The translations under genes were made by a program, and so were the position numbers. Of a stretch of 56,350 nucleotides of DNA, positions 1 through 56,350 are shown in pieces. Under the pieces are notes generated by a model. That model saw only the letters and a list, made by a program, of their open reading frames with translations. It was not told the origin of the DNA and searched no databases. The stretch comes from Psammoneis japonica. Its lineage: Eukaryota. Each line of letters opens with the position of its first letter. Within the stretch, counting starts at the first letter, position 1. Location: the NCBI GenBank assembly GCA_008632985.1, contig QPGO01000064.1, positions 372,001 to 428,350 of the forward strand, given 5' to 3'.

Positions 1-3000
1 GTGCCGGGCGTGCCCTCCTGCTTCTTCATCTGGCTGCTCAAGCAGAGACCTTTTTCCCAACAAGAGCCCACCAAATCACAACAACGCCAACACAACTCCG
101 CTTGCTCACATTGTGCACAGCTCTTTTCAATCTCAACAACAAGACCCTGGCACAGCAGCTGTGGCAGTGTGGTGCTCAGCCACTCTGCTTTTGCACCATG
201 ACTCTGAGCCTCTCCTCTCCTCCTGCCACACCACCACACAGTGCACTGCCACATGGCAGCTCCTTTGACGCACATTTGTGCTTGACAAGAAGTTCTGTCA
301 ACAAGAAACAAAAGTTTTGCACATGTGGTTGGACTCTCCACAGGTGTTGCAGTTCTTCAAAAACCAACCAAGGTGGCCACTGCAACCCAAAAGCACTGAA
401 TGATGATGTTTTGACACTGGCTCATTTTTAGCCACAAATCTGGTGCTGTCGAAGCTCTCAGTGTTGGGCTGACAGTTGATTTTTTCCAGTGGTCATGGAT
501 TTGCAATGTTTTGTTTTGCAGCCCAGCATCTCATTCAGAGTTGATTCATTTGTTTAGAAGAGCATTGGTTTGTGGTTCTTCCCCATTGCATTTTTTTGTT
601 TTCTGCTGCATGTTTGTCTCTTTGTTGCATCATGCACCACGAAGCTCAGCTGCCAACCCATTGTTTGCACAACAATGGCACACCCCTGTTACAATCTGCT
701 GCACCCTCATCACATGACTGACAGCAACAAAAAAAACTCTCCTTTTGAAATGAGCTTGTCCAACCGAGCCACCCTCCGTTTGCGACAGCAGATGGCACAG
801 TGTGCAAACTTCTTGCTGAGCTCTTGCTTTTTTCTTTGCACCCAACATCAATTTGCACTCCAGAGCCTGACTCACAATGTCAAGCAGCCCCCACAAAACA
901 GCCATGTCATCATTCAATGTTTGTCATCATTCACACTTCCTGCTGCTGTGCATGCTTGTCAACTCACTTTTGACCTCATCATCACAGTGCAATTTGACAA
1001 ATTCTGACATCAATCCAGATCTCACAGTGTGGGTCAATCTGTGCCTCATTCAGCACCACTTTCAAGCTGCTGATTGATGATGAAGGTGCTGCAAACACTT
1101 TTGGGGTGCCAAGTCATCAGGGCCAAGTTGGCTGCAAAATTGTTTGATTTGGTGTTTTTGTTGTTTCGGGCGGACCATGCACTTGCACACTCCTGCACTC
1201 TGTTTTGGCTGTGGCAGGGAGCAGATTTCTGCAAGTGCACACCAAATCATGTCTGCTGTCTGTGCAGCTCTTCTTTGTTGCCCTGTGAATGCACGAGCTG
1301 TGTCTCTCTTGCAAAGAACCGCAGAGAGTCATTCAGAAGCCATGCTTGTTGAAGTGCTGGTGTGCCAACTTGGAGAAAAGGATGAGAGGGCTCTCTACAA
1401 AACCAAGACTCCAGGACCTGGGCCACATGAGTGGCAGTTGCAGCAAAAGCTTTGGTGACAGAAAACTCATTTGGTGTTGAAACTTCATGCAAAGTTCAGC
1501 ACAGACAGACAGATGGCAGCAGCAGCACATTTCAACAACTGCATCATCAACAAAATTGGCTGCGATTTCTCACTTGACAACTCATGGCAGGAAAGCTTGA
1601 GAGACAAGGCTGCAAGCCTCCAAAAAATGTGTGGTGTGCAATGAACAAAGCTTGGTTTCATGTTTCTGACTTGTGCCTCAGCAAAGCCTCTCTCGCAGGA
1701 TCCGTTCTTGCTTGAACTTTGGCTCATGATGAAATGGAAGAGATGGCTTGCCTGTTCATTGCGCTTGTTTCAAAAATGCCACTGCAAATTTCTCCACTTC
1801 CCTCAAGCCATTTTGCCAGTGCAAAACAAGTCCATGTCTCTGGCACTCCTGGCATGCTGCATGCTGAAGTTTTGCTCACCCACTGCCGCTCAGCAACCAA
1901 ACCTTTGAATGAGCCACTCTGTGAAGTTTGGGAAGTCAAACCCACTGCTGTTGGGCACAGCCAATTCCACTGGATCAATCTTGCAATGCTTGGCCACAGT
2001 TGGTGCAAAGTCTCATCTGGGAGTCACCACAGACCACCAGTGCTGCTCTCATTGGTTGGCACCAGCATGGGATCTTTGCACTCTGGACAAACCAGGGAAG
2101 TCAAGTCTGCTGCTGCTGGGGACAAGGTGACATGGGGCAACAGTGCCACAAGAAGATCAACCTTGCAATGATCAAAAAGCAAAAAATCAATCTCTTTTTC
2201 AAAAACAGGTGCACTGCGTCCAATTGAGCAGTGCTCAACAATCAACATCTGCTGGCTGCCCAACAAACCAGGGTTCACAAATGAAACACACTGGCGGTTG
2301 GTGATGAAGACCAGCAAAACAACTCACTCAAATTGACTCAAATGACTTGAAACTTTTAAAGCCACAATGTGACAAAAGGCTTTTTTAAAAGAGCTGGTCA
2401 CTTTCAAAATGACACAGGTGACAATCACCAGACCAGCTGGCTTGGCTCCATGGAAAAAAGGGGACACATCATCACCACATGAAACAACACAAAAACACAG
2501 AATGCATCCACGCAGCACACAAACAATGATGGCGCACCACAGGAAGGCACCAACAAAACCAGGGCTCCGCAAACACCAACAAAGAAAAGCTGCTGGGAAG
2601 GCAAAGCAGAGATCAGAAGTGTGACATGGGAGCAGGCAGCTTGCAGCAAAGAACAAATGCTGGCACTTTTTTGCACTTTCTTCATTTCTCCTTGAAACTC
2701 AGACAAAGCTGACAAAAACAGCCGCCCTCCAAGGACAAGAAACAAAGTGCTGCTGCATTGCATGCAGGTGAGCAGAAATGGTGGCATTGTGCCATGTTTG
2801 TCAAACAAAACATGCCACCAATGACTTCTCTGTTGTCTTCTCTCATGGATTGCCGTTGCATTGCACACAATGAAAAGCTGCTGCAAAAACTGACTCTTTT
2901 GCTTTGTGAGACACAAAAGATTGGAGCAGCGCGCAATCCTGGCAGCACAGCCAAGAACACCAAGATGCAAAACAGGCTTTGAGAGACAATGGGACAGCAG

Positions 3001-3876
3001 CTTGAAAAGCAAAAGGAGCAAAGGCAATGCAATGCCAGCATGAGATGAGAGCATGCACCAAACATCAAACATTGCGGGAAAAAAAAAGCAAACATTGTTG
3101 AAAACAAAAACTGTCACAAAGTGGGTGCACAACAGCTGACAAACAAACAACTCAAATGATTGTTTGCATGCTCCAGCCAATTGACAGCAACAATTGATGA
3201 GACTGTTGCTTTGCAATTTTGCCAGCTGCAAAAAATGCCCACAGAAGCTCGCAATGACTGTGCTGTGGACATGGGCGAAAATTCGTCTTCTTGTCAAGAG
3301 CCCATGCACACTGTGAGACCAAATTTTCTTTTGTTTGGTTTCCCACTTTGCAACTCAGTTGGTTGTGAAAATTCGCTCATTTGCAACAAACGAGAGCTTG
3401 ACAAGAAAACACAGCCAAGCTCCCTCCAATCAAAAGCAAAGAGAGTTTCAGCTCTGAACAAGAGCAGCCAGCACTGCACTCTCATCAGAGATGCTTTTTT
3501 GTTTCCCAAAGACGAGAATCACTCTCAACAACAAGAGGACTCTGGCACAGCTTGCAGCACCGCGCTCAGCTGCTGCTCTCCCACCTCTCCCACCAAGCCT
3601 GCTGCCACAAGGCAGAGGTGTGTCATGCAAAATTTTGCTTTGCCCCTCCATTTCCAGGTGGTGCCAGGGGGTGGGCTGACAGATTCAGCTGGGGAATTGC
3701 CCGATCACATCACAATCTTATGAGATTTCAGGCATTGCACCTGCAGAGGCAGAGACAGATTTCAGGCATTGCACCCGCCGAGGCAGAGACGGACTCATTC
3801 AGATCAACAGAAAAAGAGAGCGTGATGTCAACGCATCTCGTGTTGAGAGAACAGCAAAGAAGAACAGCTGGCTTGA
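1..3876. other. TpA-depleted, CA/TG-rich degenerate block (probable decayed repeat/TE DNA)
   Basis: Only about 6 TA dinucleotides seen in 3.9 kb (429, ~555, ~1396, ~2356, ~2386, ~3719). Stacked six-frame ORFs are C/H/Q-rich and nearly Tyr-free, with no recognisable domain. Confidence 0.85.
3723..3790 (+). repeat. 34-bp tandem duplication
   Basis: agatttcaggcattgcacctgcagaggcagagac followed by agatttcaggcattgcacccgccgaggcagagac. Confidence 0.85.
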
Positions 3877-4109
3877 CGTAATCTTGACGCAATCCTTTGG
3901 TATACTTCTACAGGAGTCTACGTGATCTGATTTCTGCCACGTAAGACGAACGTCGCGCAGTCAACTTGCTGGTGTCAGGCTGACGTTGACGATCGATGTT
4001 GAATTTTGAAAATTCGGACCCTCACTTTTTTCTCTCGCACTCATTGTTGTTGCGTTGCGCTCCACCTATCACCATTTTCTTTATCTTAGCATCCCTATCC
4101 TATCTTACC

Positions 4110-5030
4110 ATGCCGTACCATCTCGCCGACGCCAGAGCTGATGCTCACGAATTCCTTGAGAAGCCATGGATGCGTGGTCCCAAAGAAATCGGCTGTGCTT
4201 TCTCGGCTTCTTTCCTCGTTAGTCCTTTGGTCTCGATCTTGGACAAAGCCATGGTTCAGCCGATCACCGGAGTGGGAACATTCATGAAGACTGTCGGCGC
4301 TGCCAGTTCTGAGATGGTTGCCCAGCCCAAGGCTTTCTTCGGAGGTCTTTCTTTCCGCTTGACTTTTATCGTTTACTTTGGTACTTACGCCGCTGCCAAC
4401 CTTAGTGAGCTGGCTCTCGACGCTTACAAGGTGCGCGAAGAAGAGAAGAGGAAGCAGATCAAGGTCGGAAACGCATCTGTTGCCAACATTGGTCTTTTGG
4501 CGTGGAGAGACTCCATCTTTGCTCGCGAGTTCAGTGGAGGTAACACAAAGCCCAAGAGCACTCCTCTCCGCACCATCAGTATGTTTGCCGCACGTGATTG
4601 CGCCACGATGATTGCTACTTTCTACCTCGCTCCCAAGGCCTCCAAGTATCTCATCAAGGAGCAGGAAGTGAACCGTCATGTCGCCGAGGTGTCTACAGCT
4701 CTTGTGATCCCTGTGATTACTCAAATCCTTACAGCTCCTATCCACATTCATGCCATGGACTACTACAACCGTCCTGAAGCTACCACCGGACAGCGGTTCC
4801 AGGCCGTCAAGGAAGAATTTGGAAAGGTGTCCTTTGCGCGTGGTCTCCGTATTCTGCCAGCTTTCGGAATTGGTTCTTACTCGAACAACAAGTTCCGAGA
4901 GTTGTTCATCCGTCAACCCAACGAAGACCTTCTCTTGAGCCGCAAGGTTACCAAGCTCATCCAGAGGCAAACGGAGCTTATCAGGAGAATGACGCAGGCG
5001 GAACCTGCCACTATCAAGAACACCAAATAG
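4110..5030 (+). CDS. Putative mitochondrial membrane protein (carrier-like 'sequence orphan' family)
   Basis: Intronless ORF with normal codon use. Motifs SPLVSILDKA, MFAARDCAT, QILTAPIHIHAMDYYNRP, RILPAFGIG. ATG at 4110 follows a pyrimidine-rich UTR-like leader. Confidence 0.7.
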   Translation: MPYHLADARADAHEFLEKPWMRGPKEIGCAFSASFLVSPLVSILDKAMVQPITGVGTFMKTVGAASSEMVAQPKAFFGGLSFRLTFIVYFGTYAAANLSELALDAYKVREEEKRKQIKVGNASVANIGLLAWRDSIFAREFSGGNTKPKSTPLRTISMFAARDCATMIATFYLAPKASKYLIKEQEVNRHVAEVSTALVIPVITQILTAPIHIHAMDYYNRPEATTGQRFQAVKEEFGKVSFARGLRILPAFGIGSYSNNKFRELFIRQPNEDLLLSRKVTKLIQRQTELIRRMTQAEPATIKNTK

Positions 5031-5604
5031 ATTCTCCTGTGAAGTTGGTGTTTTTGATCTTTCATTCGTCCCTCGACAGCCATCATCCCACGTACATTTT
5101 CCTTACATATATTCGTTTTTCCGGTAATGCGTTTAGAAACTATGTTGCGCAATTCTACTTTATTGTACTAGCAACACACCATAGCCTTTTCTCTTCCTGC
5201 ATCACATTGTATCAGAGGTGCTTCTTGTGACGCTATCATTATATTATGCAGTGTTGGCCATCCGGGATGACGAGAAGAAAATTCATTAGGCTCTCACGCC
5301 CAGCGAGACAAAGAGCGACCGTATGATACCGAACACTACTGTAATACAATTACATGTTGCCCATCGCCGTGACAGTTGGATAATGGCTACCGCGTCCCTC
5401 GAAGAGGCATACTAAAAATCCTGCATGATGCAAGCTGTGCAAATTTGCCTCGTTGCCTCAGTACTCAACCACCGCCCGGAAGCCACATTCTGAGGAGAGG
5501 GGGTTACCGAGATTTTCACTTCTTACTGAAAATCCACATCTCAGTTGGCGCGTTCAGCTGGCAAAAGGATTTACCCTTGCTCCACAGTGGAAAATGGCTA
5601 ACAG

Positions 5605-6613
5605 CTACGGCTTCGCTGATGACAACTCTGCAAGTTCTATGTTTTCGAAGAAGGTTTGATTGAGACGCAGAAAGCCGTACTCCACCGCCCCCTGGATAAG
5701 AGTGGTAAAAACACGAACGTGATCTACAATCCTGTTTCACAAAAAAGGCCAGCACGTTGAAAACCCTTACCGTGTATCTCCAATAATGGATGTTTGGCTC
5801 CTTATGAAAAATGACGTAACCCTTCTTGTACATATTTCGAAAGAAGTCGTAAGCTTGTGGATAGGGCATTTTGTTTTCAGGGCCCGAATGTAGTTCCACC
5901 AAGACTTGACGGAAAATTACAGGAGCGTCAAACCAACTCTGGAAGGTATCCCATTCACATCCCTCGCAGTCAATCTTGAAGATATCAATAGTCCGTCCTA
6001 CATGTCCCAGCTCCTCTACCACCTGCTTCAAAGTCTTGAACCAGCCTCTTTCATCAAGATGCTCCGTGGCATCGATGCCGTTCTGATGAAAAATGGCGCC
6101 CACCTCAGCGGCTTGTTGAGAATAGTCTCTCATGTCAAAGGTATGCACTTCACAGTGTAAGCCGAGATCGCTCTTGATGTGCTTTTCGAAAGAAGTCTCT
6201 CCGTTGGATCCGACGCTGTACACGAGGCATTTCTCACTTTCCTTTATTCGATATGCGTCACACACCCACTTGCCTCCGTCTCCCAGACGTCCGATACGCT
6301 GTTCATGTCTACAAGCAAAGTCGGGCTCGTAGTTGCTTTGAAACCACGCGTGCGTATTCAACCCGCCTTTGCAATATGAGCAAACATTAGGCTGAACATT
6401 CTTGACTCGTTGTTTCATACGATTCCATTCTAACGAAGATATGTCATCAAAGAATCCCATCGATTCCTCCATGGCTAATTGATAGTCGCCCTCGTGCTTC
6501 GGTGCAACAACATTGTGCACTTTGTGGACTTGAGGCTGTGAGGGCACATAATCCCAATTCCACTGAGCTCCAATTGTAAGACCAAGACACAAAAGCGCCA
6601 ATCCAATTACCAC
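5605..6613 (-). CDS. Methyltransf_22/METTL24-like (FkbM-related) methyltransferase; 5' end unresolved
   Basis: RIGRLGDGGKWVCD, CLVYSVGSNG, CEVHTFD, IDIFKIDCEGCEW, GYVIFHKEPN. GT-AG intron 5692-5770 gives the C-terminus GAVEYGFLRLNQTFF...*. No in-frame ATG upstream of the GTG. Confidence 0.8.
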
Positions 6614-6939
6614 TGCCCGTGACCGAGAGCTGGAAATATAAACCTTATTACCCGCCGATGGCGTCGTCGGAGCGACACCATGGCATACCCGACCCGCTTA
6701 TTATTTTTTGTGAGTTGTGAGGGAAGGAATAAGTTGTTTCGTTTGTCTGTGAGTTTGCACTGCAGTGATTGTTCGTTCTTTTCGTCCCCGGTTTGCCTTG
6801 TCTGCGTTGTAGTTGGAGGACAACAGCAAAGAATGAACCAGCAGCATTGCGTCACTGCCTGGCACAGTCTAAATCTAGCATTTTGAAAAGGTCTCACCAC
6901 GCTAGCATAAAGCCAGGGCCCAGTCACAGTGATAAGATC

Positions 6940-8826
6940 CAACCAAATGTTTTGGGCAAGCCAAGTTCAAGGCCAAGTCTCAAGCTGGCACATCTGAAAG
7001 ACAGGCATCCCCAAGAGAGGCTCTGTGCTTTCATTCCGCCAGCAGCTCCGCCAGGAGCAAGGAGCTGTGAAACAATGAAGAAAAGGCTGTGGCAGCATGG
7101 TGTCCACTGCAGCACAAGCTCTGCCAGCACATGTCCTCAAGGAGCTGTCAACAACAAGGGGGCTTCTGAGAGAGGAAAGGGCACAGCAGCACACAGCCCT
7201 GTGCTCTCTGCACACACGAAGAGCGACAAGTCAGCAAGCGCTGTAACAGAGACTCCACCTCTTGTCAGAAAAGTGGGGCAACAACTTCATCTGCCAAGCT
7301 TCACACACAAGCAGCACTGTCATTGCAAAAGAAAGCAACCAATGAAAGATGGCAGCCAGGACAAAAGCCAGCAGGACAAAAGCCTCTGCTGTTGCCAGTG
7401 CTGGTGGTCTTTGGCATGGAGAGACTCTGTTTTAGCTCATGAGCTCAGTGGAGAAAACACACCAGCGTTGCACACAGCTGCACCAAAATGACTGCCACTT
7501 TCTGCCTTGGCAAAAATGGCTGTCAACTTCTTTCTGGCTGGCCACATGGCAGTGAGACCTTCCAACCTGCCAAAGTCTGATGTGGGCCTGTTGCCTGGGT
7601 TTTGATCCTTTCCCAGTCTTCACCCTAAATTGTCCCAAGGACAGAAAAATGTGCACCTTTTTTTTTTTGGGCATGTTGCCATTTTGACACTCAAGCACTG
7701 GGTGGACAGTCTTGCAGAATGTGGTTCTCAAAGAGGCAGCATGTCACCTGCCAAAGAAAAAAAACATCATGCCCTTGCCAAAGACCACTTGCTCAAATGA
7801 AAAGAATGAAGACTGCGTCCATCTTGTTGCCCACACATGCCCAATGAAGATGTTGTTGAGTGAAAATTTGGAACTCAGCCACCACCTCATTGGCCCTTGC
7901 AGTGCTTCCAGCACTTTGTCCCAAACAGCTTCATGTCCAAAGCTTTGGTTCACAACATCCTCTCAACAAAGCTCGCGATGAAGACAAGCACAAGATTTGC
8001 AAAAATTTCTCCACCAACAGTGTTGTGTCTTCTTCTCCTTCCCATCCAAGGACACCTTCCAAGTGAAAGGTCAAAAAATCTTTGCACATTTTGTGGCTTG
8101 TGCAAGTGCATTGTCAGCAAAATTCTTTGAAGTTGGGTGGGCCGCAGGACCAACCTAAATTCATTTTGAACATGAACAAGATGGGCCAAAAGTCAGCAAC
8201 AATTTGGGAATTCCTGGTGGACCCCAAGGCCTTGCTGGCCATCATTCTTCCACCTGAAGAGGAAAAGACAAGCTCTAAACTCAAGAAAGACAACAAGATT
8301 TGCTGCTGGTTTGAGGGTGGCCTCATTCTCAATGTCAACTGGAAAGCCCAAGAGTGCAAAACTTTTCTGGCCGAACAGTTGTGGACACCAGAGCCTCCCC
8401 TGTCCTTCAGCATTAAGCCCAGTTCTCCTGCCCTTTGCAATGTTGAAGGCCATGTCACCTTGGTCACACAGTCACCAGACAAAGCTGCCACCAGCAGCAC
8501 TGCATCTGCAGGGACAACCAAGCCTCTCATGATGAATCCTCACCCGCAACATCATTGCCCACCAAGTCCACACCACAGCTCCTGTTTGAAACTTGCCACT
8601 TAAAACTGCCAAAGGCTCAGCATTGTTTGCAATTCAGTTTGCACCAATGCATTCATGAAACCAACAGCATTCTCCCTTTTATAATCACCACCATGCTGCA
8701 GATCCTTTGCAGCATGGACCTCTTCAGCAAGAAAACGAAGAAGAATCGGGCACCACCAAAGGATCAAACTTGGACTCTGGTGGGGACCACAAAACACATT
8801 CCCATTGTCATTCATGAGACATGAGC
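6940..8826. other. TpA-depleted block 2
   Basis: About 9 residual TA, all in TTA/TAA context. Abrupt edges. Confidence 0.85.
6990..7372 (-). pseudogene. 3' fragment of a duplicate MBOAT/LPCAT gene, TpA-erased
   Basis: 7081-7132 aligns to 15649-15700, ~7250-7310 to ~15790-15850 and 7341-7370 to 15873-15902. 6990-7015 resembles the 3' flank at 15488-15513. Confidence 0.9.
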
Positions 8827-9045
8827 ATAGCTTGCCAACTAGAAGGGCGGTGCATGTGTTCACTTTAGATGTAGGACGTGTGTTTGTAAGGATTCAAGCA
8901 CATTTACATAAACATAAGTATAAAAGGCATCTTCCATTGGACGCTTCTAGATAAGCTACCACAGCACGAAGCAAACGGAGGCCTTCGTTGGTGGCCTGTA
9001 AACTCCACCATGTGATTCGAGCTACGAAGTGCAAGTGCCAACAAC

Positions 9046-11613
9046 TCACGGATCGGCGCTCTCTTCTATTTCTGCAACGGCCTCGTTAACAGCTCTCAAC
9101 GCAATATTTGCTTGTTTCCGAATAAAGGTTTCGTCTGAAGGGATGACGGGTAGAAGCATCAGGGGGTCACCACCAAACGCAAAAGCTTCGACCGCATCAG
9201 CACTCAGAAAAGCTCTGGCGTTTGGTACAAAGTAGATATTCCTGCACAAATCCTTCGCGGAGAGTATGTGCAAATTCGTAAGAACACCGCACACAAACCC
9301 AAGCTCTTGCATATACTTTTGCTCCTTCAATTCTCGAAGAGCGATGATCCAGAGAGCCAAAACACGTGCAATCCGGACACGATTTTCGGGCGCAGTTCCA
9401 AACTTGTCGTAAATTGTTTCGCATTGGAATCTTGCCTCCCCGTACTCCTTTCCTATGCAAAGTGCTTCTGCATAGCACCGACTCATTTCCAAGACCTCTC
9501 CTGGACTGGGATTGGTGCTTCTGTGGATATTGCCGACTCCGCGTCTACAGCATTCGATGGCATCAATAGCAAGTTCCATGCTTACAGGGCATCCTTTAAC
9601 CTTGTCCATTTTCATTTGTTCATGTTGTAAGAGGTACCTGTTCCGGCGATGTTGGTATGCGACGTGTTCAAACCTTTGTTCCATGACAAATTCGCCACCC
9701 GGCTCCAGAAGAAATGAATCGAGAGATGTTTCAACCTTGATCAGTCCAGCCTCGATAACTGATTCCGCATTTTTCCATGAATTAGTGACCATGTAGTATT
9801 TTGCTTCCTCTAGACAGGCCAGAGCTTCTACATTTACAAACTGGGATCGGCCGGGTCCATCCCACGCTTCGTCCCTGGGGTCTGGTACCCGACTCAACCC
9901 CTCGTTGATTACAGATTTGATTTGTCGCAGTGATCTCTCGCATTTTTTCCCGAGGTCACGCAGAGACTTCTGATGATTATCTTTTGCTCTTTTGCCAAGT
10001 TTGGTGTCTCGATGGGCTGTCATATATTCTCTGACCGCAGTCTGAACCTTTGGAAGAAAAACCAAAGCTTTCTGGAAGCTCAATCCAGCGCGTCGCACTA
10101 CGGGAACCTCACCATCGAACATGCCAAATAGATCCTCCGCATAATTTAAGTAGTCCAGAGCAGTCTTGAAGTCTGCCGCTTTTCTTCGTCCAGTCGCATA
10201 GTCAAAGGCAACACTGCAGTAGGCGTTCAACTTCCTGTCATTCAAGCTCCCATCGTACTGAAAGCTATCATCTTTGATACTTACCTTATCTGCTTCAAGC
10301 GCGAGATTCATATCTAGAATTTTCCCCAACTTTTCTAGCTCTTTAACAGCTTCATCAAGAGAGAGCATCTCACCGTCTTGTTCTTTCTCCATTGTTGGTA
10401 AAGCACGCTCAAAGAAACTCATTATTTCCCATTCCACGCCGTTGAGCCGCAATTCGGTGGAAGCTCTGGTAAAACCAGTTTCAGTGAAAAGCTCGAGTCT
10501 TTTCTGCTGCCAATCAGCTTCCCCAATCCAAGCAAAGTACACGCAAGCAACGGCAGCACGGAAGTCATCCTCTGAAGTGTACACTATGGAATTTGCGGTT
10601 GCCTCCGGAATGGAACCAACGTAGTGTTTGTATCGAGTTGGCACTCCGCCGACGGACATATCGGCAACCCCAAAGTCGGCGAGCTTAACGGTGAAGGATT
10701 GATCGTCCCGCCCCCTTTTGAGAAGGACATTTGCAGGTTTAATGTCGCGGTGTGTTACACCATACTTTCGAAGGAGGACCACAACATCACATAATTCGTA
10801 TAGCATGCGAACAACATTAGGCGGATTCATCGTTGGCGAGGCCTTACCCACCCTATTGGTGCTCCGATGCGCGGACGACTTTTCTTCGATCCATTCAGCG
10901 AGGGATAAATCACAGAGTTCCATAATGAAGTACTCGTAGGTTTGTGATGAAACTGGTCTCGAAAGCAGTTTAACGATATTGGAATGGGGTGGGAGGAATG
11001 TCAACGGCGTTGCCTCTCGCAACTTTCGGGAAAGGTGTCCCGTACGTTGAGATGACAAGACTTTGATTGCGACATTTCGTTCTGATTGTTCTTGTCCTTG
11101 CCGTCCATCACTCTCACTTCCACTATCGTCAACATCCACATCCTCTTCTTCAATGGTCAGTAACTGTTTCGCTGCAAAGACCATACCATTTTGACCGGAC
11201 CCCAAATGGCGGTATACCTCGCAGTTCACCGGAATCGCTCTCAAAAATGACTTGACGCGCTCACTCTCGTCCAAGATACTATGAAAGTTCTTCTCCGGTG
11301 AAGCCGCGTCCACTTTCTCAAATGGCATGAGTCCTCCGTATCTCTGTATTTCCATTTGCGTCATGCTGGAAGACAGGAGGTTGTTCTCGTTGCTGGACGA
11401 GGGAGAACCCTCTTCTTCCTCCTCACTCTGGCCCATCATCATGTTCAACTCATTGCTTCGGAGTGATGGCTCCCTCAGGAGGAGATCTTGCGCCGGAACA
11501 ACTTGTCCCGACGAGCCTTCGACTACCACGACCGTCGGGGGGGCTGCTGCCTCCTTCACGGAAAGGCCTTCCAGATCTTCGGCTAATTTTTGATCACCGG
11601 ATTCCTCAGACAT
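9046..11613 (-). CDS. Ser/Thr-type protein kinase with long helical (TPR-like) C-terminal region
   Basis: 855 aa intronless ORF. LGSGQNGMVF, VAIK, HRDIKPANVLL, KLADFG. Divergent subdomains VIII-IX (IPE, DDFRAA). Confidence 0.9.
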   Translation of the reverse strand: MSEESGDQKLAEDLEGLSVKEAAAPPTVVVVEGSSGQVVPAQDLLLREPSLRSNELNMMMGQSEEEEEGSPSSSNENNLLSSSMTQMEIQRYGGLMPFEKVDAASPEKNFHSILDESERVKSFLRAIPVNCEVYRHLGSGQNGMVFAAKQLLTIEEEDVDVDDSGSESDGRQGQEQSERNVAIKVLSSQRTGHLSRKLREATPLTFLPPHSNIVKLLSRPVSSQTYEYFIMELCDLSLAEWIEEKSSAHRSTNRVGKASPTMNPPNVVRMLYELCDVVVLLRKYGVTHRDIKPANVLLKRGRDDQSFTVKLADFGVADMSVGGVPTRYKHYVGSIPEATANSIVYTSEDDFRAAVACVYFAWIGEADWQQKRLELFTETGFTRASTELRLNGVEWEIMSFFERALPTMEKEQDGEMLSLDEAVKELEKLGKILDMNLALEADKVSIKDDSFQYDGSLNDRKLNAYCSVAFDYATGRRKAADFKTALDYLNYAEDLFGMFDGEVPVVRRAGLSFQKALVFLPKVQTAVREYMTAHRDTKLGKRAKDNHQKSLRDLGKKCERSLRQIKSVINEGLSRVPDPRDEAWDGPGRSQFVNVEALACLEEAKYYMVTNSWKNAESVIEAGLIKVETSLDSFLLEPGGEFVMEQRFEHVAYQHRRNRYLLQHEQMKMDKVKGCPVSMELAIDAIECCRRGVGNIHRSTNPSPGEVLEMSRCYAEALCIGKEYGEARFQCETIYDKFGTAPENRVRIARVLALWIIALRELKEQKYMQELGFVCGVLTNLHILSAKDLCRNIYFVPNARAFLSADAVEAFAFGGDPLMLLPVIPSDETFIRKQANIALRAVNEAVAEIEESADP

Positions 11614-13280
11614 GTCTCTCTCTACTCTTTTTCTTGTTGTCGTTGGTATTATATGGTGGTGGTGGTGTTTTGGAACCTCAAACCTCCAAACCTACCGGTA
11701 TGTTTTTCTCATGCATGATGCGATTTCGAATGTTGGTGTGTTTCAATAGGAATATTTTTCAGATTTTTCAGATTAAACACGCTTTAAAACAAAAAAATGC
11801 AAAAATGCGAAAAAAGTGACCAGATGCACCTCTGCAGTAAGATACACAGTACAGTACCGTATGTACCGGTAGGCGGTATTACGGTATGATAGAAGATTGC
11901 ATGAATGCGCTGTGAATGCTGGACACCGGTTTTACTATTGTGGAGGTAGACGGAAAGAATACAACCCTGGGTACAACTGCGTAGGGTCTAGTACTTCTTC
12001 TACAGGGTCACCAGGAAAGCACAGACACCGACTTCCGCTACATCAACCTGCAGCACCCTCCAAGACGCGCAGCTGCGAAGACAACCAAAAAAGAAAACGA
12101 TCGCGACAATGGCCTCCCTTGCGTCGCTGATATCTATATCTATTTTTGCCGTATTTTCCCGTTTCTTTTCGCAGCATTCGGAGCTTTTATACAAGTAACA
12201 TGATGGGCTAGTGGTGCTGGCGTTGAGTTCAATCCGTCGAGGCGGATTTGTCGCTGAAGGTGCAGTGCAGAAATTGTGAGAATGCAGCATCAACATGACG
12301 GATTTTTGTGATATACTATTGTATCTTTGGTGTTGTTTCTCACTTCTTGTCATTATTTTGACGTATGTGCTATAAGGTGTCCACGGGGCTTGGGTTTTTA
12401 TGGTGCTGACTTTCTCTTCGGAACTTATCGTTGAATAATCAAAATTGAGCTGCCACTGGAATTTATGGTAAAGAGTTGGCGGCGGTGATATCTCAACATC
12501 CCTTGGGCCGATTTTCGCGATTCTTGTTTCATTATTAATGGAAATTGTACAAGGAATCCAAGAGGCTTGGTTTTGTTGTGCAAAATTCCATTCTGTGCAG
12601 ATGGATTTATTGGATGCCGTGCGCACAGAAATGATGCTTCAATTGGAAGGGGCGCTCCAGCGATGTTGTGGATTGAACAAGGAAGAATGAAGCCCTAGAC
12701 ACGCACTACATGTAACAAGAATATTAAATATGAATGTTAAACATGGCACGGGGTTTTTTACGTCAGTTGATCGTGTCGGGTTGCCTTGATTTGACAGAAC
12801 ATTCCACGGCACCAACCGGTTTGACATGTAGCTGGAAATCGGCTTCCTCCAGTGTTCCAACCAATTTGACCTTGCTTGCATGGGCAAGCTGTTGTCGCCT
12901 GGTTCGGGCGTTCCATACGCCTTTAGACCCATCCACCACGACATCGTTGGGGGTTGTTTGAATGGCCTCTGGTTGGTGAAGTCTTGTTCACATTGACAAG
13001 TCAACCCGCCAAGAAATAACGTGAGTGCTATCAAGGTTGGCTTGTAATACTTTTTAGACGGCATGGTCTCGGTTGTATTGTTGCATAAATCTATCAAAAA
13101 CGCGACGTACCATGCAACAACCCGGTTGTTTCGATACGGGAAAAATTCCCGTGCTTCCTCCACAAGAACACGGAAGATACGGTCGCTGAAGTGGGGTAAC
13201 GGTCAGTACAATGTGTAGAATTCAACGGAGAAATACTACGGAATACAACATGGGTTGTATTCCCGGGATAATGTACCGGT

Positions 13281-15087
13281 ATGCAGGACACAATATCTCT
13301 ATTGTCATTATCCACAATACGCAGTACGACGCACCACAAGCGAGAAAGCTTTTTGGAAGAAACGACAAGAGCAGTGCACTCCAAGATGAAGGGCAACTCT
13401 AGCGCCTCGGTTGTTAATGATGAGGAAGGAAGGGGACGAAAAGAAAATGACTCATTATTATTGGACGATTCCACTGTGGCAACGACGGTCACAGACTTCA
13501 CCTTTCTGCCTCCTTCATCTCCCCGGAGACAACAACGGAGGACTACCCCCACTCCACACGGAGTATATATAACACATCTCCAAGAAGAAGAAGGAAAAGA
13601 AGAAGATGCTGCTTCCGTAAAAAGGATACAGACTGCGACGATAGACCGGACTACAGTCCGGGACGAGATCTTTGCGGCCTTGCAGGTGGTTGGGACGCAC
13701 GCTCATCGACTAGTACATCCTTCCTACAACCTCGAGTTCCACGAATTCATGAGAATATTGGACGAAGTTGCACAAGCAATTGCTCACGTGAATCAGGCTA
13801 GACTGCAACAACAACCGATTGGATCTCCAGTCAGTAGCCTACCCACCGAGGAAGAAGCGGAGAACATGAAGCAAATCGTTGAATTCGGAGTCGGAGTGGC
13901 CACGAAGATGCTCGCTGCTGTTGTCCAATCCCGCGACGACGACGCGGGTACTGCTACTACTACGACGACGAAGGAGATCTTTGATGTTTTCATTTCCTAC
14001 GCAGGTGAGGAAGGCTTCCTCTATGTCCCGATGCTCTACAAGGAATTGGAGGGAGCACTGACGACATCCGGTTCCTACGCGAGGCACAAAAAGCCAAAGA
14101 TCTTTTTTGACAAGGAAAAACTCGTTTCCGGGGACCCATCCACCGCTGACCCTCCGGAAGCCATGTTATCGAGTATTCTCTCGGCCAAGACCCTCGTATT
14201 TGTTACTAGTTTTCATTTCTTCCAAAAGAAATGGCCTGTCATGGAATTTCTGTGTGGCTTGGCCCGCCTCAAAAAGAACGCACACAACCCTTCACCGCCT
14301 CCCATAATCATTGATGCCATGCCGGGTGAGGTTTGGATGGTAAGTGCAGAAGGAAAGGACAGACCGACGTCAAATTGGGTCGACGATGTCAAGGAACTAT
14401 ACACGGAGATTACCCTGCCTGCTCTTTTAGTTACCCTCAATTCGAAACAAGGTACGTATATCTAGCACCAGTGAATGACACAACGAGGTTCTCAAGAGTT
14501 AATGAAGGGGTCTAACTCGTCTCCATGAAAATTTGCCCCTTTTCGGTTGCACAGGACTTCACCATATAGGGGAGGTTGTCCAAAAGGTTGTAGAGTCAAT
14601 CGATCAAAAGATACAGAACACAATGAGCTCGCCGAACGCACCCTACGAATTCGACGACAATGATAATTGGATCATGTATCGCGATCTGGTTCAGGCCAAA
14701 ATTACGCAGCAAGAGTGCCAAGATGCACTGTACACACAGGGGCGCACATCAAGCGTCCGTGCGCTAAAGGATGGAACTTTTGTGATTCGTAAAAGCAATG
14801 GAAAGAATCACGTTCTGACAGATAATGTCGAGAAACAACTGTGCAAGCTTATCTATGTTAAGAACTTGGAAATTAGGGAAACGTACTGGTTCTACGACAC
14901 TCTCAAGGGCAAGTTTGTTCTGGTGCCGGTTCCCCAAACCCCCAGCGCCGACAACGTCTTCGGATCTTTTTCCGAAATTCTCCAAGAACTCAACCTAAAT
15001 GACTGGCGTAGAATTAAAGGGTACAGCGCTTGCGTCAAATCTATGCTGACCAAAGCAGTGGAAGAAGTGAGAGGGAGGGATAAGTAA
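13281..15087 (+). CDS. TIR domain + C-terminal SH2-like domain protein (2 exons)
   Basis: TIR: FDVFISYAGEE...IFFDKEKL...LVFVTSFHFFQKKWPVMEF. Intron 14452-14554 (gtacgt...ctaac...acag) joins in frame. Exon 2 carries W...ITQQECQDAL...KDGTFVIRKS...FGSFSEILQEL (SH2 pattern). Confidence 0.8.
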
Positions 15088-15186
15088 CGGCTTCACCGAA
15101 CATTGTTTGCGAACCAGAGTAATTGTTGCAAGGAAGATCTAAACCGAGCAAACGATACCCATCTTTCGCGGTGGTTGCCGTTGGAA

Positions 15187-15443
15187 TCCCAAGAGAAAGG
15201 AAAAGACGTGCCGAATCCTACCAAAGGGTAGGCAGAGCATTGCGATGCCGAGAGGAAAACATGCCGACAGCATATAACCGAGAGTGTCGACATCAATCAC
15301 GATGGCATCAGACAGATTTGTGCGTGCCCCCTGACAAATTAGGGAACAAGAACAACAGTTGGAGCCACCTACTTCTCGAGAGAGTAAATGTACTCAAGGG
15401 TCTGATACGCAACAGTTGCAGGAAGAAACTGCGCATGACTCAA
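15187..15443 (-). pseudogene. 5' fragment of a duplicate MBOAT/LPCAT gene
   Basis: Aligns to ~16838-17102 (ccaagagaaaggaaaagac...gggaacaagaacaacagttggagccac...ggaagaaact...catgactcaa) with indels. Confidence 0.92.
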
Positions 15444-15592
15444 TGCGTAGGATGTAGAGTAAAATGAGTTGTTTTGGTCGGTCCATGCAACTGGAAGACG
15501 GGCAATCCAAGAAGTTTCTCACTTCCACGCCGTCAACCGTGCGTTCCCCACCTCTGGCTAGTCCTTCTTTCGAAAAGCTCTCCCCCCACTGG

Positions 15593-17095
15593 CTAGTCCT
15601 TCTTCTGAACAGTTTCAATAGGAGTAGGGAGCAGTGCAACGATGATGTAAAAGGCTACGGCAGCAAGGTGTCCACAGTAGTACAAGCTCTGCCAGCACAT
15701 CAAGGAACGATCGAGGGCTAAGAGCGAAAAGGGCAGAATCGTGTACTCTAAGCACCGAAGAGTGACAAATCGACAAATATTGTCGTAGAGACTCCACATC
15801 TTGTCAGAAAAGCGGGGTGACAACTTTTTCCTGCCAAGCCTTTCACACATGGTAAATAGTGTTGTTGTAAGGAACGAAAGATAGTAGCCAGGATAAAAGC
15901 CATGCCAAAAAGCACTCATACTGTAGACTGCAACAAGACTTCCATCGAAGCGAATGTATACGTAACGAGTAAGCCATTGTGCGGTTTTCTTGTTCCAGTT
16001 CTTTGACATGCTCGTGACGTTTGAAGCAGTTTCAAAATTGACAATATCCATATTGTTGGAGTTCTCCCAGCCAATCGCATTGCCGTCCGCATCAAATCCT
16101 TCAAACCCGGCGTACCATATGTTGTTTGCACCCTCTGCATTCTTCCAGCCAAAGTAATACTTTGTACGCCAAGCAATAAGGGTCATGTAGAGGTACGCCA
16201 GACGAATGTACATGGGTCTTGATTGAAATTCCGAGGTCAAAATGACTGGAGTGTTGCTTTGTGGGTCGACCGGATCCAGCAAGGGAAACATGGCACCAAG
16301 ACCAACATAGAGTGCCATGTTTAAAAGAGAAACGAGCAAAGGCCTCAATGTTGGCCACACATTGCTTGGAGGCTCGCCCCGTTTCTTCCCATCGGGCGTG
16401 TAATAGAGACTTCCATCGCATATGCTACAGTACGTGCTAAACTCCCAGGAAGGACCGCACAAGATTGTTGAAAAACAAAACGTGTACCCGAGATACTCAA
16501 CAATACCAGGAACCTTTCGAAGAGCCCACTTGGCACATTTTTTTGTGGCTCGATTGCCTCCACCAGATGCGAGTACATGCCCATCATAGATATTGTACGC
16601 CAACATGTAGAGTTTTTGTGTCAAGATCATTTGGGTTGCCGTAAAGTCCAAATCATATGCGAGATAGTTTGTGTATTGACGGTAAAGGTGACCAAGTGTC
16701 AGGTAAACGAAAGCAAAAGTTGGGACAGCCGTTTTCAGGGTTGTTGGATGAAGCACCAGACACATTGCGTATACAACAAGCGAAGAGATCAGCTGATGAA
16801 TCCATCCAACATCCAAAGTAAATTGAAGAACAAAGACTCCCAAGAGAAAGGAAAAGACATGCCGAATCTTTCCAAAGGGAAGACAGAGCATTACGAGCCC
16901 GAGAGGATAGCACAGAAACATGCCGAGCGCATAACTGAGAATCTCGACATCAATCCCGACGGCATCCGACAGATCTTGTACGTGGCCCCTGACAAATTCG
17001 GGAACAAGAACAACAGTTGGAGCCACATACTTCTCGAGAGAGTAAATGTAGTCAAGGGTCTGATTCAAAACAGTTGTAGGAAGAAACTCGCTCAT
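15593..17095 (-). CDS. MBOAT lysophospholipid acyltransferase (LPCAT/Ale1-like)
   Basis: 500 aa multi-TM protein. QMILTQK, KYYFGW, WNKKTAQWLTRYVY, SAFWHGFYPGYYLSF. Confidence 0.95.
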   Translation of the reverse strand: MSEFLPTTVLNQTLDYIYSLEKYVAPTVVLVPEFVRGHVQDLSDAVGIDVEILSYALGMFLCYPLGLVMLCLPFGKIRHVFSFLLGVFVLQFTLDVGWIHQLISSLVVYAMCLVLHPTTLKTAVPTFAFVYLTLGHLYRQYTNYLAYDLDFTATQMILTQKLYMLAYNIYDGHVLASGGGNRATKKCAKWALRKVPGIVEYLGYTFCFSTILCGPSWEFSTYCSICDGSLYYTPDGKKRGEPPSNVWPTLRPLLVSLLNMALYVGLGAMFPLLDPVDPQSNTPVILTSEFQSRPMYIRLAYLYMTLIAWRTKYYFGWKNAEGANNIWYAGFEGFDADGNAIGWENSNNMDIVNFETASNVTSMSKNWNKKTAQWLTRYVYIRFDGSLVAVYSMSAFWHGFYPGYYLSFLTTTLFTMCERLGRKKLSPRFSDKMWSLYDNICRFVTLRCLEYTILPFSLLALDRSLMCWQSLYYCGHLAAVAFYIIVALLPTPIETVQKKD

Positions 17096-17648
17096 GACTC
17101 AAAGTTGTTTCAAAACTATCATTCCGCCATGTGCACAAAGAAGAATTCTGTTCTCTGTTCAAGTCTAAGACACCGCAATTATCATGGTTGTCAGTCCCGA
17201 ACCCGATGACACCGAACTCCCCACACGACCCATCTTGGTCGTTTCTCGCGGTAGTACGTTGCCGCCATCGACGGTGATCCGTGATCACTCGAGAACCATG
17301 GCGGAGTTCTGACAGCACCACGCACAACATCGCAACTCCCGTCCAACCGTTGAAAAGAAGCGCGGGAAAACTCGCAATCACTATCACTAAAATTGTATAA
17401 TTTTAATCTTTTTTATTGATAGTGACGTTGAATTTTCATTTTTGGAATTGACGTCATTCGGTTGGTCGCCGATTTTCACGAGCCTCCGTAGAATTGTACG
17501 AGAGCCGCAACGTCACCGTGAAGCCACCAACGTCAGCCTTTCTCCAAAACTCCCGCTCCTCCCTCCAACACTCATCGCACGGCATGTTTCAACACAACAT
17601 CATAATCTGTTGTTCAGGGTGATTAAAACGCTGGCAACTCTTTTGACA

Positions 17649-18961
17649 ATGATTCTCGGTAGACTCCTTGCTCTCTGTGCCGTCACTGCGACCTCAGCCT
17701 TCTTTGTTCCGGTGCCAAACAAGGCGCTGACAGCTCCTCTGTTTAATCAGTACGAGCCGCATCACTGGGCTCTCGACAACAGGTCGAATCACCGAGGTTA
17801 CTCTGGTGGCCAGTTTGGTTCCAGCAACTACCGTGATGACAGAAACGTACGTTGTTATTTGCTCAATACTATCACCATAATCTCTGTGTCTCAATAGGTT
17901 TTCCCACTCACTCGCCATCTCGCTTTTTCAAATTGTGAAACAGAGGCAGGGTCGGGCAAACTACCAGGATAATAGGTCGAATCGCCCAGGAGGCTATCCC
18001 GGTGGCCAGTTTGATTCCAGGAATAACATCCCTGACGACGGAAGCGTACGTTGTTTCGTATTCTCGTTGTCCCGTTTGTTTGAATAACATTCTTACATTC
18101 TCTTTGTGTCTTTTTTTTGTGATGCAGAGGTATGGCAGAGTAAACAACCAGCAGTTCCGCGAGACCCCTCGTGGAAATCCTGGTGCCGGTTACGGAAGGA
18201 GCTACGGTGGAAACGAGAGCCGTCACAACCCCGGTGCCAGGAGTGGAGGATATCCTGACGATCGAAACAACATGTCGCGTCCATACAACGACAGGGGCAA
18301 CGATGGACGATTTGGACAGAGCTATGGAGGCACAGGCAACGAAGACCGAAGCTTTGCTGCCCGTTATGGCCGGACCGCGAATCAGGATCGCGGTGACCGT
18401 TATGGCCAAAGCTACGCGGATGACCGCAGGCAAGCTGATTCGAGAAGCGGCAGTTATGGACAGACGAAGGGTCAGTACGGAGGCACAGGCAACGACCAAC
18501 GTTATGCTCGTCAAAGTCGTTTTGGACCTGAAGACAGGAGAGGCTACGGTCAAAGCTATCCCGACGACCAGAGCCGCAACGCGCCAAGTCGTCGCAACCA
18601 GGGATACGGTGAAAGCTACGGCGGAAACCAGCAAAGCTTTGCCGCTCGCCACCGCGGAGGCGCTAGCCCTGAGCGTCGCCCGGAGAGACCCATGCCTGAC
18701 CGCAGCGGGTACAACAATGGCGGCGGGTACGGACAAGGATACGGTGGCAACAACCAAAGCTTTGCCTCTGGTGACAGGCGCGTCACGAACCAGAACAATA
18801 GGGACTGGCACAGCGGAAGTTACTCGCAAGGCTACAATGACAACACTGGGTACGTCTACCGCGACATGTACAGCAGGTACAACATCAACAATCGAGACAG
18901 CGGCAGCAACTTTCGCACGCGGGATCAGAACCCTCATTCTACCCCGTGGCACCAGAACTAG
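17649..18961 (+). CDS. Signal peptide + ASAF-like presequence, G/R/Y/N/Q/D-rich disordered repeat protein (3 exons)
   Basis: MILGRLLALCAVTATSA-FFVP. Introns ~17847-17943 and ~18046-18127. Repeated GYGQSYGG / RYGQSY motifs. Confidence 0.75.
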
Positions 18962-19168
18962 CTAGACGGTGAGAACAAGTCGGGTTGGCTTTCTCGATGC
19001 ATCTACTGCATTTTTACATGCAATTAATTAAACTATAATATACACAACCGAGCTGCTTCGTATCTTCTGTCTGTTCTTTCGTTTAGCTAGAAAAATCTTC
19101 AATAATGTATGTACTGATGCGCAAAAAGCCCATCGCAGGATGTATTCTTGATCCAGCACCAACGATAG

Positions 19169-20230
19169 TTACGGCTTGACCCCAATGATCACTCCCATTG
19201 CTCGGTCTTGTGGATACAACGCCTTGTCGAAAATCCATCCAGATTTTGTAAGTAGGTCAGCATACTCATCTTCTGTTCGTTCACGGCCAGTTCCCCAGCA
19301 CATCATGTGGATATCAAAGAGCTTCGAGAAATGAGGTGTAGCTGGATCTGACACAACATTCTCGACAATGCACACGCGGGCTCCTCTGGGTGCCTTCTTT
19401 AAAATGTTTTGAAGGATTTGTATGCACTCCTCGTCGTTCCAGTCATGCAGAATCATCTTCATGAAATAGGCATCTACAGACGGAATGCAGTCCGATTCAA
19501 ACATACTTCCAGTTCTATACATGACCCGGTCTGCAACGCCCAGCTCGGTCGCCCATTCGGGCCTGTCATTTCCTTGTGTTACTGTTTCGATTTCCAATAC
19601 AACACCTCTTTCTATGTTTGGAAAGTTCTTGACAATGCTACAAAGCATATGGCCTTGTCCACCACCAACGTCGCAAACAGTCATGCACTTTTGGAGAAAG
19701 CCCGTACTACCGTCTGTCGCTATTGCATCTAGCATGGATTTCGTTTGGGACAGACTGAAGCTCGACATGGCATTATCAAACATCTCTCCGTAACCGGTTG
19801 GATCCTTTTTTGTCTCTTCAAAAGCATGGTGTCCAAACTCTCGGATGAAGGCATTCTGTTTTCCGTCACGAATCATGTCGGGTAAGTGTTTCCACAGCGC
19901 ATAATGTTGCGGCCCTTCTTCAAACAGCGCTAGATCCCGTAGAGATTGTGGATGGTCCGCCGTAAGTACTTTACCGGCTGGTGTCATGGTAAACATTTTG
20001 CCCTCTTGCTCGGTTAGCAGATCAATACACGCCATGGCACGCATCAGTCGGTATGTATGAGCTTCATCCAGCTCACAGTCTTTCGACACGTCCGAGGAAG
20101 ACACGGCTCGGCCACCGTGAGATTCAACTGCCTCGAGGACATTGAGTTTGACGCCAGTATACAGAATCTGACTACGCCAACGACCAAAGATCAACTCACG
20201 AGCAACCTTGTATGCTTCATGGCTGCTCAT
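19169..20230 (-). CDS. O-methyltransferase (Methyltransf_2 with dimerisation domain, ASMT/COMT-like)
   Basis: VCDVGGGQG, GSMFE, YFMKMILHDWNDEEC, DIHMM..GTGRERT. Confidence 0.93.
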   Translation of the reverse strand: MSSHEAYKVARELIFGRWRSQILYTGVKLNVLEAVESHGGRAVSSSDVSKDCELDEAHTYRLMRAMACIDLLTEQEGKMFTMTPAGKVLTADHPQSLRDLALFEEGPQHYALWKHLPDMIRDGKQNAFIREFGHHAFEETKKDPTGYGEMFDNAMSSFSLSQTKSMLDAIATDGSTGFLQKCMTVCDVGGGQGHMLCSIVKNFPNIERGVVLEIETVTQGNDRPEWATELGVADRVMYRTGSMFESDCIPSVDAYFMKMILHDWNDEECIQILQNILKKAPRGARVCIVENVVSDPATPHFSKLFDIHMMCWGTGRERTEDEYADLLTKSGWIFDKALYPQDRAMGVIIGVKP

Positions 20231-20384
20231 TGTGTAGATTGAGTACGAAATATGAAGCGTTTTGCGTCATGGTAGTCGAGCTCTCGCGTCGATTTCAGTT
20301 TATTTTCTCGATCGCGTCGACGTGGCGCTGCAGTCCGACGTGCGAGCAACAGACGTTGGACTAAATCTTACTTCAGGGCCGCAG

Positions 20385-20535
20385 GATAGACTCTAGCTCG
20401 AGACTCCCTCGCTCTATTCACAGCATCCACGCTCTCAAAGCCACTACTCTAGCTACTTCTACTAGCAGTAGTAGCTCTAGGACCTCTTAGAGGAGAGAGT
20501 AACAGAGGCAGGGGGGTGCCTAGCTAGCTAGAGAG
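20385..20535. other. TpA/CTAG-rich low-complexity island
   Basis: ctactctagctacttctactagcagtagtagctctag...cctagctagctagag, located upstream of the OMT start. Confidence 0.7.
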
Positions 20536-20872
20536 GATATCGATGTTGGGTCAAATGCTATGAGATCCTGATCCTTCAAACTTTCATCTTTTATGCCAGT
20601 GAAGGCAATGGATTTGAAATGGAAGTTTGCAAACCAGCACCGGAGCATCACACAGCGGCGAGACAAAACAAAGCGACATCACGAATGTCAAAATTATGGA
20701 TTGTAATTTTCTATTCGCTGCTAGCTAGATGATAGCGTGCTCGAGATTGCCAGCTATGGTGTCAACATTCAATATACAAGTAGCAGCTCCAACTCGAGTG
20801 GCGGCACTCGAGCTGCTTCTTGTTTGGACGTTGATCTCGGAATAAAAGTTTAAACATTTCGCATGCGTGGCA

Positions 20873-23271
20873 TTACATTGCATTACGATAGACAGACTGA
20901 ATATATTCGACAGGAGCTGGTTGGACTTGAATGCCAAGTTGCTCCATTTCCTTGGACGTGGCCGCTGCATAACCCTTGCCATGGCCCTGGATACCATTGA
21001 CCTGCAAACCCAAGGTTTCAATTGCATCCGTGAGGGCCGTGGCTCTTTCCACATCGGTGAAGGCATTTTGGAAACCAAAGAAACCTTGTCGTCCCTTCAT
21101 GGCGGCATTGGCGGCCACTGCCGTGGCCAACTCCATCATGCCATTAAAGGAAGAGAATTGATTGGGGCTTTGTTGAAAAAACTTGGTGGAACGGTAGCTA
21201 CCGAGCTGTACAATCGTTAAGCTTGGCAAGGCCTGTACCAAGGAGGTCAGTTTAATCAATGCGGCATCCGTACAACCATTGGAGCCCACTACGAGTCGCT
21301 CCAATGGAGGTGGTGTCTCCATGCCCAAAATGCCGTCGCAGAGTTCCGACATGCCCGAGTCACCGATTTGATTAACATTGCAAAAGAGAGATTCGAGCGA
21401 TGGAAAACGAGATACGACTTTTGCCACCAAGGCACCGTCCGTGATGGCATTAATATCCAAATACAAATGTTTCAATCCCGAAGGCGCCGTGACATCGTCG
21501 TTTGAGACCGAATCGTACCCATTCAAAAAGGCTTGAACACCTTCGTCGCACTGACCAGTGTTAAACAAGTCGAGCACCTCAATGCGTGGATTAAGATGCA
21601 ACATGCGACCTAAATAAAAGGACCCCGTCTTGATGGGATTCATCTTGAGCCATACATAGCGAGTATCTTTGGATTGCGCAAACGCCTCGGCAATTGACTT
21701 GATTTGCATTTCGGAAATGGCATTGCCGGCCAAATAAAAGGTTTCAATGCCCTTGGATTCGAGAATGAGGTTCACCAACGCTCGTTCCGCCTCACCTGTC
21801 ACGTCATTAGCCAAGGCCAAGTTGTTGCCAATCAAAAAGTGCTTTACAACATTGCTTTGCAGCACAGCATTACACAGCTCAGCAAATGCTGGTTGAGCAA
21901 CTTGTTTACAATTATCCAATCGTCCATCGGGAAACAAGACGCCACGTTTGAGCAGAATGGCCGTATCTGGCAAGGACGTGGCATTAGCCACCAAATCAAT
22001 AAGGGGTTGTACGACGGTCTTGTCAGGAATATCGACAGGAAGGGCTTCTGGTTTTCAATGGCATGGAGTTTGCACATTTTTGGTTTAGCTTGCAATCGTT
22101 CTCGTTTTCGGCGTTCGTCAATGGTTCGACGCAAGGTACGGAGCAAGCTTTTGAGCTTTTGTATCAAGGCGTATCGTTGCTTGTCCGGTTCGCCCTTGAA
22201 AAAGACCGCCGTTTCACCCGTCTTGTTGTCAACGAAAACGGCTCGAGCCAATACCAAGTGCGCCTCGACGCTGGCCGGTTCACGAAAATCGACACGGGGA
22301 ATGGCTAGGGCGTAATTCGAGGGCTCATCATCGCCGTTCCGTAGTGTCGCTTGATCTTGACGAATTTGCGGAGCAATGACGGTTTGAATGTATTCGTGTG
22401 ATAATTGCAAAAAACCGGTATCTATCGACAAGCCGCCATTGATGGGGACGACGAAACGCGCACTTTCGGAACCGGCATAACGGGCCAACGTCTTGTACTT
22501 TTTGAGTTGGTCCAGTTGTTGTAGCACGTCTTCCGTCAAGGGAGCTGCTTGTAAATTCTCCAAGACGTGATGGTAGTTTGCGGAATTAAACACAATAGAG
22601 CCATTTCCACGTTGCCGGGCGTAGGCCATGGAGATTTGTCCTACGGTTTGACCCGATTCGCGAATGACCGACTCGGGATAATTCTCGAGACCGGTATGAA
22701 CACTATGTGCTTCAAAACGAATCCCGAGCTCTTGGCACGCGGCCGGCACGGTGGTTTGCAAGAATGGATGAAATTCATTTTGGCAGATATCGGGCATGGC
22801 TTGTTCCAAGGTCATGGATGCCGGCAACTTCCCCTGTTGATGCAAGTCTTGGAGGGCTTCACACAAGTCACGCAATTGCTGCGCCGTATAGTTCGAAACA
22901 CCAATTTCTTGCACCACACAGTCCGCTTTGGCTTGTACCAAAATCAGGTAGGCCTGTATGGGCATGTGGCGATGAAGCAAGGCACGATACAAGTGGTTGC
23001 CATACCGTTCCTTTTCCGATTGTAAATCCTGTTGAAGAGCCGTCAAGTTCTTTCTGCGGAGCTTGGTGCCGACACGAACATGAGGAAATTGCTGAATGAT
23101 TCCTTGAATTACGGAAGAGTTGTTGTACGAGACGGCTGTATCCACGAGAGGTGACCCGATACCCGCAACAGCCTCCATGGCTTTGACAGCTTGGCCGCAT
23201 GCAATATCCAGGACTTCGTGCTTGAGACGGTACGTACCAAAGGCGACTTCAGGAAACGATATTTTTGTCAT
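20873..23271 (-). CDS. Aldo-keto reductase fused to RNI-type LRR domain, split by a 1-nt frameshift at ~22050
   Basis: AKR motifs FGTYRL, VDTAVSYNN, LLH, IGVSNY, QNEFHPF. LRR part DGRLDNCKQ, HFLIGNN, FYLAGNAI, WLKMNPI. Adding one C at gaaaac^cagaa gives a continuous ENPEALPVDIPDKTVVQPLIDLVANAT. Confidence 0.8.
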
Positions 23272-23798
23272 GGTTTTATCACTATTGTTTTGCGAGCGAA
23301 AGTAAGATTTCCTCGGAGTTAAAGGAGGAACATATCTCTGTCCAACCGTTGTGTGTATAGGTGTTATTGCCAGTTCATGCTGGATCTGAAACGCACACCT
23401 TTAATCATGTTTCATACCCGCGATATTGGAACTCATGGAACACCGCGGATTTATGCGTGGAATAATGAGAGATCGCGGATAAAATTGTGCGCGTTTCTCA
23501 CGTGCTGGAAGCTGGAAGTCCTCGCAATGCTATCTATTTCTTTTGGACGAATTGATCTCCCGGCTGGGTAGTTCCCTGTCGCAGCCATCTCTGAAGCAGC
23601 AGCAACAGCATTTTTGATATGGGGTTAATGCTGCTTTGATAGCCACAGAGCAGCAGACGCAGACGACCGACACACTCATCTCTTCATTCGAATGATGCAG
23701 ATGCACGCCACAAATTAGTCCAAGGAAGAGGCGATTCCCAACAAATTAAAGGCACTATCGACCTATTAAAGACATCTACCCTAAACACTTATAACAGC

Positions 23799-26700
23799 TC
23801 AAGCTCGAGAGATGACGCTGACCTTCGAGGTGCTGCAGTCAACACGGATCGTATCCCCATCCTAAATAGTGAAAGCCCCAAAAGGAAACAAAAGGAGTAA
23901 CGCTTGATAAGTGCAATGACACGCAAGGCTAAACACAAATCCAATGCGTCAATGAACCTCGTACCTTGAATTTGTCAGTCGCCGACTGAGTTCCGACGAC
24001 AGCTGGGATTCCGTACTCTCTCGCAACAACTTTAAAAAAGAAAGCAAGTGCAGGTGGAGAGGTAAGTTACAGAAACTATCAACAGCTCGATATCCAATCC
24101 TTTGGGACGCAGCTTTACTTACTTGCAGCATGACTAAGCATGCCCCCATAGTCAGTACAGATCCCCGCACATAGGCCGAGGACACAATTGAAAGAGGCCG
24201 AACACGAGAAGGTAACGACTACATCACCTTTCTTGACTTTTTTAAGGTCTCCATCATTCAACACAACGCAACAAGGGCCTTCAATCACTCCTGCAGATGC
24301 GGCAAGCCCCTTGACTGCGTCAGGATTGTTTTCAATGTCCTCGTCCTCGTCTTCGCCACCCTGTCCTTCGTCCCAAACACCACGCAACAAGCCAGTGTGA
24401 ATCGCACCCATGGTTCTACGAATGTTTGGAGGGAGCAGCATCGGATCTGGTTCCGGAGGAGGAACTCCAAGAGTTCTGGGAATCGCGTTCACGTCCGCCT
24501 GGATAATGTAGTCATATCTCCTTTCAAGCTCTCGCGGTGTCGGAACATCGACGGGCCCAATACGTACTCCGCTCTGGTCGGACAGCAAACTCAGGTCACC
24601 ACGAAGCAACGCAATCGCTTCATGCTTTCGAGTCACACACAAATGCTCGGCTTTGTAGATGACGCCATGTTCGACCAAACGGCGACCTCCTTCAAGCATG
24701 CCACGTCGGCACAAACCGATACCCGACAAGTCTGTCCAAAGACCACGCTCGTCTCGCATTCGGAAGAAACGGCGTCCAACATCCAACACGGCGTCAAACT
24801 CTTCATGTTTGTCAGCCGGCAGGGTGTCTTTCCATTCCTTGGCTGTTTCCAACACACGAGCTTCCGCTTTATGAAATGCGTCGGGGTCCTCTTTTGTTCC
24901 AGAGTACACTGTGTTGAGAAAGAACGACGGCGTCTCAACGAGGGTCGGAGTAATGAGATCGTATGACCCGGCCAGCCTCCAACTACGCGGTCATCACAAG
25001 AAAGGGTTAGGGTGGCTCATTGATACACAGTCGATGACGCGCTAAGACTTACCCGTAGCGACTCATGACTTGTCTCATGACTTCACCGAGCTCGCCAGGA
25101 AGGTGCAATAAACAATCAACGGCCCATGCAGCTTTGCTCTCCTCGACTTGCAACAGAGCCATGGCCTCATCGGACTGAACAAGAAGCTCGTACATTCTGG
25201 CCAAGAGCGGATCGTCGCGATTTAAAAGCCCCCTTGATTCAGGCGAGGCGCTCTCCAAGAGTGCCAAGGTTTCCATTGGGTCTTTCTTCATTAAGGCAGC
25301 CATACTATTCATGAAATCGCCGACCACAACAAACGCCGGAAAGGTATAAGTGTGATGGAGCTTCCAGAATTCGGCGGCCAAGTCAAAACAGCGAGCCACG
25401 TGCTTGACCAAGTCTCGATGACTGAGCGCAGAGGGGTTGACAGCAAGCAACTCATCATGAAGAGCTTTACATTCGGGAATAAAGAAGTCTCGAAACTCGC
25501 GATAATCATCTTCGTATAGCTTCTTGCTCCAGTAAGCCTCGGCAGCGCGTTCCAACGCATCCGACGGGGGACTCATGCTCGGTTGCGTGTAAACAAACTG
25601 ATGCACGTAGCGGAAATTAATGTCACTGATCAAACAACCGGTGCGCCGCCCGCGTTCCGTTGAATAGGCCAAGCTGTACGTATCTTGCATCCATGGGGAA
25701 AAAGGTCGCGGGAAGTGTGTTGGATCAAATGTCCAGAATCCTTCACCGGGCGGCAAAAACGAAAGCGACCCGGTACTTCCAAGCGTCGTGATGGGCCTCG
25801 ACTGCAATATCTTGAGATTGCCATTAGCGTCCACTGCCCATTCAATATCCTGAGGACGGTTGTAGTAATCTTCAACTGCGCGGGCCATTGCAGTAATCTG
25901 CAAGAGTTGTGTATTGGTGAGAACCGGTCCCTCAGCAACATCATCACCCAACGCAACCTTGACGACGCCGTCCATGTTTCGAGCTCGGACAAACTTGTGG
26001 GTCTGTTTGCTCAACTGTTGATATACTAGTTTCTTGGAGAATTTGTCCAACACATAACGATCCGGAGTGATCTCGCCACCAACAAGGCCTTCTCCCTGCC
26101 CATAGACGGCTTCAATCATGACTTCATTGGCTGAACCCCAGAGATTCTGAATACCAAAACAGAATGATAAAGAAAAGGAGAGTATGGTGAGAGCGCGCAA
26201 GAAATATTCAAAGAGGCCCTCCACAACGCATATTTTTTGTTCTGACATACCTGAGAGAAGCAAACTCCCGCCGCCTGGGCTTCCACCATTTTCATCACCA
26301 GCACTCCCATCTGAGGAGGCTTCATCTTTCCTGGACGATACGTCGAGGGCTCGTTTGTCAACGGCTCGTCCTTGACCTCCAGAAAGGTGGAGTGCCTGGC
26401 ATAGTCCACAATATGGGGCTTAAACATGCTTGCCCAGCACGATTTGATGCTCTCGCATACTTCTTCCGTTGTACTCTTGTAGAGATATGTGTCGTACTGG
26501 CCAGCAAAGGACTGAGAAGCCAAATCTTCAGCTGATCCAGAAGAGCGAACCGCCACCATTGTACCTCCTCCCAAGGAGTCCAAGAAAGTTTCAAGGTTCC
26601 CCACCACGTCTTCGTTGAGAGGTGTATCCATGATTTTCGTGCGAATCTCGGCGAGCTTCTTTTCCGTCTCCTCGCGAATCGTTTCATCGGCGAGGTTGCT

Positions 26701-27021
26701 TGCAAAGACCTCCTCCACCAAATCAACGACACCGGCATTGTCAATATGCATGGAGTAGACATAGGTCGGTAAAATAAAAGCCGGAGGCACGTCGAGTCCA
26801 TGCTTCATGAGACGCCAGCATTGCAAGGCCTTGCCTCCTACCAACGCCAGAGTCGCATCTTCGTAGCTAGCCAACGGACAACCGAGACTTGCATCGAACT
26901 TCGCTTTATCCAAAGTTGCTTGGAGCTCGACCAACTTCTGACGACTTGCAATAGACGGCCGACCGTCATTGGGCAGCACCCATGATCCACGTTGCATAAA
27001 CGCACTTTGACGTCGAGGCAT
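23799..27021 (-). CDS. PEP-utilising enzyme with rifamycin phosphotransferase/PigC-like architecture (PPDK_N, central domain, C-terminal His-swivel), multi-exon
   Basis: VGGKA, AVRSSGSAED..SFAGQYDT, GQGEGLVGGEITPD, PQDIEWA, LQSRPITT, TDYGGMLSHAA|VVAREYGIPAVVG|DGDTIRVD. Four GT-AG introns. Confidence 0.88.
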
Positions 27022-27460
27022 GTTGTAAATGTTGTTTAGAATGAAAAGTGAGACAATCTGCCTTCACAAGAAAGTGTGAGCATACATGGCGTGAAGTTGA
27101 GAAGTTTGAGGGGCACAAAGGAAATCCTCCGCAGTATCAACTTTCACGTAGAATCTACGTGGAAGGTGGCGCGATCTTTTTTCACAAGACGATTGATCCT
27201 GCACGCGCGCGATTCCTGCACAGCCGCGCGGCAAAGATCGCGCGAAAGATCGCGCAAGAGACGAGTGACGTGTTCTTTGTATGTTCCCGCCAAAATCAAA
27301 AAGCGTGCGAGCAAAAGATGCGGATGATGTGTGATGTGCATTTTGTTGACACAGCACAATCGTCACCATGCCCGATGCCAACGCATTACGGCAAAGTTTA
27401 AAGATCGTCACAAAAACAACATCACTCTCATAGATCAAAAGGTGAAAGTACGAAAGAAAA

Positions 27461-28836
27461 ATGAAGTTTGCGCCCTGGACTGTAGCTGCGTTCCTGTCGT
27501 CGTCACCGAATCCGCAACCAACATCGACCATGACGCAAAGCATGATGTTACCCGCCTTTCATACAACCACACCCAATAGCGAAAACATGGCGCTTGTTCA
27601 TACTGCAGAGAGCTCTTTGCCCTCTGCGCAGTCCTCTGGCTCTTCTTTGGCGACTGGTATTCGTGAATGGCTGGTACCGTCGGCATGGGCTGCTACACCG
27701 TCTCCCGAAAATGTGGAGCTCTTGCAAAAAGCAATGGCAGCCTTTTACGGTAATGATTTGGCGGGTACAGGACGCGATATGGATCAAGCGCTCGACTTGC
27801 TGACAAAGACGATATCGGTGTGGAAAGGTCAACCTGTGGACGAGCGTGCTACTCTGTTTAGGATCCGGGCGGATACAAACGTGGCACTCGGAAATGCTGC
27901 CGATGCGATTTCGGATTACGGGAATGCTATTGATTTGTTGGAATTGCCAGAGGGTGATCTTGCCGATCCTGGTGAGCTTCCAGCCGCTAAGCTGGGTCGA
28001 GCCCGCGCCATTCGAAGCTTGAAGCTCTCTGCAACAGATTCGCAATTGCAACAAGCTGCCAAGGATTACAAAGAAGCGCTTCGTTTGAGTTCTCGAGAGG
28101 ACTGGGATACAGATCAGGAGCGACAGGAGGATGGTGCTCAGCGCAACCCATATGCCGCCTGGGAATGGGGTACGTAACACGTAACCATTGGAAGTTCTAT
28201 TGGGTTGTTTGTCTCTGAATTTTTATTCTTATCCGTCGTTCGAATTTCTGCATACCGTTCTGTTTCACAATAGGACATGCATTGCGAGCGATTGGCGACT
28301 ACAAAGGAGCTTCTGAAGCCCACGCCTTGGCTTCGTTTGCCTTTGGTGAGATTGGTGACCGTGCTCATTCTGTAATGTCGTCTCTGGACACGGGGATTGA
28401 TCTGGCCGCTACCAACAACAATGTTGAAGAAACCAAAACGGAGCTATTGAACGCAATCAAACGAACAACGTCAGTCGAAGGACGTGATGTTGATTTGTTG
28501 CAGCGTGTTATTGCCAAAGAAGGAGAAGCTCGAGTTGCATTGGCGAGTGTCTTGTGGAATAGTGGAGATAAGCCGGGTGCTGAAAAGCAGTTGGGTGAAG
28601 CCTGCGTTCGCTTGGAACAACTTGAAGCGGACGCCCAAGAGCGACTCGCAAAAGAAAGTAAAAAGGGGGTAGATACTACTCAGGCAAGTAAGAAGCTCAA
28701 GTTTAGTATTGACGATACTCTGGGTGTGTTTGATATCAGTTGCAGTCGATTCAAGAATGACAAATTCTTGGCTGAGACCCTGGAGTGGCCGTCATCGCTA
28801 CGAGAAAAGGTCGCCAAACTAGAGAGTTTGAAATAA
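27461..28836 (+). CDS. TPR-like helical protein, possibly organelle-targeted (2 exons)
   Basis: Two consecutive ORFs separated by a GT-AG intron at ~28170-28272. TPR-like A..DY..AI motifs, RNPYAAWEWG. Confidence 0.75.
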
Positions 28837-29762
28837 AATGCTATTTTGCTTAACGAAATACGCTGTGGTCTAGTTATTTCCTTTCTTGAAGCTCCGTTTC
28901 TCGTTCGGTGCTGTTGTCAGTTCATTCCTTGATACACCCATCTAAATCCCCGTATCTCATTCCTTCATTTGATCAGGAGTTTTGTTCACGACGGACTCCT
29001 TGATCTTGGCTAGGGTTGTTTCTCTGTCAGGGCGCCCAGCTCTCTGAGGAGGTGTTGCTGCAGTTGGCGGTATACACTCGCAATGCCTCGCACATCTCTC
29101 GCACGTATCATAAGGGCACGCAGCTTGCTTTGTGAAACATTGGTGCTGGCGATCTTCGCGGAGACGTCCACACTGTTGCTTGAGTCTAGGCATGATGGAA
29201 AAGTGGTCCCCAGCTGGCCTTGGCGAACGAAACGAAGAGTGATCAAGTCTTGTACCGAACGGTAGAGCAAGCTCTAGAGTAAGCTAGAAAGGTTAATACC
29301 GTTCACAAAAAGTATGTTCTAGATATTGTGAGAGGTTCAGAGCTAGTCTCTGAACCGAAAAGTGATTGTAATCGAACTCACACTCGGAGAAGGTTTCATA
29401 AAAATCATTCCCGCGTGAGAGGCCGGTTCAGTCACTATTAGCTGATTTATGATATATATTCAGCCAGAAGATTCTAATATCGACCGTGCTAACAGTCGAT
29501 TCCTGTCAAGGCATGACAACCAAATCACGTCTTGCCGAGAGCTAATACAATGTCCTTGGATAATGATGATTGCCCTCGACTTTTTTGTAGCGCGTCCACC
29601 TTTTTATGTTTGAGATCTGGCATACTGTAGCATGCATATAACCTTTCGATTTCTCGCGGTGCGTTGCCGTGCCTGCTGACCGACGCGAAGCCTTTGCGTC
29701 TTCCATCAGTCGGATAGAAAATGCAAAGTAAACTCATGTTTGCAATTCCTTCATTAAATACT

Positions 29763-31208
29763 TCACGACATGAGCTCCATGACCCAATTCAGATGAGCGC
29801 GAAGCTGCATCGCAGCGTCGGAACTCATATCCCGAGGCACGCCTACGCGGTCTCTCAAGTATGTTAGGCATGTATCCAACTGTAGCGTTGGTGGTGTCCA
29901 AGTTGTATCACCAGTTTCCTCATTCCAATAGTAGGTGGATCCGTTCTCATCCTCATAGGCACCCCAATTCGCACGAAGCTCACCTGTACCTTTGCTACCC
30001 GCAAGATCCAGTTTGGCAGCAGCCATGGCGTTGTCAGTGCCTTCGATCAAAGCAACAGTGACATGGCGTAGGCATGTATCCACCGCATCGAAAAAGTCTT
30101 CATTTGGTTCGGCGTACGGATCTGCAAGCTCGGCGTGGAAGGCAGGCCGACCTGGCTCTCCGGCGCCTCGGCAGGCAAACTGAACGATGTTGCTGGGGTT
30201 CTTGATGAGGCAATAGGCAGCTTCGTGTCTCCCCTTTGTGGTTACTAAAGGAAGGCTCCAGGCACCATTTAAGCCGCATATGTGGTCGGCATATTCTCTC
30301 GCTTCTGGAATCATGTATCCTGGCCCATTCTGTGACGGCATGGCCTTTGCGAGTGTGTAGTCATCGGATTTGCTAGCTTGGTAACTGGGCCTTTCATCCC
30401 ATCGCGATAGCCACAAATCTAAATGTCGATACTTCCCCTTGATCTGAATGCCTTTATAATACAGAGTGGAACTCAGGAGTTGTTCCATTGTGGGAATAAA
30501 GTGCATGTCGATAACGGATGGCGAATCGCCTCCTAGAAACCACGGACCGGGGGTTTCACCAAGTGCGTCGTCCACCCGTTGAAGAGCCTTTTCAAAGTAC
30601 AAGCGGGCAGCAACTAGCGCCTCATCTTGAACAGGATAAAAGACCAATGAGAACCATACTCGTTGCAAGTCTTGCTCTAACTCAATGAGGGCCTTGTACT
30701 TGTCGTCGGAAGGACTTATGGAGTGTTCCTCTCTGGAAAACGTAGCATGAAGCAGTTCCATAATTTGAAGACTCTCGGTGTATAGATTTCCATCCAATTG
30801 AATAGCAGGTAACTTGCCTCCATCTACCAACCTGGTGAACCATGCTGGTTTGTCTCCATACGCATTCAACGGTACCTTTTCGACCATATATGGTACTTTG
30901 AGCTCCTCTAGTGTAAGCCACACCTTTTGACAGTAGTTGCACCACGCTGCGGAGTCACGATAGAATTTGACGCGGACATGATCTTTCTTGGAACCAAACA
31001 ATCGGAGAGATGCGTCTGTGTGAGGTGGCCCTTCACCCAATTCTCGTTCCTTCTCCTCACGGTCCAACCTCTGACCCTCTGGAGTTGCAACGAGACGTTT
31101 TCTCAGTTCTTTCCATGAAGGTGCATTATCTGATGGTAAAACGGCCAGAGCATCAATGGTTTCGACATATAAGAAGAATAGAATCAAGAGCAGCATCAGT
31201 AAGAGCAT
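29763..31208 (-). CDS. Glutathione S-transferase (Cys-type, DHAR/lambda-like) with an inserted WW domain
   Basis: Signal peptide. YRDSAAWCNYCQKVWL, GKLPAIQLDG, TESLQIM, GPWFLG. WGAYEDENGSTYYWNEETGDTTWTPP. YLRDRVGVPRDM. Confidence 0.88.
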   Translation of the reverse strand: MLLLMLLLILFFLYVETIDALAVLPSDNAPSWKELRKRLVATPEGQRLDREEKERELGEGPPHTDASLRLFGSKKDHVRVKFYRDSAAWCNYCQKVWLTLEELKVPYMVEKVPLNAYGDKPAWFTRLVDGGKLPAIQLDGNLYTESLQIMELLHATFSREEHSISPSDDKYKALIELEQDLQRVWFSLVFYPVQDEALVAARLYFEKALQRVDDALGETPGPWFLGGDSPSVIDMHFIPTMEQLLSSTLYYKGIQIKGKYRHLDLWLSRWDERPSYQASKSDDYTLAKAMPSQNGPGYMIPEAREYADHICGLNGAWSLPLVTTKGRHEAAYCLIKNPSNIVQFACRGAGEPGRPAFHAELADPYAEPNEDFFDAVDTCLRHVTVALIEGTDNAMAAAKLDLAGSKGTGELRANWGAYEDENGSTYYWNEETGDTTWTPPTLQLDTCLTYLRDRVGVPRDMSSDAAMQLRAHLNWVMELMS

Positions 31209-31501
31209 TTCAGAGAATAATTCATCACAAAAGACTGCTTGCCGTGACGACAAACCGCCATGGCCTATCGGTAGCCCTACTCTGCTGCACCGCGGAGGGA
31301 GGTCGAGTCGTCGAGAAAACGAATACAAACAACTATATACTTGTATATATTTTATGATACTCATTTTTCTTCAAGCGCGATCGCCGATCGCATCGCGACG
31401 ACGAGAGTATGAAAACAAGTCAGCAAGAGAGACGCGTTGCGGCCGCTTCCCAGGAATGCAAACACACTAACAGCCCTGTTTTCTTGAAATAGGACGTCAA
31501 G

Positions 31502-32815
31502 ATGAGCAATAATAAACGACGTACACTTCCTCCCAGGAAATCTGTAAGCATTGGCGATGATGCTCCTAACAACATGAGCAAGAAATCAACCGTGGTGGCT
31601 CCTTCCTCTTTGCCTGCTTATGGAAAGTCGTTGTTTCCCATCATTTGGAAAATTGACCCACTGAGCTCTACATTCAAGTGCATCATGATGTTTGCAACAT
31701 TCATCAGTCTCTGTGCTTTGTTTTTTCTTCCGAGTCTCATGACGATTTTTGCAGAGATGGACGGGAGTTGGGACGAACTGCACGGGGTAAATTCGTTCCT
31801 GTCTCTCATGGAGGCGACCTTGGGACTGTCGGATAAGCAAGTGCTCGCTGCATTCGCAATTACTTTATTCGTCTTTGGAGGACTCGTGGCAGCCGACCTT
31901 GTGCTGGGTAAGAACAAGGAAATTTATCCTTCAAGTTGGAATACGGACAATGCCACTTGCTATCTGGAAATGTTTGCAGAGCCAACGAGACTCGATCGAT
32001 TGATCCGACGACCGGGAAATGCGCTTTCCAATGCGTCCTATTTCTTTGGATCGGTGTGTATTTTGTTGTCCACGTCTACAGACAATACCTTTTGGATGGG
32101 GGACGTTATGTTTGGAATTATGCTCTTTATTCTTGCGCTCGCATCTGTAGTTTGGCACGGTTCCAATGCGCCTGCCTCACAGTATCCAGATTTATGGTCC
32201 ATGGACGGTTGCATCTTGTATTTGATAATACGCTATGGCTGCTTTGGAGGAATGTGTTTGTTGAAAACTTACAACCCTGTGCTTATCAGGAATCTAGCCG
32301 GATGGACATGTGTCACTATCTTTGCCTTTGTCACTTACAAAATTGGCATGTTTCAACGCCGGCTCTATGAGAAGAGATGGCTTCACGGATCATGCCCCTT
32401 TGCGGTGCGATCGCGTCTTGTTGGCAAGTCGGATCTCTTTGGGCATGGGCACGTGGATATTCGAGTCATGACCGTGTGCGCCTATGTTGCTCTACCTGTT
32501 TATTACACTGCTATACCTACAGCTATTCAATTTTGGTGCGTGGGATCAATGGGATCCGTCTTGGCTGCCAACCTTGCATTTCGAACGCTCTTGATTGGTT
32601 GGACGTACCGCATGTTGGATCGATGGACTCTGGATGGGTGTTTCTTGATAAACTGGATTGTACAGCTCAAGCCTGCTACACCTCTGGGCTTTGCAGGACA
32701 AACAGTATTTGCAGCCATCGCTTCGCCGACCGCTGTGTTGCATGCCATGACGGGAATAACACTACTTGCAGGATACATGCACGCCCGTTCAGTGGATAAA
32801 ATGGCGTGGAGTTAG
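31502..32815 (+). CDS. Multi-pass membrane protein, CREST/ceramidase-like
   Basis: RPGNALSNASY, SxxxH (ASVVWHGS), later D and H residues, multiple TM segments. Confidence 0.65.
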   Translation: MSNNKRRTLPPRKSVSIGDDAPNNMSKKSTVVAPSSLPAYGKSLFPIIWKIDPLSSTFKCIMMFATFISLCALFFLPSLMTIFAEMDGSWDELHGVNSFLSLMEATLGLSDKQVLAAFAITLFVFGGLVAADLVLGKNKEIYPSSWNTDNATCYLEMFAEPTRLDRLIRRPGNALSNASYFFGSVCILLSTSTDNTFWMGDVMFGIMLFILALASVVWHGSNAPASQYPDLWSMDGCILYLIIRYGCFGGMCLLKTYNPVLIRNLAGWTCVTIFAFVTYKIGMFQRRLYEKRWLHGSCPFAVRSRLVGKSDLFGHGHVDIRVMTVCAYVALPVYYTAIPTAIQFWCVGSMGSVLAANLAFRTLLIGWTYRMLDRWTLDGCFLINWIVQLKPATPLGFAGQTVFAAIASPTAVLHAMTGITLLAGYMHARSVDKMAWS

Positions 32816-33269
32816 GAATCGCAGTGTTGGAGAATAATGCTTCCAAAGAGATGATGCATTGTTTGTCGCACGAATCATCCAATAGAGATATAATCAATGT
32901 TGCTACGGTACCTCTAGAGGAATCCAAGAGGAGATTCTAGAGGTGGCTTGTGGCCAATGACTGATTAACAATAGAGAGTTGGAAGAGTCGACTCACTTTC
33001 TCTCTTACTGTACGATAGAGAATAGAAGCTACAGTTACCGGTAGTGACTTCCAAGTCCCCTGTACGCTTGTCCGTACCGGTATTTCGGGTGCGCGATGTG
33101 CGCGCATAGTCAATCACTCTGCGCGACGATCCTATCGATTTCAGATTATCCGCCTCATCACTCATCACCATGGCGTCGGATGGGCGCTGCTGCCATCACG
33201 CTAACAAGTCTCGTCGTTATTGCTATTGTATTCCGTCCTTATAACCCCATCTCGCTGCATTATTGAACC

Positions 33270-34409
33270 ATGACTACTTCCTCTAGTAGCAAGACTCTCA
33301 ATCAATTTGTATCATCATACTCAAAGATGAGAGAAGACAGAGAAGACTCCTCCTCTCACTTGATTTTGTTTCAACACGAATCGTTTGCTTTGTTGAAGCA
33401 ACGACAAGCTGCAGTTTCGGATGTTGCTGACTCTAGTATTTATGAACGAGCTCGTATACGAACCCCATCGGAAAATGCTCATCGAGACGTAAATGGAGGA
33501 CCTGCCTGGTTACTTCACGTAGCCACAGAGTTTTCCAAGCAACGACGATCTACTAGCAACACTACAGGAAAGCGTGGCGTATGGGTCCAAACCACCTTTA
33601 GCACCATGTGTCCTGATTCGTTTCACATGATTGATGCAGTTTCAAATCCTTTTGGGTGGGATAATGAGAATATTATGCAACAAGACAGAGACGAAACCGG
33701 GGTGACTTCTGTGTCTCTAGAAAGTTTGGAAGAACTCGCGTGCTCGGTTGAGAATGCCGTTGCTGCGATAGTGCGGGATTTGAGTAAAGACGATGATGGT
33801 TCTTCTGGTGTAGTTGTCGTGATAGAGTCGATTTCTCCCATTCTAATGAGACACGGATTTGAAGCTACCTTGGCTTGGCTGCATCGACTGTATTCCAAGA
33901 ATGGGCCAGTTCTTGTTGCCATCCACAGTGAGTTGCTCACAACTCGACAAATAATGGCACTTCAGGATGAATGCAGCGCTTGTTTCTTACTTGAAAATGG
34001 GGCCATGACGCTTATTAGACAAGGGGCGAGAGAAAAAGGCAATGTGCTACGACTCCAGCTGCCATTCGAGCTTGTAGTGAAGAAGAAAGTACCTACGGTT
34101 TCGGAGGTATCACTTATTCTGACAGAAGACAAAGGATCACATATCCCGGGAGGTTCTCAGATGGAATCAGATACAAGTCATGAACAAAGCATTGAAACCG
34201 ATGTGGCTAGTAAACCGTCAGTTTCGGAGGTAGTGTCTCAACAACGAAGCGGAAAAGTCGTGTTGAAGCATCAAGATGACAACGGACGACGAGATCAATC
34301 GACAAATAATGCTACACCAAGTCCACAACCAAAGATTTATCTCCAAGATGATGATCCTGAATTTGATGACTTGGATGAAGAGGATCCGGATGATGATTTA
34401 GATATTTAA
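33270..34409 (+). CDS. ELP5: Elongator complex subunit 5-like protein
   Basis: D...NPFGWD, VVIESISP, and the C-terminal IYLQDDDPEFDDLDEEDPDDDLDI typical of Elp5. Confidence 0.7.
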   Translation: MTTSSSSKTLNQFVSSYSKMREDREDSSSHLILFQHESFALLKQRQAAVSDVADSSIYERARIRTPSENAHRDVNGGPAWLLHVATEFSKQRRSTSNTTGKRGVWVQTTFSTMCPDSFHMIDAVSNPFGWDNENIMQQDRDETGVTSVSLESLEELACSVENAVAAIVRDLSKDDDGSSGVVVVIESISPILMRHGFEATLAWLHRLYSKNGPVLVAIHSELLTTRQIMALQDECSACFLLENGAMTLIRQGAREKGNVLRLQLPFELVVKKKVPTVSEVSLILTEDKGSHIPGGSQMESDTSHEQSIETDVASKPSVSEVVSQQRSGKVVLKHQDDNGRRDQSTNNATPSPQPKIYLQDDDPEFDDLDEEDPDDDLDI

Positions 34410-34539
34410 CTTCTACCGATTGTGTTCGTTTTGGGTTTATTCGCTCCTTCTCGATTGGGCTGAGGGAAAAGTGAAACAGAAAAAGCGATCAGAAGAAGTG
34501 ATTTTGTTTCTAGAATGTGGAGATGCTTTTCTTGATAAA

Positions 34540-36469
34540 TTAGAAGGAAATATATGACTTGACTTTGCTCCGGAATTTGAGTTGTGGCGGACTCGTTATC
34601 GCCGGCCGAGCGCCTGCGTTGGAAGGAAGTTTTGCCAACAGCGCGGACCAAACAAGCTTTCGAAATTTCGTCAAGGACGCTGTCACGCGGTTTCCACCAG
34701 GAACAACCAACAGAACTGCCCTTGAAATGGTGGTAAACACCAAGCCTAAAACCACGTAGCTCAACAAAGCGGAACAGACACCATATGGTTTCAGCGACCG
34801 TTTCTTCTGAGTTTCTCGTAGGCCGAAAAATATACGAGATGGTAAAGACAATTCTTGGCGCAGCTGTCGAATACGTCGTTGTCGCGTTGCTTTTCGTTTT
34901 TCAATTTGCAAAACGCGAGCCATGCATAGCCGGGCATCGTCGAGCCCATCGTATTTGTGTCCCTGAGGCGGATACGGGTGAAGGTCCTGCCCCGCCCATC
35001 TGATACCCAAGGTATAGTGAAATGCTTCCTTTGCAATTGCTGTAGCATTTTGAAATCTTTCCCGTTCTTTTGCTGCTGTCCTCTCCTCGTTGCTTGTGAA
35101 AAGCGCTGCAGCAACCGCAACCGAAGCAACATCCTGGCGACCAACCCGAGCGGGAGAGGGAACCTTTCCGCTTGGTTCCACCTGCAGCGAAGTTGTATCG
35201 GTATCCTACAATACACAAAAGATTGACGCGAGGCCATGCATAAGTGTCTTTTGGTACGCTCCCAACTTTAGTAATGACGCATACCGTGAAAACTTACACG
35301 ATCTTCATCGATGAGATCCCCGGGTCTCAGCGTGATTGTATCAACCAAACTACTCTCGTCCATGAGCCGTTCCGCCATGTGCTGGTATCTGAAAACCATG
35401 GATTGTAGCATATTTGTGATGAGAGGAACGAAGCTCCAAGCCTTTTGTGCAACACACAAGTCAGATATACGTATCAAGCGAATCCGTGGTACATGAATCA
35501 CGTCGGGGACAATCGTGTCATTACTCTTTTCGACCGTATCTAGCTCAGCCTGTACCTGCGCTGCCGCTTCTCTTCGCCGTTGCTCACTCTCAGCTATTCC
35601 CAAAACCATGCGTGTGGCAGCATAGTACACATAGTATGGATGGCGCTTGTCTCTGCACCATCTACTCACGTCCTTTCGCAGAATTCGCCACACGGGAACT
35701 TGCATTAGATCCCTCCAGATGTTTGTTTTTCTCACCGCACCAACACAATTTATGATAGCAGTGCAATCGGTGAAAACGCTTTCTAGTGTCTCCTGTATCA
35801 ATCTGGGCATTTCGTTTTCGCCGCGATTGTCATAGTCATCAATAGCATTCCCATAAAAGGACGCTGCAGACGCGGCTCGCTCTTGAAAGGCAGCTTCCTC
35901 CTCGACGTATTCTTCGTCGACATGTCCTGGCAACCAATCCGATGGAACCAAGTCACCCTCAACAATTTCTAACCGCGGACCGTTCTTCTTATTCCGTGGA
36001 ACAAACGATTCCCCCTCAGCATAAAAGGCAAGTGAGGCGGACTGAAAGGATTGAACAACCGCAACAACCGTGCAATCAAGGTCGAGTTCCATCAGTTCCT
36101 GTACTGTGAGAAGAAAGCGATCGAGCACAATTCAGGTTGAACGCAAATGGCCTAATCCTATCACTGATGGCGCAACTCAGAAACATAGTCAAACATACCT
36201 ACGAGACGCCCAACCCGCCCCGTTGCACCCAGAACGACAATTTTTGGTTTTGCAGGAGATGTTGGATCGCCAACCAATTCAGTTCTGGTTTGCGTCGGAC
36301 GATCAATCTGACGTTCTATACCCTCGTCACTCTCGTCAAAGTAGTCACGACGCCATTTCGCTTTTAAAAGTGATTTGCTTCGACTTGCCATACGTGTACT
36401 TGACAACCCATGACTTAACGCAACAACAGAGAAAGATACAACTAACAAGCGTTGAGTGGAGACCCACAT
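34540..36469 (-). CDS. NAD(P)-binding Rossmann-fold protein (NAD_binding_10-like), 3 exons
   Basis: KIVVLGATGRVGRL, LEIVEGDL, INCVGA, TLRPGDL, VGRQDVA. Signal-like N-terminus. GT-AG introns. Confidence 0.8.
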
Positions 36470-36644
36470 TAGAAGAGAGGATAAAGAAGGCGGAGAAGAA
36501 GTTGTCAAATAGGATGAAAAAGAGAAGAAAGGATGCGAAATAGAGAGGAGACGAGACTCGCGATGTATCCTCATTGAAGATGGCCTGTGTCAAATCCGGG
36601 TGTTTTGTGTTTTCGCTCACCTCTGCCCTGTTATAGCCTCTAGA

Positions 36645-37810
36645 CCAACACTGCATCCACCTGGTTGGAGATTTGGGAAGAATGAAAGAGGTGGCCACCA
36701 TGAGGCAGCCCAGAAGAATGAACTGAAAGGAAGAAAAAGAAAAGAGAGAGAGGGAAAAGAAGGAAAGATGAGAAAAAGAGAAGGTGTTGCCAGTTGCCAG
36801 GTCATCATTTTGTGGTCCTTGGCTTGGCTTGTCTGCAAAGAAGCTTGTCAGTGACTCGAGGTGCCAGCACAGCCCGGATGCCACAGTCTTGAGTGGCAGA
36901 CAAGATGGGGGCTCTGTGTCTGTGCCCTGCTGTGGTTTGGGTGGACTGTTTCTTGCAGCCTGTCTCATTGTGACATTCCACCCTCTTGTTGCTGCAGCGC
37001 CAAGGACAGCAGGGGGCTTTGACACCCCACGGCTCTTTGCCCTCATTCAGGAGAGGACCTGTCAAACATGTTGGGAAACATGGAAAGCTCCTGAGTTCCT
37101 GATGGGACTTCAAATTCTTCATTGCAGCTGCACACCACTTCAAATTTTGGGCAAGAGCACCCAATGCGATGGGGCCAGCTGACTTGGCAAGACCTGGCTG
37201 TGTCTCTGTGGTGGTGCTTCTTAGCTCTCGTGTCTCTGGCCTTGAAACATGTGGTGTAAAGCACCCTGAGGAAAGTGCTTGCACACAGCATGCTGGCCCA
37301 ATCCTCTCCCATCAGCCAGTGCCTTGTGGCGCAGTGCTCAGCTTGCTGGCTCCTCCTGATTGTGAGCTCCCTGGTGGTTTGGTGTCTCAAGTGTTCTTTT
37401 CTGTTTGTGTGACAGATGTGTGCTTGGGATCATTGCAGTCTCATGGGATGCTGTGTCTTGTCTCAAGCTCTGTGCTGGATGCAGCACTTTCTAGAGTGTG
37501 TGCCATCAGGAGCATCGCCCTCATCATTCTTGCTGCTTGTCAGAGTTGGGAATGCCCAGCGCCACATGGGACAGGGGAGGAGATTGTGTGGAGGGCAGAA
37601 AGGAATCAAAGGCTGTGAAAAAAGAGATTGCATGAGATGTTACAGCTCAGTGTTTGGGTGGCCCACTGAGAGGGAGAAGAGCAGTGGTGGGTGCTGCCAA
37701 AGCAGTCACTTGCCAGGGTGCTCCAAATGAAGTCGGCGGAAAGGGAAGCAGGGGAGGTGAGGGCATGAAGAAAGGCAGAGTGGGAAGTGTCGGAGTTGTG
37801 GGGGTGGAGG
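36645..37810. other. TpA-depleted block 3 (intergenic island)
   Basis: About 4 TA in 1.2 kb between two normal genes. Confidence 0.8.
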
Positions 37811-37981
37811 GAGATAGCCAGGGAGGCTTGGACTGAGAACGGGCAGAAGGGAAGGAAGAGCTGAAAAGGAAGCTATGTAAGAAAATGCCGAGATCACCCT
37901 GTGTGCGGCCGAGCTCGAAACTCTCTACTGGCCACTGCATCTACTACCTTTTGCTTCAGTAGCGAGCTTGTATTATGTCCT

Positions 37982-39607
37982 TTACTGTAAACTCTTAAAG
38001 AATCCCTGCCATTTTGGATGTTGCAATGTCTTCTCAACATTGACGGAGCAGAACTTTCCACTTTCAGTTGCTTCGGCAAACTGCCTTCGAATTTCAGATT
38101 CTTCAGATTCGTATCGATCCGGCACCATTTCTTTTTCATATTCAAGAGTTTGATTCAACAGCCGTTCGCTCTGTTGCGGAGTGATACAATCCAGGGGGAA
38201 ATCCGAGAGCTTAGAAAGGCCGAGCCTGTTCAAAGCATGAGACTCAACTGCATCTGTCGCATCCTTTCGTGTCATGTTTGTCTTTATCATACCCTTCTGA
38301 TATGCCCCGACTGCCAACATATCGTAATGATGGCATTTCGATTCCGAAGGATTAAGGAATGTATCCTCCTTGGATTTCTGCTCGGTCAAATGCTGGCACA
38401 GCCGTTCCGCTTCGGGCATCACTTGGCAGAAGAAAGAGGAAAGAAAGAGATTGTTTGTACTCCTCTTGTCGCTTTTTATTGTGGCGTGCATGTCGAACAC
38501 ACGAATTTCGGAGTGAGGGAACCTTTCTTTCCAGCGTTTCGCCACCGCTAAAGGCAATAGAAAGGATCGTTTCACCATAAGTGTATCAAAGAAGGCCGAG
38601 AAGCTAGAGATAACTCTTCCTCCGTTGTCTGGCCAGTTGTCACGCGATTCTTTTCGATGATCTGGAACGTCAAAGCTGAATGCCTGGTGATACTTCGAAG
38701 GAACCCATTCATGTAATCGTCTCAACATTACAGCGAATAGAACAAGAAAAGAAGAAAAAGATTGGTAAAACGAACAAAACAGATGAGTGAGAATGATTGT
38801 GAAAATTGACTCGGATCAAAACGTGGTCTTCACTGCCGAAATTGCAACCAAGCTACACAACATACCGGTAGGTATAAACAATCCGCACATTCCAGCCTTC
38901 CAGAATTGGAATCAGGCGATCCCAGAGGCTGTAGTCTTCGTTTTCTGCCTTTGCGCACACGTTCAGCATCTCTTCCGACATGAAGACGTTGTGCTTATTT
39001 TTCAAATGGCTCTCGATAATACCTTTAAACTCATTCCACTTGGATTGGCAAGCAGGCTCTATCCAATCTCGACAATTGCGTACCATTTCATGTAGGAGCT
39101 TTTCGGGGACATTTTGTTGGTTCCCAACAAAGTAGAAGTTATCTTTCTTCATCAACCCTGGATAGTTTCTTCCGGCCCACTGTATTGTGGTGGTACCTGT
39201 TTTTTGGAAAAAAAGGAAATGAAGTTTAAATGCACGCTGACACGAAGATTCAGATGGGTCGGATCAGATGCTCAGGATATTTTACCTGTCTTGGGGGGTC
39301 CTATGTGCAGCACAAACAATGGGGCGTCCTTGGGAGGAGGTGAGCTTATCTTTTTCAATGTGTTGTTTGCTTTCTTTGCCTTTCTTCTGCGACCTAGCTT
39401 CTTCTTCTTCTGAGTCTTGCGTCGTTTTATAGAGCCATCATACCTCAGTTCTCGAGATGAGATGCTTGTAGTTTCAATCATTGCGGCTCGGTGCGTTCTT
39501 AACTGTCTCTGCAGGGATCGAATTTGCCTTATCTCTCCCAGAAAGGCGGAGTTGAAGAATGCGAGAACAAACGCAACACCGAGGCATATCTTCTCACCCT
39601 TCTTCAT
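37982..39607 (-). CDS. Type II membrane protein with sulfotransferase-like P-loop (LHIGPPKTG), multi-exon, diatom-expanded family
   Basis: N-terminal TM segment, FVLHIGPPKTG, VFMSEE, VRIVYTYR, YDMLAV, FCSVNVEKTL...W..FF. Confidence 0.7.
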
Positions 39608-39929
39608 GCTTGTTACAACGCAATTGGTGCCGCGTACTGTAGCACAACCTTACAACAACCTGCGGTGGTTTCCAGGGTAGTGAATGGGCGTGTCACTTCG
39701 CTCCCCGTCCATTTTTTGTTGCTTCTTTATCCCATCTCGTATTGCTCTCTATCTCTCACCTTACTTCATCCTGATGACTGATGACCGTGCGTTTTGTGAC
39801 TCGAAATTCGAAATTTTTGAAGTCATTTGTCGGGAATGACTGTGATAATAAATAAAGCATCATGAAAATGTCGAATAGTCACAAAAAAGAAACCTTTCAA
39901 TCGAATCATTCGACTTAACCGACTTGCTT

Positions 39930-40245
39930 GTCCTACCTACTCTCTAGCTAGAGAGTAGATAGCTAGCTAGAGAGAGCTACTACGGTAGCTTACTTGTAGC
40001 TAGAGCTAGAGTAGAGAGTAGGCCCTACCTTTACACTGTAACCTTTAGTCGTAAGCTTACTGCGGTACCCTGATCTGAGATCCGACGCCGACAAAAACTC
40101 AAGCCCTCATGACCAGCTCTACTGTACTGTACCTAGCTCTACTAGCTCGAGTACCCTCTCTAGACTCTAGTAGCTAGCCCTACTCTCCCTGCTGTACTGT
40201 AGGGCCCTCTCTACTAGAGTAGAGCCCTACCATATGGCATTAGGC
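39930..40245. other. TpA/CTAG-rich low-complexity island
   Basis: ctctagctagagagtagatagctagctagagagagctactacggtagc...ctagactctagtagctagccctac. Confidence 0.75.
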
Positions 40246-40403
40246 CCTCTTGTTTTTCCGATTCAAAAAAAAATAATGCATGTGGACTTCACCTACTAAA
40301 GTTCAACATTGTGCACTACGAAGTGTTTCATTATTTGGTAGCAATGAGAATGTAATAGAGCCGACTGAACATAACCTTGGACCGCTTTCTTCTAAAATAT
40401 TTA

Positions 40404-43400
40404 CTATGCAGAGGCACGAGTTACTCGGCGAACACCGCGTCCGCCCGTGAGAAACTGTGGTAGACTATTCGAAACATCCTCCACTCCCTTGGATTTTCGC
40501 AAGAAGACAGGTGCCAACATTTTAACTGTGTTGCTGCCGCCCTCCACCTGTGAATCGGGAGAAACTTTCCTTACGGATTGGTTTGTGTTGCTACCATCTT
40601 CCGTTGAGGGAACGACCTCATCGTGGATGTCTGAATCCCGCGACGCCTCCTTCGAGGCTTCGTCCTCAGATTTCTCTGTCGTATGAGTATAAGACTTCGG
40701 GGCGGCCTTTCGAAGTGGAGTACATCTGATTCTCTTTGTGGCGGGAGCCTCTTCGCCGATGTCATCTGCTCCATTCATAGCGCCCCTTGTTCCCTTCCCA
40801 GCAGATGCACCATTGGCATGGTTACCAGCCGCCAGCACTTCACTAGAGAAGTTTTCGCTTGACGGCACGCTAACGCCCGTCTCGTCAAGAGACTTGGTTA
40901 CTTTAACGCGAGGACTTGTTCTCGTCATGGAATCTGTCGGGATGGGCTCTTCCTCACCCAATACGAAGGCAGCATCGATATTTCGTTCTCGTCCGCCGAG
41001 AACGTACGACACGGCATAAACGATTGTGCCGTTGTCCCGACGGTCAACGTGCTTAACCCTGCCTACTCCTCCAGGCTTGTTAATTCCAGGCCAGGTACGA
41101 GACTGAACTTCTACAACATCACCCACAACGAAGGGGCCCTGCTTTCTGCGGGTTTGCGGCGCATTGACAACACCACGTGGGTTCACATCACCATTGACCG
41201 ACGCGATTCTCTGCGGTGTCAAAGGCAAACGCTGTCGCTTTTGGGGTGGAGAACTGGTTTCTTGAACAACTTTTCGGGGGCGCCCACGTTTACGCTTCTG
41301 TGGATTCGCCGCTTCGTTCTGAAACGATTTCATACAACTCGACGGACGTGCCTTACGAGGCTTTCCGAGAGGCCAACCCCTTTTCTTTTTCAAAGGTTTT
41401 CCGACTGACACATCAGGTGGAGGAGCCGCGAGTTTGGTTTCACCTACGTCTGCATCTGCCTCTGCAACGATGGGCGAAGGTTTGACTTTCGGGGGGCGTC
41501 CTCTCTTTCGCTTGGGTGCAGGTAGCGGTTGGAGAGATTTTCCCAGTGGAAGACTGGGAGGAGCGGCGAGTCTGGCTACATCACTTTCCGGTTTGACTTT
41601 CGGGGGGCGTCCTCTCTTTCGCTTGAGTGCAGGTAGCGGTTGGATAGTTTCTCCTGGTGGAAGACTGATAGGAGCTGCGAGTCTGGCTCTATCACTTTCC
41701 GGTTTGACTTTAGGAGGGCGTCCTCGCTTTCGTTTGGGCGCATGTAGAGGTTGCGGAGCAGCGGAGAAAGCAGTAGCGTTGGTAGCGATTCGAGGCCTTC
41801 CGCGCCCCCTCTTAACAGCGGGAGCCACACTCAATCCCTGCAAGTGCGCCAGAACGTCCGCGCTTTCAAGGGAAGGGTCGTATCCCGCGCCACTCGTTTC
41901 GGGGATATCCCACTGCTCTTGATCAGCATCGACCGTACGTTTCATACTTCGAGCCTTCACTATTTCACAGAAACTGGATGATACATCCAATTCTTTACCC
42001 TCGGCTTCATCCACCAACATCCAAATCGGCCGTCCCTCAGCCTGGGGTTTGTCAGGGCCCCAGAGGCCAACGCGGCGCATCGGCGCGAGATGGCACCACT
42101 GCAAATCGGGTATATAGGTAAGCACATAATAGTAATCAAACAACTCCGATGCCGGGGTGCTATTGTAGTTGACAAGCTTGACCACCTTGTTGAAGAGACC
42201 ACCTTGAGATACGGAAGAGTCACTGAGGTCTGGATAAGCCTCGCGATACACAGCAAGTTCCACTTCATAAGCCGTCTTGGCCTTTTGGTATGCCTCTCGC
42301 TCCTTGAGGTGCATCGCTTGATATTTCTGCTTATATCGTTCGTCGAGTTCCTGCCACTGCCGCGAAAGCACCTTGGTCAGCTCCGGCAACGGCTTTCCAG
42401 CCATTGTTTCCTTGAAGAGGTGTCGATGATCTCGACAGAACAGCAAGTACCCGGATAGCGGTCGTTTCGGGCGGACCGGGGCAGTAACTACAGCCCTTGA
42501 CGCTGCAGCCGTTGATGGGGCGGCGGCAGAATTGGACACCTTGCTCCCATTCATCGTTGCCGGTGTTGTCTGATAGGTGGAGTCCTTTGGTGGCTCATAC
42601 TTTTCCTGAATGGAAACCGCAAGCGACTCTTCTACGGGTTTTCGCAATTTGGCTCTCGCCGCTTTCTTACGATTCAATTTCAAGGCCATCATGTAGCTTG
42701 GCTCGCTTGTTTCGAGAGTATCGGTAGGAAAAGTCCAGTGGCAATAGGGCTGATAAGCATCGTCGCTCACATGAAAATGAGACACCTTGATTCGTGTGCC
42801 GTCTTTGAGCCTTGAGTTTGATTGCAATTCCGGAAAACGTGCGCGGTTTCCAGCAATAACATCTTGCCAAGATACTTGAAACATTTTTGCAATCTTGCGT
42901 GGGGTGTCGTTTTCCTTGGCAATATACCAGGTGGGAGTATCGCCGTCGCAGTCATTCTTGCGCTTGGCTTGTTTGGTGGGAATAAAGAGCGAAGTACCCT
43001 TGATAAGGCGGCTTCTTGGAGCAATATCAGGATACACGTATTGATTCAAAAAGATAATGTCCCACACATCGCAGTGAAACCGTTTTGCAAGATCCACAGG
43101 ATGCTCACCCTGTTTCTGCGTAACGTATGTGGTGACATCACTAGAAACCACTTCAGGTAACGGATCTTCCTTTTTCTCCTCGTCCTCTTCGTCTTGACGG
43201 CGCATTCTCTTCTCAAAGTCTAAATCTTCGGTAATACATCCGACCTTACGAACCCAAGTGACTCGTAAAACGGCACGGAATTGTCTGTAGCTTGCAAAAC
43301 AACATAGTCATAGTTTCTAGACCCAGTTGAATTCATGCGTTCGAGTTTTTCAATAACTAAGGAGACCAAGGTCTGACAAAGACAACGGTATAAATGAGAT

Positions 43401-44018
43401 CACATAGCGCGAACGGGCCAAGGCATGCAATTCTGTGTCGCTCACCTTGCCACACCCCAACCCTCCTAGAAGCGATATTTCCGCAATGCGTGGCCACACA
43501 ATACCCTCATTCCAGGGGTCTCCGCATCTCACAGTAGCTTGCATCGCTTCTGCCAGTGACCCGTCTGAATCATACGCACGTTCCTGATTAGCCATCTGCG
43601 CTGCTAGCGTTGGCTCGTCAAAGCTGAAGGCTGAATCATGAAGCGAGTCAAAGCAAAAGCTCTTCTGCCAATTGGTAAACGTGGTTACAGTGATGAATCC
43701 CTGTAAACGATCGTTATGCCTGACTAAGTACCCGAACAGCGGATCGTCCACGTCTATCCGATCTGCCATGTACTCGAGTGAAAGAGGCTTAGCGGCCGTA
43801 AATTTGTCCTTCTTGCGCTTTTCTGCTCCTCTACGAACTGCTTCTTTGCATAGCAGCACCATTTCAGCCATACTTTCAAACAAATGGTCGCGGTCAGTCA
43901 CTTCAGAAATTACAGAGCCCTTCAAATCGCTCTGACATTTCGGCACAGTTCGAAAGTCATAAGCCGGCTGACGCAACGGCTTGGCTGCAAACCGCTTGGC
44001 ATTCAACTCCTTCGTCAT
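40404..44018 (-). CDS. Chromatin protein: GNAT-like + 2 LysM-like + HMG box + AT-hooks
   Basis: AEISLLGGLGCGK|TLV...YDYVVLQATDNSVPFYESLGFVRVG (intron ~43370-43445). ENDTPRKIAKMF (LysM-like). PKRPLSGYLLFCRD...W (HMG). About 6 RGRP motifs. Confidence 0.85.
41478..41745 (-). repeat. 111-bp coding tandem repeat carrying AT-hooks (~2.4 units)
   Basis: KRKRGRPPKVKP recurs every 37 aa. Confidence 0.9.
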
Positions 44019-46384
44019 GACTACAACAACATAAACCAGTGCAACAAGGCGCAGACTTGTTTCCAATGCTCTTTGGTTGCCGTCGAAATCACAACGTCAC
44101 CGCTGCAAAAGAGTGGGGCATGTTTGCAGCGAATTTCGCCAATCACTCGCGAGCCACGCTGCGTTTATTGACTATGAACACCGTAAGGTTATATTTCGAT
44201 TCGAATCATCCACACTTTCATTCACCCTTAAGTAAATGTCCGTTGAAGATTTGTGTATATAGTAGTTTTATAAAAATATATAAAGTTATTTATGGCATCA
44301 CGGAGTGGCGCGCCATCGTGCGTTGCGGTTTTGATTTGCTTTTGTCTGAACATCACAGATCAAGCAGCAGCGCTCTGAACGAGACAAGCACATGATGCCC
44401 CGACCCCGACCCCCGACCCAGACGATGCATTGCGCAAGATCACATGGTGCATTGCAGGCAAACAAACAGACTCCTTCTGCATCTGCAGGGGTGCTGGAAC
44501 ATCAGAGCGTGTGCTGCAGCAGTGATCGGGGGGGGCCGTGCCTTTCTCACGCAATGGTTTTTGGATGCGTGCTCCAGACGCAGGTGAGCCGGATGAAAAA
44601 CGGACCTTGTTGTCACGAGGTTTGACTCAAGAAAATTGCAATTCATTGTTTTTTCAGGCAAAATGCATCTGTGTGCCTGTGCAGGAATGCACTGGCGGCT
44701 GACAAGCTCCAAAAGCAAGTTGCCAAAAAGCTTCGCCCTGGCCACAACGACAACGAAGTGCGGCACACAGCTTCCGCTTGTTCAGCCATCCATGATGATG
44801 TCATGGTCAACCAACCCCAACAGTCAACAACAACGGAAGCACCAGGCATCTGTGTGGTGCCACAGGGGAGGCACCCTGTGATGGTTGGTTGTTGAGCCAC
44901 ACCCCAAGAGACACAACTCAGGGCAAAGTTGTTTCCTCGGGGGTTGGGCCAAGATGAGTGGAGAGCTTTTCAATGTGTTCTTGTGGCAAACTCATGCTTG
45001 AAATCAGCCATCAGAGCTTCATTTCCCAGTGATGAAAATCTTGCAGAAGTGCGCAGAACAATTGTTTTTGTCAGACTCAACAAGAAGAAAAAACTTCATC
45101 TTAGAATCACCCTTTGTTTCGGCCATTTGCACTGTTGGAAAGAGCTTTTTCTCCACATTTCAGTCATGTGTTTGTTGCAAAAAGTTGAAAAAATGCATTG
45201 AGGCAATCACAGAACAAAGGTGTGAAGGCACAACCATTTGATTTTTGGCAAAGATTTCACATGCTCGTGGCTGGTTGACAACAAGCCCACAACCCCCACA
45301 CAACCCAAATCAGTGAATGACTTTGAGCCAAAGCAAGCTGAAGAATGGCCAACAAAATCCCCCAATTGAAATTTCTGCTTCAGCACAAAGACAGCCAAAT
45401 GGCTAATTCCCCCCAATTGAAGTTTCCACTTTGGCACAAAGAAAGCCAAATGGCCAACGTTGCAGAGTTTTTGGGCACAAGCAAAATCAAGTTGGCAAAA
45501 CAGCCAGGATGTCAAACATGAAATCACCACTCCATTTCTGCGCCAGCCAGGCAACTGCTGCAGCATTCAGATGCTCACTTCAAAGTGTCAATCGGTCTTC
45601 TCTCTCTTTGCTTTCAATGCTTGTGACAATTTTTCAGATCTCTGCATGGGCACATCCAAAATGTGCAATGCACACCCTTTGCAGCATGGACAAATGAGCC
45701 CATCTGGAATTTGCAGTCTCCTTTCAATCCACATGAGCACATGCCAAAAACTTGTGGACAGAACAAAAGGCCCTTGAGCACACAAAATGAGAAGAGAGCA
45801 GATGGCACCAAACTTGTTTTGAACCTTGGGCTCTCAAGTGGCATCGTTTTGCTGCTCTGCAGCTGGCTGGAAGCTTGAGTGTTTTTTTTTTGTGACTTGC
45901 AGCTTGAGGCTTGCTGGCACATGAGCGTGCGCAATGTTGCCTTTAGAGCCTGCTGCTTGCTGGAGCTGAGGAGATGTGGACAGCTGTCTGGGTGCCCAGG
46001 CTTTGTCCATCAGATGCTCAAACTCGCGGTTGTTTTCTCTTTTGTGCTGTGGCCACTTGGCTTCTTCCATCAAGAAAGTCCACAGCAGCCCAGGCCATCC
46101 TGAGCACTGACAAAGCAGCTCATGCAAAACTTTTCTGCCTGTTTTCCTCCCCCCCCCCCACAGAGCGGTTCTTGGCAACAGCGCCCCCTGCACACCAAGC
46201 TGCCATGGGTGGGGACGCCGCAGAAATCACGCAGGTGCCATTTTTTTAGCAAAATCGCCCTCTCTGCCCAAATGGACCATGGCGGTCGTCGACGTCGTGA
46301 CAAAAAAAAAGTGTCATCATCACGATTCACAAGACTCAACGTGCGGTCACAACGCGCAAGGCCGGGCTTCCAACTCCCGCCACA

Positions 46385-46780
46385 GACGCGTTCCAGACGT
46401 AGGTGGGAATCCGTGTGACATTGGGCCCGTAGACTTCTACGTGCGAGCTCCGTAGTAAAATTATACGGTAATTAAAATGTCAATGATCGCCAACAGAAAA
46501 TGAGGCAATTTTGCGAACGCACAAACTCGCACATGATTGAAGTACATCATTTTTTACTTAGCCAGTTACATTCTTCAGACATTGAAGAATGTAACTGGCG
46601 CATTATTGTTTCTATAAATTTGTTATATAAAACGTCTGGGGCTTCGCAAAACAGCGAGTCTGGACAATTTTTTTTAAATATCACACGTAGAAATCTACGT
46701 ACGAAACATACGACGGATGATAAAAATTATTGTTGTCACACGTCAGCACTACGAGCTCCCACCTAGGGCTGGAACGCGTC
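46385..46780 (+). mobile_element. MITE copy A (24-bp TIR, 4-bp TSD CACA)
   Basis: caca|gacgcgttccagacgtaggtggga ... tcccacctagggctggaacgcgtc|caca. Confidence 0.92.
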
Positions 46781-47439
46781 CACAACGTTCGCCAAGCGAC
46801 CACCAAGTCAACCTGCCGTTTCTCACCAAATCGCTTTCGCACCCTCAGAATCACTGTTTCAGACAGCCCCTTTGAAGTGTTGCATCCGCCATCATCTCAT
46901 TGGGTGGAATGCTGTGAGGGGCCATCTCGAACAACAACATGGTTGAGATGTTAAAAACAATGTCGACACCTGACCAACAAACATGCCGTTTTGCACCATG
47001 TCGCTTTCGCACACTCAGGATCAACGTGAAAAGATGTGCATTTGATGCCATCATGTCCACAGTCATCGAATCAGGCGAGGGGCTCCGAGTTGCAATTTTT
47101 GGCAGCAGTTTCATCAAGCAATTTTGAAATGTCTGCGCATGACCTCATGTCTCGTCTGAACATCACACCGTCATCCAAATGGCACCTTCACGAGAAACAG
47201 TTTCATTGCACGCTGGAAACAAAGACCACAGAGACTCAATCTATCAGCAAACAACTTGCTGTCATGATGGAAGCTCTGAGAAAAGGATTTTTGGGCTCTT
47301 GGACTCTGAGATGTTGAGAGCGATCCATCCCGAGTTCACGACAAGCAACAAGCATTCCAACACTGCGTTTTTGGCCATGTCAACAGGAAGAGCGCCACCC
47401 AAGAGAGGCATGTTGTGGAGAGCAATGGGTGGTTGGACA

Positions 47440-48490
47440 TGGTTGGAGAAACACGGTGCTGCAGCAGCAGTCGTGGCAGACGCGTTCCAGGTCTAGGTGG
47501 GACCTCGTACTGCTGAACTGTGACATCGACAGTTTTTTGAGTCTCGTCGTATGTCGCGCACGTAGATTTCTACGTGATTTTTTCGACATTTTGTGTCATT
47601 TTACGGTGCACTTGTTGAGCGATCCGTCCAACAACTTTTGACATTTTTTGTTGCAGCGCGATTCTACAATGTCCTTAAGAATCGCGCAGGGCAGGCGAAG
47701 TTGCAAAAACGTCGAGTGGCAAGAGGCACAATTGTGCCACAAACTTGGCCGTTTATTTGATGTTGAAGACAAATGTGTCCATTAATTAAATTCTCGTACT
47801 ACGGAGCTCGCACGTAGAATTCCATGGGCCCAATGTCACAAGGAGTCCCACCTGGGGCTGGAATGCGTCGGCATTTGATGAACAAGGACAAGCAGCGGCC
47901 GAGGAGGACAAGGTTTGGACATGCAAGCGCTGGCACGACATTCACAAAGTGGGTGCAGACATTGTGTGTGATCCCAATGCATTGGCAATTGGCGCCGGCA
48001 TGGAGGAACACGCCAGCTGCAAGTCGACTTCATTGACGCAACAAAGACCATCAAGGAACGGTGTCCGCACGCAAAGGTCATCGGTGGCAGTTTGAACCTT
48101 TTGTTTGGATTCCGAGGAGCAATGAAAATCCGCGAATCAATTCATGCGGTGTTCTTGAATGATGCAATCCTTGAATCTGGAATGGATTTTGGTGTCATGA
48201 ACGCGAAGGAAATGCTTGCTGTCAATGAATTGGACGACGACACCAGGGTGCCATGCGAGAATCTCGTGCTCAACAAGACCGAGGATGAGACAGACGAGAT
48301 GCCAAAGCAAACAGAGCACAAAAGAGCATGCATTGATGCCAGAAAGAAGGGCTTGCCTCTGCCTTGGAAGCCCCATGGCAAACCTGCAAACAAGCCATGC
48401 CTTGCACTCTCTTGTGACAAAGTCATCTCCAAACCTGCCATCGAACCGCCTCTGCCGATGCCAACATCAGAAGCTGCAAAGAATCATGTC
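47440..48490 (+). pseudogene. METH: B12-dependent methionine synthase fragment (pterin-binding domain)
   Basis: KHGAAAAVVA[MITE]FDEQGQAAAEEDKVWTCKR...DPNALAIGAGMEEH...VDFIDATKTIKERCPHAKVIGGSLNLLFGFRGAMKIRESIHAVFL...SGMDFGVMNA. Confidence 0.9.
47479..47869 (-). mobile_element. MITE copy B (TSD GGCA), inserted in the METH pseudogene
   Basis: ggca|gacgcgttccaggtctaggtggga ... tcccacctggggctggaatgcgtc|ggca. Confidence 0.92.
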
Positions 48491-48589
48491 CTGAACAGAC
48501 AAGTGGAAAGAACAAAATGGCAGAGCTCATTGTGCTTTGAAATGAGAACTTGGTTCCACTGTGAAATGGGCGTGCATTGGCACTCGACG

Positions 48590-49030
48590 GATTTTTACAC
48601 GGTGAAGTGCGGCAAAAGAGAGAAAGATGCTGTTGATCATTCTGCAACTGGAGAGACAGCTGAAGTGGTGGATGCATTGTCAGAGACGTGATTGATTCTG
48701 CTTTTGATGTTGGTCACTTTTGGTGTCATGATGGCCGCAGTGTCACTCCAAAACTGCAAACGAGACATCAAGGATTTTCAGTCGTGATTGCACGGTGAAG
48801 CATGGCAAAAGCAACAAAAGCGCTGTTTCACGTTCTTTCCAACTGCGGAGTCAGGTGACTTGGTGGATGCATTGTCAGAGACGCGAGAGCCTCTGCTTTT
48901 GATGTTGGCCAGCACTGGCATGACAAAAGTTGCAGCAACACTCCAAAGCTGCAAACGAGCAACGGCAGGATTTTCGAAAAATCGAAATGTTTTCAGTCGT
49001 GATTGCACGGCAAAGCACGGGAAAATGGTG
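48590..49030. repeat. Degenerate ~195-bp tandem repeat (~2.2 units)
   Basis: cacggtgaag...tggtggatgcattgtcagagacg...ctgcttttgatgttgg...ctgcaaacgag recurs. Confidence 0.75.
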
Positions 49031-49199
49031 GTCACTTCATCGATCTCGTTGACGACAAATGCAAGGCAAATGAAAAAGTTGCCCCCCACTTTAAGACCAC
49101 CGCAACACCCTCCATCGACTGAGGTGACTCTCGTTTCGATCCAAGAAAATTCGTCTCTGCATGATTTCTGCAGCGTCCCCTCCCACAGCTGCAGCCAAG

Positions 49200-49598
49200 G
49201 ACGCGCTCCAGCCCTGGGTGGGACTCCGTGTGACATTGGGCCCGCAGAATTCTACGTGTGAGCTCCGCAGCACGAGAATTTAATCAATGGATGTGTTTGT
49301 CTTCAACATCAAATGAACGGCCAAGTTTGTGGTGCAATTGTGCCTCTTGCCACTCAACGTTTTTGCAACTTCGCCTGCCCTGTGCGATTCTTAAGACATT
49401 GTAGAATCGCGCTGCAACAAAAAATGTCAAAAGTTGTTGGACGGGATCCGCTCAACAAGTGCACCGTAAAATGACACAAAATGTCAAAAAAATCACGTAG
49501 AAATCTGCGTGCGCGACATACGACGAGACTCAAAAAACTGTCGATGTCACAGTTCAGTGGTGTGAGGGCGGTCCCACCTGGCAGACCTGGAACGCGTC
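49200..49598 (+). mobile_element. MITE copy C (TSD CAAG), close inverted relative of copy B
   Basis: caag|gacgcgctccagccctgggtggga ... tcccacctggcagacctggaacgcgtc|caag. Confidence 0.92.
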
Positions 49599-50264
49599 CA
49601 AGACTGTTTGCTGAGCTGCCAGCTGAGATGTCAAACTTGAGGTTGTGAGCTCCCAGAGCTGCAAGTCACAGGGCAGAGCATGTTTCTGGAACTGGCAGCA
49701 CAATGCAGAGCCCTTCCTCAGCTTTCCGGGGTGCGCCCAGACCTCCAGAACACTGGCTGGCCTGTCCCAGCTCCAGGTGATCTGCTTTTCATTGTGCTGG
49801 ATTGTCTGCACAGCCAGTTTTCAGCGCCAGACATTTTTGTCTCCACCCGGCAGAGCTCGCACTTTTTGGCTTTTTGTGAACATCAATTGTTTCGATGATG
49901 CAATGCACTCATGATGTCAATGCTCATCTGCAACAACTGAGGTGTGTGTTGCGATGCAGGAAGAATCGTGTCAGTTGGCATTCAATGTTTTTCTGGCAAT
50001 GTGTGGAACAATGCTGCTGACTTCTGTGAACATGTGCCATCCACCCAACACCACCCAACACACGCACCAACTGTGACGCAGCAGGCCCACACCACTGCTG
50101 TCGCCACTCCACAACCCCCTCTTTGCCCTTGTGGTCACATGGAACCGTCTGCTCCTTTTGTTTCAAAGGTGTGACATTGTCGCCACAATGCGGTTGCGGC
50201 TCTAAAGAGTTGCTGTGTCATTGCGGACAATGCCATCTCTTCACATTCTCTTGTTTTGAACTCG

Positions 50265-52300
50265 GCAAGGTCCTTGAAAGAACTGTTTGTTTTCCTTCCT
50301 TGAAACAACGTGTTTGATTCCTTGAAAAGACATGTTTGTTTTCCTTAAAATGACGTGTTTGTTTTCCATGAAACAACATGATTGTTTTCCTTGAAACGAC
50401 GTGTTTGTCATGTTTGTTTTCCTTGAAAAGACGTGTTTGTTTTCCTTCCTTGAAACAACATGATTGTTTTCCTTGAAACAACATGTTTGTTTTCCTTGAA
50501 AAAACGTGTTTGTTTTCCTTGAAAAGACATGTTTGTTTTCTTTGCAATTTGAGTGGACATGTTTGTTTTCCTTGAAAGAACTTGTTTGTTTTCCTTCCTT
50601 GAAACAACACATTTGTTTTCCTTAAAAAGACATGTTTGTTCTCCTTGAAACGACATGTTTGTTTTCCTTGAAAAGACGTGTTTGTTTTCCTTGAAAAGAC
50701 ACGCTTGTTTTCCTTGAAAAAACATGTTTGTTTCCATTGAAACCACTTGTTTGTTTTCCTTGAAAGAACATGTTTGTTTTCCTTGAAACAACCTGGTTGT
50801 TTTCCTTGAAATGACGTGTTTGTTCATCTTGAAACAATGTGTTTGTTTTCCTTGAAATGACTTGTTTGTTTTCCTTGAAACAACATGTTTGTTTTCCTTC
50901 CTTGAAAAGGAAATGTTTGTTTTCCTTGAAACGACATGTTTGTTTTCCATCAAATGACATGTTTGTTTTCCTTGAAATGACATGTTTGTTTTCCTTGAAA
51001 CAACATGATTGTTTTCCTTGAAACAACATGTTTGTTGTCCTTGAAAGCACTTGTTTGTTTTCCTTCCTTGAAATGACACATTTCATTTTCTTTGAAAAGA
51101 CATGTTTGTTTTCCTTGAAACGACATGTTTGTTTTCCTTGAAAGAACATGTTTGTTTTCCTTGAAACAACATGGTTGCTTTCCTTGAAATGACGTGTTTG
51201 TTCATCTTGAAACAATGTGTTTGTTTTCCTTGAAATGACTTGTTTGTTTTCCTTGAAACAACATGTTTGTTTTCCTTCCTTGAAAAGGAAATGTTTGTTT
51301 TCCTTGAAACGACATGTTTGTTTTCCATCAAATGACATGTTTGTTTTCCTTGAAATGACATGTTTGTTTTCCTTGAAACAACATGATTGTTTTCCTTGAA
51401 ACAACATGTTTGTTGTCCTTGAAAGCACTTGTTTGTTTTCCTTCCTTGAAATGACACATTTCATTTTCTTTGAAAAGACATGTTTGTTTTCCTTGAAACG
51501 ACATGTTTGTTTTCCTTGAAAGAACATGTTTGTTTTTCCTTGAAATGACGTGTTTGTTTTCCTTGAAAGAACATGTTTGTTTTCCTTGAAACAGCTTGTT
51601 TGTTTTCCTTGAAACGACATGTTTGTTTTCTTTGAAACAACATGTTTGTTTTCCCTGAAACAACATGTTTGTTTTCCTTGAAGAGACATGTTTGTTTTCC
51701 TTGCAATTTAAAAAGACATGTTTGTTTTCCTTGAAAGAACTTGTTTGTTTTCCTTCCTTGAAACAACACGTTTGTTTTCCTTGAAAAGACGTGTTTGTTT
51801 TCCTTGAAATGACGTGTTTGTTTTCCTTGAAATGACGTGTTTGTTTTCCTTCAAACAACATGTTTGTTTTCCTTGCAATTTAAAAAGACATGTTCGTTTT
51901 CCTTGAAAGAACTTGTTTGTTTTCCTTGAAACAACATGTTTGTTTCACTTGAAACAACATGTTTGTTTTCCTTGAAATGACATGTTTGTTTTCCTTGAAA
52001 AGACATGTTTCTTTTCCTTGAAACAATGTGTTTGTTTTTCTTGAAACAACATGTTTGTTTTCTTTGAAACAACATGTTTGTTTTCCCTGAAACAACATGT
52101 TTGTTTTCCTTGAAGAGAATGTTTGTTTTCCTTGAAAAGATATGTTTGTTTTCCATGAAACTGCTTCATTGTTTTCCTTGAAACCACTTGTTTGTTTTTC
52201 TTGAAAGAACCTGTTTGCTTTCCTTGAAAAGTCACGCTTGCTTTCCTTGAAAAGACATGTTTGCTTTCCTTGAAAAGACATGTTTGTTTTCCTTGAAAAG
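50265..52300 (-). repeat. 23-bp satellite array with a 378-bp higher-order duplication
   Basis: Unit tgtttgttttccttgaaa+(caaca/cgaca/tgaca/agaca/gaaca). Identical ORFs at 50839 and 51217 are offset by 378 bp. Confidence 0.95.
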
Positions 52301-52311
52301 AAAAAAAAACC

Positions 52312-53520
52312 GTGCCCATGCACAGATTGCCACTGCAAAGTGCGCCAGATGGGGTTGTCACACTTTTGACCAGTGCGCTCAACGCCATCAGATGGCTCAA
52401 ACGACTTGTCCTGGCTCAATGAGCCGGTGGCCAAGACAAAGAAGGTCTCTGACTTTCTCAAGGGTGTCTCCGACCCTGGGTTGGAGACTGGTGAGAGTGC
52501 AGTGGACGGAGATCCAACAAAGCCAGCAGATTTCAAAGCATGCCAGCAGCATGTGAAGACTCTGGCAGAGAATGCCAAGAACCGCAATGCTGGTGCTCAC
52601 GGAGTCACATCCGTCCAATGCTGCAACAACCGGCACAGAAACCCTGGTGGCAAGCACCAACCTAAAAAGGACAAGCCCAGGATCTGGGCAGGCCATTGCC
52701 CCATTGAAGAGTGGAGTGCTCTTGGCCGTCCTGAGCAAGAGCAAGTTGAGAAGCTCCACAAGGCCAAGAAAGCCGAGAAGAAACACAAAGCCTCAGCTGC
52801 ATCCTCGGAGGCTGAGTCAGTCAATGCCGACACTCGTGCTGTGAAAAAGGTGGCTGTTGCCAAGCCTCAACCTGCTGATGAACAAAAGGACTCCAAAGAG
52901 TCAGGTGGGCTGCCTGCTGCCAATGCAGGCACGCAGTTTAGACGCAGTGCACATGAGAAACCTCAGAAGGAGGAGTGAACAGTTGCGCCAGCACCAAAAG
53001 GCATGGAACCAACTGTTGCTGCACCTGCTGGCACTGTGCATTCATCCAGGCGATTCCCAACAGACACACGTGTCTCTTTGTCATCTGCTGGACATTCAGA
53101 TGGTGAAGCAACCAACAACTTGGACTCGCACGCTGATGCATGTGCTGTTGGGTCCAATTTTGTCATGTGCTCTGATGTCGACTGCACTGTTGCAGCACAT
53201 CCTTGCTCCAAAGAGTGCGCGCCAATGAGGAATGTTCCCATTTGCATGACTGCTGCCATGTGGGTTGATCAAACCAATGGACAGCCACACCTGCTGCCAG
53301 TCCATGAGGCTGTGTTTTTTGGGGACAGAATGACTGACACCCTGCTGTCCACGACACCCCTCGCCAGTTTGATCCCAACAGCACACACTCTGTTGTTTTC
53401 CTTGACTCAAAAATCTGGGTGCCTTTGCACATGCGAGGTGTTGCTTTGGTCTTTGACCCACATGATCCAACTCAGAAGGATCTGGAGAACCTCCCCCGGC
53501 TGGAACTCGCATCACCCCTC
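52312..53520 (+). mobile_element. Decayed Ty1/copia (CoDi-like) gag-protease remnant
   Basis: EPVAKTKKVSDFLKGVSDP...DFKACQQHVKTL. LDSHADACAVGSN...VPI...HEAVFFGDRMTDTLL. Confidence 0.8.
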
Positions 53521-53529
53521 ACTGTGCTT

Positions 53530-55110
53530 TGAAGTGGGGATGCTTGCGCAACCGCTGGAAAGACATTGTCAACGTGATGATCTTTAAAGAACCAGGGAAC
53601 AACAAAGTCCATCGACTGCAGGTCACAAACATGTGTGAAGCAGACCATCAAATCATCACGAGTGTGAAATGGCAAGAATTGGCACAGCAAATGGAGCACC
53701 ACTGGATGTGCAATCCCGGCATTTGTGGATGCCGCTCATTCCTTTCTGCCCAGACTCCTGTGTTTCTTGAGAACTTGACATCAGAAATGTCGTGAGCTTC
53801 TCGAAAGACAGCGCCAATGAGTGATGATGATTGTGCCTCTTGCTTTGACAGAAACATTCCCGTGCTGGTCGGACTTTGCTCTTGGAGAACAGCGTGCACT
53901 CACAAGTTGTTGAAGTTGACATGGGCACTCTGTGTCATGCCAGGCACTGGCTGCAAACCCTGCTGGGCTCAATTCAGCTGAGTTGTTCCCACACAGAAGA
54001 TTTGCCTCTGTGCGGCACAGGGCAAGGTGGTGGAAATTCCCCATGGCATTGGAACACCCTCTGCAACCGTCTTTTTGACATTTTTGATGCCAGAGCGATT
54101 GGAGCTCATTTTGAAACCCCTGACGGCCAATTTTACATCCGAGTCTTTAACCGAGGATGCGCAGATGATGCGTCCAAACAAGCCAATGACTGCCGAGCAA
54201 GTCCTCTGCCTTCGGCGTTTGATCTGTCCTTTTCTTTGCAACAGGAGAGTCAACTCCCAAGTCCCACTCTGGCACTCAACTCTCAGACTCAGTTGAAGAA
54301 ACTCCAACACAAGAGTGACACTGGCTGCAGCTCTTTTCCTTTGATCTTGTCCACTTGATCATGCGGGAACATGGAGATGCTGCTGTGCATGTCATCTCTC
54401 CTCAATGACCTGTGTTCTCCCTGACTCAACCTTTCTCCCTGAAGAGTTGCTCACCACTCAACAGAAAGCAATGCGGGTCACATTTGCCAAATGTGGGTGC
54501 AACTGAAGCACAAAAAAACTCATCTTGTGTGGTCCACAAGCTCTTGGCAGCAATGGTTTTTGATCGCCAGACATCAAACAAGGAGTTGCTCAATTGCAAA
54601 TGCTGCTCAAGCATTCCAGAGGTGTCACACATCTTCATCTGGGAGAGGATCAACCCCACAAATTGCTGCACATTGCAGTCTCATGGATCTAGCTGAACTT
54701 GGGGACAGGCGTGAGCTTCTTGTGGGGTGCAGATGCTGTTCTCCCGCACATGGAATCATGTTGGTTTGCATCCGTTTGTGCGTTCTTGCACGGGATTCAA
54801 GGGAAAGTTTGCCTGACACACTCTGGAGTCCTCCCTCTCCAATGAGACAACAACCAGCACATCATGGATGCTGCACTCCAGCCCCAACTCTTTTCTCAGC
54901 GTGAGGTCCAATGGACCAATTGTTGTTTGCATCTGCAGGTGTTGTCCTTGTCTGATGTTGCTCTGGCAGATGACTTGACATTGGATGCTGCAAAGATGGC
55001 AGGAGATCCTTTGCTCCAGAGTGGTGCCAGAACTATGAACAACATTGAGCAGCAGAAACCAGAGACAAGAGCCTGGGCAGCGTGGAGAAAAGTTCTGCGC
55101 TTTCTTGTGA
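53530..55110 (+). mobile_element. Decayed non-LTR retrotransposon RT remnant (Ambal-like)
   Basis: RWKDIVNVMIFKEPGNNKVHRL..EAD, DDDCASCFDR, GTGQGGGNSP, GCADD, NCCLHLQVLSLSD, WAAWRKVL. Confidence 0.85.
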
Positions 55111-55690
55111 TGTCATTTCAAGGAAAACAAACATGTTGTTTCAAGGAAAACAAACGTGTTGTTTCATGGAAAACAAACGTGTTGTTTCAAGGAAAACAAA
55201 CATGTCATTTCAAGGAAAACAAACATGTCATTTCAAGGAAAACAAACATGTTGTTTCAAGGAAAACAAATGTGTTGTTTCGCGGAAAACAAACGTGTTGT
55301 TTCACAGAAAACAAACATGCCATTTCAAGAAAAACAAACATGTCATTTCAAGGAAAAAAACATGTCATTTCAAGGAAACAAACGTGTCATTTCAAGGAAG
55401 GAAAACAAACAAGTTCTTTCAAGGAAAACAAAGATGTCTTTGTGACGAAAACAAACATGTCTTTTCAAGGAAAACAAACATGTTGTTTTGAAGGAAAACA
55501 AATGAGTTCTTGCAAGGAAAACAAACAAGTTGTTGCAAACAAAAGAAACAAGTTGTTGCAAGGAAAACAAACATGTCTTTTCAAGGAAAACAAACATGTT
55601 GTTTCAAGGAAAACAAACATGTTGTTTCACGGAAAACAAACAAGTTGTTGCAAGGAAAACAAACATGTCGCTTCAAGGAAAACAAACATG
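55110..55690 (+). repeat. Second array of the same 23-bp satellite, inverted orientation
   Basis: Unit tttcaaggaaaacaaacatgttg. Confidence 0.95.
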
Positions 55691-55799
55691 CAAAAAAGAA
55701 AAAAGAGAAAATCTGTTGGCAGCGCTGCCAGCGAAACATGTTGTTCACAAACACATGCCTCTGACACAAAGAACACTTTTCCACGATGCTGTGTTGCTG

Positions 55800-56350
55800 A
55801 GATTGGCACCATGTTGTGCTTGCAGCCTGCTCTTGGTTTGCTTGGAGAGAGAAGGCAGATGCAATGTTCCCAACAAATGTGCTGAGGATGGCTTTGCTTT
55901 TGGAATTTGGTTGGACAACCAATGGCCACAAAACACAAGCTCGGCAAGCTCAACATTGAAAAAGAAGAAAAAGTTGAGGAGGCTGGTGTTGAGTGGCTCA
56001 TGTGGGAAAATCAATTGGGCACAATGCCCTCTCTTCTCAAGCAACTCACAAAATGGGAGGGACTTTGTAACATGCCAAGGGGCCACAAAGAGGATGGGGA
56101 GAACCTTGGAAAATGGTCAAGTGACCAATGGGATGCCACAAGGAAAAGGAAACTTGATGCTTCTCAACAGGAATGACTGAAGAAGGCCAGAGCCAAGTGG
56201 GACATTCTTGCTGAGCATCGGGAGACTGTGTTTTCTCTTCTCAAACAGTTTGTGGTGCATGAGGGAAGCTGCAAAGTGCCCCATTGTCACACTGAAAATG
56301 GAGAGAGACTTGGACATTGGCTGGACATGCAAAAGCAAGCATGGAAGGCT
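55800..56350 (+). pseudogene. Helicase-associated (HA) domain repeat gene, decayed, runs off the window
   Basis: EREGRCNVP...GIWLDNQ; WEGLCNMPRGHKEDGENLGKWSSDQ; HEGSCKVP...GERLGHWLDMQ. Frameshift and stop codon. Confidence 0.85.

Follow-up and report, generated by a model that had tools for sequence, protein, structure and literature searches.

A nuclear domain depleted of TpA and holding a relic of a nearby MBOAT gene in the diatom Psammoneis japonica

The window, which is the whole 56-kb stretch of Psammoneis japonica DNA analyzed here (56,350 bases), is diatom nuclear DNA in which ordinary sequence alternates with blocks almost without TA. The observed/expected ratio of TA is about 0.5 to 0.8 in the ordinary DNA versus 0.01 to 0.1 in the blocks. 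The ratio for CG is about 0.8 to 1.2 in the ordinary DNA, and those for CA and TG are 1.5 to 2.0 in the TA-poor blocks. There are 27 TA-free runs longer than 250 bases in the window, and these runs delimit islands at 1 to 3878, 6934 to 8600, 36642 to 37814, 44292 to 46400, 46765 to 47493, and 47816 to 56350. Runs of this length were absent from 26 metagenome loci, each of at least 3 kb (246,844 bases), around MBOAT orthologues. Such contigs over-represent gene-rich DNA, so this background is no evidence that the process is missing from other diatoms.

CpG is depleted too in most islands of the window. However, CG is much less depleted in the islands 44292 to 45101 (38 CG per kb) and 47816 to 50202 (about 40 CG per kb), which have lost TA. 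Therefore, the TA and CG losses are separable. YpR steps make up a similar share of all dinucleotides in islands (0.216 to 0.249) and in genic DNA (0.231 to 0.242), and it is the composition of this class that changes. The share of TA within YpR falls from 17 to 19% in genic DNA to 1 to 2% in islands, and that of CG falls from 22 to 25% to 3 to 17%, while CA plus TG rises from about 60% to 81 to 95%. This repartition is the outcome expected of transitions at TA and CG. The G+C content of the islands (0.47 to 0.53) matches that of their flanks (0.48), which disfavors a general AT-to-GC drive. We scanned 108 island open reading frames (ORFs) of at least 80 aa from the whole window against Pfam, after setting aside 18 of 126 that lie in 23-base satellite arrays. 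No family scored above its cutoff, and no transposable element (TE) or viral domain was found. The two weak matches, both below the cutoff, were Toxin_35 (16.6 bits) and an HA domain (22.2 bits).

The island at 6934 to 8827 holds 9 TA and 14 CG in 1,894 bases (~1.9 kb). About 124 TA are expected from its base composition. CA and TG account for 94.6% of its YpR steps, compared with about 60% in genic DNA. Its edges are sharp: through 6933 TA occurs at normal density, which returns at 8828, and the flanking genes have TA observed/expected ratios of 0.5 to 0.8. The island is placed between two expressed-looking genes. No RNA run was among those listed as containing the sequence, and in an RNA-like read run no match was placed on 6671 to 8671; neither result bears on expression.

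An intact, intronless MBOAT/lysophospholipid acyltransferase gene of 500 aa lies at 15593 to 17098 on the minus strand. Its product matches Pfam PF03062 at 2.9e-31 (109.4 bits versus a cutoff of 27), and its best matches among diatom proteins are 56 to 62% identical, including proteins of Amphora, Seminavis, Fistulifera, Nitzschia, and Pseudo-nitzschia. W397, H398, and G399 form a WHG motif that is invariant in the alignment of orthologues and present in the gene; we take the histidine of this motif to be catalytic in MBOAT. The gene has a normal TA content, with 68 TA, and retains all 15 invariant tyrosine columns.

A relic of the 3' end of this coding sequence lies within the island at 7030 to 7372 on the minus strand. 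It spans about 340 bases and corresponds to the last ~100 codons of the gene (about residues 398 to 499). It carries frameshifting indels and one TGA stop, and 1 TA is left in it. The homology was recovered in several ways. Relic and gene aligned over 299 columns (7053 to 7392 versus 15620 to 15924) with 78.9% identity, and a blastn search of the window against itself matched them at E = 8e-17. A tblastn search with the MBOAT protein matched residues 403 to 491 to the relic at E = 3e-4. A transition-tolerant local alignment scored 336, compared with a maximum of 97 in 100 shuffles, and a search in purine/pyrimidine (RY) coding matched 7030 to 7367 with 15597 to 15911 at a score of 126, against a background of at most 36. 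MAFFT gave the same blocks.

The preliminary description had placed the copy at 6990 to 7372. Homology is solid from 7030 or 7053 to 7372 (15597 or 15620 to 15902 in the gene; score 336 versus 97), but the outermost part, 6990 to 7052, is not convincingly homologous to the 3' flank of the gene, since the best alignment of that part hardly outscores shuffled sequence and falls off the diagonal. The wider comparison of 6850 to 7052 with 15400 to 15619 scored 28, the same as the shuffle maximum, or 57 versus 56 with transitions free, again off the diagonal. At the other end, the sequence upstream of 7373 compared with the gene beyond 15903 gave scores of 19 and 43, which are just the averages of the shuffles. 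The relic has no gene sequence upstream of residue ~398, and columns beyond 7372 are not homologous.

Relic and gene have derived residues in common. Both have Thr412, where 120 of 120 orthologues have proline, and they also share Leu446 (0 of 120 orthologues), Gln469 (6 of 119), and Leu471 (1 of 119). Therefore, the relic derives from the gene's own lineage. It is old, with a divergence of about 15% at sites outside TA and CG, and for that reason it is mute on whether the process is active at present.

Directly joined to the MBOAT relic, in opposite coding sense, is a fragment of another gene, some 140 bases long, at 7374 to 7509 on the plus strand. Its source is an internal piece (about 4445 to 4629) of a gene at 3990 to 5030, also on the plus strand, which has normal TA content and no Pfam family. 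RY-coded scores against the source were 61 and 41 (background at most 36), and the alignment score was 136 versus a shuffle maximum of 50. Ordinary blastn matched only a 52-base core, and purine/pyrimidine coding extended the match to about 140 bases. Two candidate host fragments in the island 1 to 3878 (1700 to 1875 and 3701 to 3821, compared with 29598 to 30037) gave scores within the shuffle range and were dropped.

The identifiable content of the island 6934 to 8827 thus consists of two host-gene pieces, both sourced within 9 kb. The remaining ~1.3 kb, to which no origin was assigned, is erased alike. No TE or viral Pfam family scored above threshold in the 12 ORFs of this island, and what can be identified of the erased sequence is host-gene fragments and not foreign DNA. 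We found no terminal inverted repeats, target-site duplication, or bounding direct repeats around it. Capture of the gene pieces by a Pack-type transposon is unsupported, as terminal inverted repeats and a target-site duplication are lacking; our guess is that the mosaic arose by local template switching or ectopic repair. In one read set, probably from the source sample, a single contig of 7,024 bases covers 4943 to 11965 at single-copy depth with 3 differences, and no other contig of that set is at least 88% alike on the island. On the basis of these contigs from one sample, the island appears to be single-copy. The island 1 to 3878, in contrast, gathers many contigs of the same read set.

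We then tabulated the substitutions between relic and gene by dinucleotide. None of the 16 gene TA dinucleotides in the 299 aligned columns is kept in the relic. Seven of them have become CA and five TG, so that both strands are affected within 320 bases; one each has become TC, CG, GC, and AA. Gene CG dinucleotides fared almost as badly (1 of 9 kept), whereas the other fourteen dinucleotides were kept in 179 of 260 cases (Fisher P = 2.3e-8 versus TA and 7.5e-4 versus CG). Counted per site, transitions occurred at 14 of 35 TA sites versus 16 of 125 other A/T sites (P = 9e-4), and at 5 of 22 CG sites versus 5 of 117 other G/C sites (P = 0.009). If TA had changed at the rate of the other A/T sites (25 of 125), the probability that all 16 would be lost is 8e-8. 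An independent MAFFT alignment gave 17 gene TA, with 0 kept, 9 changed to CA, and 4 to TG; the sample is small in either alignment, namely, 16 to 17 TA sites in one relic. The sole TA in the relic (at 7244) arose by a C-to-A transversion.

This tabulation had been proposed as the check on a TA-directed process, and the expectation held, since TA sites changed far more than other A/T sites (P = 9e-4). The individual examples given in the preliminary description were also found. The 30-mers quoted at 7341 and 15873 are present, and their four differences are one CG to TG, one TA to TG, and two TA to CA. The second example likewise contains TACG to TGTG and GTAGTAC to GCAGCAC, plus one A-to-T transversion that had gone unmentioned. 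The spectrum is not exclusive, however. Four of the 16 lost TA were altered otherwise than by one transition, and the 16 transitions among the 125 non-TA A/T sites include at least 4 in codons where it is the gene that has the derived state. Either the process is imperfectly restricted to TpA, or it is overlaid by an old background.

To polarize the differences, we aligned the gene with the 120 listed diatom orthologues and compared the relic codon by codon. Tyrosine is present at Tyr401, Tyr404, and Tyr405 in 120 of 120 orthologues, at Tyr437 in 102 of 120, at Tyr451 in 118 of 120, and at Tyr472 in 104 of 119. At these six conserved codons the relic has TGY or CAY, encoding Cys or His. Leucine is present at Leu459 in 120 of 120 orthologues; this codon is TTA in the gene and TCA (Ser) in the relic. 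The Cys, His, and Ser residues of the relic occur at these seven columns in none of the 119 to 120 orthologues. Therefore, TA is the ancestral state at these positions. This agrees with the earlier proposal that TA was lost in the copy and is ancestral in the gene.

The more general claim that the intact gene represents the ancestral state applies to the TA codons for the conserved tyrosines and Leu459, but not to codons 414, 440, 443, 457, 487, and 488. At these six codons it is the relic that matches the orthologue consensus, and the gene has a rare state, for example, at Ser487 (88 orthologues versus 2) and Gln488 (42 versus 8). Therefore, the gene too has changed since the split. Of the T-to-C changes that seem to burden the relic outside TA, some (F to L at 414 and 443) are probably to be assigned to the gene lineage. 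Among 18 nucleotide differences at gene TA sites, 11 are ancestral in the gene and 3 are unresolved; one is a synonymous change and another falls in a gapped codon; the remaining 2 are in multiply hit codons (414 and 440), where the relic residue is the consensus.

A second MBOAT relic provides an unerased control. It lies just downstream of the gene, at 15184 to 15443 on the minus strand, and represents the 5' end of the coding sequence (residues 1 to 85). It has stop codons and contains 9 TA in about 260 bases. Over 258 columns it is 89.5% identical to the gene, and it keeps 4 of 7 gene TA, compared with 0 of 16 in the erased relic (P = 0.004). Transversions outside TA and CG are equally frequent in the two relics (13 of 219 in the control versus 15 of 242 in the erased relic; P = 1.0), and transitions outside TA and CG number 7 of 219 versus 21 of 242 (P = 0.018). 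Judged by transversions alone, the two relics are plausibly of one age. The intact gene and a relic of the same transversion divergence are spared, and only the relic inside the island is erased. Therefore, the process appears to follow genomic place and not homology. The sparing of the gene would not by itself exclude a homology trigger, because in Neurospora repeat-induced point mutation (RIP) requires duplicates longer than these MBOAT pieces.

The same signature is found elsewhere in the window. Related copies at 46341 to 46830, 47441 to 47900 (reversed), and 49151 to 49660 contain 30, 14, and 7 TA, respectively. Two close copies of this family are 92.8% identical and differ by 27 transitions versus 2 transversions. 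The 13 TA in one member of the pair correspond to 7 TA, 3 CA, and 3 TG in the other. The close copies also differ by adjacent CA/TG doublets in 6 places, each a mark of separate hits on a single ancestral TA. The repeat at 12007 to 13340 has a summed depth of 2,000 to 3,000 and is unerased in the window. Each of the eight A-to-G or T-to-C changes among the listed variants of its other copies lies where the window copy has TA, and three C-to-T changes would restore TA.

Several other readings of these data have to be weighed. On its face, each difference between TA and CA or TG is symmetric, and the relic does hold the orthologue consensus at six codons, so one could suppose that the relic keeps old CA and TG while the gene gained TA by RIP-like C-to-T change at CpA or TpG. 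We regard this reversal as hardly conceivable. The TA codons of the gene encode Tyr and Leu residues conserved in 102 to 120 of about 120 orthologues, none of which has the relic residues. Moreover, the TA content of the gene is typical of genic DNA, and TA is missing also from island sequence of other origin. An assembly or sequencing artefact is extremely improbable. The sequence is present in one sample only, probably the source, but the contigs reproduce 4943 to 11965 with 3 differences, and the pattern is dinucleotide specific, bounded by domain, and runs across real homologues; we know of no sequencing chemistry that gives a TpA-specific pattern. We also consider it very unlikely that TA was removed without a directed mutator, either by selection (for example, to avoid sites for a TA-targeting transposon or nuclease) or by GC-biased gene conversion. 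In a mosaic of dead gene fragments we see no function that selection could act on. Under biased conversion, every A/T site would be affected and G+C would go up, but the islands have the G+C of their flanks and an unchanged YpR total. The several-fold excess of change at TA over other A/T sites speaks against both routes, although TA is mildly under-represented in the whole window (observed/expected of about 0.5 to 0.8 in genic DNA).

Two further readings accept a change directed at TpA and differ in its chemistry or its substrate. Adenosine deaminases prefer a 5' U, and the relic is a 5'-truncated piece that includes the 3' end of a coding sequence, as might result if an RNA had undergone ADAR- or ADAT-like A-to-I editing and had then been reverse transcribed and inserted. 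This route is highly improbable, because TA-to-TG and TA-to-CA changes occur together within 320 bases, which is impossible from one edited RNA strand. In addition, there is no poly(A) trace at the relic, the 3' untranslated region homology is not convincing, and the adjoining fragment of opposite sense and ~1.3 kb of flanking island are erased too. The change to both strands and the like erasure of opposite-sense fragments and flanks therefore indicate an in-place process at the DNA level and not the insertion of an edited RNA. The other reading dispenses with a dedicated deaminase: a TpA-specific base modification on both strands of silenced DNA, such as methylated adenine or a modified thymine, might decay or mispair in the way 5-methylcytosine does in CpG. 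Like CpG, TpA is a palindrome, the two strands are about equally affected (7 CA and 5 TG), and TA and CG losses co-occur in most islands. However, the two decays are separable, since the islands 44292 to 45101 and 47816 to 50202 lose TA and keep much CG, and to our knowledge no TpA-directed DNA modification exists in eukaryotes. We therefore judge a modification of this kind unlikely, but it deserves to be kept in mind.

Several known systems resemble what we observed in part. RIP in Neurospora and other fungi changes C to T at CpA, creating TpA, and mutates both partners of a duplication. The erasure described here is similarly a local, transition-only, dinucleotide-context hypermutation of duplicated coding sequence that leaves neighboring genes intact. 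Unlike in RIP, TpA is destroyed: TA is 1 to 2% of YpR and CA plus TG is 81 to 95%, and the CpA-to-TpA direction is not seen. Nor are both copies mutated, as the gene keeps 68 TA and the relic at 15184 to 15443 keeps 4 of 7; furthermore, the island 6934 to 8827 appears to be single-copy in the one read set. Decay of 5-methylcytosine at CpG also converts a palindromic YpR step to TpG or CpA on either strand of silenced DNA, and it would explain the CG part of the island pattern. Unlike that decay, the changes here hit TpA, and some islands lose TA and keep CG. The ADAT/TadA and ADAR enzymes deaminate adenine, which is then read as G, and prefer a 5' U or T. Their known natural substrates are RNA; the changes here, in contrast, are heritable and lie on both DNA strands of a chromosomal domain.

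Our full-text literature search turned up no account of TpA being erased in diatoms. In the available text of one paper, TA comes up in the treatment of dinucleotides just as one of the nucleosome-excluding steps, and "TpA" matches only "Tpase-like" (PMC4504042). One published parallel to TpA erasure was found, in another lineage. In mutation-accumulation lines of Bigelowiella natans, according to the available text of that report, the DNA of integrated virophages and giant viruses mutates about 1,000-fold faster (Mettrop et al., bioRxiv 10.64898/2026.01.13.699255). There, 230 of 231 changes were A to G or T to C, all of these on TpA, and an ADAT2-like DNA adenine deaminase was proposed, which is unproven (bioRxiv 10.64898/2026.01.13.699255). 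The likeness to our locus, as far as the accessible portion of the report goes, is threefold. The change is A:T to G:C on TpA (here, 12 of the 16 lost TA are CA or TG). It is confined to discrete regions with the remaining genome normal, as at the island 6934 to 8827. The long-term signature is TpA depletion with CpA and TpG enrichment in both organisms.

There are also differences, drawn from the same portion of the report. B. natans is a chlorarachniophyte (Rhizaria), and P. japonica is a diatom (stramenopile); the word "diatom" is absent from the accessible text (bioRxiv 10.64898/2026.01.13.699255). The targets in B. natans are viral insertions and TE-like coding sequences, whereas the DNA erased here is a mosaic of host-gene fragments, apparently single-copy, with no TE or viral domain. 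Depletion is modest in the giant-virus region of B. natans (Rho TpA of 0.45) but near total here (9 TA versus about 124 expected). Rates were measured in mutation-accumulation lines in B. natans and are inferred here from a comparison of paralogues. Finally, CpG is also lost in most islands here, unlike in B. natans.

The locus itself displays the direction of change, its specificity for TA and CG, its action on both strands, the sharp edges of the domain, and the sparing of homologous partners. We consider it likely that a 1.9-kb nuclear domain holding a pseudogene relic has undergone saturating, in-place transitions of TpA to TpG or CpA and of CpG to TpG or CpA. The CpG losses would come from the usual decay of cytosine methylated in silenced DNA. 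At TpA, which is palindromic, adenine may be changed on DNA by an enzyme or through a modification; the likeliest route would be its deamination to hypoxanthine, a base read as G. Targeting would be by chromatin domain and not by homology or foreign origin. A broader proposal is tentative and goes well past this one locus: diatoms may carry out a chromatin-domain-directed DNA editing of adenine at every TpA of silenced DNA, whatever its origin or copy number and without a homology trigger. Chlorarachniophyte TpA hypermutation might be the same system or a convergent one, and the editing is possibly an old, SAR-wide defense.

What the locus adds, and composition alone cannot provide, is first the polarity of the change, settled by comparing the relic with its intact parent gene and with 120 orthologues. 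It also adds a matched negative control, in the form of an unerased relic of the same transversion divergence 8 kb away, and evidence that erasure is not limited to transposons, viruses, or present-day repeats. There are practical consequences for sequence analysis. TA-erased DNA lacks TAA and TAG stops and therefore yields long false ORFs in annotation. TA erasure also conceals homology from ordinary nucleotide searches, some of which purine/pyrimidine coding recovers. If the proposal is true, a natural A:T-to-G:C mutator that acts at one dinucleotide in sharply bounded DNA domains would represent a new type of genome defense in eukaryotes, and DNA adenine-editing enzymes might be obtained from it. 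It would amount to a heritable "mutational silencing" that needs no homology trigger.

Three related copies in the window (46341-46830, 47441-47900 and 49151-49660) have TA counts of 30, 14, and 7, respectively. The close pair within this family differs by six adjacent CA<->TG double differences. These are the footprint of TA erasure, the turning of TA into TG or CA, in which the same ancestral TA was erased independently on opposite strands. CpG decay is separable from this process, because two islands, at 44292-45101 and 47816-50202, have lost almost all of their TA but retain about 40 CpG per kb, close to the density of genic DNA.

We also examined the high-copy repeat at 12007-13340, which has a summed contig depth of 2000 to 3000, compared with about 55 for single-copy DNA. 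The window copy has a normal TA content. Among the variants listed for other copies in the run, all eight A>G or T>C changes are located on a TA of the window copy. We looked for a Pfam family in the two long ORFs of this repeat and found none. Contigs of sequencing run X2 skipped two stretches, about 5692-5770 and about 14452-14554, whose coding-strand ends are GT and AG. Run X2 is therefore RNA-like in behavior, and the two stretches are single short introns, the first in the methyltransferase-like gene (5516-6697) and the second in the gene at 13272-15087.

The 5' end of the MBOAT gene also has an unerased pseudo-copy (15184-15443, minus strand), which covers residues 1 to 85 and contains two stop codons. 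This arrangement suggests an old tandem duplication, subsequently broken up. The intact MBOAT gene (15593-17098, minus strand) has Ser407 and Thr412 where all 120 diatom orthologues have Phe and Pro, respectively, and both alignment columns are otherwise invariant. Thr412 is common to this gene and the MBOAT relic, the erased copy of its 3' end. The pseudo-copy lies head-to-tail with the intact gene, immediately downstream.

The window further contains tandem arrays. About 88 copies of a 23-base satellite, nearly TA-free and with a G+C content of 0.32, occupy 50271-52298, and about 25 more form another array in inverted orientation 2.8 kb away (55116-55690). A 111-base tandem repeat (41479-41753; 2.5 copies, 88% matches) is located in TA-normal DNA.

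Erased DNA at 55886-56173 (plus strand) weakly resembles the helicase-associated HA domain (PF03457), scoring 22.2 bits, below the cutoff of 28.4, and may be a relic of coding sequence. TA-free DNA also carries long spurious ORFs, because the TAA and TAG stops are absent. One example is the 240-aa ORF at 6769-7491 (plus strand), antisense to the MBOAT relic. Such ORFs in TA-free islands are a trap for gene callers.

Follow-up and report, generated by a model that had tools for sequence, protein, structure and literature searches.

A very divergent TIR-domain gene with an uncharacterised partner domain in the diatom Psammoneis japonica

The window analysed here is a stretch of 56,350 nucleotides of contig QPGO01000064.1 from the diatom Psammoneis japonica, and at positions 13281–15087 of its plus strand lies a predicted two-exon gene for a TIR-domain protein. 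Exon 1 (13281–14451), as given by its open frame and translation, consists of 390 codons and the first base of a split glycine codon. It is followed by a predicted phase 1 intron of 103 nucleotides (14452–14554, GTACGT...CACAG) and by exon 2 (14555–15087), which has 176 codons and ends with the stop codon TAA at 15085–15087. With a slash marking the exon border, the predicted donor reads AAG/GTACGT (GT at 14452–14453) and the acceptor CCCCTTTTCGGTTGCACAG/G (AG at 14553–14554). The length of the intron is not a multiple of three and the glycine codon is split in phase 1; splicing restores the frame, which then runs uninterrupted from 13281 to the TAA and gives a predicted product of 567 amino acids. 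Left unspliced, the frame of exon 1 goes from the ATG at 13281 to a TAG at 14463–14465, with the read-through tail GTYI before the stop.

The first-pass annotation had proposed that a 103-nucleotide intron joins the two frames, and this agrees with what is found here, since the borders can be read in the sequence and the frame is restored after splicing. It had also pointed out that the track of open reading frames splits the TIR part from exon 2, and the two are indeed listed as separate entries, 13272–14465 and 14506–15087. The motifs on which it had drawn are all present where it had placed them, namely FISY (13989–14000, residues 237–240) and WPVME (14232–14246, W318–E322) in exon 1, and ITQQECQDAL (14701–14730), DGTFVIRKS (14770–14796) and FGSFSEIL (14959–14982) in exon 2, all on the plus strand.

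Upstream, an open frame of 881 amino acids at 9049–11691 (minus strand, opposite to the TIR gene) encodes a protein kinase domain, matched by Pkinase with E 1.7e-17 and by PK_Tyr_Ser-Thr with E 3.7e-15; some 1.6 kb separate it from the start of the TIR gene. Downstream, a gene of the MBOAT family is found at 15596–17098 (minus strand), and between it and the stop codon of the TIR gene lies a fragment copy of its own N-terminus (15142–15393, minus strand; 51 residues aligned at 63% identity, E 7e-20), which is probably the relic of a partial tandem duplication. A pyruvate-phosphate-dikinase-like (PPDK) gene occupies 25052–27063 (minus strand); it has a 104-nucleotide GTATGT...CAG intron at 26147–26250 and was used to judge what size and style of intron to expect. 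Elsewhere in the window there are an open frame of 535 amino acids with N- and C-terminal glutathione S-transferase domains and a C-terminal WW domain (29766–31370, minus strand; E 1.4e-6 for the WW domain), a 967-residue open frame with an HMG box (E 1.1e-14) and a weaker LysM match (E 8.1e-6), an unusual pair if both are real (40407–43307, minus strand), and two matches to the 'grass antifreeze beta roll' ice-binding family PF21300, at 50625–51707 (minus strand, E 1.6e-9) and 55049–55882 (plus strand, E 8.3e-7).

We now consider whether the two frames of the TIR locus belong to one gene. Codon frequencies were trained on eight Pfam-confirmed open frames of the window, which themselves score 0.13–0.21 bits per codon. 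Measured in this way, the predicted frame of exon 2 reaches 0.168 bits per codon, as compared to −0.41 and −0.35 for its two other frames, and the intron is negative in all three frames (−0.60, −0.16 and −0.54). The gene-like codon usage of exon 2 in the predicted frame only, together with the non-coding character of the intron, supports the gene model. The PPDK gene mentioned above consists of two frames with abutting Pfam matches (profile positions 2–188 and 186–314) on either side of its 104-nucleotide intron, which shows that this genome ordinarily has introns of such a size and style. Both the donor and the acceptor of the predicted intron have good consensus. There is an alternative donor at 14340 (ATG/GTAAGT) that looks stronger, but it is unlikely to be used, because it sits inside a stretch that is conserved in the one relative of the TIR part, a protein of 330 amino acids called P0001.

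The same relative is informative about the junction itself. P0001 can be aligned with the window protein up to ...NSK(R), that is, as far as the donor site. Beyond it, P0001 has a tail of 14 residues that starts with K-G-M-W, runs to the stop codon and is unrelated to the GTYI read-through tail of the window protein. As far as can be judged from the P0001 protein only, such a tail is what read-through of a conserved G/GTAYGT donor would be expected to give.

An alternative scenario is that the two frames do not form one protein at all, with the TIR gene ending at the TAG at 14463–14465 and exon 2 being either a separate small gene, starting at an internal ATG around 14620, or a relic. The splice junction has been read from the sequence alone, and 43 further GT/AG combinations are formally open besides the predicted one, but the open frame of exon 2 extends up to a good acceptor. 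P0001 stops shortly past the junction and no relative has both parts, which would suit two separate proteins, although the lack of any relation between its tail and that of the window is what an intron predicts. The fragment copy of the MBOAT gene just downstream shows that local rearrangement has taken place, whereas the codon usage of exon 2 is fully gene-like; in addition, a TIR domain without exon 2 would, as discussed below, presumably miss its last helix. We therefore regard the two-protein scenario as very improbable, and conclude that the two open frames most likely constitute one spliced gene, on evidence that is indirect but consistent.

Concerning the identity of the first domain, the call made in the first-pass annotation holds: exon 1 encodes, as judged from its profile matches, a real but divergent TIR domain of the bacterial and plant TIR_2 type, with a core at 13980–14451 (plus strand) that extends from beta-A, 'FDVFISY', to the end of the exon. 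Pfam, NCBIfam, PADLOC, the PDB profile search and the ESM Atlas all agree on this, although no sequence match passes a curated threshold by itself. When the whole of exon 1 is compared with Pfam, TIR_2 (E 0.056) and TIR (E 0.071) are the only families listed. For the stretch 13950–14450 the matches are TIR_2 (PF13676; E 0.0061, 17.5 bits against a gathering cut-off of 28), TIR (PF01582; E 0.02, 15.1 bits against 21.3) and DUF4385 (E 0.14), and P0001 alone has TIR_2 as its only match (E 0.0079). The TIR portion of the NCBIfam model Retron_TIR (NF042941) is matched with E 4.8e-4 by the window and 1.1e-3 by P0001, at a score of 19 bits compared to a cut-off of 600 bits that was set for the whole retron protein. 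In PADLOC, 13950–14450 matches PDC-S66 with E 7.6e-6.

A profile built from the window and P0001 was run against all PDB sequences, and both of the matches obtained at E<=10 are TIR proteins, 4lzp (E 0.043) and 3h16 (E 0.92). The former is the TIR domain of BtpA (PMC7188309), and the latter is entered in the PDB match table as 'TIR protein'. The ESM Atlas gives a recognition of 3283 for the TIR part and a best score of 0.95, 173 of 256 features being shared; its best ten matches all belong to the TIR family or clan, and TIR appears in all six clusters listed. The likeness of this stretch to TIR domains is thus clearly beyond chance.

Structure prediction was less useful. The AlphaFold2 model of the TIR part, obtained from a two-sequence alignment and for a piece that leaves out the probable last helix in exon 2, has a mean pLDDT of only 40.4, and the Foldseek search with it, which gave no meaningful match, used a model too poor to interpret. 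A helix is predicted at the start of exon 2 (14560–14625, plus strand; exon-2 residues 2–23, AlphaFold pLDDT 35–42), and on the usual topology of TIR domains it may be the last helix of the fold, alpha-E. In that case the intron would cut the TIR domain rather than separate two domains.

It should be pointed out that P0001 is the sole relative of the TIR part that a search of 5.8 billion clusters returned, with 50% identity over 265 residues, and that scans of metagenome and viral contigs gave no relative of this part. With a single relative among so many clusters, the evidence from conservation is thin. The alignment starts at residue 126 of the window protein and therefore includes a region upstream of the TIR core, residues 126–223 (13656–13949, plus strand), for which a low-confidence model predicts helices and which has no family match in PADLOC or NCBIfam, nor does the rest of 13281–13949. 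The 5' end of the gene is less sure than the remainder, and the start codon could be either the ATG at 13281 or that at 13386 (Met36). Over the first 125 codons, codon usage scores close to zero (−0.001), as compared to 0.21 for the remaining part of exon 1, and P0001 aligns only weakly with the N-terminus (local score 36, equalled by 20 of 500 shuffles).

NADase activity is usual among bacterial TIR_2-type and defence TIRs, and we now turn to the residues that would be needed for it. The first-pass annotation had placed WPVME at the position of the NADase glutamate, and this is upheld by the alignment with a solved bacterial TIR NADase, BtpA: the five residues W318-P-V-M-E322 fall column by column on the catalytic WxxxE of 4lzp (WPARE) and on WPQKE of 3h16, the printed alignment having ...KKWPVMEF... 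of the window on ...KQWPAREL... of 4lzp. In BtpA, the tryptophan and the glutamate of this motif (W213 and E217) are catalytic, and the E217A substitution abolishes the NAD-dependent toxicity (PMC7188309). The W and the E are also invariant between the window and P0001. E322 is thus a putative catalytic glutamate, with the proviso that WxxxE is necessary for NADase activity and not proof of it.

Another possibility considered was a scaffold protein whose TIR domain has no enzymatic activity and serves for assembly or as an adaptor, as it does in the adaptors of animal Toll-like receptors. However, the profiles and Atlas clusters that match most closely are those of bacterial TIRs of the TIR_2 type and of defence TIRs, and W and E are both kept in the window protein and in P0001. 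An intact WxxxE in both known members, together with best matches of the bacterial and defence type, makes a NAD+-cleaving mechanism the most likely one, and we consider the scaffold option unlikely, albeit less so than the other alternatives discussed in this work.

The C-terminal domain comprises residues 36–176 of exon 2, about 140 amino acids (14662–15084, plus strand), and holds the DGTFVIRKS motif. The first-pass annotation had identified exon 2 as an SH2 domain, an assignment that goes back to this one short motif and that the present analysis does not support. On the sequence comparisons, the domain is a lineage-specific orphan and not a recognisable SH2: the sole signal is a 15-residue Pfam match, and the PDB matches include no SH2 domain. 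The possibility to be weighed against this is that the domain is a very divergent SH2, which would couple recognition of phospho-peptides to the TIR enzyme.

The motif itself is the main argument for such a possibility. It is similar to the 'FLVRES' motif of SH2 strand beta-B and shares its arginine, which is present in F-V-I-R-K-S at 14779–14796. A six-frame scan of the window finds the pattern G[ST]F[LIVM][LIVM]R.S a single time, as compared to 0.01 times on average in 200 shuffled versions of the window; when the exon-2 protein was shuffled 200,000 times, a fraction of 1e-5 of the shuffles had it. These figures overstate the significance, however, because the pattern was written after the sequence had been seen and the region was chosen for the motif. 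The Pfam SH2 profile, named as a check in the first-pass annotation, gives no domain-length match at its curated cut-off of 21 bits. With the whole of exon 2 there is no match to PF00017 at E<=10, and of three trimmed pieces of the exon only the one of 82 amino acids (14695–14940) has a match, with E 0.16 and 12.5 bits; it covers 15 residues, at profile positions 19–33 of 77, and amounts to the DGTFVIRKS motif only. A trimmed piece of 113 amino acids has no match to the SH2 profile.

The comparison with PDB sequences by phmmer points in the same direction. At E<=10, none of the 11 matches of the whole exon 2 is an SH2 domain (two are HA3, four sorting nexins and five nanobodies or VHH domains), nor is any of the eight obtained with the 82-residue piece (five nanobodies or VHH domains, a dextranase, colicin N and AgrC). 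The nanobodies matched by this piece cover the very stretch in question, their framework-3 segment G-R-F-T-I-S-R-D-N-A-K-N-T-V aligning with D-G-T-F-V-I-R-K-S-N-G-K-N-H-V at E 0.25–1.3. These matches are no worse than that to SH2, yet would lead no one to regard the domain as an immunoglobulin, which means that the likeness at the level of the motif is not specific.

The AlphaFold2 model of exon 2, calculated from the single sequence, has a mean pLDDT of 50.8, with values of 61–73 only for residues 41–80. In this poor model, helices are predicted just before the motif (residues 51–60, pLDDT 66–73) and after it (131–144), an arrangement that is roughly SH2-like, but a long helix at 86–102 occupies the position expected for the central SH2 strands. 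The spacings from the tryptophan to the helix and from the helix to the motif exceed those of the Pfam profile. Searching the PDB with the model by Foldseek gave no match at E<=0.001 and no SH2 among the matches listed, and VIA-align against 48,161 representative chains reached a best Z of 5.0, its matches being to generic alpha/beta folds and its top 50 including no SH2; these last comparisons are a weak point in the argument, the model being so poor. Taken together, we find it improbable that the domain is a divergent SH2. The more specific version, in which the orphan domain is a highly diverged SH2-like reader of phospho-peptides fused to a NAD+-cleaving TIR domain, has in our estimation a slightly slimmer chance still. 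If true, such a TIR-SH2 fusion would form a direct link, in a diatom, between signalling by phosphorylation and immune or cell-death signalling based on NAD+.

The orphan character of the C-terminal domain is also reflected in the searches for homologues of exon 2. In a phmmer search of 1.84 billion representatives no true homologue was obtained, the one match, P0002, being judged spurious. This repeat protein of 3604 amino acids matches many times, always to exon-2 residues 13–46 (14593–14694 of the window) and with 26–34% identity. No single repeat reaches significance, but together they push the whole-protein E-value to 4.6e-11, which illustrates how repeats can give rise to a false homologue. 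A word-indexed search of 5.8 billion clusters yielded 54 candidates with common words, none of them at E<=10, and the metagenome and viral contig scans gave no relative of exon 2. The ESM Atlas returned no usable match, the recognition of 2236 being lower than what 91% of proteins from known families attain.

Two further identities were considered and rejected. VMAP-M5 (PF19967), at E 0.054 the only Pfam match on the whole of exon 2 at E<=10, was weighed because such regions adjoin effector domains in bacterial conflict systems. Its scores are 13.5–13.9 bits (E 0.054–0.074) as compared to a cut-off of 27, there is no vWA-MoxR context, and the matched stretch is predicted to be mixed strand and helix, whereas the VMAP-M regions are described as almost entirely alpha-helical (PMC7159879). 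The PDB match to botulinum HA3 (E 0.024) is an apparent artefact, as the segment, from residue 3 of the chain, resembles an acidic expression tag, D-Y-K-D...D-D-D-D-K.

On this basis, the reading that we prefer, and hold to be fairly probable, is that of one spliced gene for a soluble protein of some 530–567 amino acids, which would combine the conserved helical region, a divergent TIR domain of the TIR_2 type with WxxxE, and the lineage-specific C-terminal domain of about 140 residues, and which would likely cleave NAD+ in a trigger-dependent manner. Following what is established for TIR enzymes, a trigger would cause the TIR domains to self-associate, and the associated domains would then cleave NAD+. 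The consequence would be either depletion of NAD+ or the formation of signals derived from ADP-ribose, and this output could be part of a response to stress or infection. The helical region and the C-terminal domain might control the assembly, regulate the activity or sense the trigger. The sequence itself speaks for the gene structure, the TIR identity and the alignment of the glutamate at the catalytic position; we infer the enzymatic activity, the oligomerisation and any role of the C-terminal domain.

TIR enzymes have a central part in the immunity of bacteria, plants and animals, and if the window protein is active, it would be a candidate for a NAD+-based stress or antiviral switch in diatoms, with the orphan C-terminal domain as a candidate new sensor or regulatory module. 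It is important to note that standard annotation would miss this gene, because the profile scores are sub-threshold and the gene is absent from the protein collections searched. Full-text searches of the literature for SH2 domains in diatoms or stramenopiles and for architectures with TIR and SH2 gave no report of a fusion of this type, and 'SH2' is absent from the text of a survey of TIR domains (PMC7075850). The gene product is a very divergent TIR-domain protein with an uncharacterised partner domain, and a new architecture is not demonstrated by this. In true SH2 domains, the arginine of the beta-B motif binds phosphotyrosine. The SH2 family (PF00017) and exon 2 are alike in the DGTFVIRKS motif, at profile positions 19–33 and including that arginine, but they differ in predicted secondary structure and in spacing, and there is no match over the length of the domain.

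In the case of retron-TIR (NF042941) and PDC-S66, the TIR part of these proteins matches residues 227–329 of the window protein, and only this portion is matched, corresponding to model positions 336–419 of 464 and 142–228 of 282, respectively. In contrast to them, the window protein is without a reverse transcriptase or other partner domain of theirs and does not belong to a prokaryotic locus. The TIR domains of Brucella BtpA/TcpB (4LZP) and of Paracoccus PdTIR (3H16) share with the window protein the beta-A 'DxFISx', a K-I-F-x-D strand with a G-D loop after it, and WxxxE. The similarity is marginal and sub-threshold, and the window protein differs in that its gene is spliced and eukaryotic, its N-terminal region is conserved and helical, and its C-terminal domain is an orphan. 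Furthermore, the window protein is not a secreted effector, and its NADase activity is putative.

A further comparison is with the TIR proteins of the haptophyte Gephyrocapsa huxleyi, which are expressed during virus infection and resistance (PMC12489294). They are reported there to conserve the glutamate at the catalytic position and to have no NBS or LRR partners, and a NAD+-based antiviral role has been proposed for them; according to the authors, TIR-based antiviral systems had not been described earlier in microalgae, and the link of microalgal TIR enzymes to virus resistance is only beginning to emerge (PMC12489294). These proteins were defined by means of HHsuite and AlphaFold 3, some of them are membrane receptors, and the group of organisms is a different one from that of the window. 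They have in common with the window protein that they are microalgal, carry the glutamate at the catalytic position and are without NBS or LRR partners, a likeness drawn from their published description. To this comparison the present work adds a very lineage-restricted TIR protein from a diatom, with a catalytic-type motif and two unannotated flanking regions.

Follow-up and report, generated by a model that had tools for sequence, protein, structure and literature searches.

Within the 56,350-nucleotide stretch of Psammoneis japonica DNA analysed here (the window), a two-state HMM applied to TA occurrence called six TA-poor segments, which together hold 47 TA where base composition, the source of all expected TA and CG counts, predicts 1273. 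Block 1 (2-3874; observed/expected TA 7/268, CG 44/215), block 2 (6938-8679; TA 7/113, CG 12/102) and the intergenic block 3 (36652-37805; TA 4/64, CG 12/77) are poor in both dinucleotides. They are followed by block 4a (44293-46384; TA 4/132 and CG 61/130 in HMM segment 44293-46392), block 4b (46781-47475; TA 2/46 in HMM segment 46770-47492) and a last segment at 47820-56342 (TA 23/650, CG 208/427). The normal parts of the window carry TA at 0.61 of expectation. The four TA-devoid blocks proposed in the initial annotation lie close to HMM segments, with the correction that the fourth (44296-56350) is not continuous: it is interrupted by TA-normal islands at 46385-46780 (30 TA) and 47476-47872 (14 TA), and it also contains a half-converted copy at 49200-49598 (7 TA left), all three being MITEs of about 396 bp. 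The change is confined to sharply bounded blocks; near 44293, for example, positions 44250-44299 hold 11 TA and the next 810 bases none, and on the left side of block 3 the TA and CG edges fall within about 50 bases of each other. CG is likewise depleted in the blocks, to an uneven 0.12-0.5 of expectation, and in two intervals where TA loss is complete it is hardly depleted (44300-44900) or barely touched (48001-49000).

The blocks contain several unrelated kinds of sequence. In block 1, none of the 50 ORFs of at least 50 aa (the first 50 of 93 scanned) matched Pfam at E<=0.01. Block 2 holds a weak MBOAT-like fragment on the reverse strand at about 7084-7341, detected by tblastn with the window's own MBOAT ORF as query (91 aa aligned at 37% identity, E 9e-5). 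On the forward strand at 47871-48505 lies a fragment of a MetH (methionine-synthase) pseudogene, frameshifted near 48018-48022, which shares 53-64% identity in blastp with MetH proteins bearing PF02574/PF00809, including named diatom entries. Further downstream are a TA-free 23-bp satellite array of 32% GC (50271-52300, forward; 79.9 copies by TRF) and a second array of the same satellite in inverted orientation (55110-55690; 24.9 copies by TRF), about 80-84% identical to the first. Helicase-associated (HA) domain remnants on the forward strand at 55886-56350 continue past the window end and match PF03457 (E 1.7e-4 at 55886-56173 and 2.6e-8 at 56177-56350).

Between the two arrays, the forward strand at 52302-53523 carries a Ty1/copia-type retrotransposon remnant that covers gag and protease, identified from ORF relatives and tblastn mapping; for the ORF at 52979-53584, 410 relatives were found at E<=1e-3, two of which, of 1359 aa each, bear RVT_2. 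The motif SCFDR, assigned to a reverse transcriptase in the initial annotation, lies at 53838-53852 in the TA-poor DNA downstream of the remnant (53524-55109), where neither Pfam nor a tblastn search (E<=0.1) with 12 long relatives of the copia type (2 of them full-length with RVT_2) detected an integrase or reverse transcriptase, and no tie between the motif and such a domain could be established. A LINE had also been proposed, and here too Pfam gave no support, as none of 242 block ORFs of at least 50 aa carried a reverse transcriptase, integrase or LINE domain.

Conserved tyrosines in these remnants have been replaced largely by histidine and cysteine, as had been noticed from the sequence. 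All four Tyr columns of the MetH fragment are changed (three to His, one to Cys), and the three Tyr-majority columns of the copia protease now read Cys, His and Phe. Among 156 conserved MetH columns 41 differ, 9 of them fitting TA to CA/TG and 8 fitting CG to TG/CA, and 17 of 38 single-step differences are consistent with TA or CG loss; the fragment also bears 12 transversions and 9 other transitions, which indicates ordinary decay as well. We considered whether the blocks could be foreign or selected DNA that had always avoided TA, for which only the composition itself speaks. This is the least probable of the readings considered and can be virtually dismissed, given the lost Tyr codons, the sharing of the trait by unrelated kinds of sequence, and the normal TA content of relatives. 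Natively TA-free elements were sought among copia relatives and none was found: in none of 79 metagenome loci did TA drop below 0.2 of expectation over any 1-kb window (median 0.75), and the proteins of relatives contain 3.2% Tyr, with 1 of 150 Tyr-free. Mutation, not native composition, explains the blocks.

The direction of this mutation is evident from the dinucleotide balance. The share of pyrimidine-purine steps is constant between normal (0.2397) and TA-poor DNA (0.2366); within it, the TA share drops from 0.0413 to 0.0027, that of CG drops from 0.0567 to 0.0217, and CA+TG rises from 0.1417 to 0.2122. The gain in CA/TG therefore equals the loss of TA and CG, which supports the conversion of both into CA/TG. 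The richness in CA and TG reported earlier is borne out at 1.63 and 1.77 times expectation, respectively, levels that are reproduced (1.75 and 1.74) when 96% of the TA steps and 65% of the CG steps in the normal parts of the window are converted by calculation.

Repeat copies within the blocks record the same change at different stages. Copy 1 of a MITE family (46385-46780, 396 bp) has a 24-nt terminal inverted repeat that is 92% complementary and 26 CG, and is TA-normal within TA-poor DNA; contigs of sequencing run X1 connect 46379 to 46780, which marks its empty site, and its summed word depth is about 1e5 vs 54.5 for single-copy DNA in the same run. Copy 2 (47476-47872, 397 bp, forward, with a 28-nt terminal inverted repeat) is lightly converted: at 47687, 47736, 47770, 47775 and 47777 it has CA/TG where other family copies in run X1 have TA, and at 47736 TA holds the majority of the summed depth. 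Copy 3 (49200-49598), inverted relative to copy 2, is about half converted and 91% identical to 47479-47869. Of 31 substitutions between copies 2 and 3, 30 are transitions, and the differences include 5 of TA to CA/TG, 4 of CG to CA/TG and 7 double differences between CA and TG, as expected where the two copies resolved a single ancestral TA or CG in opposite ways. Among the 53 satellite monomers that are exactly 23 bases long (87 were split from the array), step 7-8 is CA in 19, TG in 12 and CG in 4. Each repeat copy was mutated independently. The earlier view that everything recognisable inside the blocks is dead fails for the MITEs, which are young and TA-normal. As these very-high-copy elements remain TA-normal, repetitiveness alone is not the trigger, unless the process seldom acts or is no longer active.

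We also examined whether TA might be present in the cell and be sequenced as TG/CA, through an artefact or a misread modified base. All of the DNA evidence comes from one sample; run X1 is of one sample, possibly the one behind the assembly itself, and is therefore not independent confirmation. With that proviso about the sample, run X1 contigs at a word depth of about 55 reproduce the TA-free sequence, and this check on an assembly artefact did not refute the initial reading. These contigs cover 43300-46021 with 12 differences at a word depth of 54.5-59, and the first part of block 4a is at single-copy depth. A strand-discordant modified base would split the assembly graph at each former TA, yet one 3316-base contig spans the flanking gene and TA-free DNA unsplit, at a single word depth of 54.5 (one figure is given per contig). 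Other copies in the same run do retain TA at these sites. Variant places in run X1 comprise 124 transitions and 24 transversions overall; among the 40 listed of 149, the window has CA/TG and other copies TA in 12, the window has CA/TG and others CG in 8, and the CG difference is reversed in 4. Pseudogene frameshifts and transversions, moreover, reflect real age, and we regard an artefact as extremely improbable.

The bases flanking TA matter for its survival. Surviving TA number 0 of 822 RTAY, 3 of 951 RTAR, 8 of 908 YTAY and 24 of 852 YTAR steps (YTAR vs all other contexts, Fisher p 3e-8); RTAY is fully erased, and TTAA, TTAG and CTAA are partly spared. CG loss has a different flanking dependence and, assuming exponential decay from the base-composition expectation, the decay of TA within the blocks outpaced that of CpG by a factor of about 2-5. 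TA loss is separable from CpG decay. Both strands appear to be hit about equally, the split of products between strands hinging on the assumed split of CG decay. No bulk sign of strand-coordinated tracts appeared within the window, the one hint being in a single MITE copy (permutation p 0.05).

Two further readings were weighed. The first is an untargeted bias, whereby late-replicating or compacted chromatin is copied or repaired in an error-prone manner (e.g. by DNA polymerase eta at WA motifs) and TA decays faster there; the blocks are indeed heterochromatin-like in their dead repeats, CpG decay and intergenic position. We consider it improbable, since the hot spots of polymerase eta are WA and AA is undepleted (1.28 times expectation in the blocks vs 1.14 outside), edges are sharp to a few bases, TA outpaces CpG decay within the same blocks, and TA-normal MITEs lie inside them. 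The second concerns chemistry. TpA is self-complementary, so the sequence is silent on whether A or T was altered, and a T to C change here is an A to G change on the opposite strand. In silenced DNA, a TET/JBP-type dioxygenase or other enzyme might convert the thymine of TpA to 5-hydroxymethyl- or 5-formyluracil, which would mispair with G and give T to C. Dinoflagellate 5-hydroxymethyluracil reportedly prefers TpA, 5-formyluracil mispairs with G, and the survival gradient would fit a dimeric enzyme on the palindrome RTAY, with half-sites intermediate and YTAR partly spared. The sole direct precedent, in Bigelowiella natans, proposes adenine deamination instead, likewise unproven, and thymine chemistry appears unlikely, if less so than the other alternatives.

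Sharp edges would also fit editing before integration, in which retroelement transcripts or dsRNA are A-to-I edited by an ADAR-like activity, reverse-transcribed and inserted already TA-poor, and a copia-type remnant does lie inside the blocks. However, the satellite, DNA of single-copy depth and, as a DNA transposon, one of the MITE copies are affected too, and single elements (the MetH and copia remnants) carry both product types. ADAR enzymes prefer a 3' G, and TAG is among the spared contexts; these enzymes are not known outside animals. This route is very improbable.

Four independent lines of evidence, namely composition, codons in two pseudogenes, differences between copies and other copies in run X1, support the view put forward in the initial annotation that TpA is regionally converted to CpA/TpG on both strands in repeats and junk DNA. 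A real, targeted, TpA-specific mutational process is very probably at work, and the fuller account, post-insertion, DNA-level targeted hypermutation of silent repeat or junk DNA in a diatom nuclear region, is likely the best explanation. Its targets would be transposon remnants, satellite DNA, captured fragments of genes and some DNA that is now unique, where TpA would become TpG on one strand, seen as CpA on the other, in a process run nearly to exhaustion. A second, slower process in the same blocks would turn CpG into TpG/CpA, as is typical of 5-methylcytosine decay. An adenine deaminase is our leading, still tentative, candidate: a tRNA-adenosine-deaminase-like enzyme (ADAT2/TadA kind), which naturally acts on an A that follows U, may deaminate adenine to hypoxanthine in DNA. 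The role may be genome defence comparable to RIP, and the tempo episodic or slow, which would account for young MITE insertions that are still TA-normal.

Comparison with known systems sets this signature apart. RIP of ascomycete fungi is also a per-copy transition hypermutation of repeated or foreign DNA that acts on one dinucleotide and kills coding capacity, but it proceeds in the opposite direction, from CpA to TpA, and high-copy MITEs are spared here. RIP is called at TpA/ApT above about 0.89 and (CpA+TpG)/(ApC+GpT) below about 1.03; the blocks have 0.047 and 1.82. Decay of 5-methylcytosine at CpG accounts for the CG to TG/CA share but is unable to remove TA, whose loss has its own flanking dependence and is complete at 44300-44900 and 48001-49000, so that the process is opposite to RIP and goes beyond 5-methylcytosine decay, as first proposed. 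The ADAR (A-to-I) and APOBEC (C-to-U) enzymes of animals likewise hypermutate repeats and viruses by deamination with neighbour-base preferences, but ADAR edits RNA, APOBEC acts on C in TC or CC contexts, and neither removes genomic TpA on both strands.

The initial annotation knew of no description in diatoms, and our literature search found no report of a TpA-erasing signature in them, but one appeared in 2026 for the chlorarachniophyte B. natans. In that study, two viral inserts of mutation-accumulation lines acquired 231 mutations, of which 230 were A to G or T to C; all of these lay at TpA and arose at roughly 1000-fold the background rate, and its authors name an ADAT2 homologue as candidate (Mettrop et al., bioRxiv 2026, 10.64898/2026.01.13.699255). 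Its two cut-offs select 17 of 56 1-kb windows here, with stretches of 4 and 9 adjacent ones among them. Both systems convert TpA to TpG/CpA on both strands and are limited to foreign or silent DNA. They differ in host (a rhizarian there, a stramenopile here), in target (viral inserts vs transposon remnants, satellite and gene fragments) and in evidence, the de novo rate being measured there and the process here being known from standing sequence. The blocks here are depleted in CpG as well, whereas a term search of that paper did not return "CpG", and flanking-base dependence is visible here. TA stands at 0.03-0.06 of expectation here, near saturation, vs 0.45 in the giant-virus insert of B. 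natans. Newly seen in the diatom are this near-saturation erasure, the refractory TTAA, TTAG and CTAA contexts, TA loss apart from CpG decay, and young high-copy MITEs that remain TA-normal, in what is probably a footprint of targeted DNA editing otherwise reported only from one unrelated alga.

Dinucleotide counts in 500-base windows divide the window into blocks in which TA stands at 0.00–0.10 of expectation and CA and TG at 1.5–2.1 times expectation, and intervening genes in which TA is at about 0.4–0.9 of expectation. A two-state HMM delimited TA-poor segments at 2–3874, 6938–8679 and 36652–37805 (blocks 1, 2 and 3) and at 44293–46392, 46770–47492 and 47820–56342 (together block 4); summed over these six segments, 47 TA are present against 1273 expected from base composition (sum of segment expectations). 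Over the intervening gene-bearing DNA as a whole, TA reaches 0.61 of expectation, which bears out the contrast between TA-poor blocks and ordinary neighbouring genes drawn in the initial annotation. The long block proposed there at 44296–56350 is indeed TA-poor, but it is broken by TA-normal islands at 46385–46780 and 47476–47872. Loss of CG is less even, with 0.12–0.20 of expectation remaining in blocks 1–3 and about 0.5 in the last block. The edge of block 4 is abrupt, as 44250–44299 contains 11 TA and the next lies 810 bases on; a search for terminal repeats bordering blocks 2 and 3 was negative. TAA and TAG stops are gone from all TA-poor blocks, where reading frames are closed by TGA only, and this loss leaves many long spurious open reading frames (ORFs), up to 361 aa within a satellite. 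Weak false Pfam matches also occur in the blocks, e.g. "Grass antifreeze beta roll".

The depletion is confined to foreign, repeat or silent DNA, comprising a copia remnant, satellite, a MITE copy and gene fragments, and the neighbouring genes are normal. A methionine synthase (MetH) fragment of 635 bases with one frameshift (47871–48505) begins directly after the second MITE copy. Further on, two mutually inverted arrays of a 23-bp satellite with 32% GC (50271–52300 and 55110–55690) enclose a Ty1/copia-type gag/protease remnant mapped by tblastn to 52302–53523, whose ORF has 410 relatives at E ≤ 1e-3; RVT_2 is present in two of the 15 relatives tested, both 1359 aa long. HA-domain remnants were detected with Pfam at the window's end, and the copia, METH, HA and satellite identifications made from the sequence all stand. 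Centromeres of the model diatom Phaeodactylum are marked by low-GC tracts, and by analogy the satellite arrays flanking the copia remnant could be pericentromeric DNA. Other early assignments fared less well. Pfam found reverse transcriptase, integrase, LINE or endonuclease domains in none of 149 and none of 93 block ORFs of at least 50 aa (242 in total), its matches being HA domains and weak low-complexity ones only, and when 12 long copia-type relatives (two full-length, with RVT_2) served as tblastn queries, no match at E ≤ 0.1 lay beyond the gag/protease part. Neither the LINE nor the reading of "SCFDR" (53838–53852) as a reverse transcriptase region is upheld by this survey of the 242 ORFs. 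For the MBOAT pseudogene, tblastn with the window's own proteins did match one fragment, but weakly, and matched nothing else in the blocks.

In the stretches that separate the blocks, ORFs code for ordinary proteins, namely a kinase, an MBOAT protein, an O-methyltransferase, a GST and an HMG-box protein. The MBOAT protein is 53–62% identical to its best 120 matches, and those among them with a named organism are all from diatoms (Amphora, Seminavis, Fistulifera, Nitzschia, Pseudo-nitzschia, Cylindrotheca and others). Beside its gene, a 260-base stretch 86% identical to the gene's 5′ part (15184–15443 and 16835–17102) shows that part of the gene has been duplicated locally, in TA-normal DNA, and a 111-bp tandem repeat (2.5 copies, 88% match) lies at 41479–41753 within a long ORF with HMG-box and LysM domains. 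One contig of the sequencing run X2 skips 73 bases at 43373–43445 that have GT..AG ends on the minus strand, and are therefore an intron; X2 thus looks RNA-derived, although it is listed as "DNA?". Of the stretch compared, X2 contigs reach only 43300–44102, in the gene part, and those of a third run, X3, only the MITEs.

Four lines of sequence evidence, namely dinucleotide balance, codons, element copies and variants in the sequencing run X1, agree in pointing to mutation as the source of low TA. First, the share of pyrimidine-purine steps is alike in normal (0.2397) and TA-poor DNA (0.2366), the losses of TA (0.0386) and CG (0.0350) match the gain of CA plus TG (0.0705), and the observed enrichments are reproduced when the window's own normal DNA is converted at 96% of its TA and 65% of its CG. 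Second, we compared the MetH fragment with 24 homologues at 156 columns conserved at ≥70%. The residue was unchanged at 115 and differed at 41, of which nine fit TA>CA/TG, eight fit CG>TG/CA, nine are other transitions, 12 are transversions and three are multi-step. All four MetH Tyr columns were altered, to CAC in three and TGT in one, and the three Tyr-majority columns of the copia protease (150 relatives) read TGC, CAC and TTT; six of the seven Tyr columns thus read as His or Cys, the kind of replacement noticed at the outset. Third, the second and third MITE copies (47476–47872 on the plus strand, 49200–49598 on the minus strand) show 31 aligned differences, 30 of them transitions, including seven adjacent CA/TG doubles, five TA versus CA/TG and four CG versus CA/TG. 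Each double would reflect one ancestral TA or CG that became TG in one copy and CA in the other; at 47736, 47775 and 47777, TA is read in X1 contigs of other family members against TG in copy 2 and CA in copy 3. From the counts of these two copies, TA sites changed roughly 50–100 times more often than others by a hand estimate. Lastly, among the 40 X1 variants listed of 149 in all, 12 have CA/TG in the window and TA elsewhere, eight have CA/TG in the window and CG elsewhere, four have CG in the window and CA/TG elsewhere, and 16 are changes of other kinds; transitions outnumber transversions by 124 to 24 over all X1 variant places. Change of A to G or T to C at TpA, giving TpG or CpA, is seen in the composition balance, the Tyr columns and the differences between copies.

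The copia relatives examined are not natively poor in TA. Tyr makes up 3.2% of the copia-protein relatives and only one of 150 is Tyr-free, and in none of 79 metagenome loci encoding such relatives did TA in any 1-kb window fall under 0.2 of expectation (lowest 0.33; whole-locus median 0.75), in a scan that demanded an intact protein motif and is biased accordingly towards intact elements. An artefact, in the form of a modified base read differently on the two strands, is argued against by the X1 contigs, which reproduce the TA-free DNA, albeit from one sample that is possibly the assembly's source. One 3316-base contig links the gene with the TA-free DNA (43300–44911) at a single word depth of 54.5, that of single-copy DNA, with five differences, and two more cover 44882–46021 with seven; a base misread by strand would break the assembly graph at each former TA, and X1 has no such break. 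At 44296, the first former TA of block 4, the window has CA and an X1 contig of single-copy depth has TA, a polymorphism or allele difference. Taken together, the blocks are the real footprint of a targeted TpA-to-CpA/TpG hypermutation in a diatom, lying on top of CpG decay, and the regional process on repeat DNA proposed initially is borne out on both strands by the balance, codons, copies and X1 variants.

Decay of 5-methylcytosine would limit the loss to CpG. CG is in fact lost in the blocks, but the loss of TA is more thorough and in part independent of it, so that, as proposed, this decay is insufficient. The stretch 44300–44900 has 29 CG and zero TA, 48001–49000 retains CG at 0.72–0.76 of expectation against 0.00–0.03 for TA, and CG survival depends on flanking bases weakly and in another way than TA survival does; the TA loss is separable from CpG decay. 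By flank class (R, purine; Y, pyrimidine), surviving TA relative to all pyrimidine-purine steps number 0/822 in R_Y, 3/951 in R_R, 8/908 in Y_Y and 24/852 in Y_R. Relative to the window's normal DNA, survival is 0.48 for TTAG, 0.34 for CTAA, 0.32 for TTAA, 0.11 for TTAC and 0.07 for GTAA, values that probably overestimate the spared fraction somewhat because the baseline is mostly coding and TAA and TAG are under-represented there, and seven contexts (GTAT, ATAC, GTAC, ATAG, ATAT, ATAA and GTAG) have no survivors of about 323 expected. Reverse-complement tetranucleotide pairs are concordant. The pattern fits two kinds of target: an A with a 3′ pyrimidine, on whichever strand, or the palindrome RTAY.

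Gains of CA (+0.038) and TG (+0.033) are about equal, consistent with action on both strands. Strand-coordinated tracts of CA or TG, sought with a runs test, gave a signal no greater than in normal DNA, the order of products in the third MITE copy was no more than suggestive (p 0.05), and a regression meant to apportion products to the strands proved unstable, TA loss being equal in all blocks. ADAR enzymes prefer a 3′ G, and ADAR-type editing of retroelement RNA would yield sense-strand A>G in retroelements only, but both product types occur inside single elements (the MetH fragment and the copia remnant), the signature extends to the satellite and a MITE copy, and the best-surviving context is TTAG. 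Mutagenesis of the polymerase-eta type (A>G at TA and AA), an early candidate, would also deplete AA; at 1.28 times expectation in the blocks, AA speaks against it. Of the candidate chemistries, deamination of adenine is favoured, and modification of thymine at TpA is its main rival.

The MITE family (about 396 bp; 24–28-nt terminal inverted repeats) bears on the trigger. Its three copies retain 30 (46385–46780), 14 (47476–47872) and 7 TA (49200–49598), a graded series that could serve to time the process. The two islands inside block 4 reach a summed X1 word depth of close to 1e5, where single-copy DNA has 54.5, suggesting that the family may have very many copies, and X1 contigs bridge both insertions as empty sites. 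Contrary to the initial annotation, the MITEs inside the block are not all dead, young, TA-normal copies having been spared. These highest-copy elements are the least affected and DNA of single-copy depth at 44293–45147 is fully erased, so the process is not simply repeat-induced: either the MITE insertions postdate the last episode, or the trigger is something other than copy number.

Any candidate must accordingly act on both strands, fastest at RTAY and slowest at TTAA, TTAG and CTAA, independently of CpG decay, with edges sharp to a few bases and young MITEs spared. We raise, tentatively and as a possibility we consider rather unlikely, that diatoms, and perhaps the whole stramenopile-alveolate-rhizarian group including Bigelowiella, have a dedicated enzyme system able to recognise DNA that is silenced or invading and to rewrite it at palindromic RTAY. 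Such a system would defend the genome in the manner of RIP, with the polarity reversed, and the flank rule would favour an editor that reads DNA and may be dimeric over a moonlighting tRNA deaminase. It would constitute a natural sequence-specific A:T-to-G:C editor of double-stranded DNA. If found, a natural DNA adenine editor would be of interest to base-editing work. Because homology tools fail on transposons mutated in this way, repeat annotation will be biased in such genomes.

Among known systems, fungal RIP converts C to T at CpA, giving TpA, and leaves high TpA/ApT and low (CpA+TpG)/(ApC+GpT); here the indices are 0.047 and 1.82, both opposite to RIP, as had been claimed. The closest likeness is in the chlorarachniophyte B. 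natans, where, according to the text of a preprint, two viral inserts took 231 of 302 nuclear single-nucleotide mutations in mutation-accumulation lines, 230 of the 231 being A>G or T>C and all such GC-directed changes falling on TpA steps, with a rate some 1000 times that of the background and in some lines only (Mettrop et al., bioRxiv 2026, 10.64898/2026.01.13.699255). The same text describes 124 genomic clusters depleted in TpA and enriched in CpA plus TpG and proposes an ADAT2 homologue as the enzyme; the terms "diatom", "CpG" and "flanking" are absent from it (10.64898/2026.01.13.699255). The two cut-offs in its Results (10.64898/2026.01.13.699255) are passed by 17 of 56 1-kb windows here, including the runs 1–4000 and 47001–56000. 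Full-text literature searches returned no diatom report of TpA hypermutation, this preprint being the sole relevant paper, so the initial impression that the phenomenon was undescribed holds for diatoms but not for all organisms. So far, documentation of natural A:T-to-G:C conversion of chromosomal DNA at a set dinucleotide is limited to one alga and one preprint, and a saturated footprint in a diatom suggests that the process is widespread among ecologically dominant algae. The finding also opens the search for the enzyme to a second lineage, one that is genetically tractable. The footprint is of the kind described in B. natans; within the scope of our searches it is new for diatoms.

Follow-up and report, generated by a model that had tools for sequence, protein, structure and literature searches.

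The three MITE copies between positions 46385 and 49598 of the window, by which we mean the whole 56,350 nt stretch of Psammoneis japonica DNA analysed here, probably arose when a non-autonomous DNA transposon of very high abundance inserted three times, independently, into a diatom repeat island from which TA had already been almost fully erased, with TpA-specific mutation of the B and C lineages to follow. The process we propose would be regional and would convert A:T to G:C specifically within TpA, giving TG where the top-strand A is changed and CA where the bottom-strand A is changed, and ordinary decay of CpG to TG or CA would have run alongside it at a slower pace. The interval 46385-49598, as given in the initial annotation, runs exactly from the first base of copy A to the last base of copy C. 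The copies, their target-site duplications and the TA-poor DNA of the window are as follows.

46385-46780, plus strand: MITE copy A, 396 nt, with 30 TA (obs/exp 0.89), a CG obs/exp of 1.54 and both TIR cores intact (CCTAGG/GTAGG)
46381-46384 and 46781-46784, no strand: target-site duplication CACA of copy A, from a comparison of the flanks
47479-47869, minus strand: MITE copy B, 391 nt, with 14 TA (obs/exp 0.52), a 5′ TIR core (element orientation) of CCCAGG and the 3′ core intact
47475-47478 and 47870-47873: target-site duplication GGCA of copy B
49200-49598, plus strand: MITE copy C, 399 nt, with 7 TA (obs/exp 0.28) and a 5′ TIR core of CCTGGG
49196-49199 and 49599-49602: target-site duplication CAAG of copy C
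44300-56350, no strand: TA-erased, CpG-poor, gene-free island holding A, B and C, with a TA obs/exp of 0.02-0.04 outside the MITEs
1-3900: second TA-erased block

All three copies are genuine MITE insertions, bearing TIRs and target duplications, with contigs that skip A and B. A 24-nt TIR pattern gave five matches at no more than three mismatches, against 0 expected from 100 shuffles, and these matches mark five of the six copy ends; the 3′ end of copy C is the sixth TIR and bears a 3-nt insertion. When the flanks were compared, the 4-bp target duplications proved identical on both sides of A, B and C. Contigs from a public run join position 46379 to 46780 at copy A, skipping 400 letters (396 + 4) with five letters that fit either side, and join 47474 to 47870 at copy B, skipping 395 letters (391 + 4) with four such letters. 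No empty-site joint for copy C was found among the 15 of 50 joints listed. The empty-site contigs were dropped as proof of allelic polymorphism, since at 80% likeness paralogues look like alleles and the two are indistinguishable. An inverted segmental duplication as the common origin of B and C was rejected too, since the two are unlike in both target duplications and flanks.

The copies have the small size of a MITE (391-399 nt) and appear to hold no transposase gene, the one ATG frame of at least 60 aa inside a copy being 46500-46766 (88 aa) in A. They also have the high copy number of a MITE, with 5704 contigs of run X1 aligning to the window. The summed depth of X1 contigs was 38,000-212,000 in bins over the MITEs versus 480-2,600 in the spacers, a difference of about 100x, but contig depth does not equal copy number and was unusable as a measure of it. 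Within the window a scan with the TIR pattern and a sensitive blastn search found no copy beyond A, B and C, and the element had 0 matches in metagenome contigs (two scans) and in prokaryote genome contigs (one scan). DNA-transposon superfamilies with 4-bp target duplications include Sola, Ginger and Academ. The MITEs of such superfamilies resemble the short TIR elements described here, whose duplications (CACA, GGCA, CAAG) have no fixed sequence, unlike those of piggyBac and Kolobok, where the duplication is TTAA.

The initial annotation described three copies of one MITE. This is correct for B and C, which share 90.75% identity and belong to the same subfamily; A is only 65% identical to B and 63% to C over the whole length, aligns with them over no more than ~85 nt on its 5′ side and ~115 nt on its 3′ side, and differs in its interior. 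Judged from the alignment, A is a member of another subfamily. Because A resembles B and C only at its ends, its TA count should not be compared with theirs directly, and the series of three copies amounts to two comparable points (B and C) and one indirect point (A). Contigs of runs X2 (46426-46650, 0 differences), X3 (46430-46651, 0 differences) and X4 (46428-46674, 1 difference) match copy A, and A therefore equals an abundant variant of the family.

The DNA that holds the copies has lost nearly all of its TA. We counted 2 TA in the 698 nt between A and B (obs/exp 0.04) and 2 in the 1330 nt between B and C (0.02), and the DNA flanking A contains 3 TA in 1184 nt on one side and the same 2 in 698 nt on the other, for an obs/exp of 0.04. 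In the spacers the obs/exp of CA/TG is 1.5-1.7. Across the window the TA obs/exp is 0.02-0.05 in 1-3900 and 44300-56350 versus 0.44-0.72 over the genes between (4-44 kb), so that within the window the loss is regionally restricted to repeat DNA and the neighbouring genes are spared. The CG obs/exp falls from 1.54 in A to 1.06 in C and to 0.37-0.74 in the flanks. No Pfam families were found in the reading frames of the island apart from low-complexity matches. In such DNA the TAA and TAG stops are gone and long false reading frames arise, and where a genome contains erased DNA, this can mislead both the dating of its repeats and the prediction of its genes.

Comparison of B with C gave 29 mismatch columns, of which 28 are transitions, falling into 23 sites: six with TA in one copy versus CA/TG in the other, six with CA versus TG, seven with CG versus TG/CA and four others. 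Of the substitutions assigned to C, 13/19 lie in TA (binomial P = 2e-9 to 2e-8), as do 6/9 of those assigned to B (P = 7e-5 to 2e-4), where TA makes up 10-12% of positions in the tests; conservative counts gave 11/17 for C (P = 3e-8) and 5/8 for B (P = 3e-4). Roughly 20 ancestral TA can be followed in this way, and their loss is graded, with ~0 lost in A, 5-6 in B (~30%) and 11-13 in C (~65%). In copy C the share of positions changed was ~65% for TA (13/20), 16% for CpG (~5/31) and 0.3% for all others (~1/290). About a third of the changes, at seven of the 23 sites, are CpG transitions, whose direction is opposite to A:T-to-G:C, and decay of CpG is thus a second, slower process superposed on the loss of TA. 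Damage outside TA parallels the TA loss, with 3 substitutions and 1 indel in B and 6 substitutions and at least 2 indels in C; substitutions outside both TA and CpG number only 1 per copy. The initial annotation had called the copies a time series. The gradation on which this was based is real, but the grades may combine time since insertion with changes already present in the source copies, so that some of the TA loss may be older than the insertions.

All of the strings quoted in the initial annotation are present in the copies. They are A gggcccgtaga, B (reverse complement) gggcccatgga and C gggcccgcaga; A and B ctccgtagta versus C ctccgcagca; B aaataaacgg versus C aaatgaacgg; B ggcacaatt versus C ggtgcaatt; and B ggacacattt versus C ggatgtgttt. 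The direction of change was read from copy A and from the family contigs, and from both we conclude that TA is ancestral and CA/TG derived. As an outgroup, copy A reads TA at six sites (alignment columns 16, 46, 69, 72, 309 and 364). The family contigs read T at 47687, 47720, 47729 and 47770, in 33-47% of X1 depth and in all X2-X4 contigs that cover these positions; at these four sites B and C share a derived TG where the family contigs have TA. The 3′ arm adds three sites at which A reads TA and both B and C read the same TG or CA. The family contigs also read A at 47736, 47775 and 47777, which are the positions of reciprocal outcomes in B and C. Over 47636-47822 the contig of run X4 has 12 differences, 11 of which are among those listed, and therefore at most one partner T can have changed and at least two of the three reciprocal sites were TA. 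These readings of the family contigs rest on the 40 of 643 variant places that were listed, and the contigs come from one sample, possibly the source of the assembly. The polarity excludes columns 86 and 116, where B keeps TA, and the CpG columns 157 and 288. No site with TA as the derived state was found when A, B, C and the family contigs were compared. The proposal that reciprocal CA and TG outcomes descend from a single ancestral TA is accordingly borne out at two or more of the three sites; at column 360, a further reciprocal site, A and B have CA and C has TG, and the ancestor may have been TA, CG or CA.

The reverse polarity, with CA/TG or CG ancestral and TA derived, was the outcome that the initial annotation had set against its own reading, and it was not what we observed, since A and the consensus-like family contigs read TA. 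A gain of TA by RIP-like C-to-T change at CpA is accordingly the most improbable of the explanations considered here, and is refuted by the comparison of A with B and C, by the TA counts and by the family contigs. The TA-rich copy A is the abundant family variant, C, the most diverged copy, ranks lowest in TA and highest in both indels and CpG loss, and the old flanking DNA is nearly without TA. It is also highly improbable that the CA/TG differences go back to decay of methylated CpG, in which case the reciprocal sites would have started out as CG. Such decay would account for the seven B-C differences of CG versus TG/CA and for the fall in CG obs/exp from A to C to the flanks, and a pair of CA and TG taken alone fits a TA or a CG ancestor equally. 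However, A reads TA and not CG at columns 16 and 46, B keeps TA at six sites, TA is recovered from the consensus-like contigs at 47720, 47729 and 47770 as well as at two or more of the three reciprocal positions, and CpG decay cannot strip TA from the island (obs/exp 0.03). As a sole cause it is refuted, and it stays as a parallel process.

A more serious alternative, possible if rather unlikely, is that B and C were copied from sources in which TA had already been lost, so that the grades reflect the history of subfamilies and tell us little of how long each copy has been in place; the TpA process itself would still be real. In keeping with this explanation are the four sites where B and C agree in a derived TG and the family contigs have TA, and the three sites of the alignable 3′ arm where A alone has TA. 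These losses may stem from a source copy that was already mutated yet still mobile, and part of the grade would then not be due to time in place. In addition, B's letter is carried by 42-67% of X1 depth at each listed TA site, and thus many other copies have the same letter. Against this, the outcomes in B and C are opposite at 5-6 sites, so that the two were changed independently after the split of B from C, and six discordant against at least four concordant double losses is the expectation for independent 50:50 outcomes. Damage to the TIR core also differs between the two copies (CA versus TG), and damaged ends should hinder copying. Position or chromatin is a distinctly unlikely explanation, in which A would have been shielded by a gene border at ~44.3 kb and C, the deepest copy, would have been the most exposed. 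From left to right A, B and C do follow the order of TA loss, but the DNA around A is as erased as that around C (obs/exp 0.04), an exposure gradient is not visible at this scale, and the border of the island is 2 kb to the left of A. We favour independent insertion followed by TpA-specific mutation, where the grades of TA loss would mainly reflect age and the process may be episodic.

The initial annotation also held that the process is ongoing and strand-symmetric and that it damages the TIRs. The TpA erasure may be ongoing. Symmetry applies across the family, where both outcomes occur, but within copy C the outcomes form strand-coherent tracts, one run of four CA and then eight TG (exact runs test, P = 0.018, post hoc), which suggests a chemistry acting on single strands. 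A bias of A>G towards the plus strand of the window, regardless of element orientation (14/19, P = 0.064), was dropped because it vanishes once B is credited with independent hits of its own at the four concordant sites. The seven TA remaining in C are all among the 14 of B (P = 0.044 or 0.01, in a nestedness test chosen post hoc), and this nesting points to hot and cold TA sites. Sites where the A is followed by a pyrimidine were changed more often than others, but not significantly so (12/42 versus 7/38, P = 0.31).

Damage to the TIRs was confirmed, with the core having lost its TA at three of the six ends. The core reads cctagg at both ends of A and at one end of B, cctggg at the 5′ end of C and cccagg at the 5′ end of B, and in the 3′ core of C the TA was lost through the 3-nt insertion. 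The effect extends to the subterminal palindromes.

46426-46443, no strand: subterminal palindrome of the CACGTAGAA.TCTACG type, two TA each, candidate transposase-binding site
46684-46701, 47559-47576, 47811-47827, 49241-49258 and 49494-49511: further copies of the subterminal palindrome

A scan for the palindrome gave 10 matches on both strands at five places, against 0.07 expected; the place at 47811-47827 was read directly from the sequence and lies outside these five. One palindrome TA has been lost in the 5′ copy of B and in each of the two copies of C. The palindromes are likely to be transposase-binding sites. The TpA process destroys the transposon's own ends, and erosion of the TIRs would be expected to immobilise the copies.

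Giant-virus and virophage DNA integrated in Bigelowiella natans undergoes TpA-specific hypermutation, according to a preprint (Mettrop et al., bioRxiv 10.64898/2026.01.13.699255). It reports that in mutation-accumulation lines 210/211 and 20/20 mutations consisted of A>G or T>C changes, every one within TpA, and describes clusters of TA-poor, CA+TG-rich windows as well as an enrichment of TA-poor coding sequences in reverse-transcriptase and DDE domains. The likeness to the present case lies in changes confined to TpA, giving TpG or CpA, and in the choice of target, foreign or repeat DNA being affected while other parts of the genome are spared; in addition, the process occurs there in some lines only and here seemingly in strand-coherent tracts. 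There it is measured live and acts on integrated viral DNA, whereas here it is seen through a comparison of copies and acts on transposon islands and 0.4-kb MITEs. The erasure given there for a viral region is mild (obs/exp 0.45) and that in our window nearly complete (0.02-0.04), and the accompanying CpG decay is a feature here, unlike in B. natans as there described. The hosts also differ, B. natans being a rhizarian alga and Psammoneis japonica a diatom. Among the 120 hits listed in a similarity search with the window, all those with a name were diatoms, at 54-62% identity, and a protein atlas gave no taxon narrower than Eukaryota, with clusters dominated by animals. Our searches of the literature found no description of a TpA-erasing process in diatoms and nothing relevant on diatom MITEs.

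Other mutational systems share part of the pattern. In Neurospora and other ascomycetes RIP converts CpA to TpA by a change of C to T, and the DNA becomes AT-rich. Like the process seen here, RIP uses dinucleotide-specific transitions to disable repeated or mobile DNA and spares genes, but its direction is the opposite, since here TpA becomes CpA or TpG and TA vanishes; the C:G-to-T:A change at CpA that creates TpA was not found in our copies, where TA is lost and CA/TG gained. Decay of methylated CpG yields the same product dinucleotides from a different substrate, CG and not TA, and cannot explain sites where A, B or the family contigs have TA. Of the deaminases that work on single-stranded nucleic acids, APOBEC/AID act on C in DNA and ADAR/ADAT on A in RNA. 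APOBEC/AID kataegis and ADAR/ADAT editing produce same-strand runs in a fixed dinucleotide context, in the manner of copy C. We propose that the driver here would be an enzyme; the likeliest candidate is a DNA adenine deaminase that targets TpA in the nuclear genome, one strand at a time, as has been proposed for B. natans.

It is quite possible, if still short of probable, that diatoms defend themselves by editing repeat DNA specifically at TpA, changing A to G in one strand at a time and acting in episodes on new transposons until almost all TA is gone and their ends are disabled. A process that strips mobile DNA of its TA mirrors fungal RIP and has been documented once so far, in a preprint on an unrelated alga; the diatom case, which is far more complete and affects MITEs, suggests that such a genome defence is more widespread among algae. 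No natural substrate is better suited to measuring the TpA process than MITE copies that are young and abundant. If the defence exists, a signature common to a diatom and a rhizarian alga would mean that the system is either ancient in eukaryotes or has spread among algae, and abundant MITE families would serve as a dosimeter for its targeting rule and its enzyme.

Between 4 and 44 kb the window holds ordinary genes, encoding a protein kinase, an MBOAT protein, two methyltransferases, pyruvate phosphate dikinase, a GST and an HMG-box protein, and here the observed/expected ratio is 0.44-0.72 for TA and about 1 for CG. The best named relatives listed for the MBOAT frame are all diatoms (Amphora, Seminavis, Fistulifera, Nitzschia, Pseudo-nitzschia and others), at 54-62% identity, which makes the host a diatom with no near relative sequenced in the collection searched. 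The N-terminal domain of the pyruvate phosphate dikinase, 25049-27021, is split across two overlapping minus-strand frames (26116-27021 and 25049-26263), which could reflect an intron or a frameshift. At 1-3900 and 44300-56350 TA drops to 0.02-0.05, with CG at 0.05-0.7 and CA/TG at 1.4-1.9. The borders between TA-normal and TA-erased DNA, near 3900 and 44300, are sharp; a dense TA cluster at 44166-44291, part of it a TA microsatellite, is followed by a single TA over the next 1100 bases. While TA loss is uniform, CG observed/expected varies among the erased blocks, being 0.25, 0.37 and 0.05 within 1-4000 and 52001-56350 and 0.66-0.71 at 44-52 kb, so the two processes seem to be uncoupled in degree.

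The second erased block, an island at 44300-56350, contains three MITE copies; neither sensitive blastn nor a pair of motif searches revealed another one in the window.

MITE copies in the TA-erased island
46385-46780, plus strand: copy A, short inverted-repeat element
47479-47869, minus strand: copy B, short inverted-repeat element
49200-49598, plus strand: copy C, short inverted-repeat element

The copies are 391-399 nt long and are bounded by a 24-nt TIR, GACGCGTTCCAG followed by three variable bases and TAGGTGGGA. Five of the six ends match it with at most three mismatches, where 100 shuffles gave an expectation of 0; the sixth, at the 3' terminus of C, is interrupted by a 3-nt insertion. 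Each copy is flanked on both sides by an identical 4-bp duplication (CACA for A, GGCA for B, CAAG for C), and near both ends of each lies a palindrome of the type CACGTAGAA.TCTACG, matched by search at five places against 0.07 expected and read directly from the sequence at the sixth, 47811-47827. The only ATG frame of at least 60 aa inside the copies is one of 88 aa in A. Copy A also has an internal 39-nt self-complementary stretch (46561-46599, 87%), which B and C lack.

Contigs of four public sequencing runs containing the window's DNA (X1-X4), all from one sample, were aligned to 46300-49700 at 80% likeness. In X1, 5704 contigs align, with a summed depth of 38,000-212,000 in bins within the MITEs versus 480-2,600 in the spacers; the element is clearly very abundant, contig depth not being the same as copy number. 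Contig joints run from 46379 to 46780 at A (400 skipped, or 396 + 4, with 5 letters fitting either side) and from 47474 to 47870 at B (395 skipped, or 391 + 4, with 4 letters fitting either side). These joints are exact empty sites, which confirm the 4-bp duplication and which, at the 80% likeness used, may be alleles or paralogues of the flanking repeat. No joint at C occurs among the 15 listed of 50.

Within the erased island the copies stand out by their TA content, which falls from 30 in A (observed/expected 0.89) to 14 in B (0.52) and 7 in C (0.28). Outside them TA is scarce, with 3 in the 1184 nt left of A, 2 in the 698-nt spacer between A and B and 2 in the 1330-nt spacer between B and C. 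The copies thus either postdate the erasure of the DNA around them or have been less exposed to it. The spacers, 46781-47478 and 47870-49199, are themselves repeated DNA, covered by many contigs at only 80-90% likeness, and the second includes a tandem repeat at 48582-49025, whose two to three units measure about 195 nt and are 76-89% alike. Spacer contigs differ from the window as CA versus TA or CA versus TG at several places, for example 47166 and 47204-47205, so that paralogues of the host repeat display the same spectrum.

The initial annotation had treated A, B and C as three copies of one element. The sequence strings it quoted all occur in the copies, but A is not the same element as B and C: its match to them is confined to the terminal parts (about 85 nt on the 5' side, about 115 nt on the 3' side), and it differs in the interior and has an overall identity of 65% to B and 63% to C, compared with 90.75% between B and C. 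The B-C alignment of 400 columns has 10 gap columns and 29 mismatches, 28 transitions and one transversion. Grouped by dinucleotide, the mismatch columns form 23 sites: six with TA in B and CA or TG in C, six with CA in one copy and TG in the other, seven with CG versus TG or CA, and four others, two of which adjoin an indel.

The direction of change, TA to CA/TG, is established. Where it can be aligned, A reads TA at columns 16, 46, 69, 72, 309 and 364. In the small runs X2-X4 contigs form from high-copy DNA only and so provide consensus-like pieces; they show 0, 0 and 1 differences from A at 46426-46674. Unlike B, they read T at 47687, 47720, 47729 and 47770, restoring TA at places that are TG in B and C alike, in element orientation. 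At 47736, 47775 and 47777, the sites of ggCAcaatt/ggTGcaatt and ggaCACAttt/ggaTGTGttt, their letter is A, which would also fit a CA state. One contig of X4 spans 47636-47822 and shows 12 differences relative to B, 11 of which are listed; no more than one of the three partner Ts can therefore be altered, leaving TA at two or more of the three sites there. TA-restoring letters account for 33-58% of X1 depth across these positions. For CpG in copy C polarity is likewise given, the letter C accounting for 96% and 95% of the depth at 49259 and 49383. Polarity could be read outside columns 86 and 116 (TA in B, lacking an outgroup), the CpG columns 157 and 288, and column 360 (CA in A and B, TG in C). 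The condition that the initial annotation had set for refutation, a consensus with CA/TG or CG at the sites in question, does not hold, A and the family contigs reading TA, and no site has TA as the derived state among the 40 variant places listed of 643.

At least 20 TA can be assigned to the ancestor of B and C (14 that B retains and six reciprocal sites), or 24 with four concordantly lost sites. Of these, B has lost 5-6 and C 11-13, the range for C turning on how column 360 is read and on the 3' TIR, in which a TA is broken by the 3-nt insertion. TA makes up 10-12% of element positions, yet it received 13 of the 19 substitutions placed on C (P = 2e-9 to 2e-8) and 6 of the 9 placed on B (P = 7e-5 to 2e-4); conservative counts are 11/17 (P = 3e-8) and 5/8 (P = 3e-4). 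In C the changed share is about 65% for TA, about 16% for CpG and about 0.3% for the remaining positions.

Two further patterns were seen post hoc. The 7 TA that C retains all belong to the 14 of B (P = 0.044 for 20 ancestral sites and 0.01 for 24), which, with 5-6 sites independently hit in both copies, suggests that some TA sites are hot and others cold. In C the outcomes form, in order, one TG, four CA and eight TG, so few runs arising in 13 of 715 arrangements (P = 0.018; B has too few sites), and such same-strand tracts would fit an enzyme acting on one exposed strand. For A followed by a pyrimidine the counts, 12/42 versus 7/38, lie in the direction of a pyrimidine rule and are not significant (P = 0.31).

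The element ends are affected too, as had been proposed. The TA of the TIR core CCTAGG is intact at the two termini of A and at B's 3' terminus and gone from the other three of the six ends, being CA at the 5' end of B, TG at the 5' end of C and split by the insertion at the 3' end of C. The subterminal palindrome has lost one TA in the 5' copy of B and in each of the two in C. Such TIR damage would stop transposition.

Do these differences record time since insertion? Damage outside TA parallels TA loss: A has essentially none, B has three substitutions and a single-base insertion (at 47673, absent from most family contigs), and C has six substitutions and at least two indels. This lends thin support to a progressive process, with only three copies and a 'clock' that is mostly CpG decay. 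At this scale the grade is unlikely to stem from position, since the flanks of A are no less erased than the DNA around C. The losses shared by B and C may already have been present in an eroded, still mobile source copy from which both descend, as four sites have the same derived TG in both and three 3'-arm sites have TA in A and a common TG or CA in B and C; independent hits would also be expected to give a tally of six discordant to four or more concordant double losses. The graded, TA-specific erosion of the MITE copies, including their ends, is real, while the strict reading of it as strand-symmetric and as a measure of time since insertion is only partly supported, and that the process is still ongoing is a conjecture.

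Elsewhere in the island, 50263-50996 is satellite-like and consists of about 30 tandem 23-nt units (GC 0.33; TA observed/expected 0.03; TG 1.79 versus CA 1.18); its translation gives spurious 'ice-binding beta roll' Pfam hits. Many long open frames occur on both strands of 44300-56350, for example 50622-51689 (355 aa), with no real family match. They exist because TAA and TAG have been erased, and such false frames are a trap for gene prediction.

RIP is excluded as a family, since it runs the opposite way. The same spectrum is described in a preprint for mutation-accumulation lines of Bigelowiella natans, where an integrated giant virus had 210 A>G or T>C changes among 211 mutations and a virophage 20 among 20; these changes all lay at TpA and arose in some lines only. 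That genome has clusters of windows poor in TA and rich in CA+TG, and the authors propose a DNA adenine deaminase (10.64898/2026.01.13.699255). Compared with that case, the host here is a diatom, the targets are transposon islands and 0.4-kb MITEs, TA observed/expected reaches 0.02-0.04 rather than 0.45, and CpG decay runs alongside. A full-text literature search found the B. natans preprint and no report for diatoms. The diatom case is a new instance of a kind of process described once before.
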